Positions 1 through 64,000 of a stretch of DNA of 64,000 nt are shown here, piece after piece. Under the pieces are notes generated by a model that was given only the letters and a program-made list of their open reading frames with translations, was not told the origin of the DNA and searched no databases. This DNA is from a virus. How positions within the stretch are numbered: position 1 is the stretch's first letter; every line of letters starts with the position of its first letter. The DNA lies in IMG/VR virus record IMGVR_UViG_3300034520_000378. The stretch is one strand, 5' to 3'. A program made the translations under genes and the position numbers.

Positions 1-338
1 ATCTGCTTTTTCTGCAGGTTGGGCGTCCTGGTCTCTCCGGTGAGCGATTCTACATCACCAACGTTGACGAGCCCCACACTGGCGCGAACCGGACCAGTAG
101 CCAGGCCAACAGCGAACGCGCCGCCCAATACCGTTGGCGTTACCCATCTCCTGTATGCAAAGCCCAAAGCGTTGTCAGCAGGCTTGATGAACAACGGCTT
201 AACACGCGTCGCGACATTCAATACGTCGTCTGCTACACTGGTCGTATCTTTGAATACGTCACCAAGAAAACGCCGCGCACCGGATGCGGTATCAAAGATC
301 TTGTCCAGCGTCCGCCCAATCGCAGCACCAGCACCCAT
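1..338 (-). CDS. hypothetical protein, runs off left edge
   Basis: ATG at 338 after AAGGAG RBS; open frame MGAGAAIGRTLDKIF...; co-oriented with upstream genes; not in ORF track. Confidence 0.6.
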   Translation of the reverse strand, partial: MGAGAAIGRTLDKIFDTASGARRFLGDVFKDTTSVADDVLNVATRVKPLFIKPADNALGFAYRRWVTPTVLGGAFAVGLATGPVRASVGLVNVGDVESLTGETRTPNLQKKQ

Positions 339-362
339 TTAAACCACTCCTTCAGTCAACAA

Positions 363-1007
363 TTACACAAACGGTATACCAGCTATATCAAATTCACCTT
401 CTCTGTTGTGGAACATACCGCCACCACCGGTTATCGCCCTGCCAAGAGTGCCTAACCCCATAAGACCTCCAGCAGTTATACCCATTCTGATACCCCAAGC
501 ACCCCAGTCACGATGACGCGTAACAGGATCCACCATCTTGGGCGAAAACCATGCTTTGGCACCTGCGCCTAAACTGCTGCGTATCGCCTTTACCCGCTGT
601 GCAGCAGCGGCATTAGCAGCAGCAGTTGCTTGAGAAATGTTATCCTTCAACACGTCGGCAAAATACTCAAGAGTGTCAATGTCGCCAGGGCCATAAGTCC
701 TGCCCAGCAACTCAATGGCGTCTGTGCCACCCTTTTTGAAGTAATCAATAGCGTTTTGAAAGTACTTGAGCAGCCCTTTATCTTCGCCCAGCTTTTCTAT
801 GCTCTTCTTTAGCTGCTCTCCCGCTATCTTTCCGCCCTGCTTCTGCCACGCCTGTGCTACGTTGTCGGCTACGTCACCAAACACTCTGCGAAACTTGTCA
901 TTGCTGGCAATCTCATGAGGCAACCCTTTAAGATCGTCAGCAACCGCCCTCGCCATACGTTGAGCCCTTGCAAAGCTGTTAGCAGCTATTGTTCCTATTC
1001 GCGCCAT
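363..1007 (-). CDS. hypothetical protein with C-terminal Gly-rich hydrophobic segment
   Basis: ORF 363..1067; start moved to ATG 1007 following GGAGGGG RBS. Confidence 0.7.
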   Translation of the reverse strand: MARIGTIAANSFARAQRMARAVADDLKGLPHEIASNDKFRRVFGDVADNVAQAWQKQGGKIAGEQLKKSIEKLGEDKGLLKYFQNAIDYFKKGGTDAIELLGRTYGPGDIDTLEYFADVLKDNISQATAAANAAAAQRVKAIRSSLGAGAKAWFSPKMVDPVTRHRDWGAWGIRMGITAGGLMGLGTLGRAITGGGGMFHNREGEFDIAGIPFV

Positions 1008-1029
1008 ATCGTCCCCTCCACACGCATAG

Positions 1030-1701
1030 TTAGTTTGACTGCACGTCAATGATGTTAAAAAGCCCAAGCTCCTTAGCCTTGGCTATAACATCCGCAGCAA
1101 CGGAGCTGGGGTCTTTGCCCCTGAATGATGCGTTCTTGTCCTTCCTGGTTGAGTTCAAAAGCTGCAGTATCCTGTGCCGCTCCTTCCTGAGCTTTTCCTT
1201 GTACTCTACAGCACGGGCTATCTCCGGTTTCGTAAACTCCATGCCGTCCTCGGTAACAAATACCGGAACCTCTTCAACAAACTCCGGCCGCGCAGCCATG
1301 TAGTGATCGGCCCGCATAAGCTGTATGTCAAGGTCGATAAGCTCCTTGATAAGCGTGAGATCCACTATATCTTCTTCGGTTATCTCAAGGTGCTTGCAGT
1401 ATTTGTCAAACAGAACGATGATTGTGGCTATTTCTATTGGACAGCGGCCGCGCTGCTGCGGCCTGTCATCCGGTGCAATATAGCACGTCTCCACATATGG
1501 ACATTTCTCACCGCGGCATATCATAGGCACCTGCGCCAGTATGCCATGCTTCACGCGGGTTATGGCACCCGCTTTGTTTATGCCGCGCTTTGATGCCTCG
1601 TCTATCCCCCACACCTCTGCTATAAGAGCGGCATTGGGACTGCTCAGCGCTTTCATCGTTTCGTCACTGAGAGGTACCAAGTCTTCAGCCAAATCTGTCA
1701 C
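1030..1701 (-). CDS. Cys-cluster phage protein, function unknown (possibly DNA packaging related)
   Basis: 223-aa ORF with C-x4-CP-x4-C...RCPIE cluster and helical C-terminus; operonic. Confidence 0.55.
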   Translation of the reverse strand: MTDLAEDLVPLSDETMKALSSPNAALIAEVWGIDEASKRGINKAGAITRVKHGILAQVPMICRGEKCPYVETCYIAPDDRPQQRGRCPIEIATIIVLFDKYCKHLEITEEDIVDLTLIKELIDLDIQLMRADHYMAARPEFVEEVPVFVTEDGMEFTKPEIARAVEYKEKLRKERHRILQLLNSTRKDKNASFRGKDPSSVAADVIAKAKELGLFNIIDVQSN

Positions 1702-1704
1702 CCC

Positions 1705-2952
1705 TTACAACCGCACTTCCTTGCGTATAGACATCCTGCTTATGCGGTTCCGATCGTCATACTCATATGTAGTCGTTATAACAAGGTTGCCCTCCGTCTC
1801 AATCTCGGCCACCCTGTTCCCTTTTTCGTCATACAGGAACTCGATTGTCTTGTTTATCTGACCAGACCACGTCTCACGTATCACGCGGTCGTTTTCGTCA
1901 TACTCAATCATGATGTCCACATTACAGTCAGCAAGCCGAGAGTTGAGCCTGTGTGAAAGAGAGGTGTAACCACCAGCACAAGCAGCGCTCTCGATGTCCA
2001 CGCCATCCACAATAAAGTGGATCCGCTCTCCACCAAGGAACGGATCGTTAAACTGTACGGTGTACTCGTCCACCTCTACGTAGTCGTTGTCGCTGCCCGG
2101 TGTGTAAAGCACGCCGTTAACAAAAACCCTGAGCCTGCCGGTACCATACGGATACGGATAAGCAAGATGGAATACCGTCTGCTCAGGTTCGGCTGTGTGT
2201 ACCTCGGTAAAACCCATGCCAGGAACGGCATTCTCTACCAGAAACCGGACCACAGCACCCTGGGGAAGCGGATAGTTAAAACGGACCGTGTGCGCGTCCA
2301 CTTCCACATAGTCATCCTGCTCGCCGCATCCCATGAGAAGACCGTCAACAAAGACGCGCAGCTTGCCAGCGCCAACCGGATACTTGTGCTGCAGGACAAA
2401 TTCCTGCTGGCCTTCCTGCGCTACGTATACCTCGCTAAACGTGTATCCGATCGCTCCTGCTTCGATGGCATCCAGCCTTTGCCCTAGAGAGTCATACGCT
2501 CCCCGCGCCTCGTATATCTCCTTGGTCACGCCACCCTTCTGAAGAAAAGGGCGCATGTCCTCAATACTTACAGAACCAGCTGAACACGATACCCTGCCAA
2601 GAAGCAGCTTGTCCGCAGCATCAAGAGGAGCATCGCTGTAAGAAACTACACCATCTTCACCAAGGTATATGTAATACCATTGCCCGTCAGCCGCGCCGTC
2701 TATCCTGAGAACAACATCGCTCCTCGTCAGGACAGGCGTCTCGTTGATAAAAGCCAGCCCCGGCGCAATGGTTACAACTATGCCGCCATTATCAAGCACT
2801 GCTTCCGTTATCTTGTAGTCAGCAAGCAGATTGCTCCCTATATCGTCAAGGCGCGCCTTGAGCGTGCTGTACTGCCCGCGCGCCTCCACTACCTCGTTAT
2901 AAACACTATCCAGTTTGGGGCTGTTGAGCTGAAACTCTCCTATCCTGCGCAT
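1705..2952 (-). CDS. putative virion tail/baseplate-associated protein with duplicated beta domains
   Basis: two EARG..SL..RLD motifs, two ~70-aa repeats (LRVFV(D/N)G..DYVEVD..TV.FN.P) and a YD-repeat-like C-terminus. Confidence 0.6.
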   Translation of the reverse strand: MRRIGEFQLNSPKLDSVYNEVVEARGQYSTLKARLDDIGSNLLADYKITEAVLDNGGIVVTIAPGLAFINETPVLTRSDVVLRIDGAADGQWYYIYLGEDGVVSYSDAPLDAADKLLLGRVSCSAGSVSIEDMRPFLQKGGVTKEIYEARGAYDSLGQRLDAIEAGAIGYTFSEVYVAQEGQQEFVLQHKYPVGAGKLRVFVDGLLMGCGEQDDYVEVDAHTVRFNYPLPQGAVVRFLVENAVPGMGFTEVHTAEPEQTVFHLAYPYPYGTGRLRVFVNGVLYTPGSDNDYVEVDEYTVQFNDPFLGGERIHFIVDGVDIESAACAGGYTSLSHRLNSRLADCNVDIMIEYDENDRVIRETWSGQINKTIEFLYDEKGNRVAEIETEGNLVITTTYEYDDRNRISRMSIRKEVRL

Positions 2953-3264
2953 TACGGCACCCCTGCTTTGCAATAGCCTCTCTTATACGTATATACCTGC
3001 TCATGCACAGGCGAATGTTGCCGTGACGGCTTATTTGATGGTATAATATGACTGTGAAACACATAGAATCAGGGAGTGATGCGAAGAGATTGCATTCTGC
3101 CCCGATAGCGACCTGCCCACCGCCCAATAGACGACCTGCTCGACGCCGTCTACTCGCTCACCGGCCGGCGCTACACATGGTACTACGACCCGCCAACTAA
3201 TACGCTGTACATCAACTCCACAGCCGGCGGCCTGCCGCTCTTCCAGGGCAGGTGAAAGACACAC

Positions 3265-3303
3265 AAAAAGCCCCCGGGAGAAACTCCTCCCGGGGGCTTT
3301 TTT
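3265..3303. terminator. rho-independent terminator, potentially bidirectional
   Basis: AAAAAGCCCCCGGGAG-aaactc-CTCCCGGGGGCTTTTTT. Confidence 0.8.
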
Positions 3304-3305
3304 GT

Positions 3306-3325
3306 GCGCGCCCGGCATGGGCGAT
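3306..3325 (+). mobile_element. group IIC intron 5'-end remnant
   Basis: GCGCGCCCGGCATGGGCGAT directly after terminator T-tract, the canonical IIC target context. Confidence 0.55.
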
Positions 3326-3349
3326 GAGGAAGGACTGAACGTCAGGAGA

Positions 3350-3564
3350 CTACGGTACGTACGGTATACAGCAGTTCGTTAGGATTGATGTACTACTTGA
3401 TATCTCGCACATCATTTCTTCCATCTCCTGACGCCGTTGATACACTATGCGCTTCCACTGTTTCTTGTGATTTCATCTCTTCCTTCAGCGGTTCAACTAG
3501 TGGTTCCAACTAGCAAGCCTACAGCGGACTTTCACCGCCTAGTTATCACTCATGCCGGACGCAC
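3350..3564 (-). mobile_element. internally deleted group IIC intron remnant (no RT ORF)
   Basis: minus strand begins GTGCGTCCGGCATGAGTGATAACTAGGCGGTGAAAGTCCGCTG right after the flagellin terminator; degenerate domain-V-like GAACTGCTGTATACCGTACGTAC near 3355-3377. Confidence 0.7.
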
Positions 3565-3572
3565 ACGAAATA

Positions 3573-3595
3573 GGCCAGAGGGTTTTCCTCTGGCC
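3573..3595 (-). terminator. flagellin terminator hairpin
   Basis: GGCCAGAGG/CCTCTGGCC stem 15 nt after flagellin stop. Confidence 0.75.
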
Positions 3596-3610
3596 CTTTC
3601 TCTTTTATGC

Positions 3611-4849
3611 TTACCTGAGTAACTGCAGTACCGCCTGAGGTAGCTGATTGGCCTGGGCAAGCATGGCCGTTGCAGCTTGCTGCAGGATACTCTGCTTGGT
3701 GAATTCCATCATTTCCTTTGCCATGTCTACGTCGCGGATGCGGGACTCGGCTGCGGTCAGGTTTTCGGCTGCTACGGATAGGTTGTTGATGGTATGTTCG
3801 AGGCGGTTCTGGTATGCACCAAGTTTGGAACGTTCTGCAGATACCGTATCAATTGCAGCTTGAATTTTAGTAACCGCATTAGCGGCGTTGGTGGCATTGC
3901 TTACATCTAAAGCGTACTCTACAGCTGTATTATTTGTTCCGTTAGTTACAGTCATGCTTGAAGTAAACCCACTACTACCCGTGTTGCTACTAATGCCCAA
4001 GGCAGACGCCCGCATGTCAGATAGATCCAGAGTCATAGTCTGGTTTTCATTAGCACCGATTTGCATTATAAAAGAAGAAGATTTAGCAGGAGTCGGGTTA
4101 TAAATACCTGGTGTTAAACCTATTGCTGATAGACTACCTGAGGTAGGAGTTTTAATTTCAATGCTGTCGGTAGTATTGCTTGCGGTAATCACTAACGCAT
4201 TGCCGCTCTTAGTAACAGTTGCGGCACCCGATAAGGCTGTATTTAGATCGGTGACCAAGGTATCAATGGTATTAGTTGACCCATCATAATTCTTGTTCAA
4301 GGCAACGGTCTTTGTTGTACCGCCTATAACAACATCAAAAACCAAGTTTGTAGTAGAAAAATCTGTACTTGTGCCCAAAGTGATGGTAGTACCAGTTACA
4401 GTAGCCGCTGTTCCCGCTGTTACCGTACCTGCCGTAGCATTAAGAAGTTTCTGGGTGTTAAATTCTGTAGTATTGGCTATGCGGTTGATTTCAGATGTAA
4501 GTTGGTTAATTTCCTTCTGGATTTCTGCACGGTCTTTATCGGTATTGGTATCATTACCAGCCTGGATAGCCAATTCCCTCATACGTTGGAGAATGCTGTG
4601 GACTTCGTTCAGCGCACCTTCGGCAGTCTGTATCATAGAAATAGCATCTTGGGCATTTCGTACCGATTGATTTAAACCTCTAATCTGAGCGCGCATCTTC
4701 TCGCTTATCGCCAGACCTGCCGCATCATCGCCGGCACGATTAATCCTGAGGCCCGATGAGAGTTTCTCCAGCGACTTCTGAAGTGAAGAGTTGTTGATGG
4801 AAAGCTGCCTGTACGCATTAAGCGCACTTATGTTTTGGTTAATCCTCAT
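3611..4849 (-). CDS. fliC: flagellin
   Basis: N-terminal MRINQNISALNA..LEKLSSGLRINRAGDDAAGLAISEKMRAQ and C-terminal RIRDVDMAKEM..QANQLPQAVLQLLR; Thr/Ser-rich variable core. Confidence 0.98.
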   Translation of the reverse strand: MRINQNISALNAYRQLSINNSSLQKSLEKLSSGLRINRAGDDAAGLAISEKMRAQIRGLNQSVRNAQDAISMIQTAEGALNEVHSILQRMRELAIQAGNDTNTDKDRAEIQKEINQLTSEINRIANTTEFNTQKLLNATAGTVTAGTAATVTGTTITLGTSTDFSTTNLVFDVVIGGTTKTVALNKNYDGSTNTIDTLVTDLNTALSGAATVTKSGNALVITASNTTDSIEIKTPTSGSLSAIGLTPGIYNPTPAKSSSFIMQIGANENQTMTLDLSDMRASALGISSNTGSSGFTSSMTVTNGTNNTAVEYALDVSNATNAANAVTKIQAAIDTVSAERSKLGAYQNRLEHTINNLSVAAENLTAAESRIRDVDMAKEMMEFTKQSILQQAATAMLAQANQLPQAVLQLLR

Positions 4850-4875
4850 GAATCATACCTCCTTGTATTATTGTT

Positions 4876-4895
4876 CTCCCCGGTCCTTCGGGGAG
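4876..4895 (-). promoter_or_regulatory. CsrA-binding hairpin in flagellin 5' UTR
   Basis: CUCCCCG-AAGGAC-CGGGGAG hairpin with ANGGA loop; second ANGGA overlaps the SD (ACAAGGAGG). Confidence 0.7.
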
Positions 4896-4944
4896 TAGTT
4901 TTGTTTGACAATCAGACCGGTCTGAATTGTCTTTTCACCATAAT

Positions 4945-4971
4945 ATATCGGCATACAGAGAGATAACTTTA
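4945..4971 (-). promoter_or_regulatory. sigma28 (SigD/FliA) promoter of flagellin
   Basis: TAAA-N15-GCCGATAT consensus match. Confidence 0.9.
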
Positions 4972-5073
4972 GGGCCACTCGATCAAATTGACCACCGTTT
5001 TTGACGCTGACAGCCGAATATCCCCACAAATGTGCTGCTTTTCGTCGACTTTCAGCTTTTTTCGCGCAAATAC

Positions 5074-5235
5074 TTACTCCTCTTCGTATTCGTCCAGTTC
5101 AAGCCGGAGGACCTTTACATTGGGCGGTGCTTCAATACCGATCTTGACCTTGCTGCCGTCGATTTCGACTATTCGCACGATAACGTCTTTACCAATGCGG
5201 ACGCCTTCGTCCACCCTCCTCGTGACCACAAGCAT
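5074..5235 (-). CDS. csrA: carbon storage regulator CsrA, short 53-aa form
   Basis: manual translation MLVVTRRVDEGVRIGKDVIVRIVEIDGSKVKIGIEAPPNVKVLRLELDEYEEE; GGGAGGGG RBS; below ORF-track cutoff. Confidence 0.92.
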   Translation of the reverse strand: MLVVTRRVDEGVRIGKDVIVRIVEIDGSKVKIGIEAPPNVKVLRLELDEYEEE

Positions 5236-5267
5236 GTGTATACCCCTCCCTGGTTAGATTGCTATAT

Positions 5268-5296
5268 TACTTCTACATTCGTCGACAAATTCCTCC
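5268..5296 (-). promoter_or_regulatory. sigmaH-like promoter of csrA
   Basis: GGAGGAATT-N11-GTAGAAGTA. Confidence 0.55.
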
Positions 5297-5547
5297 CTGA
5301 TACGTAAACAAAGTCACGCCACATGCATAATCTTCAAGCGACGTGCTTCTTCAAACAAGCGCTGTTCAATAGCGCGCCTGTATTCCTCAGGCATGGGCGG
5401 CAGGTCTTTCCTCCTACTCGATTTTTGGCCCACCTCAGCAAGCACTAAGCTCAACAGCGCCGCTCTTTAGCCATTCCAAAACTCTGTGCGCCGCCTCATC
5501 AGTTAAGCCATAGTGGCCTGATATGCTTATCATCCTGCCTATGTAAG

Positions 5548-5576
5548 TAATTCGACGTCCACGCTAATTTTCCTCC
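5548..5576 (-). promoter_or_regulatory. sigmaH-like promoter upstream of two tiny ORFs and csrA
   Basis: GGAGGAAAA-N11-GTCGAATTA. Confidence 0.65.
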
Positions 5577-5590
5577 TTCAACTAGGAGCT

Positions 5591-8500
5591 TTAAGCGATA
5601 TCTAATGGTGGCAATCCTTCTATAATCTTCATTGTTTCAACACTTACTCGTACAAGCCGCTTGATAAGATCGATTATATAGCGCGGGTTGTCTTGCTCCT
5701 CAAGCCATTTATTTGGGTCGTTGATAATGCCGCTTTTTCTATCCCTAGAAACCTGGTAGCGTTCCATAACCCACTCGATTGCCGGTTTTCCGTTGACTAC
5801 ATATTCGTAGGCTTCAAGCGGAATCCCGCTAAGGGTAATGTTTTCATTGTAGATGATTGTTGTCTTGTCATCCTGGCGATCTCGTGTTTTTCTGAAGCGC
5901 ATCTTAGAAACCTTGTATGTAACCAAGTCATTAGGATCGCCCTTGATTTCTTCCTTCAGCGGCCACGGCTCAACTGTTTCGTAGTTAAGATGGAGTTCTG
6001 CAAGTCTGCGTCCAGCATTACTGAATGCCCAGAAGTCCCCTGCCGAAGATACGAACGGAATCCGGGGAAGCACCTTCTTTAGATCATTTCTGTAGCGTTC
6101 ACGGTACTCGGAGGAGTGCAGGAGACCGTAGATGTAGTAGAAGATATCCTCTTTTGTTACATCTCCGCCGTAGCGCTTACGGTATTCCTCCAGCGCCCAA
6201 TCAGTGATGTTCTCATTGCGGATGTAGCGATTCCCGGAAGGTGTAGTTATAACTTCGCTATCTGGATGGTTGTCAAAAATGCTAATGTTTTGGTTGGTGG
6301 ATTCAGTGACTCTTTCGTATATATAGAGTGGGAATACTTGAATATCACCAATAAGATGTAAATCAGGAATGTGGTTGACAATTAATGTAGAAAACTCTTT
6401 TGAACTTCCTGGTGCTCTTACAGTAATCGCGATGTTTTCGATGCCAGGTTCTGGGAAAATCTTATGTTGCGAAGACGTTCGATCATTAAATATACGACTA
6501 AAGTAAATGTTTATTTTAACAAATGGCCGATATACAGCGTTTCTAATTTCACCAGCCTCTTGAAAAGTATACTTCTTTCGTCTAAAAATTGCTGATTTTA
6601 AACTGCTTGACCAAGCAATTCTTCTATGATCATTGTTAATCATTGATTCTAAATTTTCACGTGTAATTAATCCGGAAATAACAAGATCAACATGCCGGTT
6701 AAATTCTTCGATTGTTCGCATCATGTTTTCTTTAAGAACTTCTTGCGAAAAATTATATGCCCACGTATCTCTGCTTGTACTTACTCCAGTGGAATACTCT
6801 ATGAAAATAACGTTTTTTGCTCTTGGAGATGAATCCTTACTTCTAATCTCTGGGAATGTCTCAAAGTCTTCACTCCGCTGATTGATCCAGTCATGTACCG
6901 AATTTGGCACAATGCGTTTCCATGCCACTCCGCGGATGTCCCCGTATGCCTGCAGGCGCGCCAGTTTTTCCTCCCGGCTCAGGTAGTCACCGATGTCGTG
7001 GTAATAAATCTCCGCTTGACCCGTTTTGGACTTATCTTTAACAAGAATGAGCAATGCCACACCCGCACGGCTGCCTTGACCAAAAATTTTACCGCCTTCT
7101 CTACGCCAGGCTTCACCAGAAAGACGTGCGTTCCCGCGAAGATTAAGGACATAAATCTTCGCAAACTCATCAGCCAGGCACTTGCGGAGACCGTTGGCAG
7201 CAGCGCCGTCGAGAAAACCGCTGTTGGTTACAAAAGCGATAATACCCTTATCTTCAATGCGGTCGGTAGCCATTCGAATAGCGCGGATGTAAGAATCATA
7301 TAGAGCAATCTTAAGACGAGCTGCCGAATGTGCAGCATAGGTTTGACGTATTTTTCTATCCAATCTAGGATATTTAACTGCTTTATTCCCGAGGTTTTCA
7401 TCCTCTTGCCATGCAAACCATGGCGGATTTGAGATAATCACGTTTATCCGCGCTTTTTTCTGCTTCTCCATTAGTTCTGTATACTGCTCTGGGAAAATCG
7501 ATATTTGCACAGCACTTCTAGACTCCATAAGCTGGAAAGAGTCAACTAAAAGTAAATTGCGGAACGGCACGTGCTCTCCCGTCAATTCATAATACGTGCT
7601 TTCAATATTGGCAAGGGCAATATAATAAGGCAAAAGCAGAATCTCGTTTCCCCAGATTTCACCAGCACAGTATTTCCTAACAAGAGCTTCAGGCGCGATC
7701 TGGTACAGCTGATACATAAGCCGCACAAGGAAAGTCCCTGTTCCAGCAAATGGTTCAAGTATAACTACATTTTCGTCTGAAAGACTTGTGCCAAATTCAG
7801 CCTGTAAAACTGCTTCGGTACTTTTCACAAGGAAGTCTACAACCTCTACAGGAGTATAAACAATTCCTAAACGGTCGGCTGTCTTCGGGAAAGCGATTTT
7901 GAAGAAAGTGTCGTAGAGCTGACGCAGAAAGTCCTGCCGCTCGGCTTCTTTATCCAGTCCTCTAGCCCGCACCTTTATAAGCCGGTAAAATTCCTTCAAG
8001 GCTTGAGTCTCTCTATCGACGAATACTTCAAAAATACTGGCTAAGCTATCAAAACTGCGGGCAATGGGATTTTCTTTTAGGAATTCGTATTCATCAAAGA
8101 TCGCGTCAAAGATTGGTTTTGTGACTATGTGCTGCACCAGCATACCGCGAGCTTCTTCTTCGGTAATGGAAGGATTGATAATGCTGCGGAGCGCAGCCAA
8201 AAAGCCGGCAAACGCCTCACGGGTCTTTCTGCCGTATTCGCCGTCATGCTGCAATGCATCTGCGATATGTCGTTCAAGGCGAGCTGTTGCTGAAGCAACG
8301 TCCTTGGCCCACGTCTCTAGATAAGCACGTTCACCCACACGCTCAACCATCCTGCCGAGAATAGCATCGTAAAGCTCATCCTCAAAGTCAAAAGATAACT
8401 GCTCACCCCCGCTGGCTATAACAATGACATCATCGTCTGTGTATATCGTCTGGTCTCTTCCTCCTTTATTATGCGTCCGCCGGATATGCAGTTCTCTAAC

Positions 8501-10357
8501 CATGGCATCAAAGCGGTCATCAATGGAACGCAGAGCACCCAAAACCTCCCATACAGTGCGGAATTCCTCGTTTTTATCGAGCTGTTCTGCCGCATCGCGC
8601 TTAGGGTCTACTATAATGGGAAGTATAACATAACCGTAACGTTTCCCGGGAGCTTTCCGCATAACACGACCAACAGCCTGTACGACGTCAACCACACTTC
8701 TGCGAGGCTTGAGGAAAACTACAGCATCAAGAGCAGGCACATCAATTCCCTCTGTAAGCACTTTTGCATTAGAAAGCACACGCGTCTCGCCAGGTCCAGG
8801 CTCGTCCCTTAGCCAGTCCAGATACGCCTTACGCTGCGTCGCACTCATGGAACCGTCAATATGGCGCACTTCAAACCTGCGAAATTCGCCTTCACTACCA
8901 GTGGCCTCATAGTAGGCCTCAGTAGTCTTTACGAAGTATTCGGAGAACTTTTTTGAGTCAGCAATGCGCCCTGCAAAAACCACCGCTCTTTTCAGTGGAG
9001 GAATGGATTCATTCTTAATGCGCCCGCTTAGAGCGTTCCATACACCGACTATCTTAGCTGCCCATTCGAGTTGCGGCGCATCTTCGTAGTTAAGGAAATC
9101 AAAAAGCCTCCGCTGTACCGCGGCTTCATTGATTGTAAAGACTACGACCTTGTAATCACTAAGTACATTGTCATCTACAGCCTGCCCAAAGCCGTAACGG
9201 AAAAACTCCTCCCCGTATGTCCTTTCATCATCCATTGTGAAGTATTTATAACCTAGTTCTTCCAATCTCTCCCTAATCCGAGGCACAAATACCCGTGGAG
9301 TAGCCGTCATATAAAGCCTTTTTGCTCCCCGTATTATTTCATTATCATGCACTTTGTGGTAGTATGATGCTTCCTCGTCCTGCATTACACCGGTGGTGCG
9401 GTGAGCCTCATCAGCAATGATAAGGTTAAATTCAGGCAGCCCCAGTTTCTGCGCCTCCGCAACCACGTCAATGGAGTGATACGTGGAAACAATTACTGTC
9501 ATCTTGCCCTGGCTGGGTTTCCCGGCATCAGCAGCAAGTATAGCAGGATCGGTCGTCGGAGGAATTGAAAGCACCGTCGTTTGGTCGATAGAATCTTCAT
9601 CGCGGCCTACCGTATAATCGGAGGTAACAGCGTAAACACGTAACGGCAATTCTGTATCCATAAGCCATGCTCTAAGCGTTTGTTCTACTAAGGCAATGGA
9701 TGGAGCAAGAAACAGCACATACCCACCTGACCCAACAAGTCTTTCTGCTATCTTTAAGGCTACGAAAGTCTTGCCAGAACCGGGAGGCATAATAAGCTTG
9801 CCGCGGTCACTACGGCTGAACCCTTTTATTACCGCTTCAACGGCGTTCTGTTGATAAGGACGTAACTCTTTCTTCGGCAAGAGAGGAAGCTCTTCGGGGT
9901 TATTCCAGTCAAATTTGTCCCAGTCAATAGAACTCTCTAGCATAGTTGATAAAGATACAATAACTACAGGCTTTTCCTGATGCTCTAATGCCTGCTCTGC
10001 AGTACTGCTTAGAGGAGCTGTGGTAACAATCATACGATAACTGAACTCTCTACGTCCCGAAAGAGCAAGAAACGTAGATATGTCTTGAAAGCTAATTTGC
10101 TTGCTATGAAACTTCGCTTGAATGGCCCATAAAGCGCCGCTCTCACGTTCTTCTGCTACAAGGTCAATGCCGGAATCAATCTCACTACCACGTCCAGGCC
10201 ATTCAGACCAGCGCCATACATTTGAGAACAACTGGCCGTAGTAGCTGTCACGACGAAGATACGCCGCAACAAAACGCTCAAAAAGCTCGCCTTGTTCACG
10301 TTTAGTCTTTGCAACTGTCCGTAGACGGGAAAGAATCTTCTCGATACTACCACTCAT
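5591..10357 (-). CDS. Type ISP restriction-modification enzyme (LlaGI/LlaBIII family: Mrr-like nuclease, SF2 helicase, adenine methyltransferase, TRD)
   Basis: 1588 aa; GIDLVA..AIQAK nuclease, GSGKT and DEAH helicase motifs, EPFAGTGTF and NPPW methyltransferase motifs, C-terminal YVVNGKPAIEWVMERY. Confidence 0.92.
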   Translation of the reverse strand: MSGSIEKILSRLRTVAKTKREQGELFERFVAAYLRRDSYYGQLFSNVWRWSEWPGRGSEIDSGIDLVAEERESGALWAIQAKFHSKQISFQDISTFLALSGRREFSYRMIVTTAPLSSTAEQALEHQEKPVVIVSLSTMLESSIDWDKFDWNNPEELPLLPKKELRPYQQNAVEAVIKGFSRSDRGKLIMPPGSGKTFVALKIAERLVGSGGYVLFLAPSIALVEQTLRAWLMDTELPLRVYAVTSDYTVGRDEDSIDQTTVLSIPPTTDPAILAADAGKPSQGKMTVIVSTYHSIDVVAEAQKLGLPEFNLIIADEAHRTTGVMQDEEASYYHKVHDNEIIRGAKRLYMTATPRVFVPRIRERLEELGYKYFTMDDERTYGEEFFRYGFGQAVDDNVLSDYKVVVFTINEAAVQRRLFDFLNYEDAPQLEWAAKIVGVWNALSGRIKNESIPPLKRAVVFAGRIADSKKFSEYFVKTTEAYYEATGSEGEFRRFEVRHIDGSMSATQRKAYLDWLRDEPGPGETRVLSNAKVLTEGIDVPALDAVVFLKPRRSVVDVVQAVGRVMRKAPGKRYGYVILPIIVDPKRDAAEQLDKNEEFRTVWEVLGALRSIDDRFDAMVRELHIRRTHNKGGRDQTIYTDDDVIVIASGGEQLSFDFEDELYDAILGRMVERVGERAYLETWAKDVASATARLERHIADALQHDGEYGRKTREAFAGFLAALRSIINPSITEEEARGMLVQHIVTKPIFDAIFDEYEFLKENPIARSFDSLASIFEVFVDRETQALKEFYRLIKVRARGLDKEAERQDFLRQLYDTFFKIAFPKTADRLGIVYTPVEVVDFLVKSTEAVLQAEFGTSLSDENVVILEPFAGTGTFLVRLMYQLYQIAPEALVRKYCAGEIWGNEILLLPYYIALANIESTYYELTGEHVPFRNLLLVDSFQLMESRSAVQISIFPEQYTELMEKQKKARINVIISNPPWFAWQEDENLGNKAVKYPRLDRKIRQTYAAHSAARLKIALYDSYIRAIRMATDRIEDKGIIAFVTNSGFLDGAAANGLRKCLADEFAKIYVLNLRGNARLSGEAWRREGGKIFGQGSRAGVALLILVKDKSKTGQAEIYYHDIGDYLSREEKLARLQAYGDIRGVAWKRIVPNSVHDWINQRSEDFETFPEIRSKDSSPRAKNVIFIEYSTGVSTSRDTWAYNFSQEVLKENMMRTIEEFNRHVDLVISGLITRENLESMINNDHRRIAWSSSLKSAIFRRKKYTFQEAGEIRNAVYRPFVKINIYFSRIFNDRTSSQHKIFPEPGIENIAITVRAPGSSKEFSTLIVNHIPDLHLIGDIQVFPLYIYERVTESTNQNISIFDNHPDSEVITTPSGNRYIRNENITDWALEEYRKRYGGDVTKEDIFYYIYGLLHSSEYRERYRNDLKKVLPRIPFVSSAGDFWAFSNAGRRLAELHLNYETVEPWPLKEEIKGDPNDLVTYKVSKMRFRKTRDRQDDKTTIIYNENITLSGIPLEAYEYVVNGKPAIEWVMERYQVSRDRKSGIINDPNKWLEEQDNPRYIIDLIKRLVRVSVETMKIIEGLPPLDIA

Positions 10358-10375
10358 AAAAATACCTCCTGCTTC

Positions 10376-10777
10376 TTAAAACATCAGGGTGCTTTTATAA
10401 ACTCTATCTTGCCTATAGTCATCGTCCCATTGAACTTCTATTTCAAATGGCGGACTACAATCATGTGAGATTCCCAAAGGGAAACTCACTTGCGAAGTAG
10501 GTCCAATATACGAAGGGATGGTCATCCCCTTCAAAAACGCACAATGATCTTCGATTGGCACCCCGTTTAGTTTAATTCGAATATTACGCGCTTCCGCTTT
10601 ACCGGAATTAACTAAGAGCAGTCGATCGCTTTTGCCCACTTTTATCAGTATCGCATATAAATTTGCTTGAAGCAATTCAATTCTCCTATCGCGTTCTCGC
10701 TTCCAGAATGCAATAATGGAAACAACTAAGGTACAAAATGAAATCAGCAAACTGCCCCACGAAACAAAGTCACTCAT
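10376..10777 (-). CDS. hypothetical protein with N-terminal TM anchor
   Basis: 133-aa ORF, GGAGG RBS, hydrophobic residues 6-25. Confidence 0.7.
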   Translation of the reverse strand: MSDFVSWGSLLISFCTLVVSIIAFWKRERDRRIELLQANLYAILIKVGKSDRLLLVNSGKAEARNIRIKLNGVPIEDHCAFLKGMTIPSYIGPTSQVSFPLGISHDCSPPFEIEVQWDDDYRQDRVYKSTLMF

Positions 10778-10818
10778 TAGTTTGCCTCCTCTACAATCTT
10801 CTAGGCTTTTTCAGGTCA

Positions 10819-11745
10819 TTACGGCTTACACACCTTACATGGCTCATATCCCGCCTTTATTGCTTCCTCACGTGACTTAAAGTATACTCTATTCCCTGGC
10901 GCTATCTTTTTGGCCCACTGACAGTCCGGGAAATGAAACTTCTTGCTGTTTTTATTCCCTATATAAGAGGCCGATGCTTTGTTGGAAGACTCAGACTCTT
11001 CTTTTATCTCCAACCCCCAGAGCCCCGCATTTTTCTCCCTAGCTTCTTGCTGATATGTCCTGAAATACTCAGCATACTTCACATTCGGCGGCACCGTCAT
11101 GACCTGTGCATAACCTTCCAGCAGAAGCATCGCATTAAACATCTTTGTCCTTACTTCTTCGTCGCTTTCCTTTATTGGCGGCGAAAGCCATATGTACGCT
11201 AAAAGCCTGCCATACTTGTCTCTCTCCTGCACGTCAAGTTCGAGCCACACATCCTTGTTAAGGAGTTTTGATTTCGTATAAGCAGCTGCTTCCTTGCCGT
11301 AGGGCTCTACCTGTGTGGTACTTTCCGGTGTGTCTACACCGATGAACCGTACCTTTTCTTCTTTGCCATTCTCTAGCTTGATGTATACAGTGTCACCATC
11401 TACTACTTTCATTACTCTAGCCTTGATAAGATTAACTCCTGTATTCTTAGTATTTCCTGCTGTTGAAGAAGGCACGGTTTTACTTTCTTCCTTTGAGTTT
11501 GCTCCATCCTTTGCTGTAGGCTGCTGGATAGGCGCCGAAAATGAAACCGCATCATTCTGATGGTTGGATTCGGAGATTACTGCAGTACTACTCCGCTGAA
11601 CGGATTCCTCCAGCTCCGCCGCTTTGTCATTTGCGGAAGCAGAGGGCGGCACTGTTCCGCTACTGCTACATCCTGCAAGCGCCAGGATTATTATTAGAAC
11701 CAACAGAACGGTTATATTACCAGTATTCGCCTTATTCACCCTCAA
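10819..11745 (-). CDS. thermonuclease (SNase) lipoprotein with C-terminal Ada-like metal-binding domain
   Basis: lipobox LAGC; VVDGDT, VRFIGVDTPE, DKYGRLLAY motifs; FHFPDC..GYEPCKVCKP; start reassigned to TTG 11745 after GGAGG. Confidence 0.88.
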   Translation of the reverse strand: MRVNKANTGNITVLLVLIIILALAGCSSSGTVPPSASANDKAAELEESVQRSSTAVISESNHQNDAVSFSAPIQQPTAKDGANSKEESKTVPSSTAGNTKNTGVNLIKARVMKVVDGDTVYIKLENGKEEKVRFIGVDTPESTTQVEPYGKEAAAYTKSKLLNKDVWLELDVQERDKYGRLLAYIWLSPPIKESDEEVRTKMFNAMLLLEGYAQVMTVPPNVKYAEYFRTYQQEAREKNAGLWGLEIKEESESSNKASASYIGNKNSKKFHFPDCQWAKKIAPGNRVYFKSREEAIKAGYEPCKVCKP

Positions 11746-12008
11746 GGCCTTCCTCCCCCCTCCTTCTAGAGCACTAAAGAACTTCTCACCGTACACTACG
11801 CAACTTGCCTCTTCGTGTTCAGAAATCTTTCCCACACTCTTCATACACTTCATCGCCCCATATGCCCCGCCATTTATCTAAATACTCCTTTATCCAACCT
11901 TGCAAACCAACTGATCTCGTCATCCCAGCGGTATGGTCAAAAATACTTATTCCTCATAATCCATTCTCCTTTCTACGGGCCTTAAGTATCATTAAACAGT
12001 CGCCTCTT

Positions 12009-13571
12009 TTAACCTGCGCCCGGGGTTCTGCTTTTATCGAAAGAAAACCGTCTCGGGCCCGGTAGTTGAGGCGTTACCTCTTTTACTTCTATCGCAGGTT
12101 GTGCGCCTCTACCGCTAAAAATCCTCTCGATAAAGCTAGAAACTTTAACTACCGCGTTAACTGCAGCGTTTAAAATAGCCTTGCCAAGTGTATTCTCCTT
12201 CATATCTAACCCAAGCTTATAGGCTTCTGCCTTAAGCTTTTCGGCACATTCGTTCGCCCTTTTCATAGCTGCTATCAGCGGCGGATAATTGAATGGGTTT
12301 TTACTCAACCACATGCAATACTCCATTCCAGGCTTGTAAAACCCGTTTTCCCATCCTTCCCTTCTGTAATACTTCTCCATTACCTGTTTGGCCCGTTCAA
12401 TCTCGCTCAGTAAGTTCTTACGCATCTCCTCTGCACGCCTGCGTATTTCCTCGTATAAAAGTCTCCGCCTGGTCGGCCATAACCAGTTCCAGAAACTGAT
12501 CTTCAACTTCCGCCTTGCCCGTTCTGCCTTTCTGTCAATCGCTTTTATCCTCTCATTAATGGCATCCGGCACAACGCTTACTACCTTGAACACTGCTTCA
12601 TTGAACTCTCTTTTTGCCTCTTCAAATGCTGCCATACGCATACGTCTTGCCAACCCTCTCCCCGCCTTGGCACCAAAGAAAGCTCCTAAAACAGCTCCTA
12701 CAGCCGCACCAAATGGACCAAGAACTGCCCCTCCCAAGGCTACACCAATCTTACTTCCTATATATCCGCCTCCTCCAACGGCTATTGTGTCACGCATCAC
12801 ATTGACAGCTGCCTCGCCTACGCTAATGCGCCCGTTTAACAACAGATTGCCTTCCCGGATAGCTGCTAAAGCAAGGGTTACCAGAGGGATGTGAATACCG
12901 CCATCACCGAGTCTGTCTACCCCATGAATAGTATCCTTTACATGCCTTGCTACTTCATCATGGTGCAGATCGTGATCCACTATGACATTATCATTGCCAT
13001 CAAAATAGTGTGCCATTTCCGCATTTACAATTACAGGTATGTCATGAAACTTGTCCAAATGTTCCCGAATAAGATCAGGATCCATAACACATTTTACCTG
13101 GACCGGATGTCCGTCAACCAATATATCCCATCCTTCTTGATTGGGAATATCAGCAAACTCTACTATATGCCCCTGAGCAGCAAGATGGGCCGCTACAATC
13201 CTTTCCGCCGTATATCCCTCTAATCGTTCCATGGCGCCAGCAATAGACGCCTCTGCCCCTGATAGAAAATGGTCATGCACGTATCTGCTTATTTCGTTAA
13301 AAGTATCCAAATCAAGCTTGCTGGAAAAGTCCATTGCCTCCAGCACACTATCATCTATCATAGCCAGAGCGTGAAACATGTCATAGGCCGTAACCACTCC
13401 GGCAGCAACAGCATCAACATCGCCAACCTGCTTGATAAGAGAGTTAAAGCTCTTGCTTACCTCATCCCCCACTTTAATCTCTGTTCTCAACTCCCTATCA
13501 AGCACCCGCCAGCGCCATCGCCTTATTACTGCAAACACTACAATAGACCCTGCAAGTAGCAAAAGAACCAC
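12009..13571 (-). CDS. membrane protein with glycine zipper, coiled coil and possible PD-(D/E)xK-like motif
   Basis: 520 aa; N-terminal TM, E..GWDILVDGHPVQVK, GxxxG-rich segment. Confidence 0.7.
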   Translation of the reverse strand: MVLLLLAGSIVVFAVIRRWRWRVLDRELRTEIKVGDEVSKSFNSLIKQVGDVDAVAAGVVTAYDMFHALAMIDDSVLEAMDFSSKLDLDTFNEISRYVHDHFLSGAEASIAGAMERLEGYTAERIVAAHLAAQGHIVEFADIPNQEGWDILVDGHPVQVKCVMDPDLIREHLDKFHDIPVIVNAEMAHYFDGNDNVIVDHDLHHDEVARHVKDTIHGVDRLGDGGIHIPLVTLALAAIREGNLLLNGRISVGEAAVNVMRDTIAVGGGGYIGSKIGVALGGAVLGPFGAAVGAVLGAFFGAKAGRGLARRMRMAAFEEAKREFNEAVFKVVSVVPDAINERIKAIDRKAERARRKLKISFWNWLWPTRRRLLYEEIRRRAEEMRKNLLSEIERAKQVMEKYYRREGWENGFYKPGMEYCMWLSKNPFNYPPLIAAMKRANECAEKLKAEAYKLGLDMKENTLGKAILNAAVNAVVKVSSFIERIFSGRGAQPAIEVKEVTPQLPGPRRFSFDKSRTPGAG

Positions 13572-13610
13572 ACATATACCCCCTCCCGGATCCTAATGTG
13601 GTACATTACA

Positions 13611-13640
13611 TTATTCTACACTGATAGTCATTTTCCTCCT
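13611..13640 (-). promoter_or_regulatory. sigmaH-like promoter heading the leftward cargo block
   Basis: GGAGGAAAA-N11-GTAGAATAA. Confidence 0.65.
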
Positions 13641-14067
13641 GTTCAGAACAGAATTCGGAATGAACACAAGACAGCGTAAAAGTGAACTTGTATGAGCGAA
13701 ATCATGAAGAACCGGAAAGCTAGAGGTGGCAGGACTTAAAGTGCGTATAAACCCTGCAGAACATGGAAGTCACGCCTAAAGGATAATTTGTGCGGGAGAA
13801 ATCCCGAAGGGCAGGATGCTGAAGACAGCAGCGCGCTAAAGGGGATTTTGCACGGACGAAATCCTGAGGGGGCCACCTCTCTCATCACATCGTTTCTCGC
13901 CCGTTTTGGCCCCCTCCCCCTTTGTTACCCCTCCCTCCCTGCTTCCACCTTCCTCCTCCTCGCACCACCGCTCCGCTCCCTCTAGTTGTGTGGGTGCAAT
14001 AAATCATCCCCCGTTGACAGTCCGTTGAGCCGTGCGGCGGGCCGAGGGGGCAGAGGAGGTGGTTAGC

Positions 14068-14572
14068 ATGGCAGTCAGGTTTTCAGCTGTTGTTAGTGAG
14101 TTGAGGGAGGCAGGGTACATACCCGAGGGCATCGAGGTGTTTGTGGGGTCTCCGTGGGGCCCATCGGCGGTGCTGCCCCTGGAGTGCACCCGGGAGGAAA
14201 GAGAGTTTATGGAGCTCCAGGTGGGGATTCACCTGCCGGATGAGCTGGACCCCGAGGGCTGGGGGGGAAGACGCGCAGTTGGAGCTGCAGCTCCTCCGCG
14301 ACAAGCTTACCCAAGCCGGTCTACCCGATGACGACCTAGCGTTAGCCAGGTTCTTCGTGCTCCACGAGGTTGGCCACTGGGTCCACTTCATACAGGAAGG
14401 CGAGCTTCCCTTTGCAGAGGACCTTATCCTCCGCCTTGGGCTCCTCGTCGATGCAGAGGAGCAGGGCTGGAGCGATGAAGAGGCGGCCCGTCAGTATAGG
14501 CAGCTGCCAGTGGAGGTGCGGGCAGGCGCCTATACCTTGGAACAACTGAAACAGCTGTACGGGCGGAGCTGA
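14068..14572 (+). pseudogene. HExxH zinc metallopeptidase (ImmA/IrrE-like) frameshifted in a G7 run
   Basis: ATG 14068 with GGAGGTGG RBS; removing one G at 14261-14267 joins to frame containing FFVLHEVGHWVH..E.RA. Confidence 0.65.
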
Positions 14573-14676
14573 AACAAGGCTCCGCCTTTTCTTGTTTTGC
14601 TGGTGAAATAAAACAACCCCGATGAAAGCTCACTCTAGCATGCGGTGAGCTGAGGGGATGTAAGGAGGTGATTAGC

Positions 14677-15045
14677 ATGCTGAAGATGATTCCTGATGTC
14701 GATACAAAAGCGCTGGAGGCGGTTATTGTCCGTCTCGCAGCTAGGATCAAACAGAAAGGAGATTGGCCGGTAGAGCCGACTATTGCCGAGTGGAAAGGCT
14801 TCCGGCTCTGGGCGGGAGTCACGCCGAGGCAGGGGTTCCGGCGGGTCGTTATTACCCCGTCCGGCAAGGCGTCCTGGGCGGTCACGTTAATCGACGCCAA
14901 CCCCGCCAAAGTAAGGCAAGCCGAACACAAGGTCATGGTGTACCTCACCATTGGCCTGAGGCAGGTCGTCGGCCAGGTCGACTTCAGCGGCCGGCGCCCC
15001 CTGCTCAGATGGTTCGGAGATCGAAAGGAGGTGAAAGCATGCTGA
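14677..15045 (+). CDS. hypothetical protein
   Basis: AAGGAGGTG RBS, ORF. Confidence 0.7.
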   Translation: MLKMIPDVDTKALEAVIVRLAARIKQKGDWPVEPTIAEWKGFRLWAGVTPRQGFRRVVITPSGKASWAVTLIDANPAKVRQAEHKVMVYLTIGLRQVVGQVDFSGRRPLLRWFGDRKEVKAC

Positions 15046-15197
15046 AGAAGTACACGATCAGAAAGGGCAGCCTGGCCTGGTGGATCTCCAAGCTGCTGCC
15101 CTGGCTCGGATTGGCGCTCTTCCTCGTGGTCCTGGGGCTTATCGGCCACGAGGAGCTGAGCATTTATTGTCAGCGGCATTACCTGCCACTGCCGTAA
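15039..15197 (+). CDS. small membrane protein (52 aa)
   Basis: AAGGAGGTG RBS, single TM helix, followed by terminator-like hairpin. Confidence 0.65.
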   Translation: MLKKYTIRKGSLAWWISKLLPWLGLALFLVVLGLIGHEELSIYCQRHYLPLP

Positions 15198-15355
15198 GGG
15201 AGGGGACGCACTGTCTCCTCCCTTTTCTTGTTTGTCACACAGAAGAGCTGAATGGGACCGGCCGCTGCTCCGCATCCCCCTAGCTCTCCGGGTGAATAAA
15301 CTGCCCCGTCCCGCTTCCCCATGCGGCGGCACGGGGAATGAAGGAGGTGACAAGC

Positions 15356-15847
15356 ATGGGTTGCTTTGAAGCGCGCATGTGGCTTCAGCAGTTCTGGGAC
15401 CGGCATGGCCGGCTCCCACAGACTCAAGAGGTACCCATCGAGCACAGCCGGTACCTCCGCGGTTTCAAGGTCGTCCCGGTCGGCTGGGAGTTCGAGCTCC
15501 GGCTTGCCAGTGCCCTTGCCGACCTAGGGCTGTATGTCTACCCCTACAGCCCCGAACAGGACAGACAGGGGGTAGATATCTCGTTCGAGCTGGGCGACTA
15601 CATCGTCGACCTCCAGCTCAAAGCATGCAGGCCGTACCTCAATGTCGAGCTCCTTGGCTGGCACTGGCGCTCCCCATATGTGTTGGTCGAGGCACCCTAC
15701 CGCGGTGGCGAGCTCCTCACCGCAGAGGTGGAAGCAATCGTAGGCCGCCTACTACGACTGCTCGACCTCGACTACACAGTCGTGCCAGCCTGGGCTCCCA
15801 AAACCGTCCTCTGCCGCTCGTGCCGTTCCTACCGCCGTTCTCGTTAG
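15356..15847 (+). CDS. hypothetical protein, possible PD-(D/E)xK nuclease fold
   Basis: RBS; E...QD.QGVDI...VDLQLK pattern. Confidence 0.6.
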   Translation: MGCFEARMWLQQFWDRHGRLPQTQEVPIEHSRYLRGFKVVPVGWEFELRLASALADLGLYVYPYSPEQDRQGVDISFELGDYIVDLQLKACRPYLNVELLGWHWRSPYVLVEAPYRGGELLTAEVEAIVGRLLRLLDLDYTVVPAWAPKTVLCRSCRSYRRSR

Positions 15848-16154
15848 TTATTGTACCACAGGGGAGACAGGAAGTCAAGCCCCCCTCCTGTCTCCCCTGT
15901 TCTTTTTGCCTCCACTGCTCCGCACTGATTTGTTGTTTGGGTGAATTTAGTCTCCGAGCCGCGCCGGTTGGTTGGATGAGCTGGCACCGGGAATACATAA
16001 GCCGGGCCGTAAGTCATGACGTCGCCAGCCGGTCACCTCCTCTTGCGCCGGGAGAGGAGGGAGCGACTCCCTGTAACCCCTTTTGCCAGAAGGGACGCAG
16101 GGAGGGTAATAGCCACGACGGAGAATCAAACAGGCATGAAAGGAGGAGATAACG

Positions 16155-16490
16155 ATGCTGAAGAAAGTGTGGGGCCTGCTCAAGCAAGGTGCCCTCGCCG
16201 TGGCTAAGGCAGTCATGAAAGTTGCTGCTTTCCTGTACAGCCTTGCAACCGCCTTGAAAGCCCGGCTGGCTACCGTCCACCCGCTGCTGCCGGTAGCCAC
16301 AGCACCCGGTGTGGCTTACGCAGCCTATAAGGGCGCCCAGCTGTTTATGGCCTTCTGGGCTATCCTGCTTGCGCTGCCGTTCGGCCTCCTGGGTGCCCAG
16401 GGGCTCGTGAACGCTGTGGTCTTTGTGACCATGCTGCTTGTTCCGTTCACAGTAGCCGGCCTCTTCTTCACCCTGGTGGAGCAGAAGTGA
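16155..16490 (+). CDS. hypothetical membrane protein
   Basis: AGGAGG RBS, hydrophobic C-terminal half. Confidence 0.7.
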   Translation: MLKKVWGLLKQGALAVAKAVMKVAAFLYSLATALKARLATVHPLLPVATAPGVAYAAYKGAQLFMAFWAILLALPFGLLGAQGLVNAVVFVTMLLVPFTVAGLFFTLVEQK

Positions 16491-16506
16491 TCCACTAGGG
16501 TGAAGG

Positions 16507-16693
16507 TGGAACGAACCATACTATGGCTAGATATAGCAGTATGGTATGGTACATCCACATACGTGGAACGAACCAATACTATACTGCTATATCTAGATCC
16601 CTGTTCTGTTAGAAGGGTATATAGAGTACCGTAAGCTAAGAAGCTCATATGAGCTATATAGCTTACGGTATGTTTAGTATGGTTCGTTCCAGG
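16507..16693. repeat. intergenic repeat/palindrome cassette (TGGAACGAACCA x3, nested inverted repeats), locus 1
   Basis: motif at 16507, 16564 and inverted at 16680; palindromic arms 16627-16638/16659-16670. Confidence 0.8.
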
Positions 16694-16809
16694 CCAGCTT
16701 TATTCTATACCCTCGCTCCGCTCGGTTTAGCTGTTTAGGTGACTCTGCCGGACCCGGTGAGGCCGTGTGCGGCCGGTGGAGGCGTCCGGCACAGAAAGGA
16801 GGTGTTAGT

Positions 16810-17346
16810 GTGAATCGGATTGCTATTATTGGCACCCGGCATCCCGCGCCGGAGGCAGCGGAGCTTATCGTCCGGATCGCCCGCGCCTTCCGTGACCTGG
16901 GCTGGACCTTGGTCACAGGCAATGCGGACGGCGTGGACAGCCTGGCGCGGGATGCGTGGAACGAGACAGCGCCGGAGCGCGTGCTGCTGTTCCTGCCGTG
17001 GCGCGGGTACAATGCAGCATACATCCACCCCCGGAACCGCGTGATCGTGTTTGACCCGCAGGTGCACCGGGTGTGGCACGACTCAGTGGCTGTTTACCAT
17101 CCCGCTGCTGAGCGCCTCTCCCCTGGCGCGGTCAAGCTCCACGCCCGCAACTATGGGATCGTGGAGGCGGCCGACGTTGTCATCGCCCTGCCCAACGACA
17201 GTATCGAGGGCGGTGGGACTGGCCAGGGGATCCGGGTGGCTCGGGCGATGGGCAAACCGCTGTTTGTCCTGCCCGGCGACCTGGAGGCGCTCAGACAGTT
17301 TTACCGCCGGGCTCGGGGACTAGCTTTCGTGCCGCACCGGGGCTAG
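16810..17346 (+). CDS. SLOG-superfamily (DprA/Smf-like) protein
   Basis: IAIIGTR, LVTGNADGVD, RN, GGTGQG.RVA..MGKP motifs. Confidence 0.75.
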   Translation: MNRIAIIGTRHPAPEAAELIVRIARAFRDLGWTLVTGNADGVDSLARDAWNETAPERVLLFLPWRGYNAAYIHPRNRVIVFDPQVHRVWHDSVAVYHPAAERLSPGAVKLHARNYGIVEAADVVIALPNDSIEGGGTGQGIRVARAMGKPLFVLPGDLEALRQFYRRARGLAFVPHRG

Positions 17347-17444
17347 TCTCCTCTCGTAAAGCCCAGTGCCCCCACGGGTGTCTCTACTGCTATTGGAAGG
17401 CGTAGAGGCCCCGTCGGGGCTTTTTTGTTGTACTCCCCTCTCCC

Positions 17445-17693
17445 TTATACCCTCTCCTCTTTCTCCTCCCCTCCTTTCTCCCTGCAGCAGTGATGATCCG
17501 CCCGCCGCAGTCGCCGCGCCCGCCTCAGCTCCTCATACATCTCCTCCCTACCCCTCTCATATCCCTGTTCGTACACATACCTCACCAGAGCTTCTACCGT
17601 CAGCGCCTCAAGCCGTCCATCACGCAGCATGTTGTATACCGTAGCCCTGCTCACGCCGAGCAGCTTTGCAGCCATCGTCGCACTTACCTCCAT
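17445..17693 (-). CDS. small HTH DNA-binding protein (excisionase/HTH_17-like)
   Basis: AAKLLGVSRATVYNMLRDGRL; GAAGGGG RBS before ATG 17693. Confidence 0.75.
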   Translation of the reverse strand: MEVSATMAAKLLGVSRATVYNMLRDGRLEALTVEALVRYVYEQGYERGREEMYEELRRARRLRRADHHCCREKGGEEKEERV

Positions 17694-17706
17694 CGTGATA
17701 CCCCTT

Positions 17707-17895
17707 CTGTCTAAAAGTGTCACATTAGTCCACTGGATTAACATCACTTCTTTAGACACCTCTATTCCGTATATTACCCCCGATCTCAAAATGCCGCATC
17801 CCATCGCCGTTTTCGCTCCCGCTCTATACCGCATACCTCTCTCTGTCTAAAAGTGTCGCCTTAATCCACTGGATTAACACCGCTTCTTTAGACAC
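17707..17895. repeat. two 53-bp palindromic direct repeats (17707-17759, 17843-17895)
   Basis: CTGTCTAAAAGTGTC..TTA(G/A)TCCACTGGATTAACA..CTTCTTTAGACAC twice. Confidence 0.85.
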
Positions 17896-18182
17896 ACAGC
17901 TCCCCTCCGCTGGCTGTAGTGTGATTTAACCAGCCTCCGGCTTACTTTAGTCCCCTTGAGTGAAGCTGCGGAGCCGGTAAACTACTCCTCCCCGGGTGGG
18001 GTGCTATGGTGGTTGCAAAAACGCCCGCGGGACGGTAGGTCGCGACACGGGCGGCACGACCCCTCTTCGCTTCCCGTTGCCGCCAGCGCTCCGCGCTCCG
18101 TAGTCTGAACAGCAAAATTACGCAGCGGCAATCGGGATATATACCCGCACACCGGTTGTCGTTGCTGTAGGAGGTGAGAGAT

Positions 18183-19058
18183 ATGTGCGGGAGAGCTCCA
18201 AGAGATAACCATCTGATGGGGGTTGAGCCCCCGGTGACGGCGATGGTGGTGGTCGCCGCAGACTTGCGGCTGCCGGGTGCACCGGTGCGTACTTGGCAGT
18301 TGGCGAAGGGAGGTGAGTTGGTAATTGGCGTGGCACTGGTGGAATTCAGGAATAGGACAACCGTTGGGTATATCACCACGGTTGATCATATAGGGGAAAT
18401 TCGATGGCGAATCGAGGCCGGCCCGATGGGGGTATATGCCACCCAGAGTGTTATGCCCGGCCAAGAGTGGAGTCACTTCCTGGACCCGCTTGGGAGAGAT
18501 GTTAGTCCGTATGTGCACGCTGCCGTGGCCCGGGCGGCGGCGGAGCTGCTGCGGCTGGATCCGGGTAAGCCCCTTGGGGACAGTAGGTTTAGTGGCGTAA
18601 GTCAGTGCGTGGCGTGTCATGCGTTTAGGATCTTGCCGCAGGGCGATCAGGTTTTAGGAGACGCCGAGGGATGGGTGCGCACGCCCAGTACTGGTGATCT
18701 CCGCGACAGGGGGTTATGGCAGGCTGAAAGGTACTATTGCGTTGTCCGCCATGAGACGCCCGAGGATATAGAGCGTCTTGTGGCGAAGGCCAATGCGGAA
18801 TACACGAGGGGATGGAGCGCCCCCATCCTTCCCCTCCATTATGCGGGAGAGGAGTGTCCGTACTTCCTCCCGAAGGGAGCCGGGCGCCGCGGTGGTTTCC
18901 CGGCTTGGGAAGTCCCCGGTGGCCAGATCTCGAGCGATAATGTCGACATCGTTGACCGGGATGGCGTCAGGACTCTGCGTGTGCGAGCAGGGTTCTGGCA
19001 GGTTGAGGTGCCAGTGAAAAAGAATACCCCGTGCGCACACACGGGGCAAAAACAGTAA
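18183..19058 (+). CDS. hypothetical protein
   Basis: GGAGGTG RBS, ~290 aa. Confidence 0.7.
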   Translation: MCGRAPRDNHLMGVEPPVTAMVVVAADLRLPGAPVRTWQLAKGGELVIGVALVEFRNRTTVGYITTVDHIGEIRWRIEAGPMGVYATQSVMPGQEWSHFLDPLGRDVSPYVHAAVARAAAELLRLDPGKPLGDSRFSGVSQCVACHAFRILPQGDQVLGDAEGWVRTPSTGDLRDRGLWQAERYYCVVRHETPEDIERLVAKANAEYTRGWSAPILPLHYAGEECPYFLPKGAGRRGGFPAWEVPGGQISSDNVDIVDRDGVRTLRVRAGFWQVEVPVKKNTPCAHTGQKQ

Positions 19059-19074
19059 AAGGAGGTCGATAGTT

Positions 19075-20181
19075 ATGCTGAAAGCATTCATTCTCACAGA
19101 TGATTATACTGCGATCCTGTTTGACGATCAAGGGGAGGAGACCATCATCGGACGGCTCCTACCCGGCCTCCAGGAGGTTATTGCAGAGGAGTTTGGCCAG
19201 GCGGTTCCCGAAGTTGACGAGGTGGTTGACGAGGTTGCTGATGAACCTATCGAGGCCTGTCTGATAGACGAGGATATTGAGTTCGAGGGTGTCGCCGACC
19301 TCGAGCTCCTCGGGGACGACGGAGACCCCGGGGATCGTATACTCCCGGAGGAGTTTATCCGGTCCGGCGACCCGGTGGAGGACGAAGGCCTCACTCCACT
19401 GGACGCCGAGGAACTCATTCCAACCGGCGTGCTTTCCCAGGTAGCGGCTCCGCAGGATCTCTATGTTGCATATTTTGTCAATATCCAGCGGAGCGCGGAG
19501 AATCCGTGGGGTTCCCGCGACTCCTTCGCTGGGATCGACGCTATCGCTGCTGCCGGAAGCTCCCTCCGCAGCTTACCGTACTTCTTCCAGGTTGTTGCTG
19601 TACTCCCCCGACAGCCGCGGGGAGAGTTCAGGAATTTTATAGGCCGCGACGGCCGTGTCCACACAGTCCAGATGAAGGACCGGCCGTACGTGGTGGTTCG
19701 AGCTGGCGACATCGACGAAAACGGGAACTTCGTCCCCGGGATCGTCGATGAGGAGACTAGTGAGAGGAGGGAGCGGTACTTTGTTATCGCAGCCTGGAGC
19801 CTGTATAACATTCGAACAGGCGAGCGGTTCCAGTACACGGAGCCGACAGCTCCAGTGCGGCTTAACGAGGAATTCCGGCGGCGTGTGTTCCAAGTTTGCT
19901 GCGAGCGGTATCCCCACCTCTTCCAGAAGGTGCTTCACCCGAGGAAACACCTCGGTGTGAAGTACTGGCGGGTTGAGGTGCCGACCGAGGGAGACGGTGA
20001 GGCCTACGTCTCCTTCAGGTTCTGGGATGGCCGCTATACCAGAGAGGTTGTGCAAGTCTCCGGTTCTCAGCCCGTGCTTCCCGCTGCTCCAATTTCCCAG
20101 CTCCGGCTCTTTGCTCTACAGGCCGTCGCGTGGCGGCTTGTAGAGCAGGAGCTGGCTGGCGGAAAGGAGGTGAGTGAGTGA
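19075..20181 (+). CDS. hypothetical protein with very acidic N-terminal third
   Basis: AAGGAGG RBS, 368 aa. Confidence 0.75.
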   Translation: MLKAFILTDDYTAILFDDQGEETIIGRLLPGLQEVIAEEFGQAVPEVDEVVDEVADEPIEACLIDEDIEFEGVADLELLGDDGDPGDRILPEEFIRSGDPVEDEGLTPLDAEELIPTGVLSQVAAPQDLYVAYFVNIQRSAENPWGSRDSFAGIDAIAAAGSSLRSLPYFFQVVAVLPRQPRGEFRNFIGRDGRVHTVQMKDRPYVVVRAGDIDENGNFVPGIVDEETSERRERYFVIAAWSLYNIRTGERFQYTEPTAPVRLNEEFRRRVFQVCCERYPHLFQKVLHPRKHLGVKYWRVEVPTEGDGEAYVSFRFWDGRYTREVVQVSGSQPVLPAAPISQLRLFALQAVAWRLVEQELAGGKEVSE

Positions 20182-20405
20182 TGGCTCACCTCTCCCGCCA
20201 AGCGATGGAGCAGCAGCTTCTCCAGTGGAATCCACACTGGAAGCGAACTACCGTAGAGAGTTGGCATGATCGCCAGCTCTATGCGGTCTACATGCGCTGC
20301 TTGGAGCAGCAGCGTCAGCGCCAGTGGGTGCAGCAGCGACGGACAGTACAATACTCCACACAGAGAGCCGTCCAGCTCTCTCTGTTTGACATCATCCAGG
20401 GGTGA
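20178..20405 (+). CDS. hypothetical protein
   Basis: overlapping start, RBS, followed by terminator. Confidence 0.6.
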   Translation: MMAHLSRQAMEQQLLQWNPHWKRTTVESWHDRQLYAVYMRCLEQQRQRQWVQQRRTVQYSTQRAVQLSLFDIIQG

Positions 20406-20588
20406 GCCCGGACCTTACCGGGTTCACCCCTTTTTTGCTTGCAATACACCGCTTCCTTGGATACAGCTTCTGGCTTGTCTTTACTTCTTACGGTGAATTA
20501 CCTCTCTTAAAGGTGATTCAACTAATAGCCTGAACTTGGGACAAAAGCGCTCCGTCCAGGGTTCAGTGCCTTGCAAGGAGGTGAAAGC

Positions 20589-20792
20589 GTGTTCAAGCAA
20601 ATTCTTCTTGACCTCCTCCAGCTTGGTATTACCGATACCGAGCTGGAGGACGGCACGGAGGTACGCAACCTCCGTGTCGAGCCCGGCAGGTATCCCTGCG
20701 CCTGCCGTGGTTATGTGGTGGCCGAGGTTAATGGCCGCTAGGTGCGCTACCGCTATGCACTCCCCTGCCAGGAGTGCGGCGGTTGCCACTAA
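20589..20792 (+). pseudogene. small Cys-rich protein interrupted by in-frame TAG
   Basis: AAGGAGGTG RBS, GTG 20589, TAG 20739-20741, frame continues VRYRYALPCQECGGCH to TAA. Confidence 0.45.
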
Positions 20793-20881
20793 CAGCAGGG
20801 AAATCACCTTACCAGGCACCCGGGTAAGGTGATTCAAACAACAGGGTGCAAATAATAACATCTTAAGGAGGTTGATAGTTT

Positions 20882-21406
20882 ATGATCATTTCGTTAGTAG
20901 GTAACGTGGGCAATGTAAGGGTGTTTACAGGGGAGGACGGCAAGAAGGCTGTCTTGTTCTCCGTCGCGGTTGACCAGAAGGCCGCGAACGGGGAAAAAGC
21001 AGCTCCAATATGGTACAGTTTCAGAGCGGTAAACGGCTTAGCTGAGACGCTAAGCCAGTACTTGACAAAGGGGCGGCTTGTGTATGTCGCGGGGACCTCC
21101 CCACGGATACGCCAGTACGAGGTTGAGCGCACGCTCAACGTCGCTGGCGTGGGGACGGTGAAATTCAAGGACATTCGCCAGGAGGTTGAATACCTTCTGA
21201 CGGACTTCAGATTCCTTGATGCGCCTGCTACTCAGGCTGCCCCGCAGGTTATCGAAGCTCAGGTTGTTGCTCCTGCTGCTCAGGCTGCTACCGCACAGGC
21301 TGCTCCTCAAGCTACTCCGCAGACGGTCGCCCAGGCCTCCCTGAAGGCTTCGGCTGTTCAGGTCGCTCAGGCTGCTCAGGCCATTCCTGAAGACTTGCCG
21401 TTCTGA
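20882..21406 (+). CDS. ssb: single-stranded DNA-binding protein
   Basis: OB-fold (LVGNVG, YLTKGRLVYVAG), Ala/Gln linker, acidic EDLPF tail. Confidence 0.88.
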   Translation: MIISLVGNVGNVRVFTGEDGKKAVLFSVAVDQKAANGEKAAPIWYSFRAVNGLAETLSQYLTKGRLVYVAGTSPRIRQYEVERTLNVAGVGTVKFKDIRQEVEYLLTDFRFLDAPATQAAPQVIEAQVVAPAAQAATAQAAPQATPQTVAQASLKASAVQVAQAAQAIPEDLPF

Positions 21407-21570
21407 AAGCAAGGCAGCGCTGGACCTCCCGGTGCTGCCTTTTCTTGTTCAGCTTTGCCTGGTGCTTGGCCGGCACAGACCAGCGGTAGGCGGCTGAATG
21501 ATTTCGCTTAAAGGTGCAAGTAGAGTGCCTCTCTAGGCAGCAACACAAACCTGTTGCTGCCTTTTCTTGT

Positions 21571-21599
21571 TTGACTTTGTGTCTCGCATATGGTACAAT
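21571..21599 (+). promoter_or_regulatory. sigmaA promoter with TGTGTCTC box
   Basis: TTGACT-N17-TACAAT, extended -10 TG. Confidence 0.8.
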
Positions 21600-21625
21600 G
21601 TGTCTGAAAGGAGGTGCCTAGTGTC

Positions 21626-24346
21626 ATGGTGAAGTACGAGGTTCGCGGTAATGTTGCTGTTGTCACGTTCAACTATGACCCGGACTATGTTACTAGGATA
21701 AAGCAGGTGCCGGGTGCTAGATGGAATCCCGAGGAGAAGGCCTGGCAGATACCGGCACAGCACATAGAGACGTTCCGGCGGCTGTTCGATGGCGAGATAA
21801 TTGAAGACCGGCTGCCGGATTTTCATGCAGACATTGTCAAACAGGAAGTCGGCACAGCCGTGCCACTCTATGAGTTCCAGAAGTTCGGGGCGTCGTTCCT
21901 AGCTCAGAGGGCGGCACAGAACGGCTTTGCGTTCTTGTGTGACGCAACAGGCATTGGGAAGGGTCATCCTGTAGACACTAATATTCTTACCCCCGCTGGA
22001 TGGCGTCGGATAGGAGATCTGCGAGTAGGTGACAAAGTCATAGGATCAAATGGGCAGGCGGTAACGGTAACAGGTGTATTTAGGCGTGGTATATTGCCAG
22101 TGTATCGTGTTACCTTTAACGACGGTTGCTCTATTCTTGTCGATGCTGACCATGTCTGGGCTGTTCGCACGGGTAGTGATCAGCACCGTGGGCGCAACTT
22201 CTACCTGAAGACAACTCGTGAACTTATGAACGACCTTACTTATAGCAATGGTTACTGTAAGTGGCGTATTCCACTGGTAGCACCGGTTCAGTTCCAAGAT
22301 AGCGGTGAGAGGCCTATAGATCCATATGTCCTTGGTGTTCTATTGGCAGACGGATGTTTTAGTGGGCATACTGTACGATTTACACCTGGTGACAAACATG
22401 TTGCAGAAGAGGTGGCCTCATTACTACCTCCAGGACTTAGCTTGACAAAAGAGCGAGGTAGTCGATCTAGCTCTACCACATATTGTATATCTTCTGGTAA
22501 ACCTGGAGCATCCAACCCCGTACTTGATGCACTAAGGCAACTAGGGCTTATGGGGTTGCGCTCTCACGAACGCTTCGTGCCTCGGTCTTATCTTTTTGCA
22601 CCTGTTGAGGATCGGATAGCATTGCTCCAAGGTTTATTAGATTCAGACGGCGAATTTTATGTGGGCACTAACCATGTTGGGTTCTGTACTACCTCTCTCC
22701 ACCTGGCGGAGGCTGTTACATTTTTGGTCCAAAGTTTCGGCGGTGTAGTGTGGCAAACGATAAAACGATCCCCAAAGTATAGACATAACGGAGAGCTTCG
22801 TGTTGGGAAACAAGCTTACTTGCTCTCTATTCGCCTGCCCGACTCTATTACACCCTTCCGTATAAGGAAACTGCCACCTCTTAAGAGGCCCAGAAAGTAC
22901 TTGCCTAACCGAATCATACGCTCCATTGAACCGGCTGGTCAAGCTGAAGTGATATGTATTGCTGTCGATGCTCCTGATCAGCTCTACGTTACCGAACACT
23001 TCATAGTTACTCATAATACACCGCAGTCCCTCGGTGCCTGGCTGCTCCTTAAGGACATGCTCGGCACCGAGTCCCTACCTACTCTTGTTGTCACGCCTGC
23101 CGCCGTGCGGCACCAGTGGGTGGTTGACGCCATCCCCAAGTTCCTGGGGAGCGACACCGACGTGGTTGAGGTGGTCGGTACGCAGCAGCAGCGGCTTGCG
23201 CTTTACGGCACGGCGGAGATAACCGTGGTTAACTACGAGGCGCTCATGCGCGATGCCGAGCTCATCCCCAAGGATACTAAGTTTGCCTTGTTCGTCTTCG
23301 ATGAGTGCCAGAGACTCAAGAATAAGAGCGGCGTTACATATAGGGCTGTCAAGAAGTTGCTTAAGCGGATGCCGGGTGCGTTTAAGTTCTTCCTGACGGC
23401 CACACCGCTCATGAACAACCTGGACGAGCTTTATGCCCTGTTCGAATTGGCTCAGCCTGGCTTCTTCGGCAAGTACAGTCAGTTCAAACAGGAGCATATG
23501 AAGTTCGTCTGGACTGGCAAGTACCCCAAGCTTGTCGGCTATAAGAAGCTTGGTATGATTGCCCAGAAGATTGCCCCACATATCCTCCGCCGTACAGCAG
23601 AGCATCCGGAAGTTGCCACTGCGCTGCCGGAGTTTGTTGAGCAGGTGCTGTACGTGGAGCCGTCCCCCCTACAGCGGCAGCTGCATGACCTCATATACGA
23701 CGACTGGCTCAAAACGCAGCAGGAGCTTGCCAAGCTTGAAGGTCCGGCACGTGAGCAGGCCGAGGTGCGCTGCCGCGGCCAGATTGTGCTTATGCAGGGT
23801 GCGGCGGATGACCCGCGGCTCTTCACTATGAGCAGCTCAAGGCAGACGGAGTACTACCTGGAGCACGTGGGAAACATTCCTGATTCTCCTTCCCCGAAGC
23901 TCCAGGCATTGTGCGAGCTTGTTAACGACCTTGTACCCGATGGCAAGGTCGTCATATTCACCTGCTTTGAACGCATGGCGCGTCTTATCCACGGCGCACT
24001 GCAGCAATACAATCCGGCCTTGTTCACGGGTAAGAACAAGGACGAGCGCGAGGTCGAGCTTAAGCGCTTCTGGCAGGATCCGTCCTGTAAGGTTATTGTC
24101 ATGACTGACGCTGGAGGAGTGGGGTTGAACGTCCAAATCGCCAGGTTCCTCATTAACTTCGACCTCCCATGGAGCCCCGGCCAACTGGAACAGCGGTACG
24201 GCCGCATCAAACGCTTCGGCTCACAGTACCGCTCTGTTGTCGTTTTCAACATGCTTACGCTGGGCACCATCGACCAGCGCGTTATGCAGGCACTCCAGCG
24301 CAAGCAGGAGGTGTTTACAGCGCTCATCTATGCATACCCCGTGTGA
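21626..24346 (+). CDS. SNF2-family helicase with N-terminal HARP-like domain, intein-containing
   Basis: GIGK|T Walker A split by intein, DECQ, LTATP..N, GGVGLN, QRYGRIKR motifs. Confidence 0.9.
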   Translation: MVKYEVRGNVAVVTFNYDPDYVTRIKQVPGARWNPEEKAWQIPAQHIETFRRLFDGEIIEDRLPDFHADIVKQEVGTAVPLYEFQKFGASFLAQRAAQNGFAFLCDATGIGKGHPVDTNILTPAGWRRIGDLRVGDKVIGSNGQAVTVTGVFRRGILPVYRVTFNDGCSILVDADHVWAVRTGSDQHRGRNFYLKTTRELMNDLTYSNGYCKWRIPLVAPVQFQDSGERPIDPYVLGVLLADGCFSGHTVRFTPGDKHVAEEVASLLPPGLSLTKERGSRSSSTTYCISSGKPGASNPVLDALRQLGLMGLRSHERFVPRSYLFAPVEDRIALLQGLLDSDGEFYVGTNHVGFCTTSLHLAEAVTFLVQSFGGVVWQTIKRSPKYRHNGELRVGKQAYLLSIRLPDSITPFRIRKLPPLKRPRKYLPNRIIRSIEPAGQAEVICIAVDAPDQLYVTEHFIVTHNTPQSLGAWLLLKDMLGTESLPTLVVTPAAVRHQWVVDAIPKFLGSDTDVVEVVGTQQQRLALYGTAEITVVNYEALMRDAELIPKDTKFALFVFDECQRLKNKSGVTYRAVKKLLKRMPGAFKFFLTATPLMNNLDELYALFELAQPGFFGKYSQFKQEHMKFVWTGKYPKLVGYKKLGMIAQKIAPHILRRTAEHPEVATALPEFVEQVLYVEPSPLQRQLHDLIYDDWLKTQQELAKLEGPAREQAEVRCRGQIVLMQGAADDPRLFTMSSSRQTEYYLEHVGNIPDSPSPKLQALCELVNDLVPDGKVVIFTCFERMARLIHGALQQYNPALFTGKNKDEREVELKRFWQDPSCKVIVMTDAGGVGLNVQIARFLINFDLPWSPGQLEQRYGRIKRFGSQYRSVVVFNMLTLGTIDQRVMQALQRKQEVFTALIYAYPV
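21962..23017 (+). mobile_element. class 3 intein (352 aa) with LAGLIDADG endonuclease
   Basis: starts GHPVDT, block B DHVW, block F VICIAV, ends VTHN|T; LGVLLADG and LQGLLDSDG motifs; lower GC. Confidence 0.88.
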
Positions 24347-24407
24347 TTTAGCTTAGGTGTGAGCCGGAGAGAAAAAAGCTCCGGTTTGCAAACAAGCACA
24401 CGGGAGG

Positions 24408-24614
24408 TTGAAAGCTATGCAGTCTTCTTCTGTTTACTTCGATGAGGTTAAGGAACGTACACTGCTTGCGCGTACGTCAAGGAAACACAGGATTAAGCGC
24501 GTTAGCTGGTGCACGTCGCCTATGGATGTCATCGATAGGCGGCGCCATCCGGAGTACCGCGCCAGCCGCGTGAAAGTGTATCACATTGACGCGCTTAAAC
24601 TTCAACACGCCTAA
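24408..24614 (+). CDS. hypothetical protein
   Basis: GGGAGG RBS, short ORF. Confidence 0.45.
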   Translation: MKAMQSSSVYFDEVKERTLLARTSRKHRIKRVSWCTSPMDVIDRRRHPEYRASRVKVYHIDALKLQHA

Positions 24615-24709
24615 TCCTCTCTGTTGGAACAATTACCGCCAGCCCGAGGTCGCGGGGCGACTAACAAATACCGCGGCACCCCACCGGGGGAGGGTTAAAG
24701 GAGGTTAAC

Positions 24710-25285
24710 ATGTCGTTTAAGGTTGATTCGATTCGTGTCCAGTACAAGGAAGTCGATGGTACCCGCTTCTACTATGCTGACGTAGGCTCTGAAGTCCATG
24801 GACGCTATAGTTTTAGGCTTTGGATCTCCGGTCGTCTTGTTAAGCAGGTTGTAGACAAGGATGGCAATGTTACTTACCTGGTCACGTTCCCGGTGAAGGA
24901 TGCAGCAATCGTGCGGACGGAAAAAGGCACTCTTGTCCTGCGTCCAGTGCCCGGCAAGGTCACTCACAACATTCTGGTGCCATGTGGCTATCGCGGCACA
25001 TCGTCTATACAGGTCGATGACATGGCAGGCGTAGAGGTGTATACTTATTACGTGTACGAGTCTCCACGCGGGAACCTTGGTATCAGCACTGGCGCACTCA
25101 TCGTTGCTAATGACGTACCGGTGTTTGTCAACTGGTCGCGCTCCGGCAGGCTGTACGGTGTCCCGGACAAGGGTGTGCTTATCCTCTATCCGGACGGGGA
25201 CACATACGAGCGCGAGGCGTGCGAGTGCCTCGATGGACTGCCGGACCGTGAGGAGCTCGAGGAGCTTAAGGAACTTCTCTCCTAG
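24710..25285 (+). CDS. hypothetical protein
   Basis: AAGGAGG RBS, 191 aa. Confidence 0.75.
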   Translation: MSFKVDSIRVQYKEVDGTRFYYADVGSEVHGRYSFRLWISGRLVKQVVDKDGNVTYLVTFPVKDAAIVRTEKGTLVLRPVPGKVTHNILVPCGYRGTSSIQVDDMAGVEVYTYYVYESPRGNLGISTGALIVANDVPVFVNWSRSGRLYGVPDKGVLILYPDGDTYEREACECLDGLPDREELEELKELLS

Positions 25286-25288
25286 GGG

Positions 25289-25642
25289 GTGATAAGAGTG
25301 TCGGCACAGCTGGAGCGCATTGTAGACCACCGTATCCTCAAGCATCCCCAGACGGGTCACATTGTCTATGTTAAGACAGGCTTTAACTGGTATGCTTTTC
25401 TGTTCGGCCCGTTCTGGTATATCTTCAATGATCTAGTCTTCCAAGGTCTGGCTTGGTTTGCTGTTAGTGCCGCTGCTACATCTCTCTTTAACATCGTCGG
25501 CTTAGTCCTTGTTTGGACTATTGCCGGCTTCACTGCTTATGATGCCAAGTACAAGCAGCTTTTGAAGAAGGGCTATGTCGACATTACTGCCGAGCTGCTT
25601 GAGCGCTGGCATACGGAGTCTGATCAGAGCCAAGCTAACTAA
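25289..25642 (+). CDS. DUF2628-like membrane protein
   Basis: GFNWYAFLFGPFWY motif and C-terminal LLKKGY. Confidence 0.65.
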   Translation: MIRVSAQLERIVDHRILKHPQTGHIVYVKTGFNWYAFLFGPFWYIFNDLVFQGLAWFAVSAAATSLFNIVGLVLVWTIAGFTAYDAKYKQLLKKGYVDITAELLERWHTESDQSQAN

Positions 25643-25721
25643 ATGCTACTACAGGCAGGAGGAGGCTGAATGTGATTCGGTTAAATCCTGCCTAAATCAT
25701 ATCACAGGAGAGGATAGCATT

Positions 25722-26102
25722 ATGGCTTTGTGTGCACGTAAATTTCTCCCACACGAGGATGGGGTTATCATCAACTGCATTATAGGCGCGCCTTCTTTGC
25801 ATGATGGTCTACAAAAGGCTGCTACTCAGCTAGGTAGATCGTTCCGTAGTGTTGAGAGCCGTTATAGGAGACTCAAGAGCAAAGGTCTTGTATCCGCTTC
25901 GGCGCAGAGCACAGCGCCGTCTTGTAAGGTGCATCAAACTTTTGCATCTGCACAGTCGGCAGCGAATTCTAACATGAACCGTGTCATCCAGCGCCTGCTG
26001 GACAATGCCGATGCGGTTGTCATCTATACAGGGGACTATGAGTGTCGAATTGTGCGTACCAAGCGCGTTCAGCTTGCGGCTGTCAAGCAGAGCACCGGCT
26101 GA
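25722..26102 (+). CDS. Myb/SANT-like HTH protein (RsfA-like)
   Basis: F..HED..I...AATQLGRSFRSVESRY pattern. Confidence 0.5.
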   Translation: MALCARKFLPHEDGVIINCIIGAPSLHDGLQKAATQLGRSFRSVESRYRRLKSKGLVSASAQSTAPSCKVHQTFASAQSAANSNMNRVIQRLLDNADAVVIYTGDYECRIVRTKRVQLAAVKQSTG

Positions 26103-26200
26103 CAGCCGGTATATGGCAGCCAGGACAAGTCCTAGTTGTATTCACCTTCCGCCGGTGTTATAATGTGTGCAGGAGTTCCTGTGCAGGGAGGTGAGAGCTG

Positions 26201-26731
26201 GTGTCACAAACTACTCAACAGTCATCATCACCAGGGTCACACAGGGCGCGTGCATTCATAGCATTTATCATCGCTGGCATCATGTTACTAGAGTTTATCT
26301 ATCTTTACATCCCCCTGTTCCCCAGCTCCAGGAATACTTACCATTTCTACCTATACACCCTGTTTAGCGTGCTAAGTCCTATGAAAGCCCAGTTGGAGAC
26401 GCTGATACAGACTGATCCTAGCTTTCCATCTGAGTACCGCACTGACGAGTACATTCGGCTTCTGGACGGCCTTATCCGCCGATCCTACTTTGTGCTCATC
26501 GCTCTCCACTTGCGTTGTCCACCACTGGGCTACTGGAAGATGCATCGCTCCTACATAGAGGTCGCCAAGTTCTACATACGTTACTTCAAGACGGCTAAGC
26601 ACTATGTTCAGGATCCGCTTGACCCCAATGTAGAGGCTGAGTGTATGTTTCTACTGTACGAAATAGACCGTCTTAACAACGAACTATACCTAGAGGACCC
26701 GCTCACTGGTATAGTACCACTGCCCTACTAG
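26201..26731 (+). CDS. hypothetical membrane-anchored protein
   Basis: GGAGGTG RBS; TM segment; terminator follows. Confidence 0.65.
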   Translation: MSQTTQQSSSPGSHRARAFIAFIIAGIMLLEFIYLYIPLFPSSRNTYHFYLYTLFSVLSPMKAQLETLIQTDPSFPSEYRTDEYIRLLDGLIRRSYFVLIALHLRCPPLGYWKMHRSYIEVAKFYIRYFKTAKHYVQDPLDPNVEAECMFLLYEIDRLNNELYLEDPLTGIVPLPY

Positions 26732-26770
26732 AGGGACGAGTATTTGTGCTCGTCCCTTTTTCTTACTTGT

Positions 26771-26813
26771 TGTGTCTCGTAATATTGACGCCGTGATGCT
26801 TATATGTTATCCT
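26771..26813 (+). promoter_or_regulatory. sigmaA promoter with upstream TGTGTCTC box
   Basis: TGTGTCTC then TTGACG-N17-TATCCT with extended -10. Confidence 0.6.
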
Positions 26814-26834
26814 AGTATCGGAGGTGATACGAGT

Positions 26835-27704
26835 ATGCCGTACTTTTCACACTGCGTTCCGTGTCTTCTAGCAGTTTGTACGGAGAAGTTCGACATGCCG
26901 GCGGATCTTGCCAACATGCTTGCGGCACAGGACGAGCGCGGACTGACGCTTTTGGAGCGTGTTATCCACTCTGACCACTTACTGCACAGCGCTCTTATGT
27001 CCTGTTCTGCGCGCACTCCTTGCGTTCCGGATACTCCTCAGTTCCTGTTTTCCCACGTTATGTCAGCCGTTGTATCATGTCCTGTAGTTGAGCCCGCCGT
27101 GGCAGACCGAGTCCTGGAGTATGCCAGTCAAATTGAGCATGAGATCCGGCACTGGACATTTACGCGGTTTATCAGGGCACGCTCGCCAGCACAGACTGAG
27201 CGCTATCTCTCTCCTATGTACATTGAACAGTACTACGGCCTGCACACTCTGCGTGGACCGGACCGTGCATACGTTCTCTGCCTGATTGGTAATCTACTGG
27301 TTACTGCACTTGGCGTTCCGGGGTTTCAGCCAAGCACGACGGCCACGCTTGTCGACTACTTTGTCATGTTGTGCCACGAGTGTCCGGCTATCCTTGATTT
27401 TGCTTCCCTTTCCTCTTTGTTGTCCAAACGAAATGGCAATCTCACGCAGGAACAAAGGGAACGCATATTCCAGCTTTTGCTTGATTATCCGTACTCAAGC
27501 GCTACCTACAGCGTGATTTCAACTATCGACTGCCCTAGTTGTTTTGTTAGAGCCTTAGCAGACATCCTGCTGAGTGACCGGGACGCTCCCGAGATGTTGC
27601 GTCTGCAGCGTGCCACGGCTCTGCTGGACCGCCAGGCTTGGCACCTTGATGAGCATATTGCGGTTGCTCTTGGGCTGCTCTGCAGCAGCTGTCCCACTAA
27701 TTAG
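26835..27704 (+). CDS. hypothetical helical protein
   Basis: GGAGGTG RBS. Confidence 0.65.
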   Translation: MPYFSHCVPCLLAVCTEKFDMPADLANMLAAQDERGLTLLERVIHSDHLLHSALMSCSARTPCVPDTPQFLFSHVMSAVVSCPVVEPAVADRVLEYASQIEHEIRHWTFTRFIRARSPAQTERYLSPMYIEQYYGLHTLRGPDRAYVLCLIGNLLVTALGVPGFQPSTTATLVDYFVMLCHECPAILDFASLSSLLSKRNGNLTQEQRERIFQLLLDYPYSSATYSVISTIDCPSCFVRALADILLSDRDAPEMLRLQRATALLDRQAWHLDEHIAVALGLLCSSCPTN

Positions 27705-27720
27705 ACAGGAGGTGGTCAGT

Positions 27721-28083
27721 GTGGGCTACTATTCTGAAGTGATCATCGTAATTGCGAAGGATGCGCATGAGGCCTTCCTCAATGCGCTTGCAGCTCGAGC
27801 GTTTGAGCTGCAGTGTATCGGTGAATGCAGCCCGGCAGAACTGCTTGCGGCTGCAGAAAAGGAGGAACATCCTGATGCGGTTGTCTACCACTGGCCGTTC
27901 GTCAAGTGGTACGATAACTATGACCCTGACGTGATGGCCATAAGGGATGCACTCAAAGAGCTTGACTCTGACTGCTACAAGTTCTACCGCCTTGGTGAGG
28001 AGTACGGCGACTTTGAGGAAGATGGTAACTATCTTGGCGATCCACAGTTCTATATGGTGCACAGGCTTGAGATGCTGTCGTAA
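27721..28083 (+). CDS. hypothetical acidic phage protein
   Basis: GGAGGTGG RBS; VKWY..Y..FYRLGEEYGD. Confidence 0.7.
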   Translation: MGYYSEVIIVIAKDAHEAFLNALAARAFELQCIGECSPAELLAAAEKEEHPDAVVYHWPFVKWYDNYDPDVMAIRDALKELDSDCYKFYRLGEEYGDFEEDGNYLGDPQFYMVHRLEMLS

Positions 28084-28164
28084 AGGAGTTGGCCGTGTTT
28101 TGCTTCATTACCGCCAGCCGGGCGGCGGACAGTAAATAGCCCGGCTATCTGAAAGGAGGTAATT

Positions 28165-28521
28165 ATGGAACTGGCAAACAGACTTATGGCACTGCTGAGC
28201 GTGCTACCTCAGAGGATCGAAGAAGCGGAAAAGGAGGTTGTCAGCGCAACCAATGCCCTCAAGGAAGCTGAAGATGCCCTGGCGATGAAGGAAGCCACAC
28301 TCATAATGGAAGGCAGGATCAACGGCAGGAATGAGACTGAGCGGAAAGCGCAGTTGCTCGCCCTCACTACCGATGAGCGCCGTGCTGTAACCGAGGCTCA
28401 GGAGCGGTTGTCGCTTGCCAAGCTCAGCTACAACAGGTTAGTCAACGAATTCAAAGCAGCCCGCTCCATTGCTCTTGTCATAGCTCAGCTGTCGGAATTC
28501 CAGGAAGCCCAGGAGGTATAG
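28165..28521 (+). CDS. coiled-coil phage protein
   Basis: AAGGAGG RBS; INGRNETERKAQL. Confidence 0.75.
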   Translation: MELANRLMALLSVLPQRIEEAEKEVVSATNALKEAEDALAMKEATLIMEGRINGRNETERKAQLLALTTDERRAVTEAQERLSLAKLSYNRLVNEFKAARSIALVIAQLSEFQEAQEV

Positions 28522-28526
28522 GGGGT

Positions 28527-28709
28527 GTGTCTATGGATCCTTTGAAGGAACTGCTTTTGTTTGTCCAGGAACAGGAGGAGTTCTATTATCACCTGATGTG
28601 GGATGAGATGGCAAAGGGCAATATGGTTGGTATGGTTGCTATGCAGTGCCAGGCTGCAGCATTCCATAAGGTCCGCTGCAAGATCGAAGCTATGCTTGAA
28701 GAAGAGTAG
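28527..28709 (+). CDS. hypothetical protein
   Basis: operonic short ORF. Confidence 0.55.
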   Translation: MSMDPLKELLLFVQEQEEFYYHLMWDEMAKGNMVGMVAMQCQAAAFHKVRCKIEAMLEEE

Positions 28710-28715
28710 AGGGAG

Positions 28716-29807
28716 GTGAATGTTTTGACTGCTGCTATTGATGCCAGTACTATGACTTTAGATCAGATTATGGCCGTTCTCCAGCTTTCAACTAATCTAC
28801 CGCGCTTTAAGTGCCGCCACTGCGGGAGGCATCATAGCTATGGCTGGCGACGCTGCTATGAACAGATAGGGGCACCGTTTGCGGATTTATCTCTTGCGTG
28901 CAATAGAGCATTTATCCACGCTGCCACTTTGTATGCGGAGGAGCTAGATGGTGGTACTCTTCTTCACCTGCCGGCCGTTCGTGTCTCAATCCCGCGTGTC
29001 ATTCCGTACAAGGTCGTGTTCTACAAACAGGAGGAAGCTTTATCGCTGCTTGAGCAGTACGTTGAAATACGCAATGCCATCCCGGAGCCACCACCCATTA
29101 CTCTGTTTGAAAAGCGTGTTCCGCTCTCCCTTATGCTCACACCACAGCAATACCGGGAACTGGTTTGTCGGCTGATGGACTCCCCTGCGTACAATGAGTA
29201 CACGGAGTGGCTTAAGAGCTTTGTACAGCAGGTTGTGAACTTTGTCACTGCACACCCTGTACTGTTTGTACCATCTGTACCGGTACAGACCAAGCTCTGG
29301 TTTGGTAGACAGTGTTCGGGGATACCAGGTCCATTCATGCCCGATGTCTACGTGCTTCCATCTGGGCATGACCAACCTCTCAGTCTCAACTCTATATTCT
29401 CACGCTTGGACGTGCTTAGTGCCCACCTTGTGCGGGCGGTATACAGCTTTCATGACTTCGGTTTTCTGGACCCACCACGTGCTGCCGTGCTTAATGGTAT
29501 GCTGTTGCTCTCTCCTGCTGGTACACACGAGTATACCGATGCGCAGTACTTATGCAAGACTACTCTCCTTCCCCTGGTCAATGGTTTCCAGTTCTCATTC
29601 CGCGTCAATACATTATCCAAGAATGGGCCACTAAACCATATTGACTGCAGTGATGGGATCACCGCCCGTCTTTCTGCATTATGCCACGAGCTTGACGCCA
29701 TCACCCGCCCTGCCTTTAAGGCCATGTTCAGGACGTATCTTGCTGACATGGGGCGCGCTATTTGCGCCAAGGAGGTGCAGTCATGCAACCCACCGCTGCC
29801 ACTCTGA
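28716..29807 (+). CDS. hypothetical protein with CxxC-H-C motif
   Basis: 363-aa ORF, operonic. Confidence 0.65.
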   Translation: MNVLTAAIDASTMTLDQIMAVLQLSTNLPRFKCRHCGRHHSYGWRRCYEQIGAPFADLSLACNRAFIHAATLYAEELDGGTLLHLPAVRVSIPRVIPYKVVFYKQEEALSLLEQYVEIRNAIPEPPPITLFEKRVPLSLMLTPQQYRELVCRLMDSPAYNEYTEWLKSFVQQVVNFVTAHPVLFVPSVPVQTKLWFGRQCSGIPGPFMPDVYVLPSGHDQPLSLNSIFSRLDVLSAHLVRAVYSFHDFGFLDPPRAAVLNGMLLLSPAGTHEYTDAQYLCKTTLLPLVNGFQFSFRVNTLSKNGPLNHIDCSDGITARLSALCHELDAITRPAFKAMFRTYLADMGRAICAKEVQSCNPPLPL

Positions 29808-30613
29808 TTGAGGTTGTGGAGTGGGAGCCGGCCCTGCTTCAGACTATTGCAAATAAACTGGTGGCGGAGCTGTCGTTTGACATGTTCCATACCGTGTTTG
29901 AACGTCTTACTTCCCAGCCCTACTCTGTACAAGGGCGCCGCAAAAAGCTCAGGCCGTCGTTCTTGGCTGCAGCCCAGGAGCTTCCGTCTCTGTTCGATAA
30001 TATCAGAGTTCTATGTCGCCTTGGCATGGGTGATTCCCTGGTTGCCCGCCTGTTTCACGACTACTCCACGCTTTACGTGGACCGCGTTATACCGCCGCTT
30101 CGACAGCATGGTACTAAGCGCAATCTTGCCCATACAGCTATGTCCATGTTTAACAGCCTTTCAGGGCCGGTTGCTATGCTGAGTCTTGATTCTGATTCTG
30201 ATGTGCTTCCTTGTCTTGAGCCGATATCACGCATGGTTATCGCAATGACTGACTGCCTGTTGGAGCGACAGGTCAAGTCTACTACCGCTGCACGCACTGC
30301 GCGGATGCTTCTTGGGCGCTATCTCCACTTTGTCACACTCGTCAGCGACAGTCAGTCTATTATCGATCAGGTCATCCACTTACTCGCAAAGTACGCACTC
30401 CGGATGGGCAGCATATCTGTTGTTGAGTCGTTCTCGACGCTCACTACCTTGCCTGCCGATGTGATAGAGAAGCGCGTACTTGACTGCCTCGAGGAACCCC
30501 CGTGCCGAATACGTGATCCTCTGTATGCCGTTCTGCTACGCACGCTTGCGCGACTGCCTAACGCACCGGACCACGTCAAGGCTGCTGTCGAGCTTGCGCT
30601 GGTTAATCTCTAG
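29783..30613 (+). CDS. hypothetical helical protein
   Basis: AAGGAGGTG RBS. Confidence 0.65.
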   Translation: MQPTAATLIEVVEWEPALLQTIANKLVAELSFDMFHTVFERLTSQPYSVQGRRKKLRPSFLAAAQELPSLFDNIRVLCRLGMGDSLVARLFHDYSTLYVDRVIPPLRQHGTKRNLAHTAMSMFNSLSGPVAMLSLDSDSDVLPCLEPISRMVIAMTDCLLERQVKSTTAARTARMLLGRYLHFVTLVSDSQSIIDQVIHLLAKYALRMGSISVVESFSTLTTLPADVIEKRVLDCLEEPPCRIRDPLYAVLLRTLARLPNAPDHVKAAVELALVNL

Positions 30614-30628
30614 GAAAGGAGGGTTGCA

Positions 30629-30943
30629 ATGCCTAGAGTGTGTGTTGTAGGCGACAGTATAATTGGTATCTGTGACCACGGTCAGGAGTGCTGCCCGCAT
30701 AATGTTACCGGCTACTTCACCGAGGGCAGCCCAACCGTGTCCTTTAACAACAAACCGGTTGTCCGCGACGGTGACAGGTGCCGGACCACCTGTCCGCACT
30801 GCCATACAGGCTATGCAGTAGGCAGAGCGTCGCGTATTACAGTCGATGGCAAGCCGGTCCACCGCTTAGGCGATCCGGTTGTTCTCGGTGGCGGTACCGG
30901 GATATCGGTGACTGCATCAACCACAATGGAAGACAACTCGTAG
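30629..30943 (+). CDS. PAAR-domain spike-tip protein
   Basis: EGSPTV..NNKPVVRDGD..CPHC..VDGKPVHRLGD repeats. Confidence 0.85.
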   Translation: MPRVCVVGDSIIGICDHGQECCPHNVTGYFTEGSPTVSFNNKPVVRDGDRCRTTCPHCHTGYAVGRASRITVDGKPVHRLGDPVVLGGGTGISVTASTTMEDNS

Positions 30944-30958
30944 GGAGGGTTGTGTTAT

Positions 30959-31498
30959 ATGCGGATACTGCTGATTGGTAAGGCTGGTTCAGGCAAAGAT
31001 ACTGTAGCAGACTATCTTGGCCAGCGGTATGGTTTTAAGCGGTATGCCTTTGCTGATAAGCTCAAACAGATAGCGCTTGAGCTGTTTCCTGATATGTTTA
31101 AGCAGGGCAAGCCGCGCTCCCTGCTCCAGAACATTGGTACCTACTTCCGCACGATTGATGAAGATGTGTGGGTCAACTATGTGCTCAAGCGTATCCAGGC
31201 TGAAGCCCCGGAGCATGCTGTTATATCCGACTGTCGCTATGCTAACGAGCTGCACAGGTGCCTCGAGGAGGGTTTTGTGCCGGTGCTGGTCGAGTGTCCG
31301 CTGGAGATACGAAACGCACACCTGATTGCGCGCGGCGACCAGCCTCTGACTCCCGCGCAGCAGAGCCATCCATCAGAAAACGATGTATTCAATGCGCTTG
31401 ATACAAGATACATCTACAAGCTCGATAACTCCGGTACACTGGATGAGCTTTATAGGCAGGTAGACGAGCTGATAGCGTACTGGACATCCTGCATATGA
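30959..31498 (+). CDS. deoxynucleoside monophosphate kinase
   Basis: GKAGSGKDT, FADKLK, R.LLQ..GT, ISDCRYANE, HPSE motifs. Confidence 0.85.
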   Translation: MRILLIGKAGSGKDTVADYLGQRYGFKRYAFADKLKQIALELFPDMFKQGKPRSLLQNIGTYFRTIDEDVWVNYVLKRIQAEAPEHAVISDCRYANELHRCLEEGFVPVLVECPLEIRNAHLIARGDQPLTPAQQSHPSENDVFNALDTRYIYKLDNSGTLDELYRQVDELIAYWTSCI

Positions 31499-31565
31499 TG
31501 CACTACGGGGATGCCTCGTGGTGATTCCGCCTAGAGGTTGAGTTTTGAAGAGAGGAGGGGGCTCA

Positions 31566-31922
31566 ATGCGCCTATTCCGTACCGTCATCTCTATATATGT
31601 CTACTTCCTTTGCCGCCTCTGTATATCGGACTTTGAGTTTGGCTACGAGGCGGTTGACAGGTATGATACGCCCGAGGCTGTCACTTGCTCAGAGCTCATT
31701 GTCTTGATCGAGCGCCTTCCTCAGGCCACGCCGCAAGAGCTTGATCTGTTCTTTCAGGAGCTGGTCAGAGAACTTACAGAAGGTCCCTACCTGCTTCCTG
31801 CTAACCGCGAGCGTTTCGTCAGCCGGCTTCATGCTTTCCTTGATCTTGCCGGTGCTGAGCCTGAGGTGCGTGATATGTTTATCCAGGCAATTGAGACTGC
31901 TGAAGGGAGGAAGCAAATATGA
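31566..31922 (+). CDS. hypothetical protein
   Basis: GGAGGGGG RBS. Confidence 0.55.
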   Translation: MRLFRTVISIYVYFLCRLCISDFEFGYEAVDRYDTPEAVTCSELIVLIERLPQATPQELDLFFQELVRELTEGPYLLPANRERFVSRLHAFLDLAGAEPEVRDMFIQAIETAEGRKQI

Positions 31923-31936
31923 AAGGAGGAAGCTCT

Positions 31937-32071
31937 ATGGCAACTATTGAGTTCAAGTACCTATCCGTCCAGGTTCCGGACGATAAGGTACAGGAGTTCC
32001 TTGCTCAACTGGAAAGCGTGCTTGAGAAGTATGCAGAGGACTTCGCGTTTAAGTTCAGCGTTAACGAATAG
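31937..32071 (+). CDS. small hypothetical protein (44 aa)
   Basis: AAGGAGG RBS; MATIEFKYLSVQVPDDKVQEF... Confidence 0.5.
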   Translation: MATIEFKYLSVQVPDDKVQEFLAQLESVLEKYAEDFAFKFSVNE

Positions 32072-32074
32072 GAG

Positions 32075-32440
32075 GTGTTTTGTGTGCTACACACAACCAG
32101 AAAGTGGTGCGTTGTGGACATTGATGATGCCGATAAGCTTGCCGAACTGCTGACCGAATATACACATACTCTCTGCTCCGGCTTCAGGTACAAAGGATAC
32201 CTGTTCCTCAACGACTCTACCAGCGAGAACGGTGCCCAGGAGTACGCAGTTGTCAAGGAAGATACCAAACAGCAAGTGGAATCGATCACCTTTTCGTGGT
32301 GTACGCTGGACGAAGCCAAGACGTATATCCAGCGCATAGCAGCCGGCGAGTTTGATGATCAAGCGTGGGATCTGGGCTATGACATAAGCCGGTACATTGA
32401 AACGCCTGATGAACACGGTGTCTGTCCGTTTTGTGCATGA
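32075..32440 (+). CDS. hypothetical protein
   Basis: FLNDSTSENGAQEYAVVK..QVESITFSW; C-terminal CPFC. Confidence 0.7.
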   Translation: MFCVLHTTRKWCVVDIDDADKLAELLTEYTHTLCSGFRYKGYLFLNDSTSENGAQEYAVVKEDTKQQVESITFSWCTLDEAKTYIQRIAAGEFDDQAWDLGYDISRYIETPDEHGVCPFCA

Positions 32441-32450
32441 GGAGGTGTAA

Positions 32451-33161
32451 GTGTTGCGTATCATCGATCCATGTGTATACGTTCAACCGTTTGATCCGGA
32501 CAGGCTGCTGCGCAGTATAGAGCTCGCCGGGCGCGTGTGCTACAAGAGCGAGGACAGAATAACAGCCGACAGTGCAGAGCAGTTTGTGCGTAAGCTTATA
32601 AGCCGCGGCCACGAATCGGTACTTGAGCACGAGAAGATCACCGTCAAGTTTGTCACCGACCGCGCCACAGCCAATCAGATTGTACGACACAGGCTCTGCA
32701 GCTACTCACAGGAAAGCACGCGCTACTGCAACTATGCATCGGAGAAGTTTGGCCAGGAGATCACCGTTATCCGCCCCGTCATCGTTGATACCGACCACCG
32801 TATCTACCAGGTCTGGCGCGCTGCATGCCAGCAGGCCGAGACAGCATACTTCCAGCTGCTCTCACTACCTGGTGTGCAGCCCGAGGATGCGCGCTTTGTG
32901 CTTCCCCACTCACTCAAGACTGAGCTGTTTATGACAGCCAACATCCGCGAGTGGCGCCACGTGTTGCGCCTGCGTGCCGCCTGCAGCGCGCATCCGGAGA
33001 TGCGCCGGCTCATGATACCTTTGCTCCTCTACTTCCGCCAGGTCCTCAGGCCACTGTTTGAAGATATACCATGGGACTACGATTTTCCCTCCGCCTGGTG
33101 TGTCAAGGTTTTGTCGCTGGATGACGATACTATTCTATATGAGCCCATCACACTTTCCTGA
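32451..33161 (+). CDS. thyX: FAD-dependent thymidylate synthase
   Basis: GHESVLEH, RHRLCSYSQESTRY signature, ARFVLP, AHPEMR. Confidence 0.95.
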   Translation: MLRIIDPCVYVQPFDPDRLLRSIELAGRVCYKSEDRITADSAEQFVRKLISRGHESVLEHEKITVKFVTDRATANQIVRHRLCSYSQESTRYCNYASEKFGQEITVIRPVIVDTDHRIYQVWRAACQQAETAYFQLLSLPGVQPEDARFVLPHSLKTELFMTANIREWRHVLRLRAACSAHPEMRRLMIPLLLYFRQVLRPLFEDIPWDYDFPSAWCVKVLSLDDDTILYEPITLS

Positions 33162-33176
33162 GAGGGGTGTTGCGTA

Positions 33177-33371
33177 ATGCTTATTATCGCTGCTCTCTTT
33201 CTCCTTGTCTTCATATTTGGTAACGACGCAGACCGCAAGTATGCGCTCAAGGTGCTGTTCTTCATGCTTATCCTAGGGCTTATAGGCGTGCCACATCCGA
33301 TCACGGCAGCTTTGGGTGCAGCGGGCTATGCAATCAAGCACAGCACTAAAAAGGACGTACCTGGAGGGTAA
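33177..33371 (+). CDS. small membrane protein
   Basis: two hydrophobic segments. Confidence 0.55.
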   Translation: MLIIAALFLLVFIFGNDADRKYALKVLFFMLILGLIGVPHPITAALGAAGYAIKHSTKKDVPGG

Positions 33372-34953
33372 AAACAGTTAAAGATAACTATGCAGTGCAG
33401 TGCAATTTTAACCAGGTTGCACTAGATGTTATTGAAAGTGCAGAAAATATCTATTAAGCGAGTGAACGAAAGTATGATAACGATTAAAGCAAGGATATAT
33501 CCAGATGGAGAAAATAGAATACTGCTGGATGATTTAATGCAGAAATGGAATTCCTGCAAGAGATATGCTTACAATCGTTTACTTGAAGGAAAAACACGGA
33601 AAGAGCTTAAGAAAGAGCTACAGAGCTTGTTCGAACTTAATTCTAGATATGTTGACGATGCCATTCTTGAAGCCAGCGAAATTCTACAGAGTGCTAAAGA
33701 ACTTGGACAAAATCCCAGAAAGGTCATCTTCGGTGGAAGAGACTTGTTTAACAAGCTAAAAAGCAAGCATTTGAGCACCAAGCAACTTAAAAAGTACAGG
33801 CAGGAATGGGAAGATAAACGTAAAGGCTCTCTCTTTTCTAGAGGTGATAGCACAAAACAAGGCAATTTAAACTTAAGAGTTATTAAGCAGAATGGTCAAT
33901 ACTTTGTAAGAGTAAATACAGGCAATAGAAAATGGTTATTTATCCAACTCAAAAGTTCTCACAAGAAATGGGAAAAGTTTGAAGCTGTAATGCTAAACTC
34001 TCAACCTTACAGTGTTCGTATTCAGAGGAAAAACAATAAGTATTATGCTTACATTTCCTTTGAAGAAGACATACCGAACACAGTAATAGATTTTACCAAT
34101 GGAGCCATAGGGATAGATTTAAATGCATTTCCCTCTCATATAGCATGGGCTGAAACAAAAGCAAACGGTAATTTAGCAAGCTATGGAGAAATACCAACGC
34201 CGCATCTATGGGATGGAAGAAGAGAAAAGAGAGACTACTTTGGTTGGGTATATGCTCACGAGGTTATAAAACTGGCTCGTGAAAAGAATAAAGGCATTGT
34301 GATAGAAGATTTATCAATAAAAAACAAAGGCTATAGAGGGGATTACAAAGGTAGAAAGTCCAGAAGGATAAAGCATAATTTTAGTTACAGGAAGCTCATT
34401 ATGAGGATAAAAGCACTCGCCAAGAGGTATGGTATAGCAGTAAAAGAAGTAAATCCATGCTATACAAGCGTAATAGGGATGCTGAAATATGCACCTCAGT
34501 TTAATCTAACAAAAGATGTAGCAGCAGCTTATGTGATAGCCAGAAAGGGATTGGCTTTAAGGGAGAGAGTTCCTTTAAAGTATAGAGAGATTTTAGGAAG
34601 CCTGCAAAGCGAGCCATGGTCGGTATCCTTGTCAACCGCTGGAAGGAACGAGGGTACTGCGGCAAAGGCGAAGACCTTGCTGTACAAACCGTGGCGAGTT
34701 TTGCGGGTAGCCCTCCTGACGGGAGCTCTCCTTGACAGGGAACTGTATAGGGACCTGTCACCGCTAAAGAGAGTACTCTTTAGTGGTTTGGGAGATGGCG
34801 GGTGAGAAACCTGCGGCAAGTTCCATATCCTGGTGATGGGACTATGAGAGTGCCTAAAAACCGCCTGCTGGGAGTAGGTACTCTCTGAAAGGGCGGACTA
34901 CAAATAGCCCAGCTCTCAAACTCGTGCATTTTTGCACAGTTTGGGATACCAGG
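33369..34953 (+). mobile_element. non-autonomous IS607-type TnpB element
   Basis: AT-rich insert bounded by GG on both sides; removal restores GGAGGG|TGATGTGATG (upstream stop plus downstream RBS/start); structured 3' end. Confidence 0.7.
33426..34805 (+). CDS. tnpB: TnpB-family RNA-guided endonuclease (likely start 33474)
   Basis: RuvC motifs IGIDLN, IVIEDL, TKDVAAAYVIARKG; VNPCYTS. Confidence 0.88.
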   Translation: MLLKVQKISIKRVNESMITIKARIYPDGENRILLDDLMQKWNSCKRYAYNRLLEGKTRKELKKELQSLFELNSRYVDDAILEASEILQSAKELGQNPRKVIFGGRDLFNKLKSKHLSTKQLKKYRQEWEDKRKGSLFSRGDSTKQGNLNLRVIKQNGQYFVRVNTGNRKWLFIQLKSSHKKWEKFEAVMLNSQPYSVRIQRKNNKYYAYISFEEDIPNTVIDFTNGAIGIDLNAFPSHIAWAETKANGNLASYGEIPTPHLWDGRREKRDYFGWVYAHEVIKLAREKNKGIVIEDLSIKNKGYRGDYKGRKSRRIKHNFSYRKLIMRIKALAKRYGIAVKEVNPCYTSVIGMLKYAPQFNLTKDVAAAYVIARKGLALRERVPLKYREILGSLQSEPWSVSLSTAGRNEGTAAKAKTLLYKPWRVLRVALLTGALLDRELYRDLSPLKRVLFSGLGDGG

Positions 34954-34957
34954 TGAT

Positions 34958-35476
34958 GTGATGTCAAGACAGGTTATATGTGAAAGGTGCGGCGCAGAGG
35001 TTGACGTACGCGGGCTGGCAAGTCATCGGCGGAGCTATGCATGTAAGGTAGGATACACACAAAAGAAGTATGCTGCTAAGGGCTACGTTGTGTTCCGCGG
35101 TCTCCGCTCCAATTCAGCATACTATATCGATGGGCTCTTCAAAAACGACATCGTAGGGTATTACAGACGCGGATGGTACAACTTTTACAGATACGGCTAC
35201 TACGGTCCGAGCTGGCTGCATCCCGTCTGGGAGCTGGCCACGATCGTACACACAATCGACCGTGGAAAAGCCCTCGAAATGTACCGCGAAGCAATCAATC
35301 TCGGGCGTCCCGGTCCTATGTTCGAACAGCTGAACCACGAACGTGATTTTATCCTAAGACTGGCTTATTCGGATCTAAAACCGCGCTACAAGAAGCATAT
35401 TCTCGCAATGCTCCTCGAAGGTGACCAGGTTACCGCCAAGGCTACATTCGAACTATTGTCTGCTTCTTCCCCTTGA
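34958..35476 (+). CDS. hypothetical protein with N-terminal zinc finger
   Basis: CERC..LASH...C. Confidence 0.65.
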   Translation: MMSRQVICERCGAEVDVRGLASHRRSYACKVGYTQKKYAAKGYVVFRGLRSNSAYYIDGLFKNDIVGYYRRGWYNFYRYGYYGPSWLHPVWELATIVHTIDRGKALEMYREAINLGRPGPMFEQLNHERDFILRLAYSDLKPRYKKHILAMLLEGDQVTAKATFELLSASSP

Positions 35477-35503
35477 CTTTGTGTCTCACATATGATATAC
35501 AAT
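35473..35503 (+). promoter_or_regulatory. sigmaA-like promoter with TGTGTCTC box, facing the amidase antisense
   Basis: TTGACTTTGTGTCTCACATATGATATACAAT, near-copy of the 21571 promoter (spacer 19 to TACAAT). Confidence 0.6.
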
Positions 35504-35515
35504 GTCTAGAGTCTG

Positions 35516-36196
35516 TTACTTGTTCCCGAGCAGCTCTGCAATCTTCGCCCATGTTAGCGGCCCCACGATACCGTCCGCTACCAGCCCGTACTTCTTCTGG
35601 AACGCCTTAACGGCGGCCTGGGTCTTGGGACCGAATATGCCATCGGCTGCGCCGCAGTTGAACCCTAGACTGTTTAGCATCTCCTGCAGCTTCCTCACGG
35701 TTTCGCCCCGTGAACCCACCTTCAGCAGCATTGTCTTTGCCTTCTCTATCCATGTATTCTCAACTGCCTCCTTGACTTTGGCCAGCGGATAGTTCTTGCC
35801 CGGGCAGTTTGTGGCGGCAAGATCCCGGTGCCCCACGATCTTGGCGTTGGGATACTTCTTCTTGAGGTAGCGGACGAGTTCAATCAGGGCTGCACTCTGC
35901 TTCTCACCCATCTGTTCGACTTCGAAATTGCCTTCGCAGCAGATGCCTATGGATTTGCTGTTGTAGCCCTGGCAGTGGGCGCCCACTGTATTCTCGGGAC
36001 GCAGGCTGTACACGGTACCGTCCTTACGGACAAAGTAATGGTATCCAGCACCGGCCCAGCCTCTCTTGAGGTGCCATTCATGTATATCCTCTGGACTGCA
36101 CACAGAGGCTGCAGCGTGATGCAAGACGATGTACTGGGTTGACGATCTACGACTTAAGTGATTCCTAAACTTAAGATTGGCATTTATGATTTGCAT
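35516..36196 (-). CDS. N-acetylmuramoyl-L-alanine amidase (Amidase_2) with PG-binding domain; putative endolysin
   Basis: IVLHH, GYHYFV, GAHC.GYN, GHRD...CPG; DGIFGPKT..AVKAFQ...DGIVGPLTW. Confidence 0.92.
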   Translation of the reverse strand: MQIINANLKFRNHLSRRSSTQYIVLHHAAASVCSPEDIHEWHLKRGWAGAGYHYFVRKDGTVYSLRPENTVGAHCQGYNSKSIGICCEGNFEVEQMGEKQSAALIELVRYLKKKYPNAKIVGHRDLAATNCPGKNYPLAKVKEAVENTWIEKAKTMLLKVGSRGETVRKLQEMLNSLGFNCGAADGIFGPKTQAAVKAFQKKYGLVADGIVGPLTWAKIAELLGNK

Positions 36197-36264
36197 CTTG
36201 GCTTCCCCCTAATGACTTGGTCTTCTATTTCGTATAATACCTAATATCTTGAGGAGGGATAGAT

Positions 36265-37311
36265 ATGATGACAACTGTAGACAAACTCATTGACCTTGAT
36301 TTACCTGTTCTGCTCTGGGGGCCGCCCGGGGTCGGTAAATCGTCCATGGTGCGTGCTATTGCCGAACGCCGCGGCTGGAAACTGATTGATATGCGGCTCT
36401 CTCAGATGTCTCCTGTAGACCTAAGAGGCATCCCGGTTCCGGATCATCAAACAGGCAGGACGAAGTGGTATCCACCTGCTGAGCTGCCACTTGCCGAGCG
36501 GGACGGTGATCAGGGCATCCTGTTCCTTGATGAGCTGTTGCAGGCACCGCGCGATGTCCAGTCCGCTGCGCTGCAGCTGGTTTTGGACAGGCGGCTTGGC
36601 GAGTACGAGCTTCCCAAAGGCTGGCGGATCATTGCCGCATCAAATCGCGTGTCTGACCAGACCGGCTCGTACCAGATCATTGCTGCACTGGCCAATAGGT
36701 TTGTCCATATCCCGGTAGGCTGTTCACTTCCGCCGCTGCATCTGGACAGCTCCGAGTCCATTACGCTTGACTTCGATGCTTGGAAGAAGTGGGCGTATGA
36801 AAACAACGTACATCCGAACGTAATTGGTTTCTTATCTTATCGTCCCGACTTCCTGTGGAAGGCAACCGGACAGGTGGCGTTTGCTACACCGCGTACCTGG
36901 GCTGATTACGTGTCCAAGATACTCCACCATATTGGTCCGGACTTTACTGCTGTTGCTGGCTGCATTGGCGAGGGCCCCGCCACCGAGTTTACAGCTTTCT
37001 GCAACCTGCAGGACAAGCTGCCGCCGGTGCAGGACATCCTGGACGGCAAGGAGGCTGATGTTCCGAGCGCACCTGACGTGCTGTATGCTCTGTCCTGTGC
37101 AATCGTGTCTGCACTTATCAGGCTCAAGGGTAAATCAACTCTCCAGCGTGCCGTCACGAACGTGATGCGGTACACGCTGCGCCTGCCGTCCGAGTTCCAG
37201 GTGCTCATACTCAAGGACGCGTTCGGTGCTGGCCTGGCGGCGCACTTCAGCAAGCTTGACGACTTCCGTACCTGGGCTGCTCAAAACCGCAGCATTGTGC
37301 TTGCAGCGTGA
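36265..37311 (+). CDS. MoxR-like AAA+ ATPase
   Basis: GPPGVGKS, DLRGIP, LFLDE, AASNR, ALANRF, ATPRTW. Confidence 0.88.
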   Translation: MMTTVDKLIDLDLPVLLWGPPGVGKSSMVRAIAERRGWKLIDMRLSQMSPVDLRGIPVPDHQTGRTKWYPPAELPLAERDGDQGILFLDELLQAPRDVQSAALQLVLDRRLGEYELPKGWRIIAASNRVSDQTGSYQIIAALANRFVHIPVGCSLPPLHLDSSESITLDFDAWKKWAYENNVHPNVIGFLSYRPDFLWKATGQVAFATPRTWADYVSKILHHIGPDFTAVAGCIGEGPATEFTAFCNLQDKLPPVQDILDGKEADVPSAPDVLYALSCAIVSALIRLKGKSTLQRAVTNVMRYTLRLPSEFQVLILKDAFGAGLAAHFSKLDDFRTWAAQNRSIVLAA

Positions 37312-37386
37312 AAAAGGGTGGGGACTCTCCCGCCCTTTCGTTATCCCTGCACAGAGAAGAATGCGCATATAAGGAGGTGACCGTTT

Positions 37387-37851
37387 GTGCTCGTTATCAA
37401 TGCCGCTTTTTGTCCTTCATGTGGCTCCCCACAGCTGAACTATAATGCCACTGCTTATATAGCCGGCTATAATCTGCTTGATGGGCGCATAGTACTTTCA
37501 TATGACATATCGTACGTGCCAGTGTCATGCAGCGGCTGCGGCGCTGTCTTCTCACAGCCGTATGAAGGACGCATTGTCCTGCTGCCAGACGCCCCGAACA
37601 GGGTGCATGCTTTTGTCATTGACGACATCTTTTCGCCGTCCATGTGCGAGGTGTATGAGCTGGTATGCACACGGACAGGCGGGAATGTTGCGGTCTTCCA
37701 CAACCCAAAACGCCTGGCCAGGCTGGATATGAACGAGATAGTTGACCAGCTGTACTCTGCCCTGACTGCTGCGCAGGACGATGTAGCGCTTTCTGCTTAT
37801 GAAACCCTGATTTCAATGGCTACGGGATATGTGATTCCATCTAAAGGTTGA
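37387..37851 (+). CDS. CxxC..CxxC protein, paralog family A
   Basis: FCPSCGSP..CSGC; resembles 42253, 43345, 43787, 44211. Confidence 0.7.
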   Translation: MLVINAAFCPSCGSPQLNYNATAYIAGYNLLDGRIVLSYDISYVPVSCSGCGAVFSQPYEGRIVLLPDAPNRVHAFVIDDIFSPSMCEVYELVCTRTGGNVAVFHNPKRLARLDMNEIVDQLYSALTAAQDDVALSAYETLISMATGYVIPSKG

Positions 37852-38192
37852 ACCATTACGAAAGGAGGGGTGTAGGGGTGTTCTGGAATACATTTGACCG
37901 GGTAGTTGGTCGTCTACTTGTCAAGTGTCTCGTGCTGTTCTATTGTCTTCTACCGCTGCCAAGGAGGCGGCTGCCATGACAGCGCTGCTCAGGCTCCTTA
38001 TGCTGTTTGGCAGGCGCTTTGCATACCGCCTGCCCTATACGCTGGCCAGGGCCATATCATATGCTATTGTCGACGCACTTGTGATGGCGGCAGGCAGCCG
38101 GGCACTCAACCGTTATGCATCACCATCGCACTCACGGCCTGGGCGCCTGCGCAAGAAGAGGGGCTCCAAGTGAGCCTCTCTTCCATTCTCTT

Positions 38193-38235
38193 TGTGTCTC
38201 AATATGTTTACATTGCCCTTCAGTTATGGTACAAT
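38193..38235 (+). promoter_or_regulatory. sigmaA promoter of recA with TGTGTCTC box
   Basis: TGTGTCTC then TTTACA-N17-TACAAT, extended -10. Confidence 0.7.
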
Positions 38236-38269
38236 AGAAGAGTGACCAACGCATAAGGAGGGGACAGTA

Positions 38270-39289
38270 ATGTCTGATGACAAGAGGCAAGCTCTGCTGA
38301 AGGTCGTCGAACAGATTAACAAGAAGTTCGGCGACAATACCGTAGTGGTGCTGGGCGAAAGTGCAGACAGACTCAAGGTGGAGGTGATACCGACTCAAAG
38401 CCTGCTGCTCAACTATGCGCTCGGCATAGGCGGCCTTCCCAAAGGCAGGATCACCGAGATATACGGTCCTGCACACAGCGGTAAGACCGGTATATGCCTT
38501 GGTGCCGTAGCCGAGTGTCAGCGGCTCGGCGGTACCGCCGCGTGGATCGACGCTGAAAATGCCATGGATCCCGACTATGCGCGCCTGCTCGGTGTTGACC
38601 TGAACGGTATGTTCTACTGCCAGCCGCCCAATGGTGAAGAAGCAATCAATATAGCTGAGGCGCTCATCAATTCCGGTGGCCTGGACCTGCTGGTTATTGA
38701 TTCAGTTGCTGCTTTAGTACCCAGTGCCGAGGTAGAGGCAGAAATGGAGCAGAACCTCATTGGTACACATGCCAGGCTGATGTCCAAGGCCCTGCGGAAG
38801 CTGGTCGGCACGGTGGCCAGAAACAACACTGCGCTGGTGTTTATCAATCAAACCAGGGAGAAAGTCGGTGTGATGTACGGTTCACCTGAAATAACGACCG
38901 GCGGGAACGCCCTTAAGTTTTATGCCTCTGTCCGAATCGAAGTACGACGAGGTGAGGAGTTCAAGAAAAAGGACGAGGTTATAGGTCACACACTGCGGTG
39001 CCGGATAGTCAAAAATAGGCTTGCCATGCCGTTCAAGAGATGCGAGTTCCCTGTCTATTACGGCAAGGGCGTGGATACCAACTATGAGCTGCTTGAGCTT
39101 GGTGTACACCTTGGGATTATTAAACGTACAGGCTCATGGTTTGCTGTTGAGATAAATGGTGAGCAGCATAAGGTGAACAGCAAGGACGCCTTTGTTGCCT
39201 ATCTCAACGAACATCCCGAGGTTCGTGATTTCATCAAAGGACGAATCTTTAGCTCATTCAGCGGCGTGCCGGTGGGTGCTGCTACCTAA
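38270..39289 (+). CDS. recA: recombinase RecA
   Basis: GGLPKGRITEIYG..SGKT, IDSVAAL, GGNALKFYASVR. Confidence 0.96.
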   Translation: MSDDKRQALLKVVEQINKKFGDNTVVVLGESADRLKVEVIPTQSLLLNYALGIGGLPKGRITEIYGPAHSGKTGICLGAVAECQRLGGTAAWIDAENAMDPDYARLLGVDLNGMFYCQPPNGEEAINIAEALINSGGLDLLVIDSVAALVPSAEVEAEMEQNLIGTHARLMSKALRKLVGTVARNNTALVFINQTREKVGVMYGSPEITTGGNALKFYASVRIEVRRGEEFKKKDEVIGHTLRCRIVKNRLAMPFKRCEFPVYYGKGVDTNYELLELGVHLGIIKRTGSWFAVEINGEQHKVNSKDAFVAYLNEHPEVRDFIKGRIFSSFSGVPVGAAT

Positions 39290-39331
39290 TCCCGCCGGTG
39301 TCGCTAATTCTATGTCCAGGGAGGGATTGTA

Positions 39332-40195
39332 ATGTTCAAGAAAGCACAGAAGTCGCAAAGCAAGGCGCGCATAGCCATCATTGGCCCCAGCGGCAGTGGT
39401 AAGACCTATACTGCACTTGCCATTGCCTCGGCACTGGGGAAGCGGATCGCGGTGATTGATACCGAGAACGGCTCTGCGTCGAAGTATGCTGACATCTTCG
39501 ATTTCGATACTGCTAATCTCACGTCGTATCATCCGGACAACTACATCAGGATGATACGCGAGGCCGAGAGTGAAGGCTATGACGTGCTGATAATTGACAG
39601 CTTGAGCCATGCCTGGTCCGGTCCGGAAGGCGTCCTGGAGCTGGTGGACAAGGCGGCTGTCAAGTACAAGGACAACAGGTTCAGCGCCTGGCGTGATGCT
39701 TCACCAGTCCACAACCGGCTTGTGCATACCATTGTGACTGCGAACATGCACATTATAGCTACTCTGCGCTCCAAGACCGAATGGCTTGTGTCCACTGATG
39801 AGCGCGGGAGGATGATACCGCAGAAGGTTGGCCTGGCGCCCGTCCAGCGTGAAGGTATCGAGTACGAGTTTGACATCGTCATGGAGATGGATATTGACCA
39901 TAACCTGCGTGTCATCAAGACAAGGTGCATGGCGTTGGACAACTACGTGGTTAACAAGCCGGACAGGAGCCTGGGTCTCATCATCAAAAACTGGCTTGAC
40001 GAAGGCCTGCCGCCAGACCAGGTACCGGCAACGCCGCAGGAACTCAAGAAGATGATGGAGGTAGCGGCACAGGCCGGCATCTCCGTAGACCAGCTGAAGA
40101 CAATCGTCTTCCAGAAGACCGGTAAAACGTCGAGCCAGGAGCTCACGTCTGCAGATGTCAGCGCGATTGTGGCGGAGCTCACGAAGGCTTCGTAA
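39332..40195 (+). CDS. phage AAA_24 ATPase (Sak4-like recombination protein)
   Basis: GPSGSGKT, IDTENGS, IIDSLSHAW, QREGIEYEFD. Confidence 0.8.
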   Translation: MFKKAQKSQSKARIAIIGPSGSGKTYTALAIASALGKRIAVIDTENGSASKYADIFDFDTANLTSYHPDNYIRMIREAESEGYDVLIIDSLSHAWSGPEGVLELVDKAAVKYKDNRFSAWRDASPVHNRLVHTIVTANMHIIATLRSKTEWLVSTDERGRMIPQKVGLAPVQREGIEYEFDIVMEMDIDHNLRVIKTRCMALDNYVVNKPDRSLGLIIKNWLDEGLPPDQVPATPQELKKMMEVAAQAGISVDQLKTIVFQKTGKTSSQELTSADVSAIVAELTKAS

Positions 40196-40229
40196 GCTCC
40201 GCCCTAACTTCTGTCGGGGGTGAAAGTGT

Positions 40230-41378
40230 ATGGACATACTCAGTGCTGCGCGCTCAAGACTGCTGCTTAAGCAGCCGTTCTTCGGCACACTGGCACTGTA
40301 CCTTTATCCGGTGAAAAAGCCGGATATACCCACTGCTGCAACGGATGGAATGTATCTGTACTACAACGAGGAGTGGCTGAATGAGATTAACAGTAAGTAT
40401 GGCCTTGATACCGCTGCTGCTATCATAGCGCATGAGGTAATGCACTGCGCACTGCTCCACATTACCAGGCGAGCGTCGCGCCAGCCCGCACTGTGGAACA
40501 TTGCTGCTGACTACGCCGTCAATGACATTCTTGCTTCCAGTGGTGTGCCGCTCCCTGAGGGTGTGCTGCGCGACAGCAAGTATCACAACATGTCAGCTGA
40601 AGAGATTTATGCTGACCTTACCAAGAACATGCAGCAGCTGCCGCTTGAGGCACTGCTTGATGCGCTGTTGGATGACCACAGCGTATGGGATCAAGCCGTT
40701 TCCCAGGGTAACGGCGATCCTCAGTCGTCTGGCGCAAAACCGATTCTGGTGCCCGGCCAGCTTGAGTCACAGTGGCAGGCACGTGTGGCGAGCGCCGCTC
40801 AGGCGGCACGGATGCAGGGGCGCCTGCCGGCTGCGCTGGAGCGTTTGGTAGACGATCTGCTTGCACCCAAGATATCGTACAAACAGCTGCTTGCAGACTA
40901 TATGCAGAGGATACAGCAGGACTACGCATGGGGGCCGTTCGACAGAAGGCACATACATGCAGGCTCCTATCTCCCCTCTGTTAGTGGTTATGGCATACAG
41001 GAAATCGTAGTGGCAATTGACACCAGTGGTTCGATATCCGATAATGAGCTCGCCCAGTTCCTTGCAGAGGTGCACGGTGTAGCGTCCGTTAACGTGTCAC
41101 AGCTGCACATAGTCTTTTGCGATGCTGACGTACATGACTGGTGCACGATATCCATGTCCGATCCGCTGCCCAAGCTGAAACCGCACGGCGGTGGCGGTAC
41201 CGATTTCCGACCTGTATTTGATGAAGTACACCGCCGGAACATTAATCCAGCTGTGCTGCTCTACCTAACCGATGGTTACGGTTCATATCCCGAGATGCCT
41301 CAGTATCCCGTCATCTGGGTACTAACTGGTAAGGATGCTCAAAAGCCGCCGTGGGGCGCTATTGCATATCTTCACTAA
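40230..41378 (+). CDS. metallopeptidase-VWA domain protein (DUF2201-like), MoxR partner
   Basis: TAATDG, HEVMH, WNIAADY, DTSGS MIDAS, GGGGTDF, YLTDG. Confidence 0.88.
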   Translation: MDILSAARSRLLLKQPFFGTLALYLYPVKKPDIPTAATDGMYLYYNEEWLNEINSKYGLDTAAAIIAHEVMHCALLHITRRASRQPALWNIAADYAVNDILASSGVPLPEGVLRDSKYHNMSAEEIYADLTKNMQQLPLEALLDALLDDHSVWDQAVSQGNGDPQSSGAKPILVPGQLESQWQARVASAAQAARMQGRLPAALERLVDDLLAPKISYKQLLADYMQRIQQDYAWGPFDRRHIHAGSYLPSVSGYGIQEIVVAIDTSGSISDNELAQFLAEVHGVASVNVSQLHIVFCDADVHDWCTISMSDPLPKLKPHGGGGTDFRPVFDEVHRRNINPAVLLYLTDGYGSYPEMPQYPVIWVLTGKDAQKPPWGAIAYLH

Positions 41379-41437
41379 CAGGAGGTGCTTGCTCATGGTA
41401 CACTATGTCCGGTGCTGTGGTCTAAATACTGCTACAT

Positions 41438-41734
41438 ATGCCCGCTCAAGCCGTGCACAAGCTTGCCGGTAGCTCGTACTTCACGCGCTGCCGGCGCTCT
41501 GTCGATAAGCCCATATTCTTTACGGACCACAGCCTGAAACGTCTTGAAGGAAAGCGGCAGAACGGCATTACACAGGAGGATGTTATTGCTGCTGCACGCT
41601 CTATTCCCGGTACAGTTGTCACACCGACCCGGTTCAAGAACTTCAGGAGCGCCGCCGGGCGATTGTTTGACATCGTGATTTGCGATATGGGCGAAAGAAG
41701 AATTATTGTCACCATCATTGGAAAGGGAGGTTGA
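41438..41734 (+). CDS. small protein, DUF4258-like (start uncertain)
   Basis: FTDHSLKR...GITQEDV...IIVTII. Confidence 0.5.
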   Translation: MPAQAVHKLAGSSYFTRCRRSVDKPIFFTDHSLKRLEGKRQNGITQEDVIAAARSIPGTVVTPTRFKNFRSAAGRLFDIVICDMGERRIIVTIIGKGG

Positions 41735-41739
41735 TTACT

Positions 41740-42183
41740 GTGAACATGTGCTGCTTTGTAGGCCGTATTGCCACCGATCTGGAGATAAAGGAGAGTAACA
41801 ATGTGTCGTACCTCAGATTCAGGGTTGCGGTCAGACGTCCTGTTTCGCGTAAGGAGGGTGAGCCGGACACCGATTTTGTACCGTGCGTAGCATTCAATAA
41901 GACGGCGGAATTCATACACAAGAACTTCAAGAAAGGCGATTACATCTCGCTCATCACGACATACAGGACGGATAAGTACACTGCACCTGACGGTACGTCA
42001 CGTACAACGCACGACTTCTACGTTGAACATGCAGAGTTTTGCTCTCCGCGTCAGAGTAGGCACGAAGGTGAAGAACTGCCGCCGTCTCCAGCTCCGCGGC
42101 TCACGGTAGTCAATACCAAACAACAGAATGCCCCTGCTTCGTCCAGCACTGTTGCGGACTTTGGTATCGAATTGCCGTTTTAA
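41740..42183 (+). CDS. ssb: single-stranded DNA-binding protein (second copy)
   Basis: N...VGRI, DTDFVPCVAFNKTAEFI...FKKGD, ELPF tail. Confidence 0.9.
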   Translation: MNMCCFVGRIATDLEIKESNNVSYLRFRVAVRRPVSRKEGEPDTDFVPCVAFNKTAEFIHKNFKKGDYISLITTYRTDKYTAPDGTSRTTHDFYVEHAEFCSPRQSRHEGEELPPSPAPRLTVVNTKQQNAPASSSTVADFGIELPF

Positions 42184-42252
42184 CACCTTATCCCCTCCGG
42201 CCTCGTGCTGGAGGGGATTTTTGCTTACCACCACAAAGGGGAGGTAGATACC

Positions 42253-42741
42253 GTGCTGGTTATGCACGACGTGTTGATGTGCAGATATTGTGGTTCGCCG
42301 TATATTGCCTACTATACCCGGACTACGCATTTTGGTTTCGGGCCGGATGGCTCTGTCTTACAGGACACGGACCATGCTTCGGACTTTGACTACTGCTACG
42401 TATGCGGCGAAGAGCCGGACTTTGAGGAGGGCGCACTGGTCTACGTGCCCAAGCGCTCATTACTGCTTGCCTTCGGTCGCGGATCGGACTTTGGTGTGCT
42501 TCATGTGTACCGGGTACCGCATTCCGTGTCGGATGACGGTAGTGTCTATTACGATGATATGCGTCCCACCGAGATAGCCACCCTGCAGGAGAATGAGTTC
42601 ACGTTATCTCTGCTCCGCTCTCTGTTCTCCGGCGATTCTTCCGACGAACAGAAGATGGAGATACTTGAGACGCTGTTAGGCCCTGCGCTCTGCGATCCGT
42701 TCTACGACGGAGGCGAAGAAGATGCATACGCTGCTCAATGA
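42253..42741 (+). CDS. CxxC..CxxC protein, paralog family A
   Basis: CRYCGSPY..CYVC..LQENEFT. Confidence 0.75.
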   Translation: MLVMHDVLMCRYCGSPYIAYYTRTTHFGFGPDGSVLQDTDHASDFDYCYVCGEEPDFEEGALVYVPKRSLLLAFGRGSDFGVLHVYRVPHSVSDDGSVYYDDMRPTEIATLQENEFTLSLLRSLFSGDSSDEQKMEILETLLGPALCDPFYDGGEEDAYAAQ

Positions 42742-43348
42742 ATTGTACGACCTGGCCAGCCGCCTGGATGTATACCTAGATATGACGCTAGAGGACAATT
42801 TACTACTCCTTAACTTCGATGAGACACTCACCAGTACTGCTCAGGTCCTTGTACGAGCTGTAGCTGTTAATGATAGGCATACCGATGCTGGATATGACGT
42901 ACCATGGATCCCGTTTATTGTGTTTTACGCCAAACACAGCAATTTTGATCCGGAGCAGTTTGTTGGTCAGACTATGTCATTTGTTCGAGACCTCATACGT
43001 ACGGCTATTCAAGTAACACAGCAGATTGTGGATGGCGCTGGTCCCGAGACGGCTGCTAACGAAGTGGACAGGTTCATTGCACACGCATCTGCTGTATATG
43101 ACTATGCGTTCACCGTGCTCAGCTCATGTACGGGCATGTTTAGCACTTTCTCTATGCATGATGTGTATACTCTGCCGGCTGTGGTGCGTACCGCATCAGA
43201 CGCCCATGCCGCTGCAAAGCATCTGCTCTGCTCTACTGTACACATTGTCAGCTGCCTTGCGTTTGAACTGCACACGTGGCGCGAGCGTGCTGATGAGTTC
43301 ATTCGTGATTTAGCTAAACGGTGCAACCAAGAGGAGGTGAAAGCATGA
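42722..43348 (+). CDS. helical protein, paralog family B
   Basis: LL.ELYDLA..LD N-terminus; W...A.EF C-terminus. Confidence 0.7.
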   Translation: MHTLLNELYDLASRLDVYLDMTLEDNLLLLNFDETLTSTAQVLVRAVAVNDRHTDAGYDVPWIPFIVFYAKHSNFDPEQFVGQTMSFVRDLIRTAIQVTQQIVDGAGPETAANEVDRFIAHASAVYDYAFTVLSSCTGMFSTFSMHDVYTLPAVVRTASDAHAAAKHLLCSTVHIVSCLAFELHTWRERADEFIRDLAKRCNQEEVKA

Positions 43349-43797
43349 CCTTGATTGTGAAGCGCTTGCTTGTGTGTCCCTGCTGCGGCTCACCATACGT
43401 TGAATACCAGCATGGTACTACCACGTATGGATTTGCCTTTACCGGTGAAGCACTATCGCACAACAGTTATATAAACACCTACTGTTGGGTGTGTGAGGAC
43501 CATGTGAGCCCGCAGGAAGTATCCGTGATATACACACCGGACGGTCGGTTGTTCACGCTACTGTGTCAGTATGCAGAGGGAACTATGTACGTCTATAACG
43601 TTTCGTGTACTGCTGATGATAATGCTGTACACTTTACCGACGACGAGCAGATACTGATCGCCCAGCTCACACTCAACCAGTTTACCGAGTCTCTTCTTGC
43701 CACCGTTACAGACGTTTCACTGCCGGACGAGGACAGGCTCCAAGCACTGAGCATACTGCTTGGAGAATCAGAGGAGGTGAAAGAGCGTGCTTGTTAA
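43345..43797 (+). CDS. CxxC..CxxC protein, paralog family A
   Basis: CPCCGSPY..CWVCE..LNQFT. Confidence 0.75.
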   Translation: MTLIVKRLLVCPCCGSPYVEYQHGTTTYGFAFTGEALSHNSYINTYCWVCEDHVSPQEVSVIYTPDGRLFTLLCQYAEGTMYVYNVSCTADDNAVHFTDDEQILIAQLTLNQFTESLLATVTDVSLPDEDRLQALSILLGESEEVKERAC

Positions 43798-44221
43798 GCG
43801 TATGTTCCTGTGCGAGCTTTGCGGCTCGCCATACATACGGTATACACAGACAGTTGACTTTGAAGGCTTTACGTTAGATGGCAAGGATGTTGTGGACATA
43901 GCATATGCAGGGTATGCCTACTGCTGGGTTTGTGAAAGCAATATGGAGGCAACGGACGGATACCTAATATATGCCGATGGCAAGTTATACGGCCTGCTGG
44001 AGGACTATAACCGACAGCTGCGCATATACGAAGTGCCTTTTACATTGCAGCACGATACCGTCTCTCCCAAGAAGCAGTCGCCGCAGCTGCTTACCACACT
44101 GCAACTCAATGACTTCACGCGTGCGATCCTAGATACGCTGCTTGATGATTACGCTCCCAAAGGATACAGGTTTGAGATGTTACACATTCTTCTTGGGGAG
44201 GTGTCAGAGCATGCTTGTTAA
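43787..44221 (+). CDS. CxxC..CxxC protein, paralog family A
   Basis: MLVKRMFLCELCGSP..CWVCE. Confidence 0.8.
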   Translation: MLVKRMFLCELCGSPYIRYTQTVDFEGFTLDGKDVVDIAYAGYAYCWVCESNMEATDGYLIYADGKLYGLLEDYNRQLRIYEVPFTLQHDTVSPKKQSPQLLTTLQLNDFTRAILDTLLDDYAPKGYRFEMLHILLGEVSEHAC

Positions 44222-44645
44222 GCGTATGTTCCTGTGCGAGCTTTGCGGCTCGCCATGCATTCAGTACACACAGACAGTAGAGTTCGCAGGCTTTACCCTT
44301 AGCGGCAAGGAGATAACTGAAACTATGTATGATGGGTATGCCTACTGCTGGGCTTGCGAGCGTACCACAGAAGCTATGGAGGGCTACCTGCTGTACAACG
44401 ATGGTGAGCTGTACAGCATAATGGAGGACTACGACCGGCACCTGCGCATATACATGGTGCCGTTTAGAATGACTCACGACGAGCTTTACCCTGAGGAGCA
44501 GCCGCCGGAGCTGCTTGCCACACTGCAGCTTAACGAGTTCACACGTGCGCTCCTCAACGCACTGCTTGATGACTATGCTCCTCACGGCTACAGGCTCGAG
44601 ATGTTCTACACTCTGCTGGGGGAGGTGGTAGATTATGCTCAATGA
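44211..44645 (+). CDS. CxxC..CxxC protein, family A; tandem duplicate of previous gene
   Basis: same length (435 nt); first ~45 nt essentially identical. Confidence 0.8.
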   Translation: MLVKRMFLCELCGSPCIQYTQTVEFAGFTLSGKEITETMYDGYAYCWACERTTEAMEGYLLYNDGELYSIMEDYDRHLRIYMVPFRMTHDELYPEEQPPELLATLQLNEFTRALLNALLDDYAPHGYRLEMFYTLLGEVVDYAQ

Positions 44646-45636
44646 ACTTGTCCATGACCTGTTTGATATGGCAGCGGAGCTGGATGTTGAGCTACCGCTG
44701 GATATTGAGCAGACTGTGATGATAAGCGACATGGAATCGGTAATTGCCTCTACTGCCAGGATCCTAAAACAGCTTACCAACTACCGACAGGCTGTTTACA
44801 CCGGATACATAGACGCGCAGTTTAACGTACCGCAGCCGTCACTGCCAGCTGAGTTTAAGTCATACCCGGATCTGATGGCTGGGGCCCACGCTCAAATGCT
44901 TGCCGACAGATGGTACTTGTACCGCGACCTGTCTGATTCGAACCTTTTTACATGCTGCAGCCCCAAACACCTTAAGGACGCAGTCCGTACCTACTTCAGT
45001 GGTATCGTACACAAAGCATCCGGTGACGGCTGTGATACGTACAGCGCTGTAGTGGCAATCCCGCTTTGCGCATCGCAGCTGCTGCCCATGGTCAAATGGG
45101 GGCTTGATGCTGATGCGCTAACCGACCAGCTTCTCTATTTGCTCAGCGAGCTGACGCGCACCACTCTAGCAGCGGTAGAGAAGCTGCGTGCCGGCCAAAG
45201 GCCTTTTGACGTCTCCGAGCTGTTCTTCGTCACGCTCACCCGCGTCACACCGGTATGCAGCTATGCACGGGTCGTCGTAAACGACTGCACGACACCCAGC
45301 ACATTCCTGTGCTTTGACGACATATACCTGGCCATCTCTATACTGCGTGACACGGATTCCTCAGCCGAGGCTGCGCGCCTCTTGCTGCAGCACACCGCTA
45401 GTGCCATGGCCCACTTTGCTAAACTGCTTACCCAGTGGCAGCACCAGGCTAATGAGTTCATGCGCGGCATAGAACTTGCCAGTGCGGTGCTCCGCTTCGT
45501 TACTGATGTAGCAAAGCAAAGGCTGGAGGAATACGCTGCATCCTGTGCTACGCTCCAGCACTGGGAATCGTTTATAAGCTATAACTATCCCGGTTACTAC
45601 ACTCTATTCTTCGGACGGGAGGCGGTCGTGATATGA
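44635..45636 (+). CDS. helical protein, paralog family B
   Basis: LVHDLFDMAAELD; C-terminal W.SFI...YP.YY. Confidence 0.75.
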   Translation: MLNELVHDLFDMAAELDVELPLDIEQTVMISDMESVIASTARILKQLTNYRQAVYTGYIDAQFNVPQPSLPAEFKSYPDLMAGAHAQMLADRWYLYRDLSDSNLFTCCSPKHLKDAVRTYFSGIVHKASGDGCDTYSAVVAIPLCASQLLPMVKWGLDADALTDQLLYLLSELTRTTLAAVEKLRAGQRPFDVSELFFVTLTRVTPVCSYARVVVNDCTTPSTFLCFDDIYLAISILRDTDSSAEAARLLLQHTASAMAHFAKLLTQWQHQANEFMRGIELASAVLRFVTDVAKQRLEEYAASCATLQHWESFISYNYPGYYTLFFGREAVVI

Positions 45637-46673
45637 CACAGGTTTCTATAGCTGACTATCGCATTGACCAGCTGCTGTCAAAACTGTTCGATGTAGCGGC
45701 ACAGTTTGACTTTGAGCCGGACATGCCAGTCGATACCGCCATGCTGATTACAACACTCCCCTCTCTGTTGGATAAGGCTATGAACGCAATGCATGAGGCG
45801 GTGAAAGTGTATAGTGACGAATACGAGGACGGCTACATTATTGACACGATAACAGTTTATGAACCGTCTCCACCGTCGTCGTTCTTTGACTATGATGACC
45901 TACTCAACGCAGCATACCACATATTATCCTTAGACTTGGGCGATCTGTATGACAACCTTAACGATCCTGACTATCTTGCGGAGCTCGTTTCTCCTGAACA
46001 CAAGCGCATCATTAAGGAGTACTTTCATGAGTTTAAGTACTCCAGCTCGTATGGCTGCGTGGACTACTTTAACCTGCGCCTTGACCTTCCCAGTTGTCCG
46101 GATATCGTCCATGCATTCTACAACTGGGAGATTTCCGCTCTTGATCTTGGCGACGCGCTCAAGGAACTGATAGTTGACCTATTTGAGTATGTCACCTCTG
46201 CGCTTGTCAAACTCCATACTGATGGTGACATGGAAGCTGCACGTCGTGCGCTATATGACGTTTATTACAGTATCACTGAGCACCACTCCGAGACTATCGA
46301 TAAGTTGGCGTTTGTAGCTGATCTCCATACGGACATAGACAGCTTCAGATACGGCTTCGACAAGGATGCACACTTCTCCAGTGCCGACGAGCTGGCCCAT
46401 ACCGCTCTTCAGACTCTGTTCGAATTCCTGACAGAACTGACAGAGTCATTGGTAGAATGGGAAGCAGATGCCAGGTGGTTTGTAGAAGAGTGTCGGGCCT
46501 GCTTCAAAGCATTCAATAAACTGACTGACGCTATACAGAAACAGTTCAAAGACCTTGAGGTGTGGGCTGAGGATGAGGAGGCCTGGCGCGATTTTGTCGC
46601 TGAAGCCTACCCAGAGTACTACGCTGAGGTATACGAGTCCGACGCTGTGGCAGGTGGCTGCAATGCATCCTGA
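45633..46673 (+). CDS. very acidic helical protein, paralog family B
   Basis: LLSKLFDVAAQFD; C-terminal WRDFVAEAYPEYY. Confidence 0.75.
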   Translation: MTQVSIADYRIDQLLSKLFDVAAQFDFEPDMPVDTAMLITTLPSLLDKAMNAMHEAVKVYSDEYEDGYIIDTITVYEPSPPSSFFDYDDLLNAAYHILSLDLGDLYDNLNDPDYLAELVSPEHKRIIKEYFHEFKYSSSYGCVDYFNLRLDLPSCPDIVHAFYNWEISALDLGDALKELIVDLFEYVTSALVKLHTDGDMEAARRALYDVYYSITEHHSETIDKLAFVADLHTDIDSFRYGFDKDAHFSSADELAHTALQTLFEFLTELTESLVEWEADARWFVEECRACFKAFNKLTDAIQKQFKDLEVWAEDEEAWRDFVAEAYPEYYAEVYESDAVAGGCNAS

Positions 46674-46980
46674 AGAGGCTCTGCGTCAGGCGCTCCTCGC
46701 TTTTCATACCGCCACCGAGCTTTGCTCAAGCCTGCCGGGCGTATCTATTGAGTCAATCTCGCTCGAGACCGCGCTTTTTCTCGAGGATGCGCATGCAAAC
46801 TTTGCGTCTGTCTTCAAACAGACAGCTGATTTCTACCGGTCCTGCCAGCGCTACTTAACCGTTCTAGTCGAGATACCGGAAATTAATGTACCCAAGCTTT
46901 TCGACCAGGAACGCTATCTTGACCTTTCCATGGCCGTGTTCAAGGAAATAGCGGTGCGCTTAGTGTTGATGAGACGGTAG
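46663..46980 (+). CDS. hypothetical protein
   Basis: overlapping start, operonic. Confidence 0.5.
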   Translation: MHPEEALRQALLAFHTATELCSSLPGVSIESISLETALFLEDAHANFASVFKQTADFYRSCQRYLTVLVEIPEINVPKLFDQERYLDLSMAVFKEIAVRLVLMRR

Positions 46981-47033
46981 ATTCGCTTCTGACTCACGCC
47001 GACCGTACCGTCGACAGCCTGGTCGGTACTATC

Positions 47034-47243
47034 ATGGGCTGGCTTGACGATATTGCCTGCGACAGACGTATAAACGAGAGGCGCGCTTCTGCTCTAGACA
47101 TGATTTCCCGCTTCGTACAGGATATGCTTGAAGACTATGCCAGACGCTGTGCTGACCCGGGGCACTGGCGCGGTTTCGTTGCTCAGCACTTTCCCCAGTA
47201 CTACCATGAGCTGTACCCGGAAATTCCTCAAGAAACATGTTGA
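47034..47243 (+). CDS. fragment resembling C-terminus of family B
   Basis: WRGFVAQHFPQYYHELY. Confidence 0.55.
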   Translation: MGWLDDIACDRRINERRASALDMISRFVQDMLEDYARRCADPGHWRGFVAQHFPQYYHELYPEIPQETC

Positions 47244-47269
47244 CACATGTGTCCCATATATGGTACAAT
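47240..47269 (+). promoter_or_regulatory. sigmaA promoter with TGTGTCCC box
   Basis: TTGACA-N18-TACAAT, extended -10. Confidence 0.7.
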
Positions 47270-47396
47270 ATAATTAGCAACACCCCTCCACCCCTGCACT
47301 GAAGTGCCCCGGAAGAGTTCACGAGTTACCGGGTTGAATGCAGCCCGCCGGAAAGCCGGCGGGCTGCATAACACTGTCTTTCAGGAGAGGTTGTGC

Positions 47397-47606
47397 ATGC
47401 TTATTGATGCACTCATCGTGAAGAACAACAAGCCGATAGTCTTCAAATGCGATACCTCATGCCCCTATTTTCACGATCACTGCTGCTGTGCAGGCAAGAA
47501 AGCGTTCAGGGGCATTCTAATTGAGCCAGGTATGCTCTGTCCACTCTTACCCAAGGAAGGAGGTGTTTTTCTTGCCGAAGATAGCGATAACCGATCTGGA
47601 CGGTAG
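47397..47606 (+). CDS. small Cys-rich protein
   Basis: GGAGAGG RBS. Confidence 0.5.
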   Translation: MLIDALIVKNNKPIVFKCDTSCPYFHDHCCCAGKKAFRGILIEPGMLCPLLPKEGGVFLAEDSDNRSGR

Positions 47607-47814
47607 AGACGTTACTATTGACGCCCAGGAGTTTATACTAGTTGGCTATGGTACGCCGGAGGGCGAAAAGGAACCGCGGATCTTCTCGCTTTCGCATGCC
47701 GCTCCAATCTTTGTTGCGCTGGCCTCCAAGATTGTAGATACCATGGCATACAACGAGATTGACGAGATCATGCGCGCAACGCAGCTTCTGCAGTCTGAAG
47801 AGGAGGAGAAGTGA
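47572..47814 (+). CDS. hypothetical protein
   Basis: AAGGAGGTG RBS, TTG start. Confidence 0.6.
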   Translation: MPKIAITDLDGRDVTIDAQEFILVGYGTPEGEKEPRIFSLSHAAPIFVALASKIVDTMAYNEIDEIMRATQLLQSEEEEK

Positions 47815-47815
47815 C

Positions 47816-48103
47816 ATGCTGCGACCGATTGGAGCACGGTGTGTTATACAGCGCATCAAAGATCCCAACTCCAAGATCATTATCCCCGAAAGCGATAAGC
47901 TGCGCGGTGATGTGTACGTCCCGGCTGTAGTCCTGGCAGTCGGTGACGGTGCCTACCTCGAGTCCGGCGAAAAGGTGCCGGTCTGTGTGAAGCCGGGCGA
48001 CAAAGTCCTGGTTCCCGAGCGTGTTGGCTACCACATTCGCCAGGACAATCAGGAGTACATCATCATAAACGAGCGCGACATTATTGCCGTCCTTGAGGAG
48101 TGA
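47816..48103 (+). CDS. groES: co-chaperonin GroES (Cpn10)
   Basis: LRPIG.R, IIIP, VLAVGDG, VKPGDKVL, IINERDIIAVLE. Confidence 0.9.
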   Translation: MLRPIGARCVIQRIKDPNSKIIIPESDKLRGDVYVPAVVLAVGDGAYLESGEKVPVCVKPGDKVLVPERVGYHIRQDNQEYIIINERDIIAVLEE

Positions 48104-48134
48104 CTTATCGCCGGGCCTATGGCCCGGCTGTACG

Positions 48135-48211
48135 GGCGGAGTAGCTCAATCAGGCAGAGCAGCAGTCTCCAAAACTGCCGGCTGCGGGTTCAAGTCCCGC
48201 CTCCCCCGCCA
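48135..48211 (+). tRNA. tRNA-Trp (CCA)
   Basis: cloverleaf: anticodon arm GCAGT-CTCCAAA-ACTGC, T arm GCGGG-TTCAAGT-CCCGC, G73, encoded CCA. Confidence 0.92.
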
Positions 48212-48236
48212 AAACTCTGAGAAAGGAGGTAAAAGC

Positions 48237-48434
48237 ATGCTTTTCAAGAGCGTTGAAGTAAGATGTCCGTATTGCGGAACAGTCAATATGGTCGACATTG
48301 AATTTCCTGGATACTCTCAACCCAGAGTAATCACATGCGACATTGAACAGGGCGGTTGCGACAAATACTTTGTCGTACAGCCTCATGTAAATGTCGAAGT
48401 GAAAACCTACAAAATCGAAGGGATGGAGGATTGA
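48237..48434 (+). CDS. small zinc-ribbon protein
   Basis: AAGGAGG RBS; CPYC..CD...GGC. Confidence 0.7.
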   Translation: MLFKSVEVRCPYCGTVNMVDIEFPGYSQPRVITCDIEQGGCDKYFVVQPHVNVEVKTYKIEGMED

Positions 48435-48523
48435 ATCAGGACATTCGCATAACAAGTTCTCAACAGGAGAGATGATCTTTGTTACCGTGGTAGGCGTAAG
48501 GATCAAGCGTAGGAGGTGAAGGT

Positions 48524-48712
48524 ATGCCCAATATGATACGTGTCCAAACCGAACAGGATAGGGATCAGCTTGCGATAATCCTCATCAGGGCCGGCTATAA
48601 GGTCTGGGCCGAGCGCAAGCATGACGCCAGCCTGACAAGCTGCAGTCACTATGTCTATTGGGAAGACATATCCCAGGATGGAACGAACCAATCATATTCA
48701 GTAGATCTCTAA
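48524..48712 (+). CDS. hypothetical protein
   Basis: GGAGGTG RBS; DR..LA.ILI.AGYKVW. Confidence 0.6.
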   Translation: MPNMIRVQTEQDRDQLAIILIRAGYKVWAERKHDASLTSCSHYVYWEDISQDGTNQSYSVDL

Positions 48713-48804
48713 GCTCATATAAGCAGGTATGTTACAGTAGTACAGGATCCCTGCTATACACAAGCGTAAGCTAAGCCTTGTTTAATGGTATGGTTCGTTC
48801 CAGG
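48679..48804. repeat. TGGAACGAACCA inverted-repeat cassette, locus 2
   Basis: motif at 48679 and inverted at 48791; shares AAGCTCATAT, GATCCCTG, GTAAGCTAAG blocks with 16507-16693. Confidence 0.8.
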
Positions 48805-48839
48805 GGACCATACCAAATACTAGCACGGAGGTGTGACGA

Positions 48840-50165
48840 TTGATTTACGCGCTAACGGACGTGCCACAGAAGCTCAACTCACAGACCAAGTCAAAGCTCA
48901 CATGGCTCTCGCGCTACATGAGCTATGACTATATTGCCATCTTCAAGGCCGGGGGCTGGTCTGAGGCCGACGGCTACCGCTTTACGGCGTTTCTCAACTT
49001 CATGTATCCCGAACTGAAGCATGCCATTATCTTCAACTATCCCATTGGGCATTCGGTAGGCTATATAGCCAAGCAGCTGGGCATGCGCAAGGAGGACGTC
49101 AACCACTGCCAGCACCTTGCCTGTCTGTTTGGGATGCTCGAGAAGGATCGTCTGCTCTACTCACGCAAGAAAAAGCGTCCGGACAGGTTCCACTTTAAGA
49201 CCGGTGTACCGCCGCAGCAGATAGTGGACGTGCTGCGCAGGCTCTCCTCTGCCGGTATAAAGTCTCTCAAACAGCTTACGAAGAAGAATGTTGCAGAGGC
49301 TGGTTTTACCGGTCTTGACAGAATCTATAGGCGCGACCGCCGCGGCGACAAAGGCATAACGTTTGAGGAATCCTACGCAGCAAGGCGTATGGACCAGCAG
49401 CTGCTGTTCAATATTGTCACATCACGTCCAGAGGAGCTGCTCCCCTATCTTCCCGATGGTATCAAGCCACAGCCGTTCACTCTGCCGTCCGGAAAGCAGG
49501 TCTACAGGTTTGTCGGCAAGTATGTTGACAGGTACGTTGTCGCTGTCCTGCCGCCGATTAACCCTGGAGAGAGCTACAGCTTCAAGATCTATCCTGACCT
49601 TGACCGTTCTTTGGATGACTACAACACATTTGCCATACTGCACAAAGGCAAGCCGCTTGATGCTCCTGGTGTGGTCTTTGATGGTCTCATCAAGGACTTC
49701 ATAGAGTGCTACCACGGTGTGCCGCAGGGCTACAGCATTGTGCCTGCAGGTAATGGGATGTACAGGTTCCACAAAGATTTACCGGACGCCCCCACATCTG
49801 TCTGGCAGACCATGTTGGGCAATTACGACGCCTCTCACTTGCTCGACAGGATGTACAATTCTATTCTGGCTCCGTGTCTTGATTACGACTACTTTGAGCG
49901 GTTTGTCAATCGCCCGGCTCATGTAATCACGACTAAATATCCCGAACTCCTGCCAGCACCTGACGGTATGGAGTGGAAACTGCGGCATGGCCGTCACGGC
50001 TGTTACTATCAGCTTACACCCCTTTCCCCGCACCTTAAGACCGTTCCCGTTCTTACGCGCACCTACCGCGGACGCGGGCTTATGTGGCACTTTGTCAGCA
50101 AGGATAAGGTAGACGAGTTTGTAAACAGGTTCGAGAAGGAGAGAAAAAAGATCACTGCTGCGTAA
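48840..50165 (+). CDS. hypothetical DNA-binding protein, candidate replication initiator
   Basis: 441 aa; HTH-like SVGYIAKQLGMRKEDV; between repeat cassette and dnaE. Confidence 0.6.
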   Translation: MIYALTDVPQKLNSQTKSKLTWLSRYMSYDYIAIFKAGGWSEADGYRFTAFLNFMYPELKHAIIFNYPIGHSVGYIAKQLGMRKEDVNHCQHLACLFGMLEKDRLLYSRKKKRPDRFHFKTGVPPQQIVDVLRRLSSAGIKSLKQLTKKNVAEAGFTGLDRIYRRDRRGDKGITFEESYAARRMDQQLLFNIVTSRPEELLPYLPDGIKPQPFTLPSGKQVYRFVGKYVDRYVVAVLPPINPGESYSFKIYPDLDRSLDDYNTFAILHKGKPLDAPGVVFDGLIKDFIECYHGVPQGYSIVPAGNGMYRFHKDLPDAPTSVWQTMLGNYDASHLLDRMYNSILAPCLDYDYFERFVNRPAHVITTKYPELLPAPDGMEWKLRHGRHGCYYQLTPLSPHLKTVPVLTRTYRGRGLMWHFVSKDKVDEFVNRFEKERKKITAA

Positions 50166-50237
50166 GGGCGGCGTCACTCTCCGTTCGCGCCGAATGTGAT
50201 TCAGCTAAATAGTGCATCTAATTGAACACGAAAGGGG

Positions 50238-53200
50238 GTGTTGCCGATACTCTATGTCCCGACCCACGTCCATACCGCATTCAGCGTCCTCGATGGCCTC
50301 GCCAAGACTGAAGATCTGGTTGCCAAGGCAAAAGAGTTCGGCATGCCAGCCATTGCGGTGACGGACCATCGCAACACCGCTGCGCATGTGAAGTTCTACA
50401 GGGTATGTCAGGAGGCGGAAATAAAACCCCTGCTCGGCGTTGAGCTGAATGAAGCTGACGACAGGCTGCTGCACTCCCGTAAAGCGCGTCAGGAAAGAGG
50501 CTACGATGACTACCACATCATCATGATTGCCAAGAACCAGGAAGGCTACAAAAACCTCATGGAGATAGTCTCGGACGCCTCTACTGCGGGCTACTTTGAC
50601 AAGACCGAGCAGACAGACATGACGGTCCTCCGCGAGCGCGGCAGGGGAATTATAGCCACTTCGGCGTGCCTGGCCGGCCGCATCCCGCGGTACATCCTCC
50701 AAAACAGGCTGGACGATGCCGAGCGATGGATATCCGACTTCAAGGAAGTCTTCGACCAGTTCTATCTGGAGATTCAGCCAAACTCCCTGCCGGAGCAGGC
50801 TGTAGTAAACGAAGCGCTCATTCAGCTTGCACGCAAGACGAACACGCCGCTCATTCTTGGCACTGACGTGCACTATGTGAACCGCGAGGACGCCTTTGCA
50901 CAGGACATTCTATTGTGTATCCAGACAGGCAAGAAGCTCAAAGACCAGGATCGTCTCAAGTTCAACGGAGATCCGGACTACTACATGTGGTCGCCGGAGG
51001 AGATAGACAAGTGGATTGCCGCCTCTTCCCTGCCTCATGATGCTCTGTATGAAGCTGTAGAGAACACTCTACGCGTTGCCGAAGAATGCGACGTCACACT
51101 GGATCTTGGCACGCACAAGATGCCAACGTTCAAGACACCGGACGGCTCAACGCCTGAAGACTATCTTACACGCATCTGCTACACCGAACTTGACCGCAGG
51201 TTTGCCGATCACCCCGATTACGGCACATACAAGGCACGGCTTGAGATGGAGCTGTCTGTCATAATTCCCAAAGGCTTTGCGAGCTACTTCCTCATACTGC
51301 AGGATATCCTGGACTACTGCAGACGTCAGGGTATACCGCGTGGCGGTGGGCGCGGCAGTGCGGCGGGATGCTTCGTAGCTTACCTGCTTGGGATAACAAC
51401 AATAGATCCGATACAGAACGGTCTATTGTTCGAGCGTTAGAGGATAGCGCTCGTTAAACTGGGTGAATTCGGGGAAACTCCCTTTAGGGACAACCCCGAG
51501 CCGAGCCTGGCCGGGCCCGGCGCAAGCCGGTGGTAGCCAGGAAGGTGTAGAGGCCAGCGGCTGAGTCCCAACGATAATGCCGCCACGAGCGCCCGGCACC
51601 GGAGTCCTCCGGTGATGATATGGTCCGACCTGCCTGGCAACAGGCAGAACCAGGAGATAAAAAGCTCCTGGGATAACATAAGTGTTCCTCAACCCCGAGC
51701 GCGTGAGCTTGCCCGACATTGATGTGGATATCAGTCACGAGCGTCGCGATGAGGTTATAGCCTACGTCCGCCAGACATACGGCCACGTTGCCCAAATAGC
51801 CACCTATTCCCTACTCCATCCCAAGAGTGCCGTCCGTGACATATGTCGCGTACTGGATCTTTCCTATTCTTATGCTGACATGCTCTCCAAGCTGGTGCCC
51901 GAGAAGATGCCAGACCAGTCCGAGGTAACGCTTGAGAAGTTCCTGCTCCCCGTAAACGACTTTGACAAGGCTGCCGAGAAGTGGGGACCGGCCGAGGCAA
52001 AAGCAATCAAGGCACAGGCCGAGCAGTTCCTCAAGGAAGCGCAGAAGCACCCGGAGATTATGAACATCCTCCACAAGATAGAAGGCTGTGTCCGCTCTGT
52101 AGGAATACACGCTGGTGGCGTCCTCATAGCTCCCACGGAGCTTACGGACTACTGCAGCCTTATTGCTTCTCCGGGCAAGGTCGTCTGTTCGCTCGATATG
52201 GAGGATGTCGATGTCTACGGCCTGCTGAAAGTCGACCTTCTCGGCTTAAAGACGGTGTCTATCATTTATCGAACAGCAGAAAGAGTTGGCGTTGACATAG
52301 ACAGTGTGCCGCTAGATGATCCTGCTGTCTACGAGCTCTACCAGAACGGTCAGACCCACGGTATATTCCAGCTGTCCGGTGATGGTATCACGAGGTATGC
52401 CAAGGAGGTGAAGCCGCGAGAGTTCTCGGACCTGGTTGACATATTGGCCCTTGCCTAGGTGGTAGGGGGCCGTTAAAGCGGGTAATATGCTGGGACGCCC
52501 TTAGAGTCCAACCGACGATACCGACCGGTGACGGATCGGCGACCCGTAAAACTGGTTGGAATTGGGCAATCAGCAGGCAAAGTACTGAGTCAGTCAGTAC
52601 TGGCCTCAGAGACTGCGGAGTATTCCGGCTCATGATTGGTGACAATCATGAGTATCCCCGCTAGGCCTCTAAGGAGGCCGAATGATACAGTCCGAACCCT
52701 AGGCGAAAGCTTAGGGAGTCAGGCAGAAATGACCTGACCTTCCAGGGCCATAGCTAGGCGTTGTCTAAGCCATTCTTCAGTTATTGGTTCATCGTACCGT
52801 ATAACTAACAGTTTTAATCCATGGGCACTAATTAGTTTCTGCTTAATATAGTCCCGATACTTTCTGACCTTGAACTTCTCTAGCTCGTCTTCACCGAAGC
52901 GTTCTGTTTGCGGTATATAGTGTTGCTCACCATTGTACTCTATGCATAGTTTATAGGCTGGAAAGTAAGCATCAACATAGAGCTTACGTCCCGTTTTAGG
53001 GTTAACTAGCCATGGAAATGACTTCTCCAGGATATAGGTGCTATTGAGAATCTTGGCTATTTTCTCTATAATGATTCGCGCTGTTACTGGATTGCCTGGT
53101 ATTCGATCTTCTAGTCCGGCAGCTCTGTAAGCATTATTAAGAGAGCCGAATCTGCGCATGAATGTCTCAACTGAGTAGCGTGATGCCTCCTTAATGACCT

Positions 53201-56200
53201 TGTGAGAAACATACCCGTATTCGTCTTTGAGTCGTCTTAGCTCTTCAAGGAGGTGTTCTTCAGGAATGTTTATCTCACAGTTGATGGGTAGCCCAAGTTC
53301 TCTAAGCATGTTGTTAAAGCTTCCAAACAGGCGCTCTATAGGTTTGCGTGAATACTTGCCTTCTCGTAGATAGAGTTCTTTGGTGATGCGACCATGCTCC
53401 CTAAAGACTCTTAGGACGTCTTCAACTAGTTCTTCTCTTGTAATTGGCGTGGCCCTGTGAGACGCTTCTTTATGCGGCTCGAGACCAAGAAGGCGGTAGA
53501 CGTTTAGAAGTGATCCAAAGTGATCCTTATATGCCGTAGGTCCAAACCGCCCATGGTTGGCGATTATCTGATTGGTTACCTTACCGAATAGTTCGTAAAG
53601 CCGCAGGAATTCTTGTAGCAACTCTTCGTCGCTTATCTTTCCTTTATGCGGTGTTCTCACAGGACTCCGCCAGTTACGAGTTGAGATCCGTTTACTATCC
53701 TGTTTGTTAAGTTTAAGTTCTTCTGCAAGGCGCTTTATACCTCCGTACTTCTTCACTTGATAATACGTAAGTACGGGATGCTTCTGAATAAGCTCTTTGC
53801 TGATGTGCCCATGGGACTTGTAGATCTCATACAGATACCTGAGGACTTCTTCGCGAGTCATACCGTACTATACCTCCCATTGGTATTCTCATGGAGGTAT
53901 AGTACCTGGAACAAAACGTTCACATTGCCTAGCTATACCTGGATGTAACATAAAGCTACCGTCCAGGCCCACTCGACGCCGTAGTAGAAACAGGGCGCAC
54001 CATTGCAGAACAGTATATCTACAATCGTGAGCATCCAGATGAGATAACCTACCCGCACCCGGATTTGGAGGATATACTGAGGCCGACATACGGCGTTATG
54101 ATATACCAGGAGCAGGTGACTTCGTCGCCTGGCAGATACAGAAATGTATCTGCGTAGAACCGGGCAAAATCGGCGGAGCCAACATACCGTATCGTTTAGC
54201 AGGAGGAAAACGATATGTCCAAGAGCGCTTGTCATGACCCCGTCCGAGAGCAAGCAGTTGCATTATACAGCCAGGGATTACTTATTCGTGAAGTTGCCGA
54301 ACTGTTATCCCTTAAGCCCAGTACTGTCCAGTCGTGGATATCTAAGGCTGGTATAAGCAGACATCGTGGTCCCGCTTCTGGCGTGGTTAACGAAGATTAC
54401 TTCGATTACATTGATACAGAAGACAAAGCTTACTGGCTTGGTTGGCTTATGGCTGACAGCTGTATTAGCGTCTACAACGGACAGTACTCTCTTAAGATTC
54501 ACATAGCCATTGAAGATAGGATACTCATTGATACGTTTCTAAGGTTTATTAGATCAAGCAATAAGCCATGCATCAAGCAGTACCGAGGATGTACTTCATA
54601 CTACGTTAGTTTGACATCGCGCCACATGGTTGAGGCTCTAATAAGACATGGTGTAGTCCAAGGTAAATCGGCGCGTTGTTCTATTCCAGATATACCGCAA
54701 GACCTTGTTAGACATTTTGTACGCGGTTATTTTGATGGAGACGGTACGATTGAGACACGTGGCAAACGACGCAGGGCAGGGATAACAGGACATCCGCTTT
54801 TGCTTGAGCAAATTTTAGACATGATCATCCAGTCACACCCGTTAGAACGGTGTCCTAAAATATATCCTTCAACCGGAACATCTTACTTTCTCATTAGTAG
54901 GCGCCATGATTTAGAGATGTTTTATGACTATCTGTATGGAGATGCAACTATATGGCTTCCCAGGAAGCGCGATGCTTTTGTTGAAGCTCTTGGGCGTGGC
55001 AACGCCGAGGTAACCATCTAGCCTAAAAACAAGATGGCACCGTAACGCATAGAGGGTGAACCTGTGAGCACGAAATGTGCTCACAGAATATAATCCCTCC
55101 ACGAGTGTCCGGCACCCAAACCGTAAAGGTCGGTGGGTGAAAACGTATGCTGACCTGTGCCGAGTGGTATGGTAGGCACAGAACTAGAGGATAAAAAGCC
55201 TCTAGGGTAACAAAGTGGATGAACATTGCTAAGAAGCTTGCGGGCTACACTCTAGGTCAAGCGGACGCCCTAAGAAAACTTATAGCCAAAAAGAAGCTTG
55301 ATGAGCTTCCTGCAGCTCGTGCACAATTTGTCCAGGGCGGCGTAGCAAATGGTTATCCTGAAGAGCTGATGAACCAGCTCTTCGACCAAATAGAGAAGTT
55401 CGGTGGGTTGACAGAACAGCCCCCGTGCGGAGCAATCCGCACGTGCAAACCGGGTGAATTCAGGGGAAGCCTGAGATGGTCACCCTGAGCCAAGCCCAGC
55501 CAGGGGCCCGATGGATAATCGGTGGCGGCTGGGAAGGTGCAACGACCAGGACGTGCGTCCCCGACAATAAGCGTTCCTCGAGCGCCCGGCATCCCTCTGG
55601 GATGATGATATGGTCTAGCCCAACGGGAAATGAACCGTTGGTAGGAGCGATGCCTTCAACAAGTCCCATTCCGCAGCGTACGCATACCTGTCATACCAAA
55701 CGGCCTATCTCAAAGCACATTACCCGGTAGAGTTCATGGCCGAGTTGATGTCAAGCGATGTGGACAATCCCGATAAGCTGCTGGAGCACGTACAGGAGTG
55801 CCGCAAGATGGGCATCCCGCTGCTCCCGGTAGACGTAAACCACAGTAAAGCGGAGTTCTCCATTGAGACTGTTGACATTGCAGGCCGCCCGGTCAAGGCA
55901 ATCAGGTACGCCTTAACCGGTATCAAGACCATAGGCCGCAGTGTAGCTGACGAGATTGTAGCGCACCAGCCGTACGAGTCGTTTGAAGACTTCGTGCAGA
56001 AGGTGCGCGGGCGGACGGTACACAAGAAGGTCATGCGCACGCTTATCCTTGCCGGTCTGTTTGACTGCTTTAAACCAAACAGGTACGCTCTTCTGCACAA
56101 GTACTACTTTGTGCTACGCAGAGAAAAGCCTGATGATGTCGACTGTCCTGATCCGGCTACATGGAGTGATTCAGCTAAATATAGTCTTGATCAAGAGTCT

Positions 56201-56623
56201 TACGGTTTTGCGCTGTCTGGCCATCCTGCAGAATCGTATCCATGTCACTATCCACCTGCTGTACCGTACGATAGGCCGTTCTACATTTCCGGAGTTATCA
56301 CTGACGTAATCGTGGACAAGGACAAGCAGGGGCGGCAGATGGCCAAGGTGCGGCTCGATACGCCATTTGGTCTGTATGCCATAAGATTCTACTACCGCCA
56401 GTGGCAGCGCTACAGGTCGCTCGTCAATCAGATACGTCAGCTCGACCTGCCGCTTGTCACCATCAAGGTTAGGAAGACACGGTACATGTCACATGACATC
56501 ATCGAAGCGGTCCATGTGCTTGTGCCAGAGGAAGCACAGCGGATGTGGCAGGAGTATCTTGACAGCTGCTTTAACGTTCACACGGTCCTGCGCTCGAGCC
56601 GCCTTGTGCGATTCTACGCGTGA
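50238..56623 (+). CDS. dnaE: DNA polymerase III alpha, five exons: 50238-51437, 51685-52451, 53956-54117, 55218-55408, 55650-56623 (1097 aa spliced)
   Basis: PHP motifs, GRGSAAG, FER|FLNPER..PDIDVD, AL|YRPGP, YQEQV|M, GY|AFNKSH all restored; exon total 3294 nt in frame. Confidence 0.95.
51438..51684 (+). ncRNA. group I intron 1 in dnaE (ORF-less, 247 nt)
   Basis: exon ends in U, intron ends in G; P1 GAGCGU/GCGCUC; core GAAUUCGGGGAA..CCCCGAGCC..AGAGGCCA..GAUAUGGUCC. Confidence 0.9.
52452..53955 (+). ncRNA. group I intron 2 in dnaE (1504 nt) with antisense ORF
   Basis: P1 GGCCCU/GGGGCC; P AUGCUGGGA, Q AAUCAGCAGG, R UCAGAGACUG, S GAUACAGUCC; terminal G. Confidence 0.9.
52719..53861 (-). CDS. 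putative homing endonuclease: tandem helical repeats plus C-terminal Vsr-like PD-(D/E)xK domain
   Basis: four ~65-aa repeats (FGS..N...LGL); [19 protein letters not shown]; GGGAGG RBS. Confidence 0.8.
   Translation of the reverse strand: MTREEVLRYLYEIYKSHGHISKELIQKHPVLTYYQVKKYGGIKRLAEELKLNKQDSKRISTRNWRSPVRTPHKGKISDEELLQEFLRLYELFGKVTNQIIANHGRFGPTAYKDHFGSLLNVYRLLGLEPHKEASHRATPITREELVEDVLRVFREHGRITKELYLREGKYSRKPIERLFGSFNNMLRELGLPINCEINIPEEHLLEELRRLKDEYGYVSHKVIKEASRYSVETFMRRFGSLNNAYRAAGLEDRIPGNPVTARIIIEKIAKILNSTYILEKSFPWLVNPKTGRKLYVDAYFPAYKLCIEYNGEQHYIPQTERFGEDELEKFKVRKYRDYIKQKLISAHGLKLLVIRYDEPITEEWLRQRLAMALEGQVISA
54118..55217 (+). ncRNA. group I intron 3 in dnaE (1100 nt) with LAGLIDADG ORF
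   Basis: P1 CAGGU/GCCUG; AAAAUCGGCGGA..ACGCCGAGG..AACGCAUA..CGUAUGCUG core; 3' hairpin shared with intron 1; terminal G. Confidence 0.9.
54215..55021 (+). CDS. LAGLIDADG homing endonuclease with N-terminal HTH
   Basis: [12 protein letters not shown] and [11 protein letters not shown] motifs. Confidence 0.88.
   Translation: MSKSACHDPVREQAVALYSQGLLIREVAELLSLKPSTVQSWISKAGISRHRGPASGVVNEDYFDYIDTEDKAYWLGWLMADSCISVYNGQYSLKIHIAIEDRILIDTFLRFIRSSNKPCIKQYRGCTSYYVSLTSRHMVEALIRHGVVQGKSARCSIPDIPQDLVRHFVRGYFDGDGTIETRGKRRRAGITGHPLLLEQILDMIIQSHPLERCPKIYPSTGTSYFLISRRHDLEMFYDYLYGDATIWLPRKRDAFVEALGRGNAEVTI
55409..55649 (+). ncRNA. group I intron 4 in dnaE (ORF-less, 241 nt)
   Basis: P1 GGGU/GCCC; core similar to intron 1 (GGGUGAAUUC, GAGCGCCCGGCA, GAUAUGGUC); terminal G. 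Confidence 0.9.
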
Positions 56624-56640
56624 AGGGAGGTGCTTCATCT

Positions 56641-57012
56641 TTGCCTCGTGCCCCACATGTGCAAGCACATGAGGTGCTTTCACTTGATGACGTTATAACG
56701 AAGCTGGCTACGCAGACAGGGATGTTTAAAAGCGACGTCCGTCGGGTGGTTGTTGCTCTGCGCGACCTTATCCTGGACGAGGTAGCCAAAGGAAATGCCG
56801 TCAGGCTGTACCGCCTGGGGATCTTCGTTCCCCGGCCGCGCTACATGACAGAGAAGACCAGTGACGGCAAAAAGCGCTTCGTCCTTGACAAAAGCAAGCT
56901 GGGGCTGGTGTTTTATCCTTCCACCCCGGCTGCCACACTCAAAGCCAAAACTGATGTGGAGCAGTTAATCAATACCCCTTACACAGGGTTCAAGCATAAC
57001 TATGTATTCTAA
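56641..57012 (+). CDS. HU/IHF-like DNA-binding protein (divergent)
   Basis: LA..TG..K.DV..V....D.I...V.KG..VRL..LG.F. Confidence 0.7.
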   Translation: MPRAPHVQAHEVLSLDDVITKLATQTGMFKSDVRRVVVALRDLILDEVAKGNAVRLYRLGIFVPRPRYMTEKTSDGKKRFVLDKSKLGLVFYPSTPAATLKAKTDVEQLINTPYTGFKHNYVF

Positions 57013-57031
57013 AGGAGGAGGTATAGCTATC

Positions 57032-57310
57032 ATGAGAAAGAACGAGCTTATTTCCACTATTGCAAGCCTAACTGGTAGGGAGAAGAAGGTTGTGCGCGAG
57101 GTGCTCAATACGTTTGTGGACGTTGTACGTCAGTCCGTGCGCCAGGGGGCGAAGGTGCGCATTGCCGGGCTGGGCACATTTGCTACCGTTGACAGGCCTG
57201 CACGCAGGTACAAAAACCCCATCACCGGAGGCGACGTGATGGTTCCCCCTGGCAAGCGCGTGAAGTTTTCACCAAGTGCTGACTTTAAAAGCTACGTTAA
57301 CAATGCCTGA
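57032..57310 (+). CDS. HU DNA-binding protein
   Basis: MRKNELI..IA, GLGTF, RPARRYKNPITG, VKFSPS. Confidence 0.9.
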   Translation: MRKNELISTIASLTGREKKVVREVLNTFVDVVRQSVRQGAKVRIAGLGTFATVDRPARRYKNPITGGDVMVPPGKRVKFSPSADFKSYVNNA

Positions 57311-57372
57311 TGAACCGAGCCGGGTATAACGCCCGGCTCTATGTATCTTAACTATCAAGGAGGGCGATTGAC

Positions 57373-57792
57373 ATGCGTTGGTCAGATATGTCTACGATCG
57401 AGCTTTTGCAGCTCTACGAGTCTGCACGCCAGGTAATAAACAGTGACTGCTACGGTATATCGGACATATCGATTATTGCAGGTGTCGAGGCGGAGCTGAA
57501 GCGCCGTGCCAAATCCGTCGTTGATGAGGCCAAAGCACTAATTCACGAGGTAAAAGCTGGTATTGAGCAGGAGTTTTACCGTATCCTAGATACACAGCCG
57601 CATGAGATGGCTGTTAACAAAGCCTTTGAGCTCATGCTGGAGGCCTCTGCTCTTGCAGAGGGATACTACACCCAGGATGACATTGTTCTGGCCGTGCGCG
57701 AGTTCCTGCGTCAAGCAGTTGAGGCATGGGTTGAAACGCAGATTCAAGGGGGGCGCATGAGTGATTCGTCTAATGGATGTAGTAGTTACTAA
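57373..57792 (+). CDS. hypothetical protein
   Basis: AAGGAGGG RBS. Confidence 0.65.
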   Translation: MRWSDMSTIELLQLYESARQVINSDCYGISDISIIAGVEAELKRRAKSVVDEAKALIHEVKAGIEQEFYRILDTQPHEMAVNKAFELMLEASALAEGYYTQDDIVLAVREFLRQAVEAWVETQIQGGRMSDSSNGCSSY

Positions 57793-57849
57793 CTTATAAG
57801 TTATTTACTCATGAGTTAGTAACACATCCAGGCTTAATGGAGGTGAACA

Positions 57850-58608
57850 GTGATGGGTCTTGTTTTGAGCATAATCCCAACAGATGAAACCTTGATCGGT
57901 ATTATCAAGCGCTTGAACGAGTCGTATCCTCATAAAGGCAGCAGCTGCATGCTTATAGCCAAACAGATCAAAGAGCGCGACTATATAGGCGCTGCTACTA
58001 CGTTTGCTCTGTCATTTGCACAGCTTGGAGATGATGACGACTTGCCCAAGGTACTAGCGGCGCTGGCGGAGAAGCAGTATGACAGCGACCAAGTACTCAT
58101 GTCTCTGTACGATATTCTTGGAGACTTGACTGAGGAGGGTGACGACTTTCAGCTCAACGAGACTAGCGACAGCTTTGGTTCATACCGTTCAGTGCACTAC
58201 TTCCGCTCGTTTGCTGCACACACGCTTGACCTGTGGTGCCGTGCCGGCAGGCTATCCCTGGAAGACGGCCTGCAGCTGCTGAAAACCTCGCAGGACGCAC
58301 CACTGGTTTACGACTCTATCATGTGTCCTCATCTTACCGAGCATTCCGATTGTGATGGCTACTACTTCCCTATTTACACCAAATACCCCATCAATCCGGT
58401 GTTTGGTTCGCTGTATGGTTTGGCGGAAGAGCTTGTGCTGCTTTACCGGACGGGCATATTCGGCATTCTGTCCTCGCTCAAGGAGCGCAGGCTGGGTTTT
58501 GACGCTTATCTCCTTGACTATATAGGGTTCATTCTAACACGGTATGTAATGCTTGTGCGGTTTGTTGTGACTGCCCTTGAGTTTGATGATACCATCGTAT
58601 TCTGCTGA
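57850..58608 (+). CDS. hypothetical protein
   Basis: GGAGGTG RBS; HL..HSDCDGYYFP motif. Confidence 0.7.
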   Translation: MMGLVLSIIPTDETLIGIIKRLNESYPHKGSSCMLIAKQIKERDYIGAATTFALSFAQLGDDDDLPKVLAALAEKQYDSDQVLMSLYDILGDLTEEGDDFQLNETSDSFGSYRSVHYFRSFAAHTLDLWCRAGRLSLEDGLQLLKTSQDAPLVYDSIMCPHLTEHSDCDGYYFPIYTKYPINPVFGSLYGLAEELVLLYRTGIFGILSSLKERRLGFDAYLLDYIGFILTRYVMLVRFVVTALEFDDTIVFC

Positions 58609-58618
58609 AGGAGGTTGA

Positions 58619-58960
58619 GTGTTGATGTCCAATGTGGTGCTCAAACCAATTCCTGAGCTTACCGAAACCAATCCTGCCGCCAGGCTGGTAGAGTTTTATG
58701 CGAAGCTCGGCTGGAACATGGAGGATCAACTGGATCCAACCAGGGTTAGGATGTGGCGCGACGACCTAAACGCGCTGATGGCTGCTGAGACCGAGCATGC
58801 CAAGCGCGTGCTCACTGACCCGGGCTCTAACCCCGTCTTGCTTGTGGGATTCCTTTGGGCCAGCAAGGGACCGAGTGCAGACGGCGTCACACCCGGCAAG
58901 GTTGAGCTGCATCCCGGTTGGACTATACCGGTAACCAAGAAACAGGAGGTGTCTGCATAA
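58619..58960 (+). CDS. hypothetical protein
   Basis: AAGGAGG RBS. Confidence 0.65.
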   Translation: MLMSNVVLKPIPELTETNPAARLVEFYAKLGWNMEDQLDPTRVRMWRDDLNALMAAETEHAKRVLTDPGSNPVLLVGFLWASKGPSADGVTPGKVELHPGWTIPVTKKQEVSA

Positions 58961-59322
58961 TGGCATATCAACCAGTGTTTGTCACTATAACCGATGTTAA
59001 CGGCACGAGGCAGTCGTATTCCTGCAGGAAAAAAGTGACATGGGTTGACACGTGCATTAACTTTTCCTCTGGAGCCCGTATCGAGGTAAGCTCTTCGTAC
59101 GGCGATGAAATGTCTAGTGATGTTCCAAGTATATCTATACAGAGAAATAACAGAGGCGGGCCTGTATCACTGGATATTTCCGGATTACTTGGTACTGATA
59201 CGGAGCTCTACTTAGGTGATGCGAAGGTAAATATGAGAGAGCTTGCCAGAGACCCGCAGACGGCACTGGCCAAGCTGGTTGCGCAATATCTGGAACAATG
59301 CGCTCAAGCTCGTGTCTCATAG
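58960..59322 (+). CDS. hypothetical protein
   Basis: TAATG overlap, GGAGGTG RBS. Confidence 0.6.
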   Translation: MAYQPVFVTITDVNGTRQSYSCRKKVTWVDTCINFSSGARIEVSSSYGDEMSSDVPSISIQRNNRGGPVSLDISGLLGTDTELYLGDAKVNMRELARDPQTALAKLVAQYLEQCAQARVS

Positions 59323-59353
59323 TATTGACATTATGAGTCTTATTAGATACAAT
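59312..59353 (+). promoter_or_regulatory. sigmaA promoter with upstream GTGTCTC box
   Basis: GTGTCTCA then TTGACA-N17-TACAAT. Confidence 0.75.
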
Positions 59354-59382
59354 TAGTATAGTACAGGAAAGGGGGTGTCGAG

Positions 59383-61386
59383 GTGTCTACTGCTGCCGCA
59401 GCGGCACTCGACCGGTTTCAACAGCAGGCAGTAGAAGCGCCGATCGATCAGCACGTGCTCGTCACCGCTCCGCCGGGCAGCGGTAAAACCCGTGTGCTCA
59501 CGCACCGCTATCTGTACCTTGTCCAAAACGCTGGTATCCCCGCTGAATCGATAGTAGCTGTAACCTTTACAAACAAGGCAGCTAATGAGATGAAGCAGCG
59601 CATATCCTCCGTCCTTGGTTTGGATGATGTAAGTAAACTACCGATTGCCACCTTCCACTCCCTTGCCTACCGCTGGTTGCGCAGGTATCACAATGTTGTC
59701 GATCTACCGAGCACGCTGACAGTGTTTGACGAAAGCAAGACGCGCAAGGTGATACGCGAGATTGTGCAGGACACTCCGTACGATACTGATATACTCTGCG
59801 CTGCTATCTCCTATCTTGCCAACCAGGGCATGTTTCCGGGATATGACACAGGCTTTTTTGACTGGTCCGGCTTTGAAGAGCGCTACCGCGGCATAGACAA
59901 ATACCAGATGCTTTCGATATACCGTGAGTTCTTCGACCGGATGCTCAAGCTGCGAGCCCTCAGCTTTGACATGCTCATCCTTTACGCCATCCGTCTGTTT
60001 GAAAGAAAGACGAGTGCAGAGATGCACATATCGCACGTCCTGGTTGATGAGTGCCAAGACATAAATCCCGCACAGTATGAGCTTTTGAGGCAGATGGCAG
60101 CTGGTGGTGCCCTGCTTTATCTAACAGGTGACATAGACCAAAGCCTGTACGGCTTTCGCGGCAGCCGCCCCGAGCTGATAGAGGACTTTGTGCAGGAGTT
60201 CCAGCCGCAGCAGTACAGGCTGGTATACAACTACCGCTCTGGTGCCGAGATAGTCAACGTTGCTTCGGATGTTATACGCGTTAACTATCTTGGCAGCAAC
60301 AGCAAGATCCAATTTAAGCCTATACAACCAGTGAAGGACGGCGGTCTGGTGCGCTGGTTTAACATAGTATGCGATGGCGACCAACCCATTTCCTCTGCCA
60401 AGCTCATTGCGGACACTCTGACGCTGCTTGTCCACAGCGGCGGCTATAAACCTGGTGATATAGCGGTGCTGTCCCGCGCATCCAGGCCTATCATCTCGAT
60501 GCTGGACGAGGTGATACGTGAGCTTGCAAAGTATGCGGCACAATCCGAGACCGATCAGATCCCTGTACGGCTCGTACTGCCGCGCTATCCACTTGATGAC
60601 GCAGCAAAGTCGTTCATCCTGTTTGCTGCCAATCCCCACGATGTTGTCAGCCTTCGTGATTTGCTTGAAAGGTTGAAGTTTATTGGCGAGAAGACCGCTG
60701 CACGGCTGGCAAACAAGTATGCACGCTCGCCAGTGGATAGTATCACTGATCTACCGGCGGTATTCAGAGGCGACCTGGTCAAGGGACTATCCAAGCGCAC
60801 CAGGAAGGTGCTAGACGTTCTGGCGGACGCGTTTGACAAGATAGCCGATACAACCAAGCCGCTTTCGGAGCGTGTGTACGACTCCACACTCGAGCTGCTC
60901 TACATCCTCAAGGATGCGTCCGAGGATGACACGTCCATTGCTTTAGCCATTGAGCTTGCAGAGCAGTACAATGGCTCAGCGACGGACTTGCTCGACCTTG
61001 CTTCAATGCTTAATCTCGTCTATTCGACATACGAGGATGCCAAGGCCGGCAAAACCGACTCGGTAGTCTTTTCCACCATCCACTCAGCCAAGGGGCTGGA
61101 GTACAAGGTGGTGGTTATACTCGAGTTCCCGCGCAGCAGCTTCCTGCTCAACTCGATGGATCTAACAGAGGAGCGCAGAGTGTTTTATGTGGCCGTCACT
61201 CGCGCGATAGAGCGCGCCTATATCATCTCGTTCTATCCCAAATCGTTCTTCCTAGATGACGACTTCATTATAACCGACGTACAGCATCCAAACCTGGTAC
61301 GTGAATTCCTTATGCTCACAGACGTTGAGCCCGTGCACATCGAGAGTGACTTTGAGTTTACTATTGCACTCTCTGCAGAGCTGTAA
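59383..61386 (+). CDS. UvrD/PcrA-like SF1 DNA helicase
   Basis: PGSGKTRVL, TFTNKAA, TFHS, VDECQD, GDIDQSLYGFRG, NYRS, STIHSAKGLE, YVAVTRA. Confidence 0.93.
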   Translation: MSTAAAAALDRFQQQAVEAPIDQHVLVTAPPGSGKTRVLTHRYLYLVQNAGIPAESIVAVTFTNKAANEMKQRISSVLGLDDVSKLPIATFHSLAYRWLRRYHNVVDLPSTLTVFDESKTRKVIREIVQDTPYDTDILCAAISYLANQGMFPGYDTGFFDWSGFEERYRGIDKYQMLSIYREFFDRMLKLRALSFDMLILYAIRLFERKTSAEMHISHVLVDECQDINPAQYELLRQMAAGGALLYLTGDIDQSLYGFRGSRPELIEDFVQEFQPQQYRLVYNYRSGAEIVNVASDVIRVNYLGSNSKIQFKPIQPVKDGGLVRWFNIVCDGDQPISSAKLIADTLTLLVHSGGYKPGDIAVLSRASRPIISMLDEVIRELAKYAAQSETDQIPVRLVLPRYPLDDAAKSFILFAANPHDVVSLRDLLERLKFIGEKTAARLANKYARSPVDSITDLPAVFRGDLVKGLSKRTRKVLDVLADAFDKIADTTKPLSERVYDSTLELLYILKDASEDDTSIALAIELAEQYNGSATDLLDLASMLNLVYSTYEDAKAGKTDSVVFSTIHSAKGLEYKVVVILEFPRSSFLLNSMDLTEERRVFYVAVTRAIERAYIISFYPKSFFLDDDFIITDVQHPNLVREFLMLTDVEPVHIESDFEFTIALSAEL

Positions 61387-61409
61387 AACTACAAAGGAGG
61401 TGCCCTAGC

Positions 61410-61988
61410 TTGATGGAGCTTACTCCTGAGTTTAGGCAACAGTATGTCGAAGTGGTTGAGGGGCGCGACTTCATCAAGTACGACGGCTTGATGGAGCTCG
61501 CTCACGATCACATTGCAAGCATTGAGGTTGAGCTGATTGCCCTTCCTGCCGTTACAAACCTCAACACAGCGGTGGTGAAAGCCACCATCACTGATACCGA
61601 TGGACGCAAGTGGTCGGCGCTTGGTGATGCGTCCGACACGACTTGCGCGCCCGAGCTTGCACCGCACAAGATACGCATTGCGGAAACGCGTGCCAAAGGG
61701 CGTGCGTTGAGGGACATGCTCAACATCGGCATGCCGATGTACGAGGAAGTCTTCCCCACACCGTCACAACAGACCTCTGTCGACGACAACGCGCCTATAA
61801 CGCTTGAGCAGATAGCCCGGTTCAAGCAGTTTATAGACGCCGGGCTCATGACGAAGGACGAGGCGCGCGACATCATGGTCAAAGCCGTGAACAAGGAAAG
61901 CTTGAACCAGTTAACCAGAGCAGAGGCAGATGCGCTGCTTAAAACCTTCACTCTGTATGTGGAGTCAAAAAGGAGCAGGGTCTCTTGA
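61410..61988 (+). CDS. putative single-strand annealing protein
   Basis: A.VKATI...G.A....AETRAKGRALR pattern; adjacent to helicase. Confidence 0.5.
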   Translation: MMELTPEFRQQYVEVVEGRDFIKYDGLMELAHDHIASIEVELIALPAVTNLNTAVVKATITDTDGRKWSALGDASDTTCAPELAPHKIRIAETRAKGRALRDMLNIGMPMYEEVFPTPSQQTSVDDNAPITLEQIARFKQFIDAGLMTKDEARDIMVKAVNKESLNQLTRAEADALLKTFTLYVESKRSRVS

Positions 61989-62632
61989 ACCTTGTCGTCA
62001 AAATCCTGCTCCCCATTCTCATCTTAATCCTTCTGTTTGCCTCTGCTCGATCCTGTCCTGCACCGCCCGCTAAACGCAGTACAACTGTTGTAACTAACAA
62101 CGTGCCAGCCAGCAGCGGTGCAGACAGGACCGATGGAGGAGCCGAGACTGACGAGAAAGCCGAGCCTGACGAGAAAGCCGAGCCTGACGAGAAAGCCGAG
62201 CCTGACGAGAAAGCTGAGACTGATGAGCCGAGCTGTACAGTTACAGTTTCGCCAGCGCCACAGGTCAGCAAGGCAGATGTCTCATCCCGTCACGCGGATG
62301 AGCACAAGTCCAAGCCAGACCTGGTGGCGCAGTTCACGGTTACAGCCTATACGGCACATGATGCAGGTATGGATGGGCGCGGTATCACAGCTACCGGTAC
62401 AAAAGCTACGTATGGGCGTACGATAGCAGTCGATCCGCGCCTTATCCCCTACGGCTCCAAGGTGTATATCCCCGCGCTCCAAGACTGGCCCAATAAAGGC
62501 TGGTTCATAGCCGAGGACACCGGTGGGGCCATCAAGGGATACAAGCTGGACATCTTTATTCCGGACAGAGGTGCTGCACTACGGTTCGGCAGACAGCGCC
62601 TGGAAGCACACGTATACAAACCTAAGGACTAG
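61985..62632 (+). CDS. secreted 3D-domain cell-wall protein
   Basis: signal/TM; VTAY, TATG, IAVDPRLIPYGS, AEDTGGAIKG..LDIF. Confidence 0.88.
   Translation: MNLVVKILLPILILILLFASARSCPAPPAKRSTTVVTNNVPASSGADRTDGGAETDEKAEPDEKAEPDEKAEPDEKAETDEPSCTVTVSPAPQVSKADVSSRHADEHKSKPDLVAQFTVTAYTAHDAGMDGRGITATGTKATYGRTIAVDPRLIPYGSKVYIPALQDWPNKGWFIAEDTGGAIKGYKLDIFIPDRGAALRFGRQRLEAHVYKPKD
62141..62227 (+). repeat. 18-bp in-frame tandem repeat (~4.8 copies, AEPDEK)
   Basis: GCCGAGCCTGACGAGAAA units. Confidence 0.9.
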
Positions 62633-62642
62633 GAGGGTATTT

Positions 62643-63095
62643 ATGGCTGAAACTCAGTATCCAAGATTCGAGCTTGTATCAAACGCACGGCCGGGCGCCA
62701 AGCTTCCCACCAGAGCAGATACCGGCAGTGCCGGCTATGACTTCTATCTTCCGGAAGACGTGGTGCTAAAGGCTGGCGAGGTAACTCTGGTCTTCACCGA
62801 TGTTAAGGCTTATATGCCCAAGAACATGGTACTACTGATAACGATCAGGAGCTCGCTGGCAAAGCAGGGCATACTCATTGCTAACGCACCCGGTGTGGTT
62901 GATGCAACGTACTACAACAATCCCACAAACGAGGGCAATATAGGTCTCCTGCTCTTCAATACCAACTCTGATGATGTGTTCCTTAGTGCAGGGACCAGGG
63001 TGGCCCAGGGGATATTTGCAGAGTACTACCTTGCTTCAAATGACAGTACTCTAAATGACGCAAGAACCGGCGGGTTTGGATCCTCAGGTGCATGA
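62643..63095 (+). CDS. dut: trimeric dUTPase
   Basis: SAGYD, RSS, GVVDATY, RVAQG, RTGGFGSSG. Confidence 0.93.
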   Translation: MAETQYPRFELVSNARPGAKLPTRADTGSAGYDFYLPEDVVLKAGEVTLVFTDVKAYMPKNMVLLITIRSSLAKQGILIANAPGVVDATYYNNPTNEGNIGLLLFNTNSDDVFLSAGTRVAQGIFAEYYLASNDSTLNDARTGGFGSSGA

Positions 63096-63102
63096 TATTG
63101 CG

Positions 63103-63385
63103 GTCAACCACCCCCGACTGAAGTCGGAGACATGTAGGCCTCGTGGTTGACCAGCCTGAGTACCTGACCCGAAGGACAAGGGGATGATGGTACTACGTTG
63201 GCAGCAGGTCAAAGACCCACTCCGGGATGCTCCTCCAGTCCCGGACTCTGGAAGTGCCGGTTGCAGACAACCTTCGGGGTGTGGGCGAAACGGACCGGCA
63301 CAAGTGCCGGTTGCCAACATTGGCGAGGAGGGCGCCGGGGAGAGTCCGCCCCGGCGCGTCACCAGGCCCGTAAGGGTACTCCGAA
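63103..63385 (+). ncRNA. omega-RNA (HEARO-type) scaffold of IscB element; 3' limit approximate
   Basis: GTCAACCACCCC..GGTTGACCAGCCTGAG..CTACGTT..GGATGCTCCTCCAGTCC..AACATTGGCGAGG directly before iscB. Confidence 0.85.
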
Positions 63386-63398
63386 AGGAGTGGTGTAT

Positions 63399-64000
63399 AT
63401 GGTCTTTGTTTTGGACAAACACAAGAGACCACTGATGCCCTGTACTGAGAAGCGTGCCAGGTTGTTGCTGCGTCGCGGTAGGGCAGTGGTGCATAGGGTA
63501 CAACCATTCACCATTCGTTTGAAGGATAGAACAGTAGAACAAAGTCAACTTCAGCCACTGCGTCTCAAACTTGACCCAGGAGCGAAAGTTACAGGTGTAG
63601 CCGTATTACGAGAGGACAGCGAGGGTGAGGCTGAAACCGTATTGTTGGCCGAGATACACCACAAGACAAACATCAAGGCTAGCCTTGATACGCGCCGGGC
63701 CATCCGTCGTAGTCGCAGGAACCGCAAGACACGCTATCGCGAACCCCGGTTTCTGAACCGTAGGCGCTCGGAGGGGTGGCTACCGCCTTCACTCAAAGCT
63801 AGAGTTAATCAAACCTTGAGCGCAGTTAATAAACTCCTAAAGTTATTGCCGGTCACGGCTATTTCCACTGAACACGTTAAGTTTGACACTCAGAAGCTCC
63901 AGAACCCTGAGATTTCTGGTGTTGAATACCAGAGAGGTGCGCTCTTCGGTTATGAAATCAGAGAGTACCTCCTTGAAAAATGGGGTCGTAAATGTGCCTA
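63399..64000 (+). CDS. iscB: RNA-guided endonuclease IscB (truncated by window)
   Basis: manual translation MVFVLDKHKRPLMPC..LDPGAK..RRAIRRSRRNRKTRYR.PRFLNR..GWLPPSL..REYLLEKWGRKC. Confidence 0.93.
   Translation, partial: MVFVLDKHKRPLMPCTEKRARLLLRRGRAVVHRVQPFTIRLKDRTVEQSQLQPLRLKLDPGAKVTGVAVLREDSEGEAETVLLAEIHHKTNIKASLDTRRAIRRSRRNRKTRYREPRFLNRRRSEGWLPPSLKARVNQTLSAVNKLLKLLPVTAISTEHVKFDTQKLQNPEISGVEYQRGALFGYEIREYLLEKWGRKCA

Follow-up and report, generated by a model that had tools for sequence, protein, structure and literature searches.

A phage-borne cassette that pairs an intact flagellin with a short CsrA lacking the FliW-docking region

A flagellin gene and a short csrA lie in the cargo island of a jumbo phage

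The window, a 64,000-nucleotide stretch of viral DNA analysed here as a whole, carries a flagellin gene (3611..4849, minus strand) predicted to encode a protein of 412 amino acids with complete N- and C-terminal helical domains, which match Flagellin_N (PF00669) at 175 bits and Flagellin_C (PF00700) at 104 bits, both over nearly their full length. The protein shares 88% identity with the flagellin encoded on the chromosome of MAG GCA_030490265.1, and its C-terminal region has 89–90% identity to host and phage relatives. The gene is followed by an intrinsic terminator (3572..3596, minus strand; 10 pairs, of which 7 are G-C) that is kept in L006, a temperate phage described below. Just upstream of the flagellin lies csrA (5074..5235, minus strand), encoding a short form of 53 amino acids that ends LRLELDEYEEE and matches PF02599 at 63.1 bits (cut-off 27) over profile positions 1–49 of 53. 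A sequence-only reading of this DNA had described the same arrangement, an intact flagellin with its own terminator and a 53-amino-acid CsrA immediately upstream, set among virion-type genes with no other flagellar genes nearby; all of this was borne out. The window yielded neither a FliW-like frame nor a second flagellin.

That the block is phage-borne, and not ordinary chromosome, is evident from the replication, recombination and lysis genes in the window and from the genes 3' of the flagellin, which lie on the same strand and run into the large terminase 4 kb downstream; the block thus sits directly upstream of the packaging genes. The longest contig with this flagellin is 213,643 bp, placing the block inside a jumbo phage, and five contigs, which come from different samples, carry this flagellin unchanged. 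The region from 3.5 to 13.5 kb is a cargo island of low GC content (42–49%, compared with 51–60% in the flanks). The carrier, a giant phage, is likely to infect heat-loving anaerobes of the Firmicutes. Relatives of it were sought through a neighbouring gene of 223 amino acids and none were found; the host side was compared through three look-alike chromosomes (L010–L012).

An 80-nt stretch 3' of the flagellin is shared with the L011 chromosome. It was suspected to be the 5' end of a group II intron, a reading dropped for want of Rfam support, and forms the end of an element of about 265 nt with terminal inverted repeats.

The flagellin gene has a sigma-D promoter and a leader with two candidate CsrA sites

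The flagellin is preceded by an exact consensus sigma-D/sigma-28 promoter, TAAA-N15-GCCGATAT (4945..4971, minus strand), which is the sole match in the 64-kb window even when one mismatch is allowed (0.18 expected by chance). It is kept in the cassette copies of other phages and has a counterpart in the leader of the L011 host hag gene. The leader that follows is predicted to fold with −26.7 kcal/mol (z = −3.1). Its elements, all on the minus strand, are a 5'-proximal hairpin (4907..4931), in which the phage locus L014 has a single compensatory A-U to G-C change; a first candidate CsrA site (4876..4895), predicted as a 7-bp hairpin, CUCCCCG-AAGGAC-CGGGGAG, that presents GGA in its AAGGAC loop; and a second candidate site (4858..4864), whose GGA, 24 nt downstream of the first, is part of the Shine–Dalgarno sequence AAGGAGG and lies in a small predicted hairpin loop. 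Five copies of the cassette share this fold, and they include one compensatory pair. A search of Rfam returned no known RNA family for the leader or for the element downstream of the flagellin.

Both the consensus promoter and the two-site CsrA-type leader proposed earlier are therefore present, the latter as judged from sequence and predicted fold. The host leaders of L011 and L012 form other stems, yet they place a GGA loop in the same position as site 1. The caveat raised in the sequence-only reading, that the element's own leader also looks CsrA-bindable, is well founded, and because phage and host leaders share the two-GGA architecture no selectivity between them can be read from sequence.

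The short CsrA is under purifying selection and retains its predicted RNA-binding core

Residues 1–47 of the phage CsrA align ungapped to solved CsrA/RsmE structures with L2, R6, R7 and R44 kept; both sequence elements of the predicted RNA-binding core, the LxxTRR strand near the N terminus and the region around R44, are conserved. The gene is under strong purifying selection, with a dN of 0.01, a dS of 0.455 and a dN/dS of 0.02 against its L006 counterpart and a dN/dS of 0.12 against that of L014.

A sigma-H-like promoter had been proposed for csrA, and this was upheld in part. Just 5' of the gene is the motif AGGAATT-N11-GTAGAA(G) (5271..5294, minus strand), a partial consensus that is missing the final T of RNNGAAT; L006–L009 keep it, and the corresponding position in L014 reads GTAGAAT. 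A second, putative motif found by pattern search, AGGAAAA-N11-GTCGAA(T) (5551..5574, minus strand), lies 5' of csrA and of the gene remnant described below. The relaxed motif is overrepresented in the window (6 matches versus 0.69 expected), three of the matches being minus-strand copies that precede cargo genes, but the csrA-proximal copy falls short of the full consensus.

CsrA ends before the FliW-docking residue

The window CsrA stops at residue 53, short of Asn55 and of the whole C-terminal extension. In contrast, the chromosomal CsrAs linked to fliW (n = 41) are 68–86 amino acids long and 39 of the 41 have Asn55, and the earlier claim that this protein terminates ahead of the FliW-docking residue is supported. 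Phage copies are short: lengths of 53, 53, 56 and 59 amino acids were recorded, with position 55 absent or occupied by Asp or Gln. A remnant of the CsrA tail was sought beyond the stop codon, as a recent nonsense or frameshift mutation would leave, and none was found. A FliW profile matched nothing in the window and nothing in nine further phage loci, although it did find the L011 control.

The missing region supports a phage CsrA that would be blind to FliW. FliW makes a second contact with the CsrA core, D41–K123, and the short protein may for this reason still bind FliW weakly. Replacement of Asn55 by Asp (N55D) abolishes the binding of FliW, and wherever the two proteins are both present N55 is invariant (PMC6529632; bioRxiv 10.1101/2020.07.02.184341). 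One FliW molecule is enough to inhibit a CsrA dimer (PMC6529632); by analogy, heterodimers of phage and host CsrA would keep one FliW site and hence be inhibitable by FliW.

The pairing recurs in unrelated phages and the cassette has moved

The search for further csrA–flagellin pairs without fliW, suggested by the earlier reading, was productive. A short CsrA directly upstream of a flagellin was found in eight further phage loci (L001–L006, L014 and Bacillus phage EZ-2018a), giving nine with the window, on unrelated backbones; the phage context was checked and seen for L001, L003 and L005, and no fliW was found in the available stretches of the eight. A pattern scan of IMG/VR built on a CsrA alignment recovered L002 only, whereas a small CsrA profile applied to flagellin-anchored loci was much more sensitive. 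No published description of such a phage csrA–flagellin cassette was found in the literature.

The whole mobile cassette, as delimited by identity to L006, spans 1.85 kb (3565..5416, minus strand) and comprises a gene remnant, csrA, leader, flagellin and terminator. Its segments 5416–4438 and 3844–3565 have 84–93% nucleotide identity to L006 9820–10799 and 11417–11693. L006, an unrelated temperate phage, encodes a holin, an amidase and an integrase, the last of which adjoins its cassette; beyond the cassette only the amidase gene is also common to the two phages. The remnant (5314..5416, minus strand) consists of the last 33 codons of a 556-amino-acid gene that is intact in L006; by tblastn it is 88% identical to residues 525–557 of the product of L006:8253-9923, with no homology farther upstream, and is thus a scar of transfer. 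No close relative of the cassette came up when deposited phages were searched at the DNA level.

On the host side, the chromosomes L010, L011 and L012 carry flgK-flgL-fliW-csrA with a CsrA of 73–77 amino acids, followed in L011 by hag. The phage cassette has the features of a 'moron': its own promoter and terminator, a deviant composition and occurrence in unrelated phages.

A model for FliW-independent control of flagellin

The reading that we favour, at a rough probability of 55% for its two parts together, is that the cassette is phage cargo derived from a Firmicute chromosomal fliW-csrA-hag locus, that fliW and the CsrA tail were lost, that it has been passed between unrelated phages, and that it exerts FliW-independent control of flagellin. 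In mechanistic terms, the flagellin gene would plug into the flagellar hierarchy of the host, being transcribed by host sigma-D only after completion of the hook-basal body, and the two-GGA leader would put its translation under CsrA. Phage CsrA, which FliW could not dock, would then repress flagellin-type leaders of both host and phage beyond the point at which the assembly checkpoint normally brings relief, and may be made from the sigma-H-like promoters as growth comes to an end. The net effect would be to throttle or re-weight the carrier's output of flagellin without FliW having a say, with the phage adding a flagellin of its own, and the conserved ends of the flagellin gene could allow recombination with the host gene. 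As the phage leader looks as CsrA-bindable as that of the host, phage CsrA would also silence the neighbouring flagellin, a point that counts against this reading. Taken with the retained core and the missing tail, this organisation suggests that the phage can probably interfere with the making of host flagella.

A broader version, which we advance tentatively and consider possible rather than likely, is that temperate and jumbo phages of Firmicutes practise a post-transcriptional takeover of flagellin that needs no TldR, in which a FliW-blind CsrA overrides the checkpoint and the flagellin ends act as homology arms for repeated exchange of the variable domain with hosts. If true, the cassette would be the first phage-encoded antagonist of the Hag-FliW-CsrA switch and a vehicle that moves flagellin surface domains between bacteria.

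A host-like patch in the variable domain, and other readings of the cassette

Within the flagellin gene a patch of about 480 nt in the variable domain (4001..4480, minus strand) has ~97% nucleotide identity to the chromosomal hag of L011, a Clostridiales MAG. In bins of 60 nt, identity is 92–100% to L011 hag versus 28–63% to L006, and the preference is reversed in the flanks; at the protein level, residues 141–260 are 95% identical to L011 and 10–17% to L006. This patch points to recent recombination with a host.

The patch bears directly on an alternative reading, that flagellin made by the phage displaces the host subunit, or dilutes it, and changes the filament surface, with exclusion of flagellotropic phages or altered motility as examples of the outcome, while the short CsrA silences host hag mRNA. 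In its favour, the flagellin gene is intact and its product seems fit to be exported and assembled, the tldR-fliCP prophages offer a precedent (PMC13418256), and the central domains of L006 and L002, both temperate relatives, share no more than 10–22% identity with the host type, as would be expected of a surface swap. Here, however, the surface-exposed domain is so close to the flagellin of a likely host relative that an antigenic or receptor swap is improbable and little surface change would result in that host; moreover, with the same CsrA sites on phage and host leaders, selective silencing of the host message is not evident. Substitution of host flagellin, as first proposed for this locus, is accordingly weakened for the jumbo phage, though plausible for its temperate relatives, and as a general account of the cassette we consider it unlikely.

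Less probable still is that the flagellin serves as a sponge for FliW, freeing host CsrA, or that the short CsrA effects a wider takeover in which other mRNAs, of host or phage, are the main targets and the link to flagellin is historical. The conserved C-terminal region of the flagellin fits the former, and the occurrence of CsrA homologues in phages without flagellin (PMC7366521) the latter, but a secretion-competent flagellin under sigma-D would be a costly sponge, and the close and repeated pairing of csrA with a flagellin whose leader is of CsrA type argues for flagellin as the target. We give least weight to the notion that the cassette is passenger DNA, acquired by recombination with no selected role in the jumbo phage and with features inherited from the host locus or donor phage: the donor-gene scar, the low-GC island and the host-identical patch do look like recent import and free recombination, but csrA has a dN/dS of 0.02 at a dS of 0.455, every signal is intact, the same flagellin recurs unchanged on its five contigs, and the pairing is found in nine loci on unrelated backbones.

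Comparison with known flagellin control systems

The nearest counterpart of the cassette is the Hag-FliW-CsrA partner switch of Bacillus subtilis, encoded by chromosomal fliW-csrA-hag and reportedly worked out by Mukherjee in 2011 and 2016, Altegoer in 2016 and Oshiro in 2019 and 2020. The two are alike in the order of csrA and flagellin, the sigma-D promoter, the CsrA core and the two leader GGA sites, of which the first lies in a hairpin loop and the second overlaps the Shine–Dalgarno sequence; the cassette differs in its phage location, in having promoter-like motifs of its own for csrA, and in having no fliW and a CsrA that ends before Asn55 and the extension. The short CsrA would be a natural separation-of-function variant for studies of FliW allostery. 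To our knowledge, RNA-guided TldR repressors in Enterobacteriaceae are so far the only demonstrated means by which phages control the flagella of their hosts. The cassette suggests another route in Firmicutes phages, namely a hijack of the translational Hag-FliW-CsrA checkpoint by a CsrA that the checkpoint would be unable to switch off, and in it flagellin variable domains are seen moving between chromosome and phage.

The tldR-fliCP prophages of Enterobacter (PMC10705468; PMC13418256) likewise combine an extra phage flagellin with a potential silencer of host flagellin. They occupy another host phylum, however, and their regulator, a nuclease-dead TnpB guided by RNA, works at the level of transcription, whereas that of the cassette is a small RNA-binding protein that would act on translation, with neither TldR nor guide RNA. 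That the module does without TldR, as had been claimed, is confirmed: no TldR or TnpB adjoins the flagellin, there is no room for such an ORF within 3565–5590, and the only TnpB-like ORF (33426–34805, with weak Pfam matches) is 28 kb away. A TldR-like role for that ORF was considered and rejected, its flanks having no match of at least 15 nt to any flagellin locus.

Loci of the csrA-tldR-fliC type in Clostridia (Oscillibacter, Flavonifractor), where CsrA is enriched on a flagellin 5' UTR with a GGA stem-loop, also link an extra csrA to an extra flagellin (PMC13418256). No phage association has been reported for them (PMC10705468); they are chromosomal, include tldR and often have hin with an invertible promoter, whereas the cassette has neither tldR nor recombinase. 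A hin-type reading of the cassette was likewise set aside, since the only bracketing inverted repeat (4527–4547/5133–5153; 81% complementary) is weak and lies inside coding sequence.

CsrA-family genes are known from other mobile elements, namely the rsm alleles of phages and plasmids and csrT of a Legionella ICE (PMC7366521, and cited there), but these are not paired with a flagellin and adjoin no flagellin-type operator. For csrA genes, whose presence in phage genomes has long been noted, the cassette suggests a concrete role to be tested, and since Bacillus phage EZ-2018a, on B. pumilus, is cultivable and has the same csrA–flagellin arrangement, the idea is directly testable.

A phage-borne csrA–flagellin cassette

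An intact flagellin of 412 amino acids with full Flagellin_N and Flagellin_C domains is encoded at 3611-4849(-), and upstream of it (5074-5235(-)) is a 53-amino-acid CsrA scoring 63 bits against the CsrA profile (cut-off 27), both as claimed in the sequence-only reading. The consensus sigma28 promoter, two-site CsrA-type leader and terminator proposed there were also borne out. Between the two genes, at 4945-4971(-), is an exact sigma-D/sigma-28 consensus, TAAA-N15-GCCGATAT, the sole match in the 64-kb window even at one mismatch (0.18 expected by chance). The flagellin leader (~90 nt) has a predicted fold of three elements, the first a 5' hairpin, and carries two GGA motifs 24 nt apart; a 7-bp hairpin with the loop AAGGAC is predicted at 4876-4895(-), and a small hairpin is predicted to display the Shine-Dalgarno sequence AAGGAGG. 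The fold energy is -26.7 kcal/mol (z = -3.1 versus shuffles), and five cassette copies retain the fold, one compensatory change included. Downstream of the flagellin gene, at 3572-3596, is a terminator hairpin. The claimed sigmaH-like csrA promoter, AGGAATT-N11-GTAGAAG, proved only a partial match, although the relaxed motif is enriched in the window (6 copies versus 0.69 expected); three copies precede minus-strand cargo genes, and motifs of the form AGGAAAA-N11-GT(C/A)GAA, at 5551-5574(-) and 13614-13637(-), are positioned upstream of such genes.

Just 3' of the flagellin terminator is a non-coding element of ~265 nt (3303-3570) bounded by terminal inverted repeats of ~22 nt (GTGTGCGYCCGGCATG...); it looks like a MITE, and an Rfam search of it gave no match. 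Its left 78 nt have 87% identity to positions 11686-11763, downstream of hag, in the chromosome of a Clostridiales MAG (L011; GCA_030490265.1). A strong bidirectional terminator (AAAAAGCCCCCGGGAG...CTCCCGGGGGCTTTTTT) at 3265-3305 separates the cassette from the next late gene.

Also encoded in the window are a UvsX-like recombinase, a DNA polymerase whose gene is broken up by homing endonucleases, an intein-bearing SNF2 helicase, further helicases and an endolysin. The identical flagellin was present on five contigs from different samples, the longest of 213,643 bp, where type ISP restriction enzyme, csrA and flagellin come first; further along the same strand are five genes without Pfam matches, and after these the large terminase and a gene resembling a prohead protease. 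GC content falls to 42–49% at 3.5-13.5 kb, with 51–60% in both flanks, and this stretch holds flagellin, csrA, the type ISP enzyme, a nuclease and a membrane protein. Given the phage genes, the downstream terminase and the low GC, the block is a cargo island in a jumbo phage and not flanking chromosome. The four island genes next to the cassette (5591-13571) are the type ISP restriction-modification enzyme (1588 amino acids; Mrr nuclease, helicase, methylase and specificity domain), a 133-amino-acid ORF, a secreted-type SNase/Ada-Zn nuclease (10819-11853) and a 520-amino-acid glycine-zipper membrane protein. Cargo of this defence-like kind suggests prolonged stays in cells; since a restriction-modification system and nuclease share the cassette's island, there is a hint that the jumbo phage stays long enough for host-sigma-driven cargo to matter. 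Elsewhere in the window, the DNA polymerase gene (50238-56623) is in at least three pieces with HNH or homing-endonuclease genes between them (52719-53861, 54215-55021), and Hint and LAGLIDADG intein domains interrupt the SNF2-family helicase (21614-24346).

Absence of the FliW-docking CsrA tail

In the chromosomes with the closest proteins, the gene order is flgM-flgN-flgK-flgL-DUF6470-fliW-csrA, with a CsrA of 73–77 amino acids. In L011 the very next gene after csrA is a flagellin with 88% identity to the phage protein. The leader of this L011 gene carries a TAAA-N15-GTCGATAA promoter of its own, as well as a hairpin with GGA in its loop and a Shine-Dalgarno sequence that includes GGA. Because of this fliW-csrA-hag order and the matching leader, the phage unit is the csrA-hag end of the chromosomal locus, minus fliW. 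In Neomoorella thermoacetica (L012, 3491-11629), an insert of ~6 kb with Uma2, ZorA-like, SNF2 and dynamin-like genes lies between csrA and hag; the flagellin there, called as 379 amino acids plus a separate 94-amino-acid Flagellin_C frame, may be disrupted or misassembled.

Of 80 chromosomal CsrA relatives, 41 have fliW directly upstream; these measure 68–86 amino acids, and 39 of them carry Asn at position 55. The phage copies measure 53, 53, 56 and 59 amino acids and have nothing, Asp or Gln at that position. N55 touches FliW Q124 and is invariant wherever both proteins are present, and an N55D substitution abolishes both FliW binding and FliW antagonism (PMC6529632; bioRxiv 10.1101/2020.07.02.184341). 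No trace of a CsrA tail was found after the csrA stop codon in the window, so the short form is established and not a fresh nonsense mutation. Comparison with csrA of a 33-kb temperate-phage contig (L006) gave dN 0.01 and dS 0.455 (ratio 0.02), and the ratio was 0.12 against a further cassette copy (L014), values indicating strong purifying selection. The RNA-binding core gives a gap-free alignment with CsrAs of solved structure. Taken with the missing tail and N55, the N55D literature and this selection, the prediction of a FliW-blind yet RNA-competent repressor is well grounded at the sequence level.

Recurrence in other phages

We searched with a small CsrA profile upstream of flagellins on flagellin-bearing IMG/VR contigs and in deposited phages. 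The other four such contigs (L001, L003, L004 and L005; 52–195 kb) all have a short CsrA that ends 10–100 nt ahead of the flagellin start, and so does the deposited Bacillus phage EZ-2018a. In each, a sigma-D promoter upstream of csrA gives a two-gene csrA-flagellin operon, and a FliW profile matched none of these loci while detecting the chromosomal control. A divergent cassette family (L001 7764-9197; L003 7749-9965; L004 7681-8870; L005 7715-8852; L096 3659-4906) has an (A/G)LV(L/V)GRK-type N-terminus and this promoter and operon arrangement. Phage context of the recurrent cassettes is confirmed by neighbouring genes for terminase, portal, capsid, DNA polymerase and endolysin; in L001 the first three of these lie directly downstream of the unit. 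Flagellin is scarce in deposited phages (11 of 50,697 records).

In known phage flagellar remodelling the regulator is instead TldR (PMC10705468; PMC13418256), and for the csrA-tldR-fliC loci of Clostridia, which lie on chromosomes, no association with phages was found (PMC10705468). csrA has been catalogued in 30 of 2,517 phage genomes, with neither function nor flagellin link given (PMC7366521). We found no published description of a phage csrA-flagellin unit in the literature searched, which is not proof that none exists. The window does contain a TnpB-like ORF (33426-34805; 459 amino acids, weak Pfam matches only), whose flanks showed no guide-like match to the flagellin loci.

Transfer, mosaicism and proposed role

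L006 encodes a holin, an amidase, a 556-amino-acid protein, a CsrA (53 amino acids, 98% identical to that of the window), a 420-amino-acid flagellin and an integrase. Nucleotide identity to the window is 84–93% over 5416-4438 and 3844-3565; beyond the cassette nothing else is common except the amidase (73% identical). A small frame at 5314-5416 matches the final 33 codons of the 556-amino-acid gene (88% identity) and is broken at the junction, and this truncated end marks it as a scar of cassette import from an L006-like phage. Further copies occur in a prophage of an IMG/VR isolate (L002; amidase, 59-amino-acid CsrA, flagellin) and L014 (56-amino-acid CsrA). The cassette is real, well defined and mobile, and this window adds temperate-to-jumbo phage transfer with a scar, strong selection on a short CsrA and a host-identical flagellin patch.

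That patch emerged from identity scored per 60-nt bin against L006 and L011. L006 is nearest at 5380-4721 and 3820-3581 (80–97%), whereas 4480-4001 is 92–100% identical to L011 hag (~97% overall) and essentially unalignable with L006; flagellin residues 141–260 show 95% identity to L011 and 10–17% to L006. Its occurrence in Neomoorella and Desulfotomaculum flagellins (~80%) marks this central-domain type as native to chromosomes. A recent gene-conversion patch from an L011-like host is the simplest reading, making a host lineage near L011 likely. The phage flagellin would then look no different from that host's filament, which tells against filament substitution, as originally suggested, in an L011-like host.

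The best-supported role, inferred from these features, is a phage cargo unit coupled to the host flagellar hierarchy, which it would tap via the sigma-D promoter and CsrA operator. The short CsrA would not be switched off by the Hag-FliW-CsrA checkpoint and would throttle flagellin translation independently of FliW, with phage-encoded subunits supplied alongside. Rivals are that the flagellin acts as a FliW sponge or the CsrA on a wider regulon, that the cassette is passenger DNA, and a surface swap of the filament, which the host-like patch disfavours. The phage flagellin paired with the repressor itself carries an equally good CsrA operator.

Follow-up and report, generated by a model that had tools for sequence, protein, structure and literature searches.

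Group I introns interrupt phage genes that include the DNA polymerase genes of SPO1/SP82 and Bastille, nrdE of Twort, and td, nrdB and nrdD of T4 (PMC3984707). They lie in the most conserved motifs of genes for DNA metabolism, several can occupy one gene, and some carry endonuclease genes in peripheral loops while others are bare (PMC3984707). In the Jug phages, a Bacteroides gut lineage with large genomes, numerous short group I introns and genes for endonucleases break up essential genes including DNA polymerase genes, and metatranscriptome reads confirmed splicing of approximately half of the predicted introns (PMC12880540). In Bacillus phage 0305phi8-36, a recA group I intron encodes the Vsr-like 'EDxHD' homing endonuclease I-Bth0305I (PMC3239194, PMC2677866), and the intron endonuclease of PhiPA3 was shown to serve in competition with related phages that infect the same cell (PMC11620839).

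We analysed a 64,000-nt stretch of viral DNA (IMG/VR record IMGVR_UViG_3300034520_000378, hereafter the window) from a jumbo phage whose only visible replicative polymerase gene is of the DnaE type (C-family). A sequence-only reading had proposed that a series of ORF fragments at this locus is one dnaE with four group I introns at defined sites, and Rfam scores, a profile of intron 3' halves, folding and alignments bear this out. We put at about 0.9 the probability that a single dnaE precursor is interrupted by four mobile group I introns and is spliced to an mRNA for a 1097-aa DnaE. The arrangement resembles that of the phage replication genes above in the choice of conserved motifs, in the occurrence of several introns in one gene and in the mixture of bare and endonuclease-bearing introns, but differs in that the host gene belongs to the C family, holds four introns and has one endonuclease gene in antisense orientation. 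Unlike the Jug phages, the phage has a DnaE that groups with those of phages of Firmicutes, and its introns are predicted from sequence. The features are listed in Table 1.

Table 1. Exons, introns and intron-borne genes of the dnaE locus (window coordinates; bit scores from Pfam for proteins and from Rfam RF00028 for introns).
Feature	Coordinates	Strand	Description
dnaE exon 1	50238..51437	+	PHP domain (PHP 153.8 bits) and start of pol III alpha domain (DNA_pol3_alpha profile positions 1-92); ends LLFER
intron 1	51438..51684	+	247-nt group I intron without ORF; 66.0 bits
dnaE exon 2	51685..52451	+	FLNPER..PDIDVD catalytic motif..DILAL; DNA_pol3_alpha 93-260, finger 13-72
intron 2	52452..53955	+	1504 nt; predicted group I core P1-P9.1 at 52452-52738
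antisense homing-endonuclease gene in intron 2	52719..53861	-	380 aa, intact; HNH_repeat 104.9 bits
dnaE exon 3	53956..54117	+	162 nt, 54 codons; finger-domain profile 74-120; uninterrupted in L003
intron 3	54118..55217	+	1100-nt predicted group I intron; ORF in loop L5
LAGLIDADG homing-endonuclease gene in intron 3	54215..55021	+	268 aa, intact; N-terminal helix-turn-helix
dnaE exon 4	55218..55408	+	191 nt; finger-domain profile 122-166
intron 4	55409..55649	+	241-nt group I intron without ORF; 64.7 bits; U.G at 55408
dnaE exon 5	55650..56623	+	HHH_6 domain (79.9 bits), C-terminal domain, stop

Joining the five exons yielded a single frame of 3294 nt in which the only stop codon is the terminal one, with the codons at the four cuts split in phases 0, 2, 2 and 1. 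Both the DNA_pol3_alpha and the finger profile coordinates ran on over the junctions (Table 1), and the joined protein aligned without gaps at any of the four junctions to the DnaE of Moorella phage MTATph1 and, likewise gapless at its junctions, to an uninterrupted 708-aa ORF of a related phage contig, L003. The DnaE of L003 is 63-68% identical to that of the window (68% for exon 1) and can be aligned with exon 5 through to its end. In this relative sites 2, 3 and 4 are empty, and its DNA is contiguous over the predicted ligated junctions, agreeing base for base with the joined exons. ORF callers list exons 1, 2, 4 and 5 as separate ORFs, and in another large-phage contig, L016, the counterpart of exon 4 is an isolated 76-aa ORF. 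The 162-nt exon that had been proposed outside the ORF track was recovered, open in the frame that continues from exon 2, and all the intron and exon boundaries proposed earlier agree with the continuous frame, profiles and alignments.

All four introns share the splice-site signatures of the group. The last base of each 5' exon is U and the last base of each intron is G (51684, 53955, 55217 and 55649), and the exon U pairs with G in P1, as the earlier reading had noted for each intron. The P1 internal guides pair CGAGCGU with GCGCUCG, GGCCCU with GGGGCC, CAGGU with GCCUG, and GGGU with GCCC at sites 1 to 4. All four also have, between P7 and P3', an insert like those of subgroup IA, and model alignment gave the conserved P3-P8 core, with its P3/P7 pseudoknot, and the P4-P6 domain for introns 1, 2 and 4. 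The Rfam covariance model RF00028 (gathering score 50 bits; full model, positions 1-253), a group I model of the kind that had been suggested as a check, returned a divided answer: introns 1 and 4 scored above the gathering score, intron 2 scored below it and intron 3 was unmatched.

The two short introns are bare ribozymes. A homologue of intron 1 occupies the same dnaE site in L003, where it carries two LAGLIDADG ORFs, and another is found at this site in the bacterial contig L007. Intron 4 has a very short P10. Since neither intron has an endonuclease gene, their mobility would need co-conversion or an enzyme acting in trans. Site 4 lies within the Tyr codon of GGY/AFNKSH (the slash marks the intron position), and the extein residues that serve as linkers on either side of the Ssp DnaE intein are KFAEY and CFNKS; intron 4 is thus 2 nt from the codon boundary of the split intein. 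The suggestion that site 4 coincides with the position of the cyanobacterial split DnaE intein therefore holds for the motif and to within one codon, but not to the nucleotide. In cyanobacteria (Ssp/Npu) the protein is trans-spliced from the products of two genes, whereas in the phage the RNA of one gene is predicted to be spliced.

Intron 2 matched RF00028 over the full model with 41.7 bits (E 3.5e-8 to 1.8e-9), under the gathering score. Its P1 covaries with the exon in the site-2 homologues of L015, L016 and L018 (four contigs). Downstream of the core, the segments 52750-52764 and 53922-53936 pair as a P9.2-like helix around a 1157-nt loop, and a 19-nt tail then runs to the final G; this helix is kept in L015 and L016 although the sequences are unrelated. 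P10 is formed by UACCGUC and GGUGGUA. The sub-threshold full-length match, the site-2 homologues and the covariation of P1 and P9.2 argue that intron 2 is a group I intron. A flanking inverted repeat, which we considered as a possible inversion switch, proved to be the P9.2 helix and this idea was rejected.

The antisense ORF in this loop, whose stop codon falls on the strand complementary to the P9.1 hairpin, combines helical repeats associated with homing endonucleases and a C-terminal nuclease-like domain with the pattern D..E.NG.QH..RD..K, which is conserved in the family alignment. The nuclease domain matched no PDB sequence and no Pfam nuclease family. The predicted enzyme is reminiscent of I-Bth0305I as a putative intron-encoded multidomain endonuclease in a replication/recombination gene of a jumbo Bacillus-type phage, and in a C-terminal nuclease-like module where an acidic residue precedes a motif of the E..G..H type; the gene for I-Bth0305I lies in the P1 loop, however, and that of the window in L9.2 on the antisense strand. 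Homologues (41-53% identity) were found within interrupted dnaE genes in sense orientation in L014, L015, L016 and L018 and in antisense orientation in L017. In L014 the same endonuclease family is associated with a different, intron-1-like intron (RF00028, 59.6 bits) 5 nt downstream of site 2. The orientation of the cassette within this loop differs from phage to phage. It might therefore be expressed from a promoter of its own whichever way it points, and might interfere as antisense with the dnaE pre-mRNA, a speculative and, on balance, doubtful reading. A scan for sigma-70 promoters returned no excess of sites over shuffled sequences, and the antisense ORF had no consensus promoter ahead of it.

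Intron 3 gave no RF00028 match even at E 10, because its core is interrupted at L5 by an 807-nt ORF, and its 3' part on its own gave just chance-level matches to microRNA and snoRNA families in Rfam. When the 3' halves of introns 1 and 4 and of the two L007 introns were combined in an nhmmer profile, it matched intron 3 at 55077-55198 (E 1.1e-5), and the 3' end of intron 3 strongly resembles that of intron 1; a 5'-half profile missed intron 3 and barely found intron 2. When the ORF was removed, the lowest-energy fold contained P1, P2, P3, P4, P5, P6, P7.1/7.2, P8, P9 and P9.1; of shuffled sequences, 1.5% reached a fold with P3 and P4 correctly ordered. Complementary segments of the core are at the expected places, with a P7 (GCAUA with UAUGC) that is off consensus and was identified by eye only, and an unusual J8/7. 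The 3'-half match and the ORF-removed fold together point to membership of group I. Given the unusual P7 and J8/7, intron 3 may splice poorly or need the help of its LAGLIDADG protein. This putative endonuclease matched Pfam LAGLIDADG_3 (34.4 bits, cut-off 22.5) and helix-turn-helix families as well as the PDB entry 2dch, a 'putative homing endonuclease' (E 0.008), and two LAGLIDADG-type motifs are readable, one being RGYFDGDGT. Towards its 3' end the ORF runs into the 3' strands of P5 and P4 as well as part of P6, and AGGAGG lies 8 nt ahead of its ATG, with the ribosome-binding site in a hairpin loop.

Interrupted dnaE genes are distributed patchily among related contigs. L016 has four interruptions, three of them at the window's sites, and site 1 also holds one of the two group I introns in the bacterial chromosomal dnaE of L007. 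Bacterial dnaE genes also hold group II introns at YQ/EQVM and YRPGPM/, each 2-6 codons from a site in the window; in the window itself group II introns were rejected (no match to RF00029 or RF02004), as were inteins (in-frame stops follow each exon). The locus in its entirety had no megablast match among GenBank phages. In Bacillus phage KLEB27-3, dnaE was deposited as a 'split' polymerase. The insert of this gene matched nothing in Rfam, and a J8/7-P7 motif, GAUGAUAUAGUC, stands just ahead of the second CDS; the insert is probably a group I intron split by its ORF. The elements are of a familiar type, but we found no paper on group I introns in dnaE (C-family polymerase). The intron load had been called unusually high for such a gene: four in one gene is indeed high, but it is not unique, given the four interruptions of L016. 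Landthaler and Shub are said to have described, in 1999, three introns in orf142 of phage Twort.

Under the preferred reading, dnaE would be transcribed as a single precursor of ~6.4 kb, from which two-step transesterification initiated by guanosine would remove the four introns to leave the 3294-nt mRNA. The introns would be selfish mobile elements: their endonucleases would be expected to cut the intron-less dnaE of relatives in the same infected cell, those of L003-like phages with empty sites 2-4 for example, and repair of the cut gene would copy the intron in. The separate listing of four exons as ORFs could instead be taken to mean that DnaE fragments are translated separately and assemble non-covalently, the intervening DNA consisting of free-standing endonuclease genes and spacers. 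We consider this extremely improbable. The 54-codon exon 3 has no start codon and is missing from the ORF list, the sole in-frame starts of exons 2 and 4 are at the intron-exon joins and have no ribosome-binding site (the GTG of exon 2 is the last three bases of intron 1), the cuts fall inside codons, and the group I model matches all the intervening sequences but one, which is homologous to the other three. A decaying pseudogene, or dead introns that do not splice, in a phage that depends on the host replicase is also very unlikely. The off-consensus P7 and J8/7 of intron 3 and its missing Rfam match would fit such decay, and any inefficiency of splicing is compounded over four consecutive introns; yet the reading frame stays open through all five conserved exons, free of frameshifts and stops, the ribozyme helices are all intact, both endonuclease ORFs are full length, and relatives retain dnaE within the same replication-gene neighbourhood.

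The sequence-only reading had gone further and held that four splicing events gate the replicase. Group I splicing chemistry depends on a guanosine cofactor, any active enzyme requires splicing of all four introns, and the intron 3 ORF has its ribosome-binding site in a hairpin loop, so a regulatory gate that responds, for example, to the level of GTP or Mg2+ or to the state of translation can be envisaged in place of neutral parasites. We regard such a gate as unlikely and the claim as unsupported, since the close relative L003 manages without introns 2-4, related contigs are patchily occupied and no sequence feature points to regulated splicing. The pattern fits selfish mobile introns instead, because presence and absence vary among relatives, endonuclease genes are present and these genes are lower in G+C than the exons (0.44-0.45 versus 0.49-0.55). 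Within the reading of selfish mobile introns, introns 2, 3 and 4 are separated by just 162 and 191 nt of exon. They might be inherited as one co-converting block by means of the two endonucleases, one antisense, and, in the manner described for PhiPA3, serve as a weapon against co-infecting L003-like relatives with empty sites; this extension is tentative and, on balance, doubtful.

The bacterial-type replicative polymerase DnaE joins the host genes of mobile group I introns. The four sites sit in motifs that scarcely vary among the DnaE proteins of phages and bacteria, and FER/FLNPER, AL/YRPGP, YQEQV/M and GY/xFNKSH are shared landing sites for group I introns in phages and in a bacterial chromosome. 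DnaE motifs also host group II introns in bacteria, and the fourth is the classic split-intein motif. For annotators, interrupted genes of this kind are deposited as 'split' polymerases, as is probably the case in KLEB27-3. Occupied and empty sites, together with endonuclease genes in sense and antisense orientation, provide a natural allele set for homing, co-conversion and competition between phages.

Joining the five predicted exons of dnaE gave 3294 nt (1097 codons), with the sole stop codon at the end. The ORF list contains DnaE-like fragments at 50238-51440, 51682-52458, 55219-55488 and 55736-56623; exon 3 (162 nt), which lacks a start codon, is readable in the phase inherited from exon 2. 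Pfam positions continue unbroken over the cuts, in DNA_pol3_alpha (1-92, then 93-260) as well as in the finger domain (13-72, 74-120 and 122-166). Moorella phage MTATph1 has an uninterrupted DnaE, to which the joined protein aligned full-length at 40% identity, gapless at FER|FLNPER, AL|YRPGP, YQEQV|M and GGY|AFNKSH (sites 1-4; bars mark splice sites). The sequence-only reading had proposed this five-exon, in-frame gene, 162-nt exon included, and all three results bear it out. A tRNA gene (RF00005, 63.2 bits) lies ~2 kb upstream of dnaE, at 48135-48208 (+).

Short of cDNA, the precise junctions are best supported by empty sites in L003, a 27-kb metagenomic phage contig and the nearest relative found. 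Both share a gene neighbourhood (an unnamed ORF upstream of dnaE, HU-like and SSB genes downstream), and DnaE identity is 68% in exon 1 and 63% in the remainder. The L003 gene is interrupted at site 1 only; its second dnaE ORF (708 aa) passes sites 2, 3 and 4 unbroken. Contiguous L003 DNA matched the predicted ligated junctions over 26 nt at site 2, 15/15 nt at site 3 and 33/36 nt at site 4, in agreement with the splice junctions first proposed there.

Introns 1 and 4 contain no ORF and matched the Rfam group I intron model RF00028 over its whole length (66.0 and 64.7 bits; gathering score 50), as the proposed covariance check had called for. Reading the sequence also upheld the U.G pair at the splice site in P1 (CGAGCGU/GCGCUCG and GGGU/GCCC, respectively) and the terminal G of both. 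L003 also has the site-1 intron, identical in P1 and nearly so at the 3′ end (..GGUAACAGAGUG|UUC). That copy (L003:11177-12959, 1783 nt) has two LAGLIDADG ORFs and the window copy none; one (LAGLIDADG_2) is inserted between P7 and P3′, the other (LAGLIDADG_3) occupies L8 and stops 7 nt short of the 3′ splice site. The same intron (82.4 bits) occurs in a bacterial chromosomal dnaE (contig L007) with a second group I intron (61.3 bits) and a 33-nt mini-exon between both (L007:9159-9947). The mini-exon encodes FLNPERISMPD, and the neighbouring genes are murB, rapZ and whiA.

Features of the interrupted dnaE and locations of endonuclease homologues
Feature	Location	Orientation	Description
Intron 1	51438-51684		site 1
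Intron 2	52452-53955		site 2
Intron 2 core, P1-P9.1	52452-52738
Intron 2 endonuclease ORF, 380 aa	52719-53861	minus	homing-endonuclease-associated repeats PF18780, 104.9 bits
Intron 3	54118-55217		site 3
Intron 3 ORF	54215-55021		two-motif LAGLIDADG protein, N-terminal helix-turn-helix
Intron 4	55409-55649		site 4
L015, L016, L018 homologues	same dnaE site as intron 2, ..CCCU|(C/G)UACCG..	sense
L014 homologue	5 nt downstream of site 2	sense	different intron, resembling intron 1
L017 homologue	1.1-kb contig without dnaE exons	antisense, like window

Intron 2 matched the full RF00028 model at 41.7 bits (E 3.5e-8 with 7 kb searched, 1.8e-9 with 361 nt searched), but this score is below the gathering threshold. 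P1 covaries with the exon at site 2 (window GGCCCU/GGGGCC; L016 GUCCCU/GGGGAC; L015 AAUGCCCU/GGGGCAUU; L018 GUUGCCCU/GGGGCAAC). In addition, a segment just 3′ of P9.1 pairs with one 9-19 nt before the 3′ splice site, and this P9.2-like helix is kept with unrelated sequences in the window (14/15 pairs, 52750-52764 with 53922-53936), L015 (15/16) and L016 (14/15). Both features support the fold. Through this helix, the endonuclease cassette would be looped out, whichever its orientation, and the 3′ splice site returned to the core. A 7-bp P10 (UACCGUC/GGUGGUA) is readable at the 3′ exon.

The intron 2 ORF has a C-terminal domain with a conserved D..E.NG.QH..RD..K pattern, to which no library searched gave a name. 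Its homologues (41-53% identity, ~300 aa) all come from other large-phage contigs, where they lie within dnaE genes that are likewise interrupted. In both L017 and the window, the endonuclease stop codon lies within the sequence complementary to the conserved P9.1 hairpin GUCAGGCAGAAAUGACCUGAC. We looked for a sigma-70 promoter of the antisense gene and found none. Directly upstream of it is a perfect 13-bp hairpin (53865-53905) whose stem holds a minus-strand GGAGG ribosome-binding site and which may restrain endonuclease translation. This antisense cassette in L9.2 is the most distinctive detail of the gene.

Intron 3 had no Rfam match because its 807-nt ORF splits the core; its group I assignment draws instead on a 3′-half profile and a fold with the ORF removed. 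The DNA profile, built solely from the 3′ halves of four introns (1, 4 and both of those in L007), matched 55077-55198 (E 1.1e-5), the sole further significant match in the 64-kb window. The 3′ end (hairpin, then GGUAACAAAGUG|) closely resembles that of intron 1, and P8 matches P8 of the second L007 intron. After removal of 54186-54992, the lowest-energy fold contained P1, P2, P3 (CCGGGCA/UGUCCGG), P4 (UCGGCG/CGCCGA), P5, P6/P6a, P7.1/7.2, P8, P9 and P9.1; P3 and P4 of such length in the correct order arose in 1.5% of 5′-segment shuffles. P7 (GCAUA/UAUGC) and J8/7 are off consensus and were identified by eye; P10 is GAUGAA/UUCGUC. At its 3′ end the ORF runs into core helices, sharing sequence with the 3′ strands of P4 and P5 and with some of P6.

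No paper describing group I introns in dnaE turned up in full-text literature searches. Database cases of interrupted dnaE are L003, L007, L014, L015, L016, L018 and GenBank KLEB27-3. The load, described earlier as unusually high, is indeed unusual, yet L016 also has four interruptions, three of them at the window's sites, and a 76-aa ORF that is the counterpart of exon 4. In Bacillus jumbo phage vB_BauM_KLEB27-3 (OM634661; L012:4658-5665), dnaE is annotated as two CDSs flanking an HNH endonuclease gene. Because a GAUGAUAUAGUC J8/7-P7 motif directly precedes the second CDS, a group I intron missed in the annotation probably occupies this fifth site, GLFQIE|. The cyanobacterial split DnaE intein lies at Y|CFNKS, in the same motif as intron 4 (GGY|AFNKSH).

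Group II introns in bacterial dnaE occur at YQ|EQVM and YRPGPM|, each 2-6 codons from a window site (adjoining sites 3 and 2, respectively). Those in L008:10038-10862, L009, L010:9930-11700 and L011:4714-6115 are ORF-less and scored 118-137 bits with RF02004 and 48-60 bits with RF00029. Two RF02004 matches follow the 5′ part of dnaE in L010, so the YRPGPM| intron there may have another group II intron downstream of it. The first intervening sequence of the L014 jumbo-phage dnaE (PD|IDVD site) gave no group I match; it holds a match to the ‘skipping-rope’ RNA motif (RF02924, L014:2919-3028, 36.1 bits versus a gathering score of 36.7). Many bacterial DnaE fragments are of equal length (P0009, P0064, P0085 and P0104, 528 aa; P0011, P0040 and P0056, 561 aa) with frameshifted-looking terminal tails (..STHACRNCYY.., ..YNDNTRRTRF..), a pattern suggestive of frameshifts, or of assembly errors, that recur at fixed dnaE points. 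The phage genome also carries, at 63103-63338 (+), a HEARO RNA (RF02033, 101.2 bits; gathering score 83), which serves IscB/IsrB-type elements as guide-RNA scaffold.

Judging from group I family membership, guanosine would attack at the U.G pair and the exons would then be ligated at the intron's terminal G. The sequence-only reading held that four such events gate the replicase. The introns' patchy distribution among relatives, together with endonuclease genes that are intact and lower in G+C (0.44-0.45, versus 0.49-0.55 in exons and 0.55-0.61 in ribozyme parts), instead fits homing elements, not a regulatory device. Since introns 2-4 fall within only 353 nt of exon sequence, their co-conversion as a block is plausible. 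Huge phages with many introns have already been published (PMC12880540), and this dnaE is a well-supported, unusually loaded example of an already known kind of element.

Follow-up and report, generated by a model that had tools for sequence, protein, structure and literature searches.

To our knowledge, accounts of group I introns in phages and bacteria describe nuclease genes as passengers on the sense strand, with a translation that must fit the folding of the ribozyme. A 2014 review of bacterial group I introns makes no mention of orientation. I-Bth0305I, from the recA group I intron of Bacillus phage 0305phi8-36, is a member of the EDxHD, or Vsr-like, nuclease family (PMC3239194). Enzymes of this family are also found in fractured genes, dnaE included, in ocean metagenomes (PMC2677866). 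In the td intron of phage T4, I-TevI is under the control of a hairpin and a late promoter, as are I-TevII, I-TevIII, segB and mobE of phage Aeh1 (PMC2988022). T4 also carries segD, a free-standing GIY-YIG gene which lies opposite to genes 23 and 24 (PMC2988022). Antisense nuclease genes have been described in eukaryotes, where the His-Cys box genes for I-DirII of Didymium iridis (intron Dir.S956-2) and I-DsqI of Diderma squamulosum (intron Dsq.L2066) occur in this orientation (PMC9548176, PMC3073962). In the parts of these two accounts drawn on here, no mechanism of inversion is discussed. The published antisense cases found for group I introns are all from nuclear rDNA, in line with a preliminary description of the present locus which had placed such genes mainly in eukaryotic rDNA introns.

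Here we describe an antisense nuclease gene within a group I intron of a phage dnaE gene. It lies in a 64,000-nt stretch of the IMG/VR virus record IMGVR_UViG_3300034520_000378 (the window), and all coordinates are window positions. With the EDxHD family the locus shares its home, a group I intron in a phage DNA-metabolism gene. I-Bth0305I, however, resides in the P1 loop and its reading frame is not described as antisense (PMC3239194, PMC2677866), whereas the gene in the window is antisense and occupies a P9-distal loop. The rDNA introns offer closer parallels: the nuclease gene sits in an extension of P9 or P9.2 and runs counter to both the ribozyme and its host gene, the two orientations are found at one insertion site in related species, and an internal promoter is required. 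The rDNA systems are nevertheless eukaryotic, with a Pol II promoter, polyadenylation, a spliceosomal intron within the gene, an rRNA host and His-Cys box enzymes; in the window, by contrast, the host is a protein-coding bacteriophage gene, the ribosome-binding site is of bacterial type and the enzyme has a Vsr fold. As with segD, a phage homing nuclease gene would be transcribed against its neighbours, but segD is intergenic, with no identified promoter and transcript levels that are perhaps vanishingly low (PMC2988022), while the gene in the window is intronic. What is new here is that one intron type, at one dnaE codon, is found with a homologous gene in both orientations. The locus probably combines a genuine intron with an antisense nuclease gene that has been maintained in its stem-closed loop, an arrangement recurrent in the family.

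A group I intron in phage dnaE

On sequence evidence, positions 52452–53955 (plus strand, 1504 nt) are a mobile group I intron inserted at AL|YRPGP in the finger domain of the phage dnaE, an assignment made from splice-site geometry, Rfam Intron_gpI and homologous introns at the same codon. The upstream exon, exon 2 (51682–52451, plus strand), encodes the NTPase domain and the start of the finger domain of the Pol III alpha subunit (Pfam DNA_pol3_alpha, 2.3e-43; DNA_pol3_finger, 3.3e-15; PHROG 405, DNA polymerase). It terminates in ...DILAL, with the Leu codon split CT|C, and an in-frame stop follows only two codons inside the intron. Exon 3 (53956–54117, plus strand, 3' end approximate), identified by translation, reads YRPGPLD...YQEQV. 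Joining the exons recovers in frame the junction GCC CTC TAC CGT CCA given in the preliminary description, whose coordinates for the intron and the antisense reading frame all agree with the sequence. The 3' exon begins at YRPGP in the relatives L002, L003 and L006 as well and, from DNA read-out, in L012 and L013.

Both splice sites could be read from the sequence, the 5' site directly after U52451 and the terminal G of the intron at 53955. A single internal guide sequence, GGUAGGGGGCC (52461–52471, plus strand), pairs with both exons. In P1, GGCCCU of the exon (52446–52451) pairs with GGGGCC (52466–52471), placing a U-G pair at the splice site; in P10, CUACC of the 3' exon (53956–53960) pairs with GGUAG (52461–52465), directly 5' of the P1 guide. 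Exon and guide change together among relatives, with P1 pairings of UGCCCU/GGGGCA, GUCCCU/GGGGAC and AUCCCU/GGGGAU. The intron ends in a conserved tail, GUAACAUAAAG (53945–53955, plus strand), whose last base is the terminal G; the pattern UAACA...G is common to L002, L003, L012 and L013.

The ribozyme core, P3 to P9, spans 52477–52716 (plus strand) as judged from the Rfam alignment, the minimum free energy fold with the loop removed, RNAalifold and a family-specific covariance model, R1. Rfam Intron_gpI (RF00028) matches 52424–52715 in a local search only. Over the 2.1 kb scanned, the match scores 41.7 bits (E 1e-8), short of the gathering score of 50; R1 gives 125 bits on the intron core. 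In the 3' half, 21 of the 24 pairs predicted by RNAalifold are altered on both sides among homologous introns, and covariation is seen in P9, in P7.2 and in a conserved hairpin beyond P9. Two additional hairpins lie between P7 and P3' (52616–52627 and 52628–52653), as in subgroup IA introns, and P9 (52697–52716) has a GAAA loop. An assembly error at the locus is ruled out by the same arrangement in four independent assemblies.

The antisense nuclease gene

The reading frame at 52719–53861 (minus strand) encodes a 380-residue homing endonuclease, P0001, identified from the ORF, Pfam, homologues (down to E 5.5e-98) and an AF2 model. Four HNH_repeat modules, at about residues 1–56, 78–134, 142–190 and 201–250, precede a Vsr-fold nuclease domain at 256–377. 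Three stretches match Pfam PF18780 (HNH_repeat; 2.7e-30, 104.9 bits, cut-off 26), and the AF2 model (pLDDT 82) contains four four-helix units. In that model, residues 256–377 superpose on Vsr (1cw0) with Z 11.4 and rmsd 2.6 over 112 residues, and on I-Bth0305I (3r3p) with Z 9.6 over 96/97 residues at 21% identity. Pfam, AF2 and structure comparison thus bear out the four helical repeats and Vsr-like nuclease proposed earlier. Neither phmmer nor a 15-sequence profile retrieved 3r3p or a Vsr chain among hits up to E 10, and the predicted tie of P0001 to the EDxHD/Vsr-like family is by fold only, not by sequence.

P0001 and I-Bth0305I have in common an N-terminal array of helical DNA-binding repeats and a C-terminal Vsr-fold domain, although the repeats are four HNH_repeat modules in the former and two NUMOD motifs in the latter. 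They also share a spacing of 17 residues between the metal-binding Asp and the general-base His, D297 and H314 in P0001 as against D196 and H213 in I-Bth0305I (PMC3239194). In an alignment with 15 relatives, E279, D297, E308, H314 and K340 of P0001 are invariant. The third acidic residue of the EDxHD set, D222 of I-Bth0305I, has no clear counterpart in P0001; D337, further along, is nearly invariant. The two closest antisense genes, those for P0001 and P0002, share the same antisense junction and give a dN/dS of about 0.12, which indicates that they evolved under purifying selection. Taken from such sequence features, the antisense reading frame is a real gene. Its product would be expected to cleave dnaE copies that lack the intron, close to the GCCCT|CTACCG junction, leading to homing.

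A loop-closing stem that overlaps the end of the gene

The preliminary description took the ribozyme to be complete by about 52720; a conserved hairpin and a stem arm, however, come after this point. The hairpin, which we name P9.1 (GUCAGG-CAGAAAUGA-CCUGAC; 52718–52738, plus strand; dG -15.3, z -3.7), is present in seven introns with an invariant loop and a stem altered on both sides. It is followed by the 5' arm (52741–52764, plus strand) of a long-range stem, named P9.2 here, whose 3' arm lies at 53922–53946 (plus strand). Both arms were found with RNAduplex and as inverted repeat I4, the 3' arm also in the minimum free energy fold. Their duplex energy is -34.5 kcal/mol, against -16.2 +/- 3.5 in shuffled sequences. 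Equivalents of different sequence occupy the same place in L002, L003 and L006 and, by eye, in L024, while the closing stems of AT-rich relatives are not significant against shuffles.

The nuclease gene thus occupies the terminal loop of P9.2, past P9 and P9.1, and therefore is flanked in the DNA by an inverted repeat. Its last 14 codons are the complement of P9.1 and of the P9.2 5' arm: the complement of the arm codes for RLAMALE of the nuclease, and that of P9.1 for GQVISA, the final residues of P0001, and the stop. P0001 has these extra C-terminal residues because the antisense frame reads through the arm and the P9.1 complement; the extension, whose source is the complement of P9.1, is confined to P0001 and P0002. 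Since the frame is antisense, its ribosomes never touch the ribozyme RNA.

Both orientations at one insertion site

At least eight other phage lineages have a homologous intron at this dnaE codon, with a homologous nuclease gene in the sense orientation within the same loop. Sense relatives occur at the same dnaE site in L002, L003, L006, L012 and L013, and in the same intron type in L015, L016, L020, L096, L097 and L098; those in the same loop and codon show 41–53% identity. Antisense copies are found in the window (four assemblies), L014, L024, L017–19 and L100. In all, four lineages are antisense and about 11 are sense. A single antisense clade is rejected by the AU test (p 1e-6), and the antisense state is present in at least four lineages rather than one clade. 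The genes most closely related to the antisense clade lie in sense and share its loop, intron type and codon; the flip to antisense was recurrent, in at least two lineages and probably in four. L001 has a member of the same nuclease family in another group I intron, inserted 6 nt further downstream (SLYR|PGP), and the family also occurs at other dnaE sites.

Expression of the antisense gene

The gene lies opposite to dnaE with a Shine-Dalgarno sequence of its own, which agrees with the earlier view that it needs its own minus-strand transcription. This sequence, GGGAGG (53878–53873, minus strand), is 11 nt upstream of the ATG at 53861 and, as described previously and upheld here by sequence and folding, is held within a perfect 13-bp hairpin (53865–53905; dG -21.4 kcal/mol, z -3.3; inverted repeat I5, 100% complementary), where it forms part of the 3' arm. 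I-Bth0305I likewise has a hairpin just 5' of its reading frame. The hairpin was not found in the other antisense lineages; a Shine-Dalgarno sequence is present in every antisense copy tested.

Inside the 5' arm of the hairpin is an 11-nt promoter-like motif, AGGTACTATAC (53897–53907, minus strand), with a -10-like TACTAT, starting 46 nt upstream of the nuclease ATG. The pattern AGGTAYTATAC has one other exact match in the 64 kb, at 36242–36232 (minus strand), which is 46 nt before the ATG of an endolysin gene (35516–36196, minus strand). The nuclease and endolysin genes are the two minus-strand genes confirmed in the plus-strand block. The shared motif comprises two sites only and was noticed post hoc, and a consensus scan upstream of the nuclease frame found no sigma-70 promoter.

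The motif within the hairpin suggests, by analogy, a control like that of I-TevI. The nuclease gene would be transcribed separately, from the -10-like element it has in common with the endolysin gene. Transcripts initiated there would lose the 5' arm of the hairpin and so be translatable, whilst longer minus-strand transcripts would stay silent with the Shine-Dalgarno sequence sequestered. This expression logic is put forward tentatively. With I-TevI it shares a stable hairpin that sequesters the Shine-Dalgarno sequence, a promoter-like element placed so that transcripts would lack the upstream arm, and a distal end of the reading frame that overlaps ribozyme structure. By contrast, I-TevI is encoded in sense and its silent long transcripts are host-gene pre-mRNAs, whereas the frame in the window is antisense and its candidate promoter is drawn from a two-site motif. 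If AGGTACTATAC is a late promoter, nuclease and dnaE transcripts may be separated in time, in place of the mutual antagonism between mobility and splicing which the preliminary description had suggested could occur.

Origin of the antisense orientation

Two readings would deny the locus an active nuclease gene or a spliced host. One takes the antisense frame for a silent relic of an accidental inversion, in an intron that persists purely for splicing. The lack of a clear sigma-70 promoter and a ribosome-binding site locked in a -21 kcal/mol hairpin would fit, but in four antisense lineages the frames are intact and full-length and their catalytic residues invariant. Together with the low dN/dS between two genes with one antisense junction and the ubiquity of the Shine-Dalgarno sequence among the copies tested, this makes a relic very unlikely. 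The other dispenses with splicing: dnaE would be fractured, its pieces made as separate polypeptides around a free-standing nuclease gene. Such loci with Vsr-like nuclease genes do exist (PMC2677866), and the Rfam score is under the gathering threshold. Exon 3, however, is only some 54 codons long and has neither start codon nor ribosome-binding site, split-intein motifs are absent, the geometry of P1, P10 and the terminal G is exact, the core is conserved with covariation and joining the exons restores the conserved ALYRPGP motif in frame; a fractured gene is hardly credible.

The preliminary description regarded the gene as an independent invader. In its fuller form, this reading starts from a free-standing nuclease gene that brought its own promoter and entered the peripheral loop in reverse, the intron having either lost its ORF or never had one; stem and overlap would have evolved later. 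Nucleases of the family are found in the different intron of L001, at other dnaE sites and free-standing in fractured genes (PMC2677866), and therefore the gene moves independently of the intron. Intron-invading frames are known to run into intron structure at their distal ends, often taking distal codons from intron sequence (PMC2677866), and a reverse insertion could thus have preceded the overlap with the stem arm. The GC content of the frame, 0.43 against 0.55 in the intron core, and an extra N-terminal repeat that the closest sense relatives lack, also favour insertion. Several points speak against it. The closest kin of the antisense clade lie in sense within that loop, which an inverted repeat bounds, and the C-terminal residues coded by the stem arm are homologous in both orientations. 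A flip in several lineages is more easily explained by a built-in inverted repeat, and homologue searches found no free-standing copy of the antisense clade. We regard insertion as rather unlikely. Inversion in place fits somewhat better, and we lean slightly towards it. Recombination or template switching between the P9.2 arms would invert the content of the loop and spare the ribozyme. The last codons of the frame, once in the 3' arm, would now be read from the complement of the 5' arm, and with the old stop codon dropped the frame would continue into the P9.1 complement, adding ...GQVISA.

Implications

It is tempting, although doubtful as a whole, to regard the nuclease gene as a flippable cassette which alternates between sense and antisense states by recurrent inversion at the inverted repeat of the loop. 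In the sense state it would be co-transcribed with dnaE. In the antisense state it would have its own late-type promoter, and its mRNA would also be a 1.1-kb antisense RNA to the dnaE pre-mRNA; translation of the nuclease would be uncoupled from ribozyme folding, and expression of the polymerase could be shut down late in infection. The locus is a candidate for antisense transcription across an essential replication gene. The closing stem offers a simple structural reason why cargo in the loop could flip without damage to splicing, and the presence of both orientations at the same codon amounts to a natural experiment on what it costs to translate a reading frame within a ribozyme. Annotation pipelines would call such loci a 'split polymerase' with a hypothetical protein on the opposite strand.

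The dnaE Locus and Intron Boundaries

The window is a phage replication region, encoding helicases, a tRNA, TnpB and an endolysin, in which dnaE (Pol III alpha; 50238-56623, plus strand) is split into several exons. Rfam recognises group I introns in dnaE at 51428-51647 and 55399-55633 at its gathering threshold, at which the intron considered here, 52452-53955 on the plus strand, has no match. A third group I match, at 52424-52715, emerges only in a local E-value search (E 1e-8), where its 41.7 bits fall short of the cut-off of 50, and the related viral loci L016, L018, L020 and L024, like six other loci, yielded no group I match with an E-value of 0.01 or lower. Since Rfam missed these introns a family-specific covariance model was needed; this model, R1, describes the 3' half of the core and positions the core relative to the nuclease gene. 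Among 50,697 phage records, megablast detected no match to the dnaE region.

The intron ends assigned in the preliminary description are borne out, in that P1, P10 and the terminal G53955 can all be read from the sequence. The end of exon 2, GGCCCU (52446-52451), pairs with GGGGCC (52466-52471), placing a U-G pair at the splice site, and GGUAG (52461-52465), directly 5' of this P1 guide, pairs with the start of exon 3, CUACC (53956-53960). The intron ends at G53955 and contains an in-frame TAG two codons inside. Joining the exons yields DILAL YRPGPLD, a conserved finger-domain motif, and the exon junction, TTGGCCCT followed directly by CTACCGTCCAGG, is the putative homing target in an intron-less dnaE. 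P1 covaries with the exon in relatives (UGCCCU/GGGGCA, GUCCCU/GGGGAC and AUCCCU/GGGGAU). When the 3' halves of seven intron cores are aligned, 24 consensus pairs result, of which 21 are changed on both sides in at least one sequence. Folding the intron with its loop deleted gives P3-P9, and P7 is separated from P3' by two extra hairpins, a pattern shared with subgroup IA. The same arrangement is found in four independent assemblies and so is not an artefact of assembly.

The Antisense Gene Encodes a Vsr-Like Nuclease

The ORF on the opposite strand of the intron (52719-53861, minus strand) encodes a 380-residue protein, P0001, and is a real nuclease gene, as had been proposed; Pfam, PHROG, the fold and the invariant residues agree on this point. 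P0001 matches Pfam HNH_repeat at 2.7e-30, and its C-terminus is matched by PHROG nuclease families. An AF2 model (pLDDT 82) comprises four four-helix repeats followed by a C-terminal alpha/beta domain, which superposes on Vsr (1cw0; Z 11.4, rmsd 2.6, 112 residues) and on the catalytic domain of I-Bth0305I (3r3p; Z 9.6, 96/97 residues), with RAP/FASTK domains as further structural matches. Glu279, Asp297, Glu308, His314 and Lys340 are invariant across 15 relatives, and the spacing of 17 between Asp297 and His314 equals that between D196 and H213 in I-Bth0305I. PDB sequence searches with P0001 and with a 15-sequence profile returned only noise and did not reach 3r3p. The link of P0001 to the Vsr-like I-Bth0305I family thus rests on motif and predicted fold.

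The GC content of the ORF is ~0.43, against ~0.55 in its flanks. The nuclease gene is maintained: comparison of P0001 with its closest relative, P0002 from locus L014, gives pN 0.34 and pS 0.74 (saturated), with dN/dS ~0.12. All five copies of the gene share one DNA sequence, which leaves no variation from which to measure selection at the population level.

The Nuclease Gene as Terminal-Loop Content

In the homologous introns P9 is followed by a hairpin (52718-52738 in the window) whose stem covaries and whose loop, CAGAAAUGA, is invariant. The next element 3' of this hairpin is a second stem, whose two arms flank the ORF, and a short conserved tail, UAACA...G, follows it. In the window this closing stem, formed by 52741-52764 and 53922-53946, has an energy of -34.5 kcal/mol versus -16.2 ± 3.5 for shuffles, and its arms constitute an inverted repeat, I4, in the DNA. 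As the arms flank the ORF, the nuclease gene is the content of a terminal loop, bounded in the DNA by an inverted repeat. Stems of unrelated sequence occupy the same two positions in L002, L003 and L006 and in the antisense locus L024. Closing-stem energies are not distinct from shuffles in the AT-rich loci L006, L003, L012, L013, L024 and L018; the stems in the first five were accepted on position and contiguity alone, and none was identified in L018.

Relatives of P0001 with 41-53% identity likewise reside in phage dnaE genes. In L002, L003, L006, L012 and L013 the nuclease gene lies on the dnaE strand, within introns that are inserted at the same codon as that of the window and have homologous cores. 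These sense genes begin ~345 nt past the upstream exon and stop 7-20 nt ahead of the exon starting YRPGP. P0002 is, at 53% identity, the closest relative, and its gene is also antisense behind the same core. A homologous gene in L001 (3700-4960; 41% identity) is carried by a different group I intron, which scores 59.6 bits with Rfam and has its insertion site 6 nt further downstream, SLYR/PGP instead of AL/YRPGP; the nuclease gene has moved between intron types which target overlapping sites.

Recurrence of the Antisense State

Placement with R1 assigns sense orientation to the genes of L002, L003, L006, L012, L013, L015, L016, L020/L099 and L098, and to those of the cultured Alicyclobacillus phage KKP_3916 and Thomasclavelia phages TR-TP1/2. 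Antisense genes are found in the window and L014, in L024 at the same YRPGP site, in L017-19 (554 residues, ~75 codons upstream, on contigs of up to 379 kb) and in L100, a few codons downstream. A tree of the nucleases unites the window protein with P0002 in a clade (98/99) that is placed within sense genes, and L018 clusters with the sense genes from its own site. An AU test on this tree, which has four antisense rows and predates the discovery of L100, rejects a single clade of all four (p 1e-6); grouping the window clade with L018 is also rejected (p 0.001). On this phylogenetic evidence the antisense state recurs among these introns.

In L024 the intron one site upstream contains a sense gene of this nuclease family that is broken by a frameshift (3941-4721, minus strand), so that sense and antisense copies sit in neighbouring introns of one dnaE. 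R1-type cores also lie downstream, not upstream, of a Vsr-like nuclease gene in L043 (2801-2947), L086 (2789-2932) and L060 (3318-3443); the nuclease gene there may occupy a 5' loop or precede the intron as a free-standing gene.

Inversion or Insertion

Where the nuclease gene is in sense, its last 2-7 codons lie in the 3' arm of the closing stem, with the stop inside or adjoining the tail. In the window the homologous C-terminal sequence, RLAMALE, is encoded by the 5' arm's complement, after which the frame runs into the complement of the conserved hairpin, adding GQVISA before a stop. Among the relatives compared, only P0001 and P0002 have such a C-terminal extension. An inversion with its breakpoints inside the stem arms would preserve both ribozyme and stem, and would retain the C-terminal codons at the cost of the old stop. 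The arm-encoded C-terminus and the read-through extension match what breakpoints in the arms predict, for which reason inversion is preferred and is, to judge from these sequence features, somewhat more likely than not the origin of the antisense state. The preliminary description had correctly recognised an antisense nuclease gene in a group I intron but attributed it to invasion by a free-standing gene, a route now ranked below inversion. Insertion of the gene in reverse followed by recruitment of intron sequence, a recruitment known for invading ORFs (PMC2677866), here seems rather unlikely. Inversion within the arms is a structurally plausible way for the gene to flip.

Antisense nuclease genes in group I introns have, as the preliminary description noted, been described for nuclear rDNA introns, examples being I-DirII and Dsq.L2066, in P9.2, and in these introns sense and antisense forms occur at one site (PMC9548176, PMC3073962). 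For group I introns of bacteria or phages, no antisense nuclease gene turned up in a literature search that covered few subscription journals. None is described in a review of bacterial group I introns, a survey of the Bacillus cereus group or papers on the Vsr-like family, sources in which the word "antisense" is absent or applied to unrelated matters, and the only antisense nuclease gene mentioned in a T4 review is the free-standing segD (PMC2988022). The dnaE introns add to these a recurrent, apparently selectable antisense state of an intron-borne homing nuclease gene in phages.

Proposed Expression of the Antisense Gene

The proposed ribosome-binding site, GGGAGG, is indeed part of a perfect 13-bp hairpin (dG -21.4, z -3.3), in its 3' arm. 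This hairpin is absent from the other antisense lineages; a Shine-Dalgarno sequence is present in each antisense copy examined, a set without L100. A sigma-70 consensus scan upstream of the ORF gave no match. The motif AGGTAYTATAC occurs exactly twice in the 64 kb, both times on the minus strand and beginning 46 nt ahead of an ATG, that of the endolysin gene and that of the P0001 gene, which are the only minus-strand genes confirmed in a long plus-strand block of replication genes. The chance of a same-offset match this good between two 100-nt regions is ~1e-3, as a rough estimate for a post hoc comparison. The endolysin, an amidase, is encoded inside this block at 35516-36196 (minus strand).

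A -10-like TACTAT lies within the 5' arm of the hairpin, so that a transcript starting near 53892 would lack this arm, leaving the ribosome-binding site exposed. A promoter-like element so placed resembles that of T4 I-TevI, where the same logic of hairpin and promoter applies, as it does to the lysozyme gene e and others (PMC2988022). Were the motif a late promoter, dnaE pre-mRNA and antisense mRNA would for the most part be present at different times, and the earlier idea that mobility and splicing are mutually antagonistic would lose force.

The minus-strand sequence preceding the nuclease gene (53863-53943) contains three similar boxes, CCAGGTATAGCTAGG, CCAGGTACTATACCT and GGAGGTATAGTACGG, one in the closing-stem arm, one coinciding with the promoter-like motif and one at the ribosome-binding site. 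They permit an alternative pairing (I6) of 53890-53902 with 53933-53945, and may serve as operators or as a structural switch. By eye, the homing site agrees with sequence upstream of the ORF at ~7-8 of 15 bases, and the idea of an operator-like resemblance was therefore dropped.

Other Elements in the Window

The next dnaE intron (~54118-55218), whose core was detected by neither Rfam nor R1, carries a sense ORF (54215-55021, plus strand) for a LAGLIDADG nuclease with an N-terminal HTH, which matches Pfam LAGLIDADG_3 and PHROG 4645 endonuclease. Two other assemblies of the same phage, L008/L010, show 20 differences from the window (54621-56600), every one in the stretch that runs from the LAGLIDADG ORF to the dnaE end; the 4.9 kb upstream, antisense gene included, has no differences. 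This clustering resembles the edge of a recombined or co-converted tract near a homing site. Finally, an Rfam HEARO RNA (63103-63338, plus strand; 101 bits) overlaps the start of an ORF (63198-63998) that is open at the window end, and the two together look like an element of the IscB/omega-RNA type.
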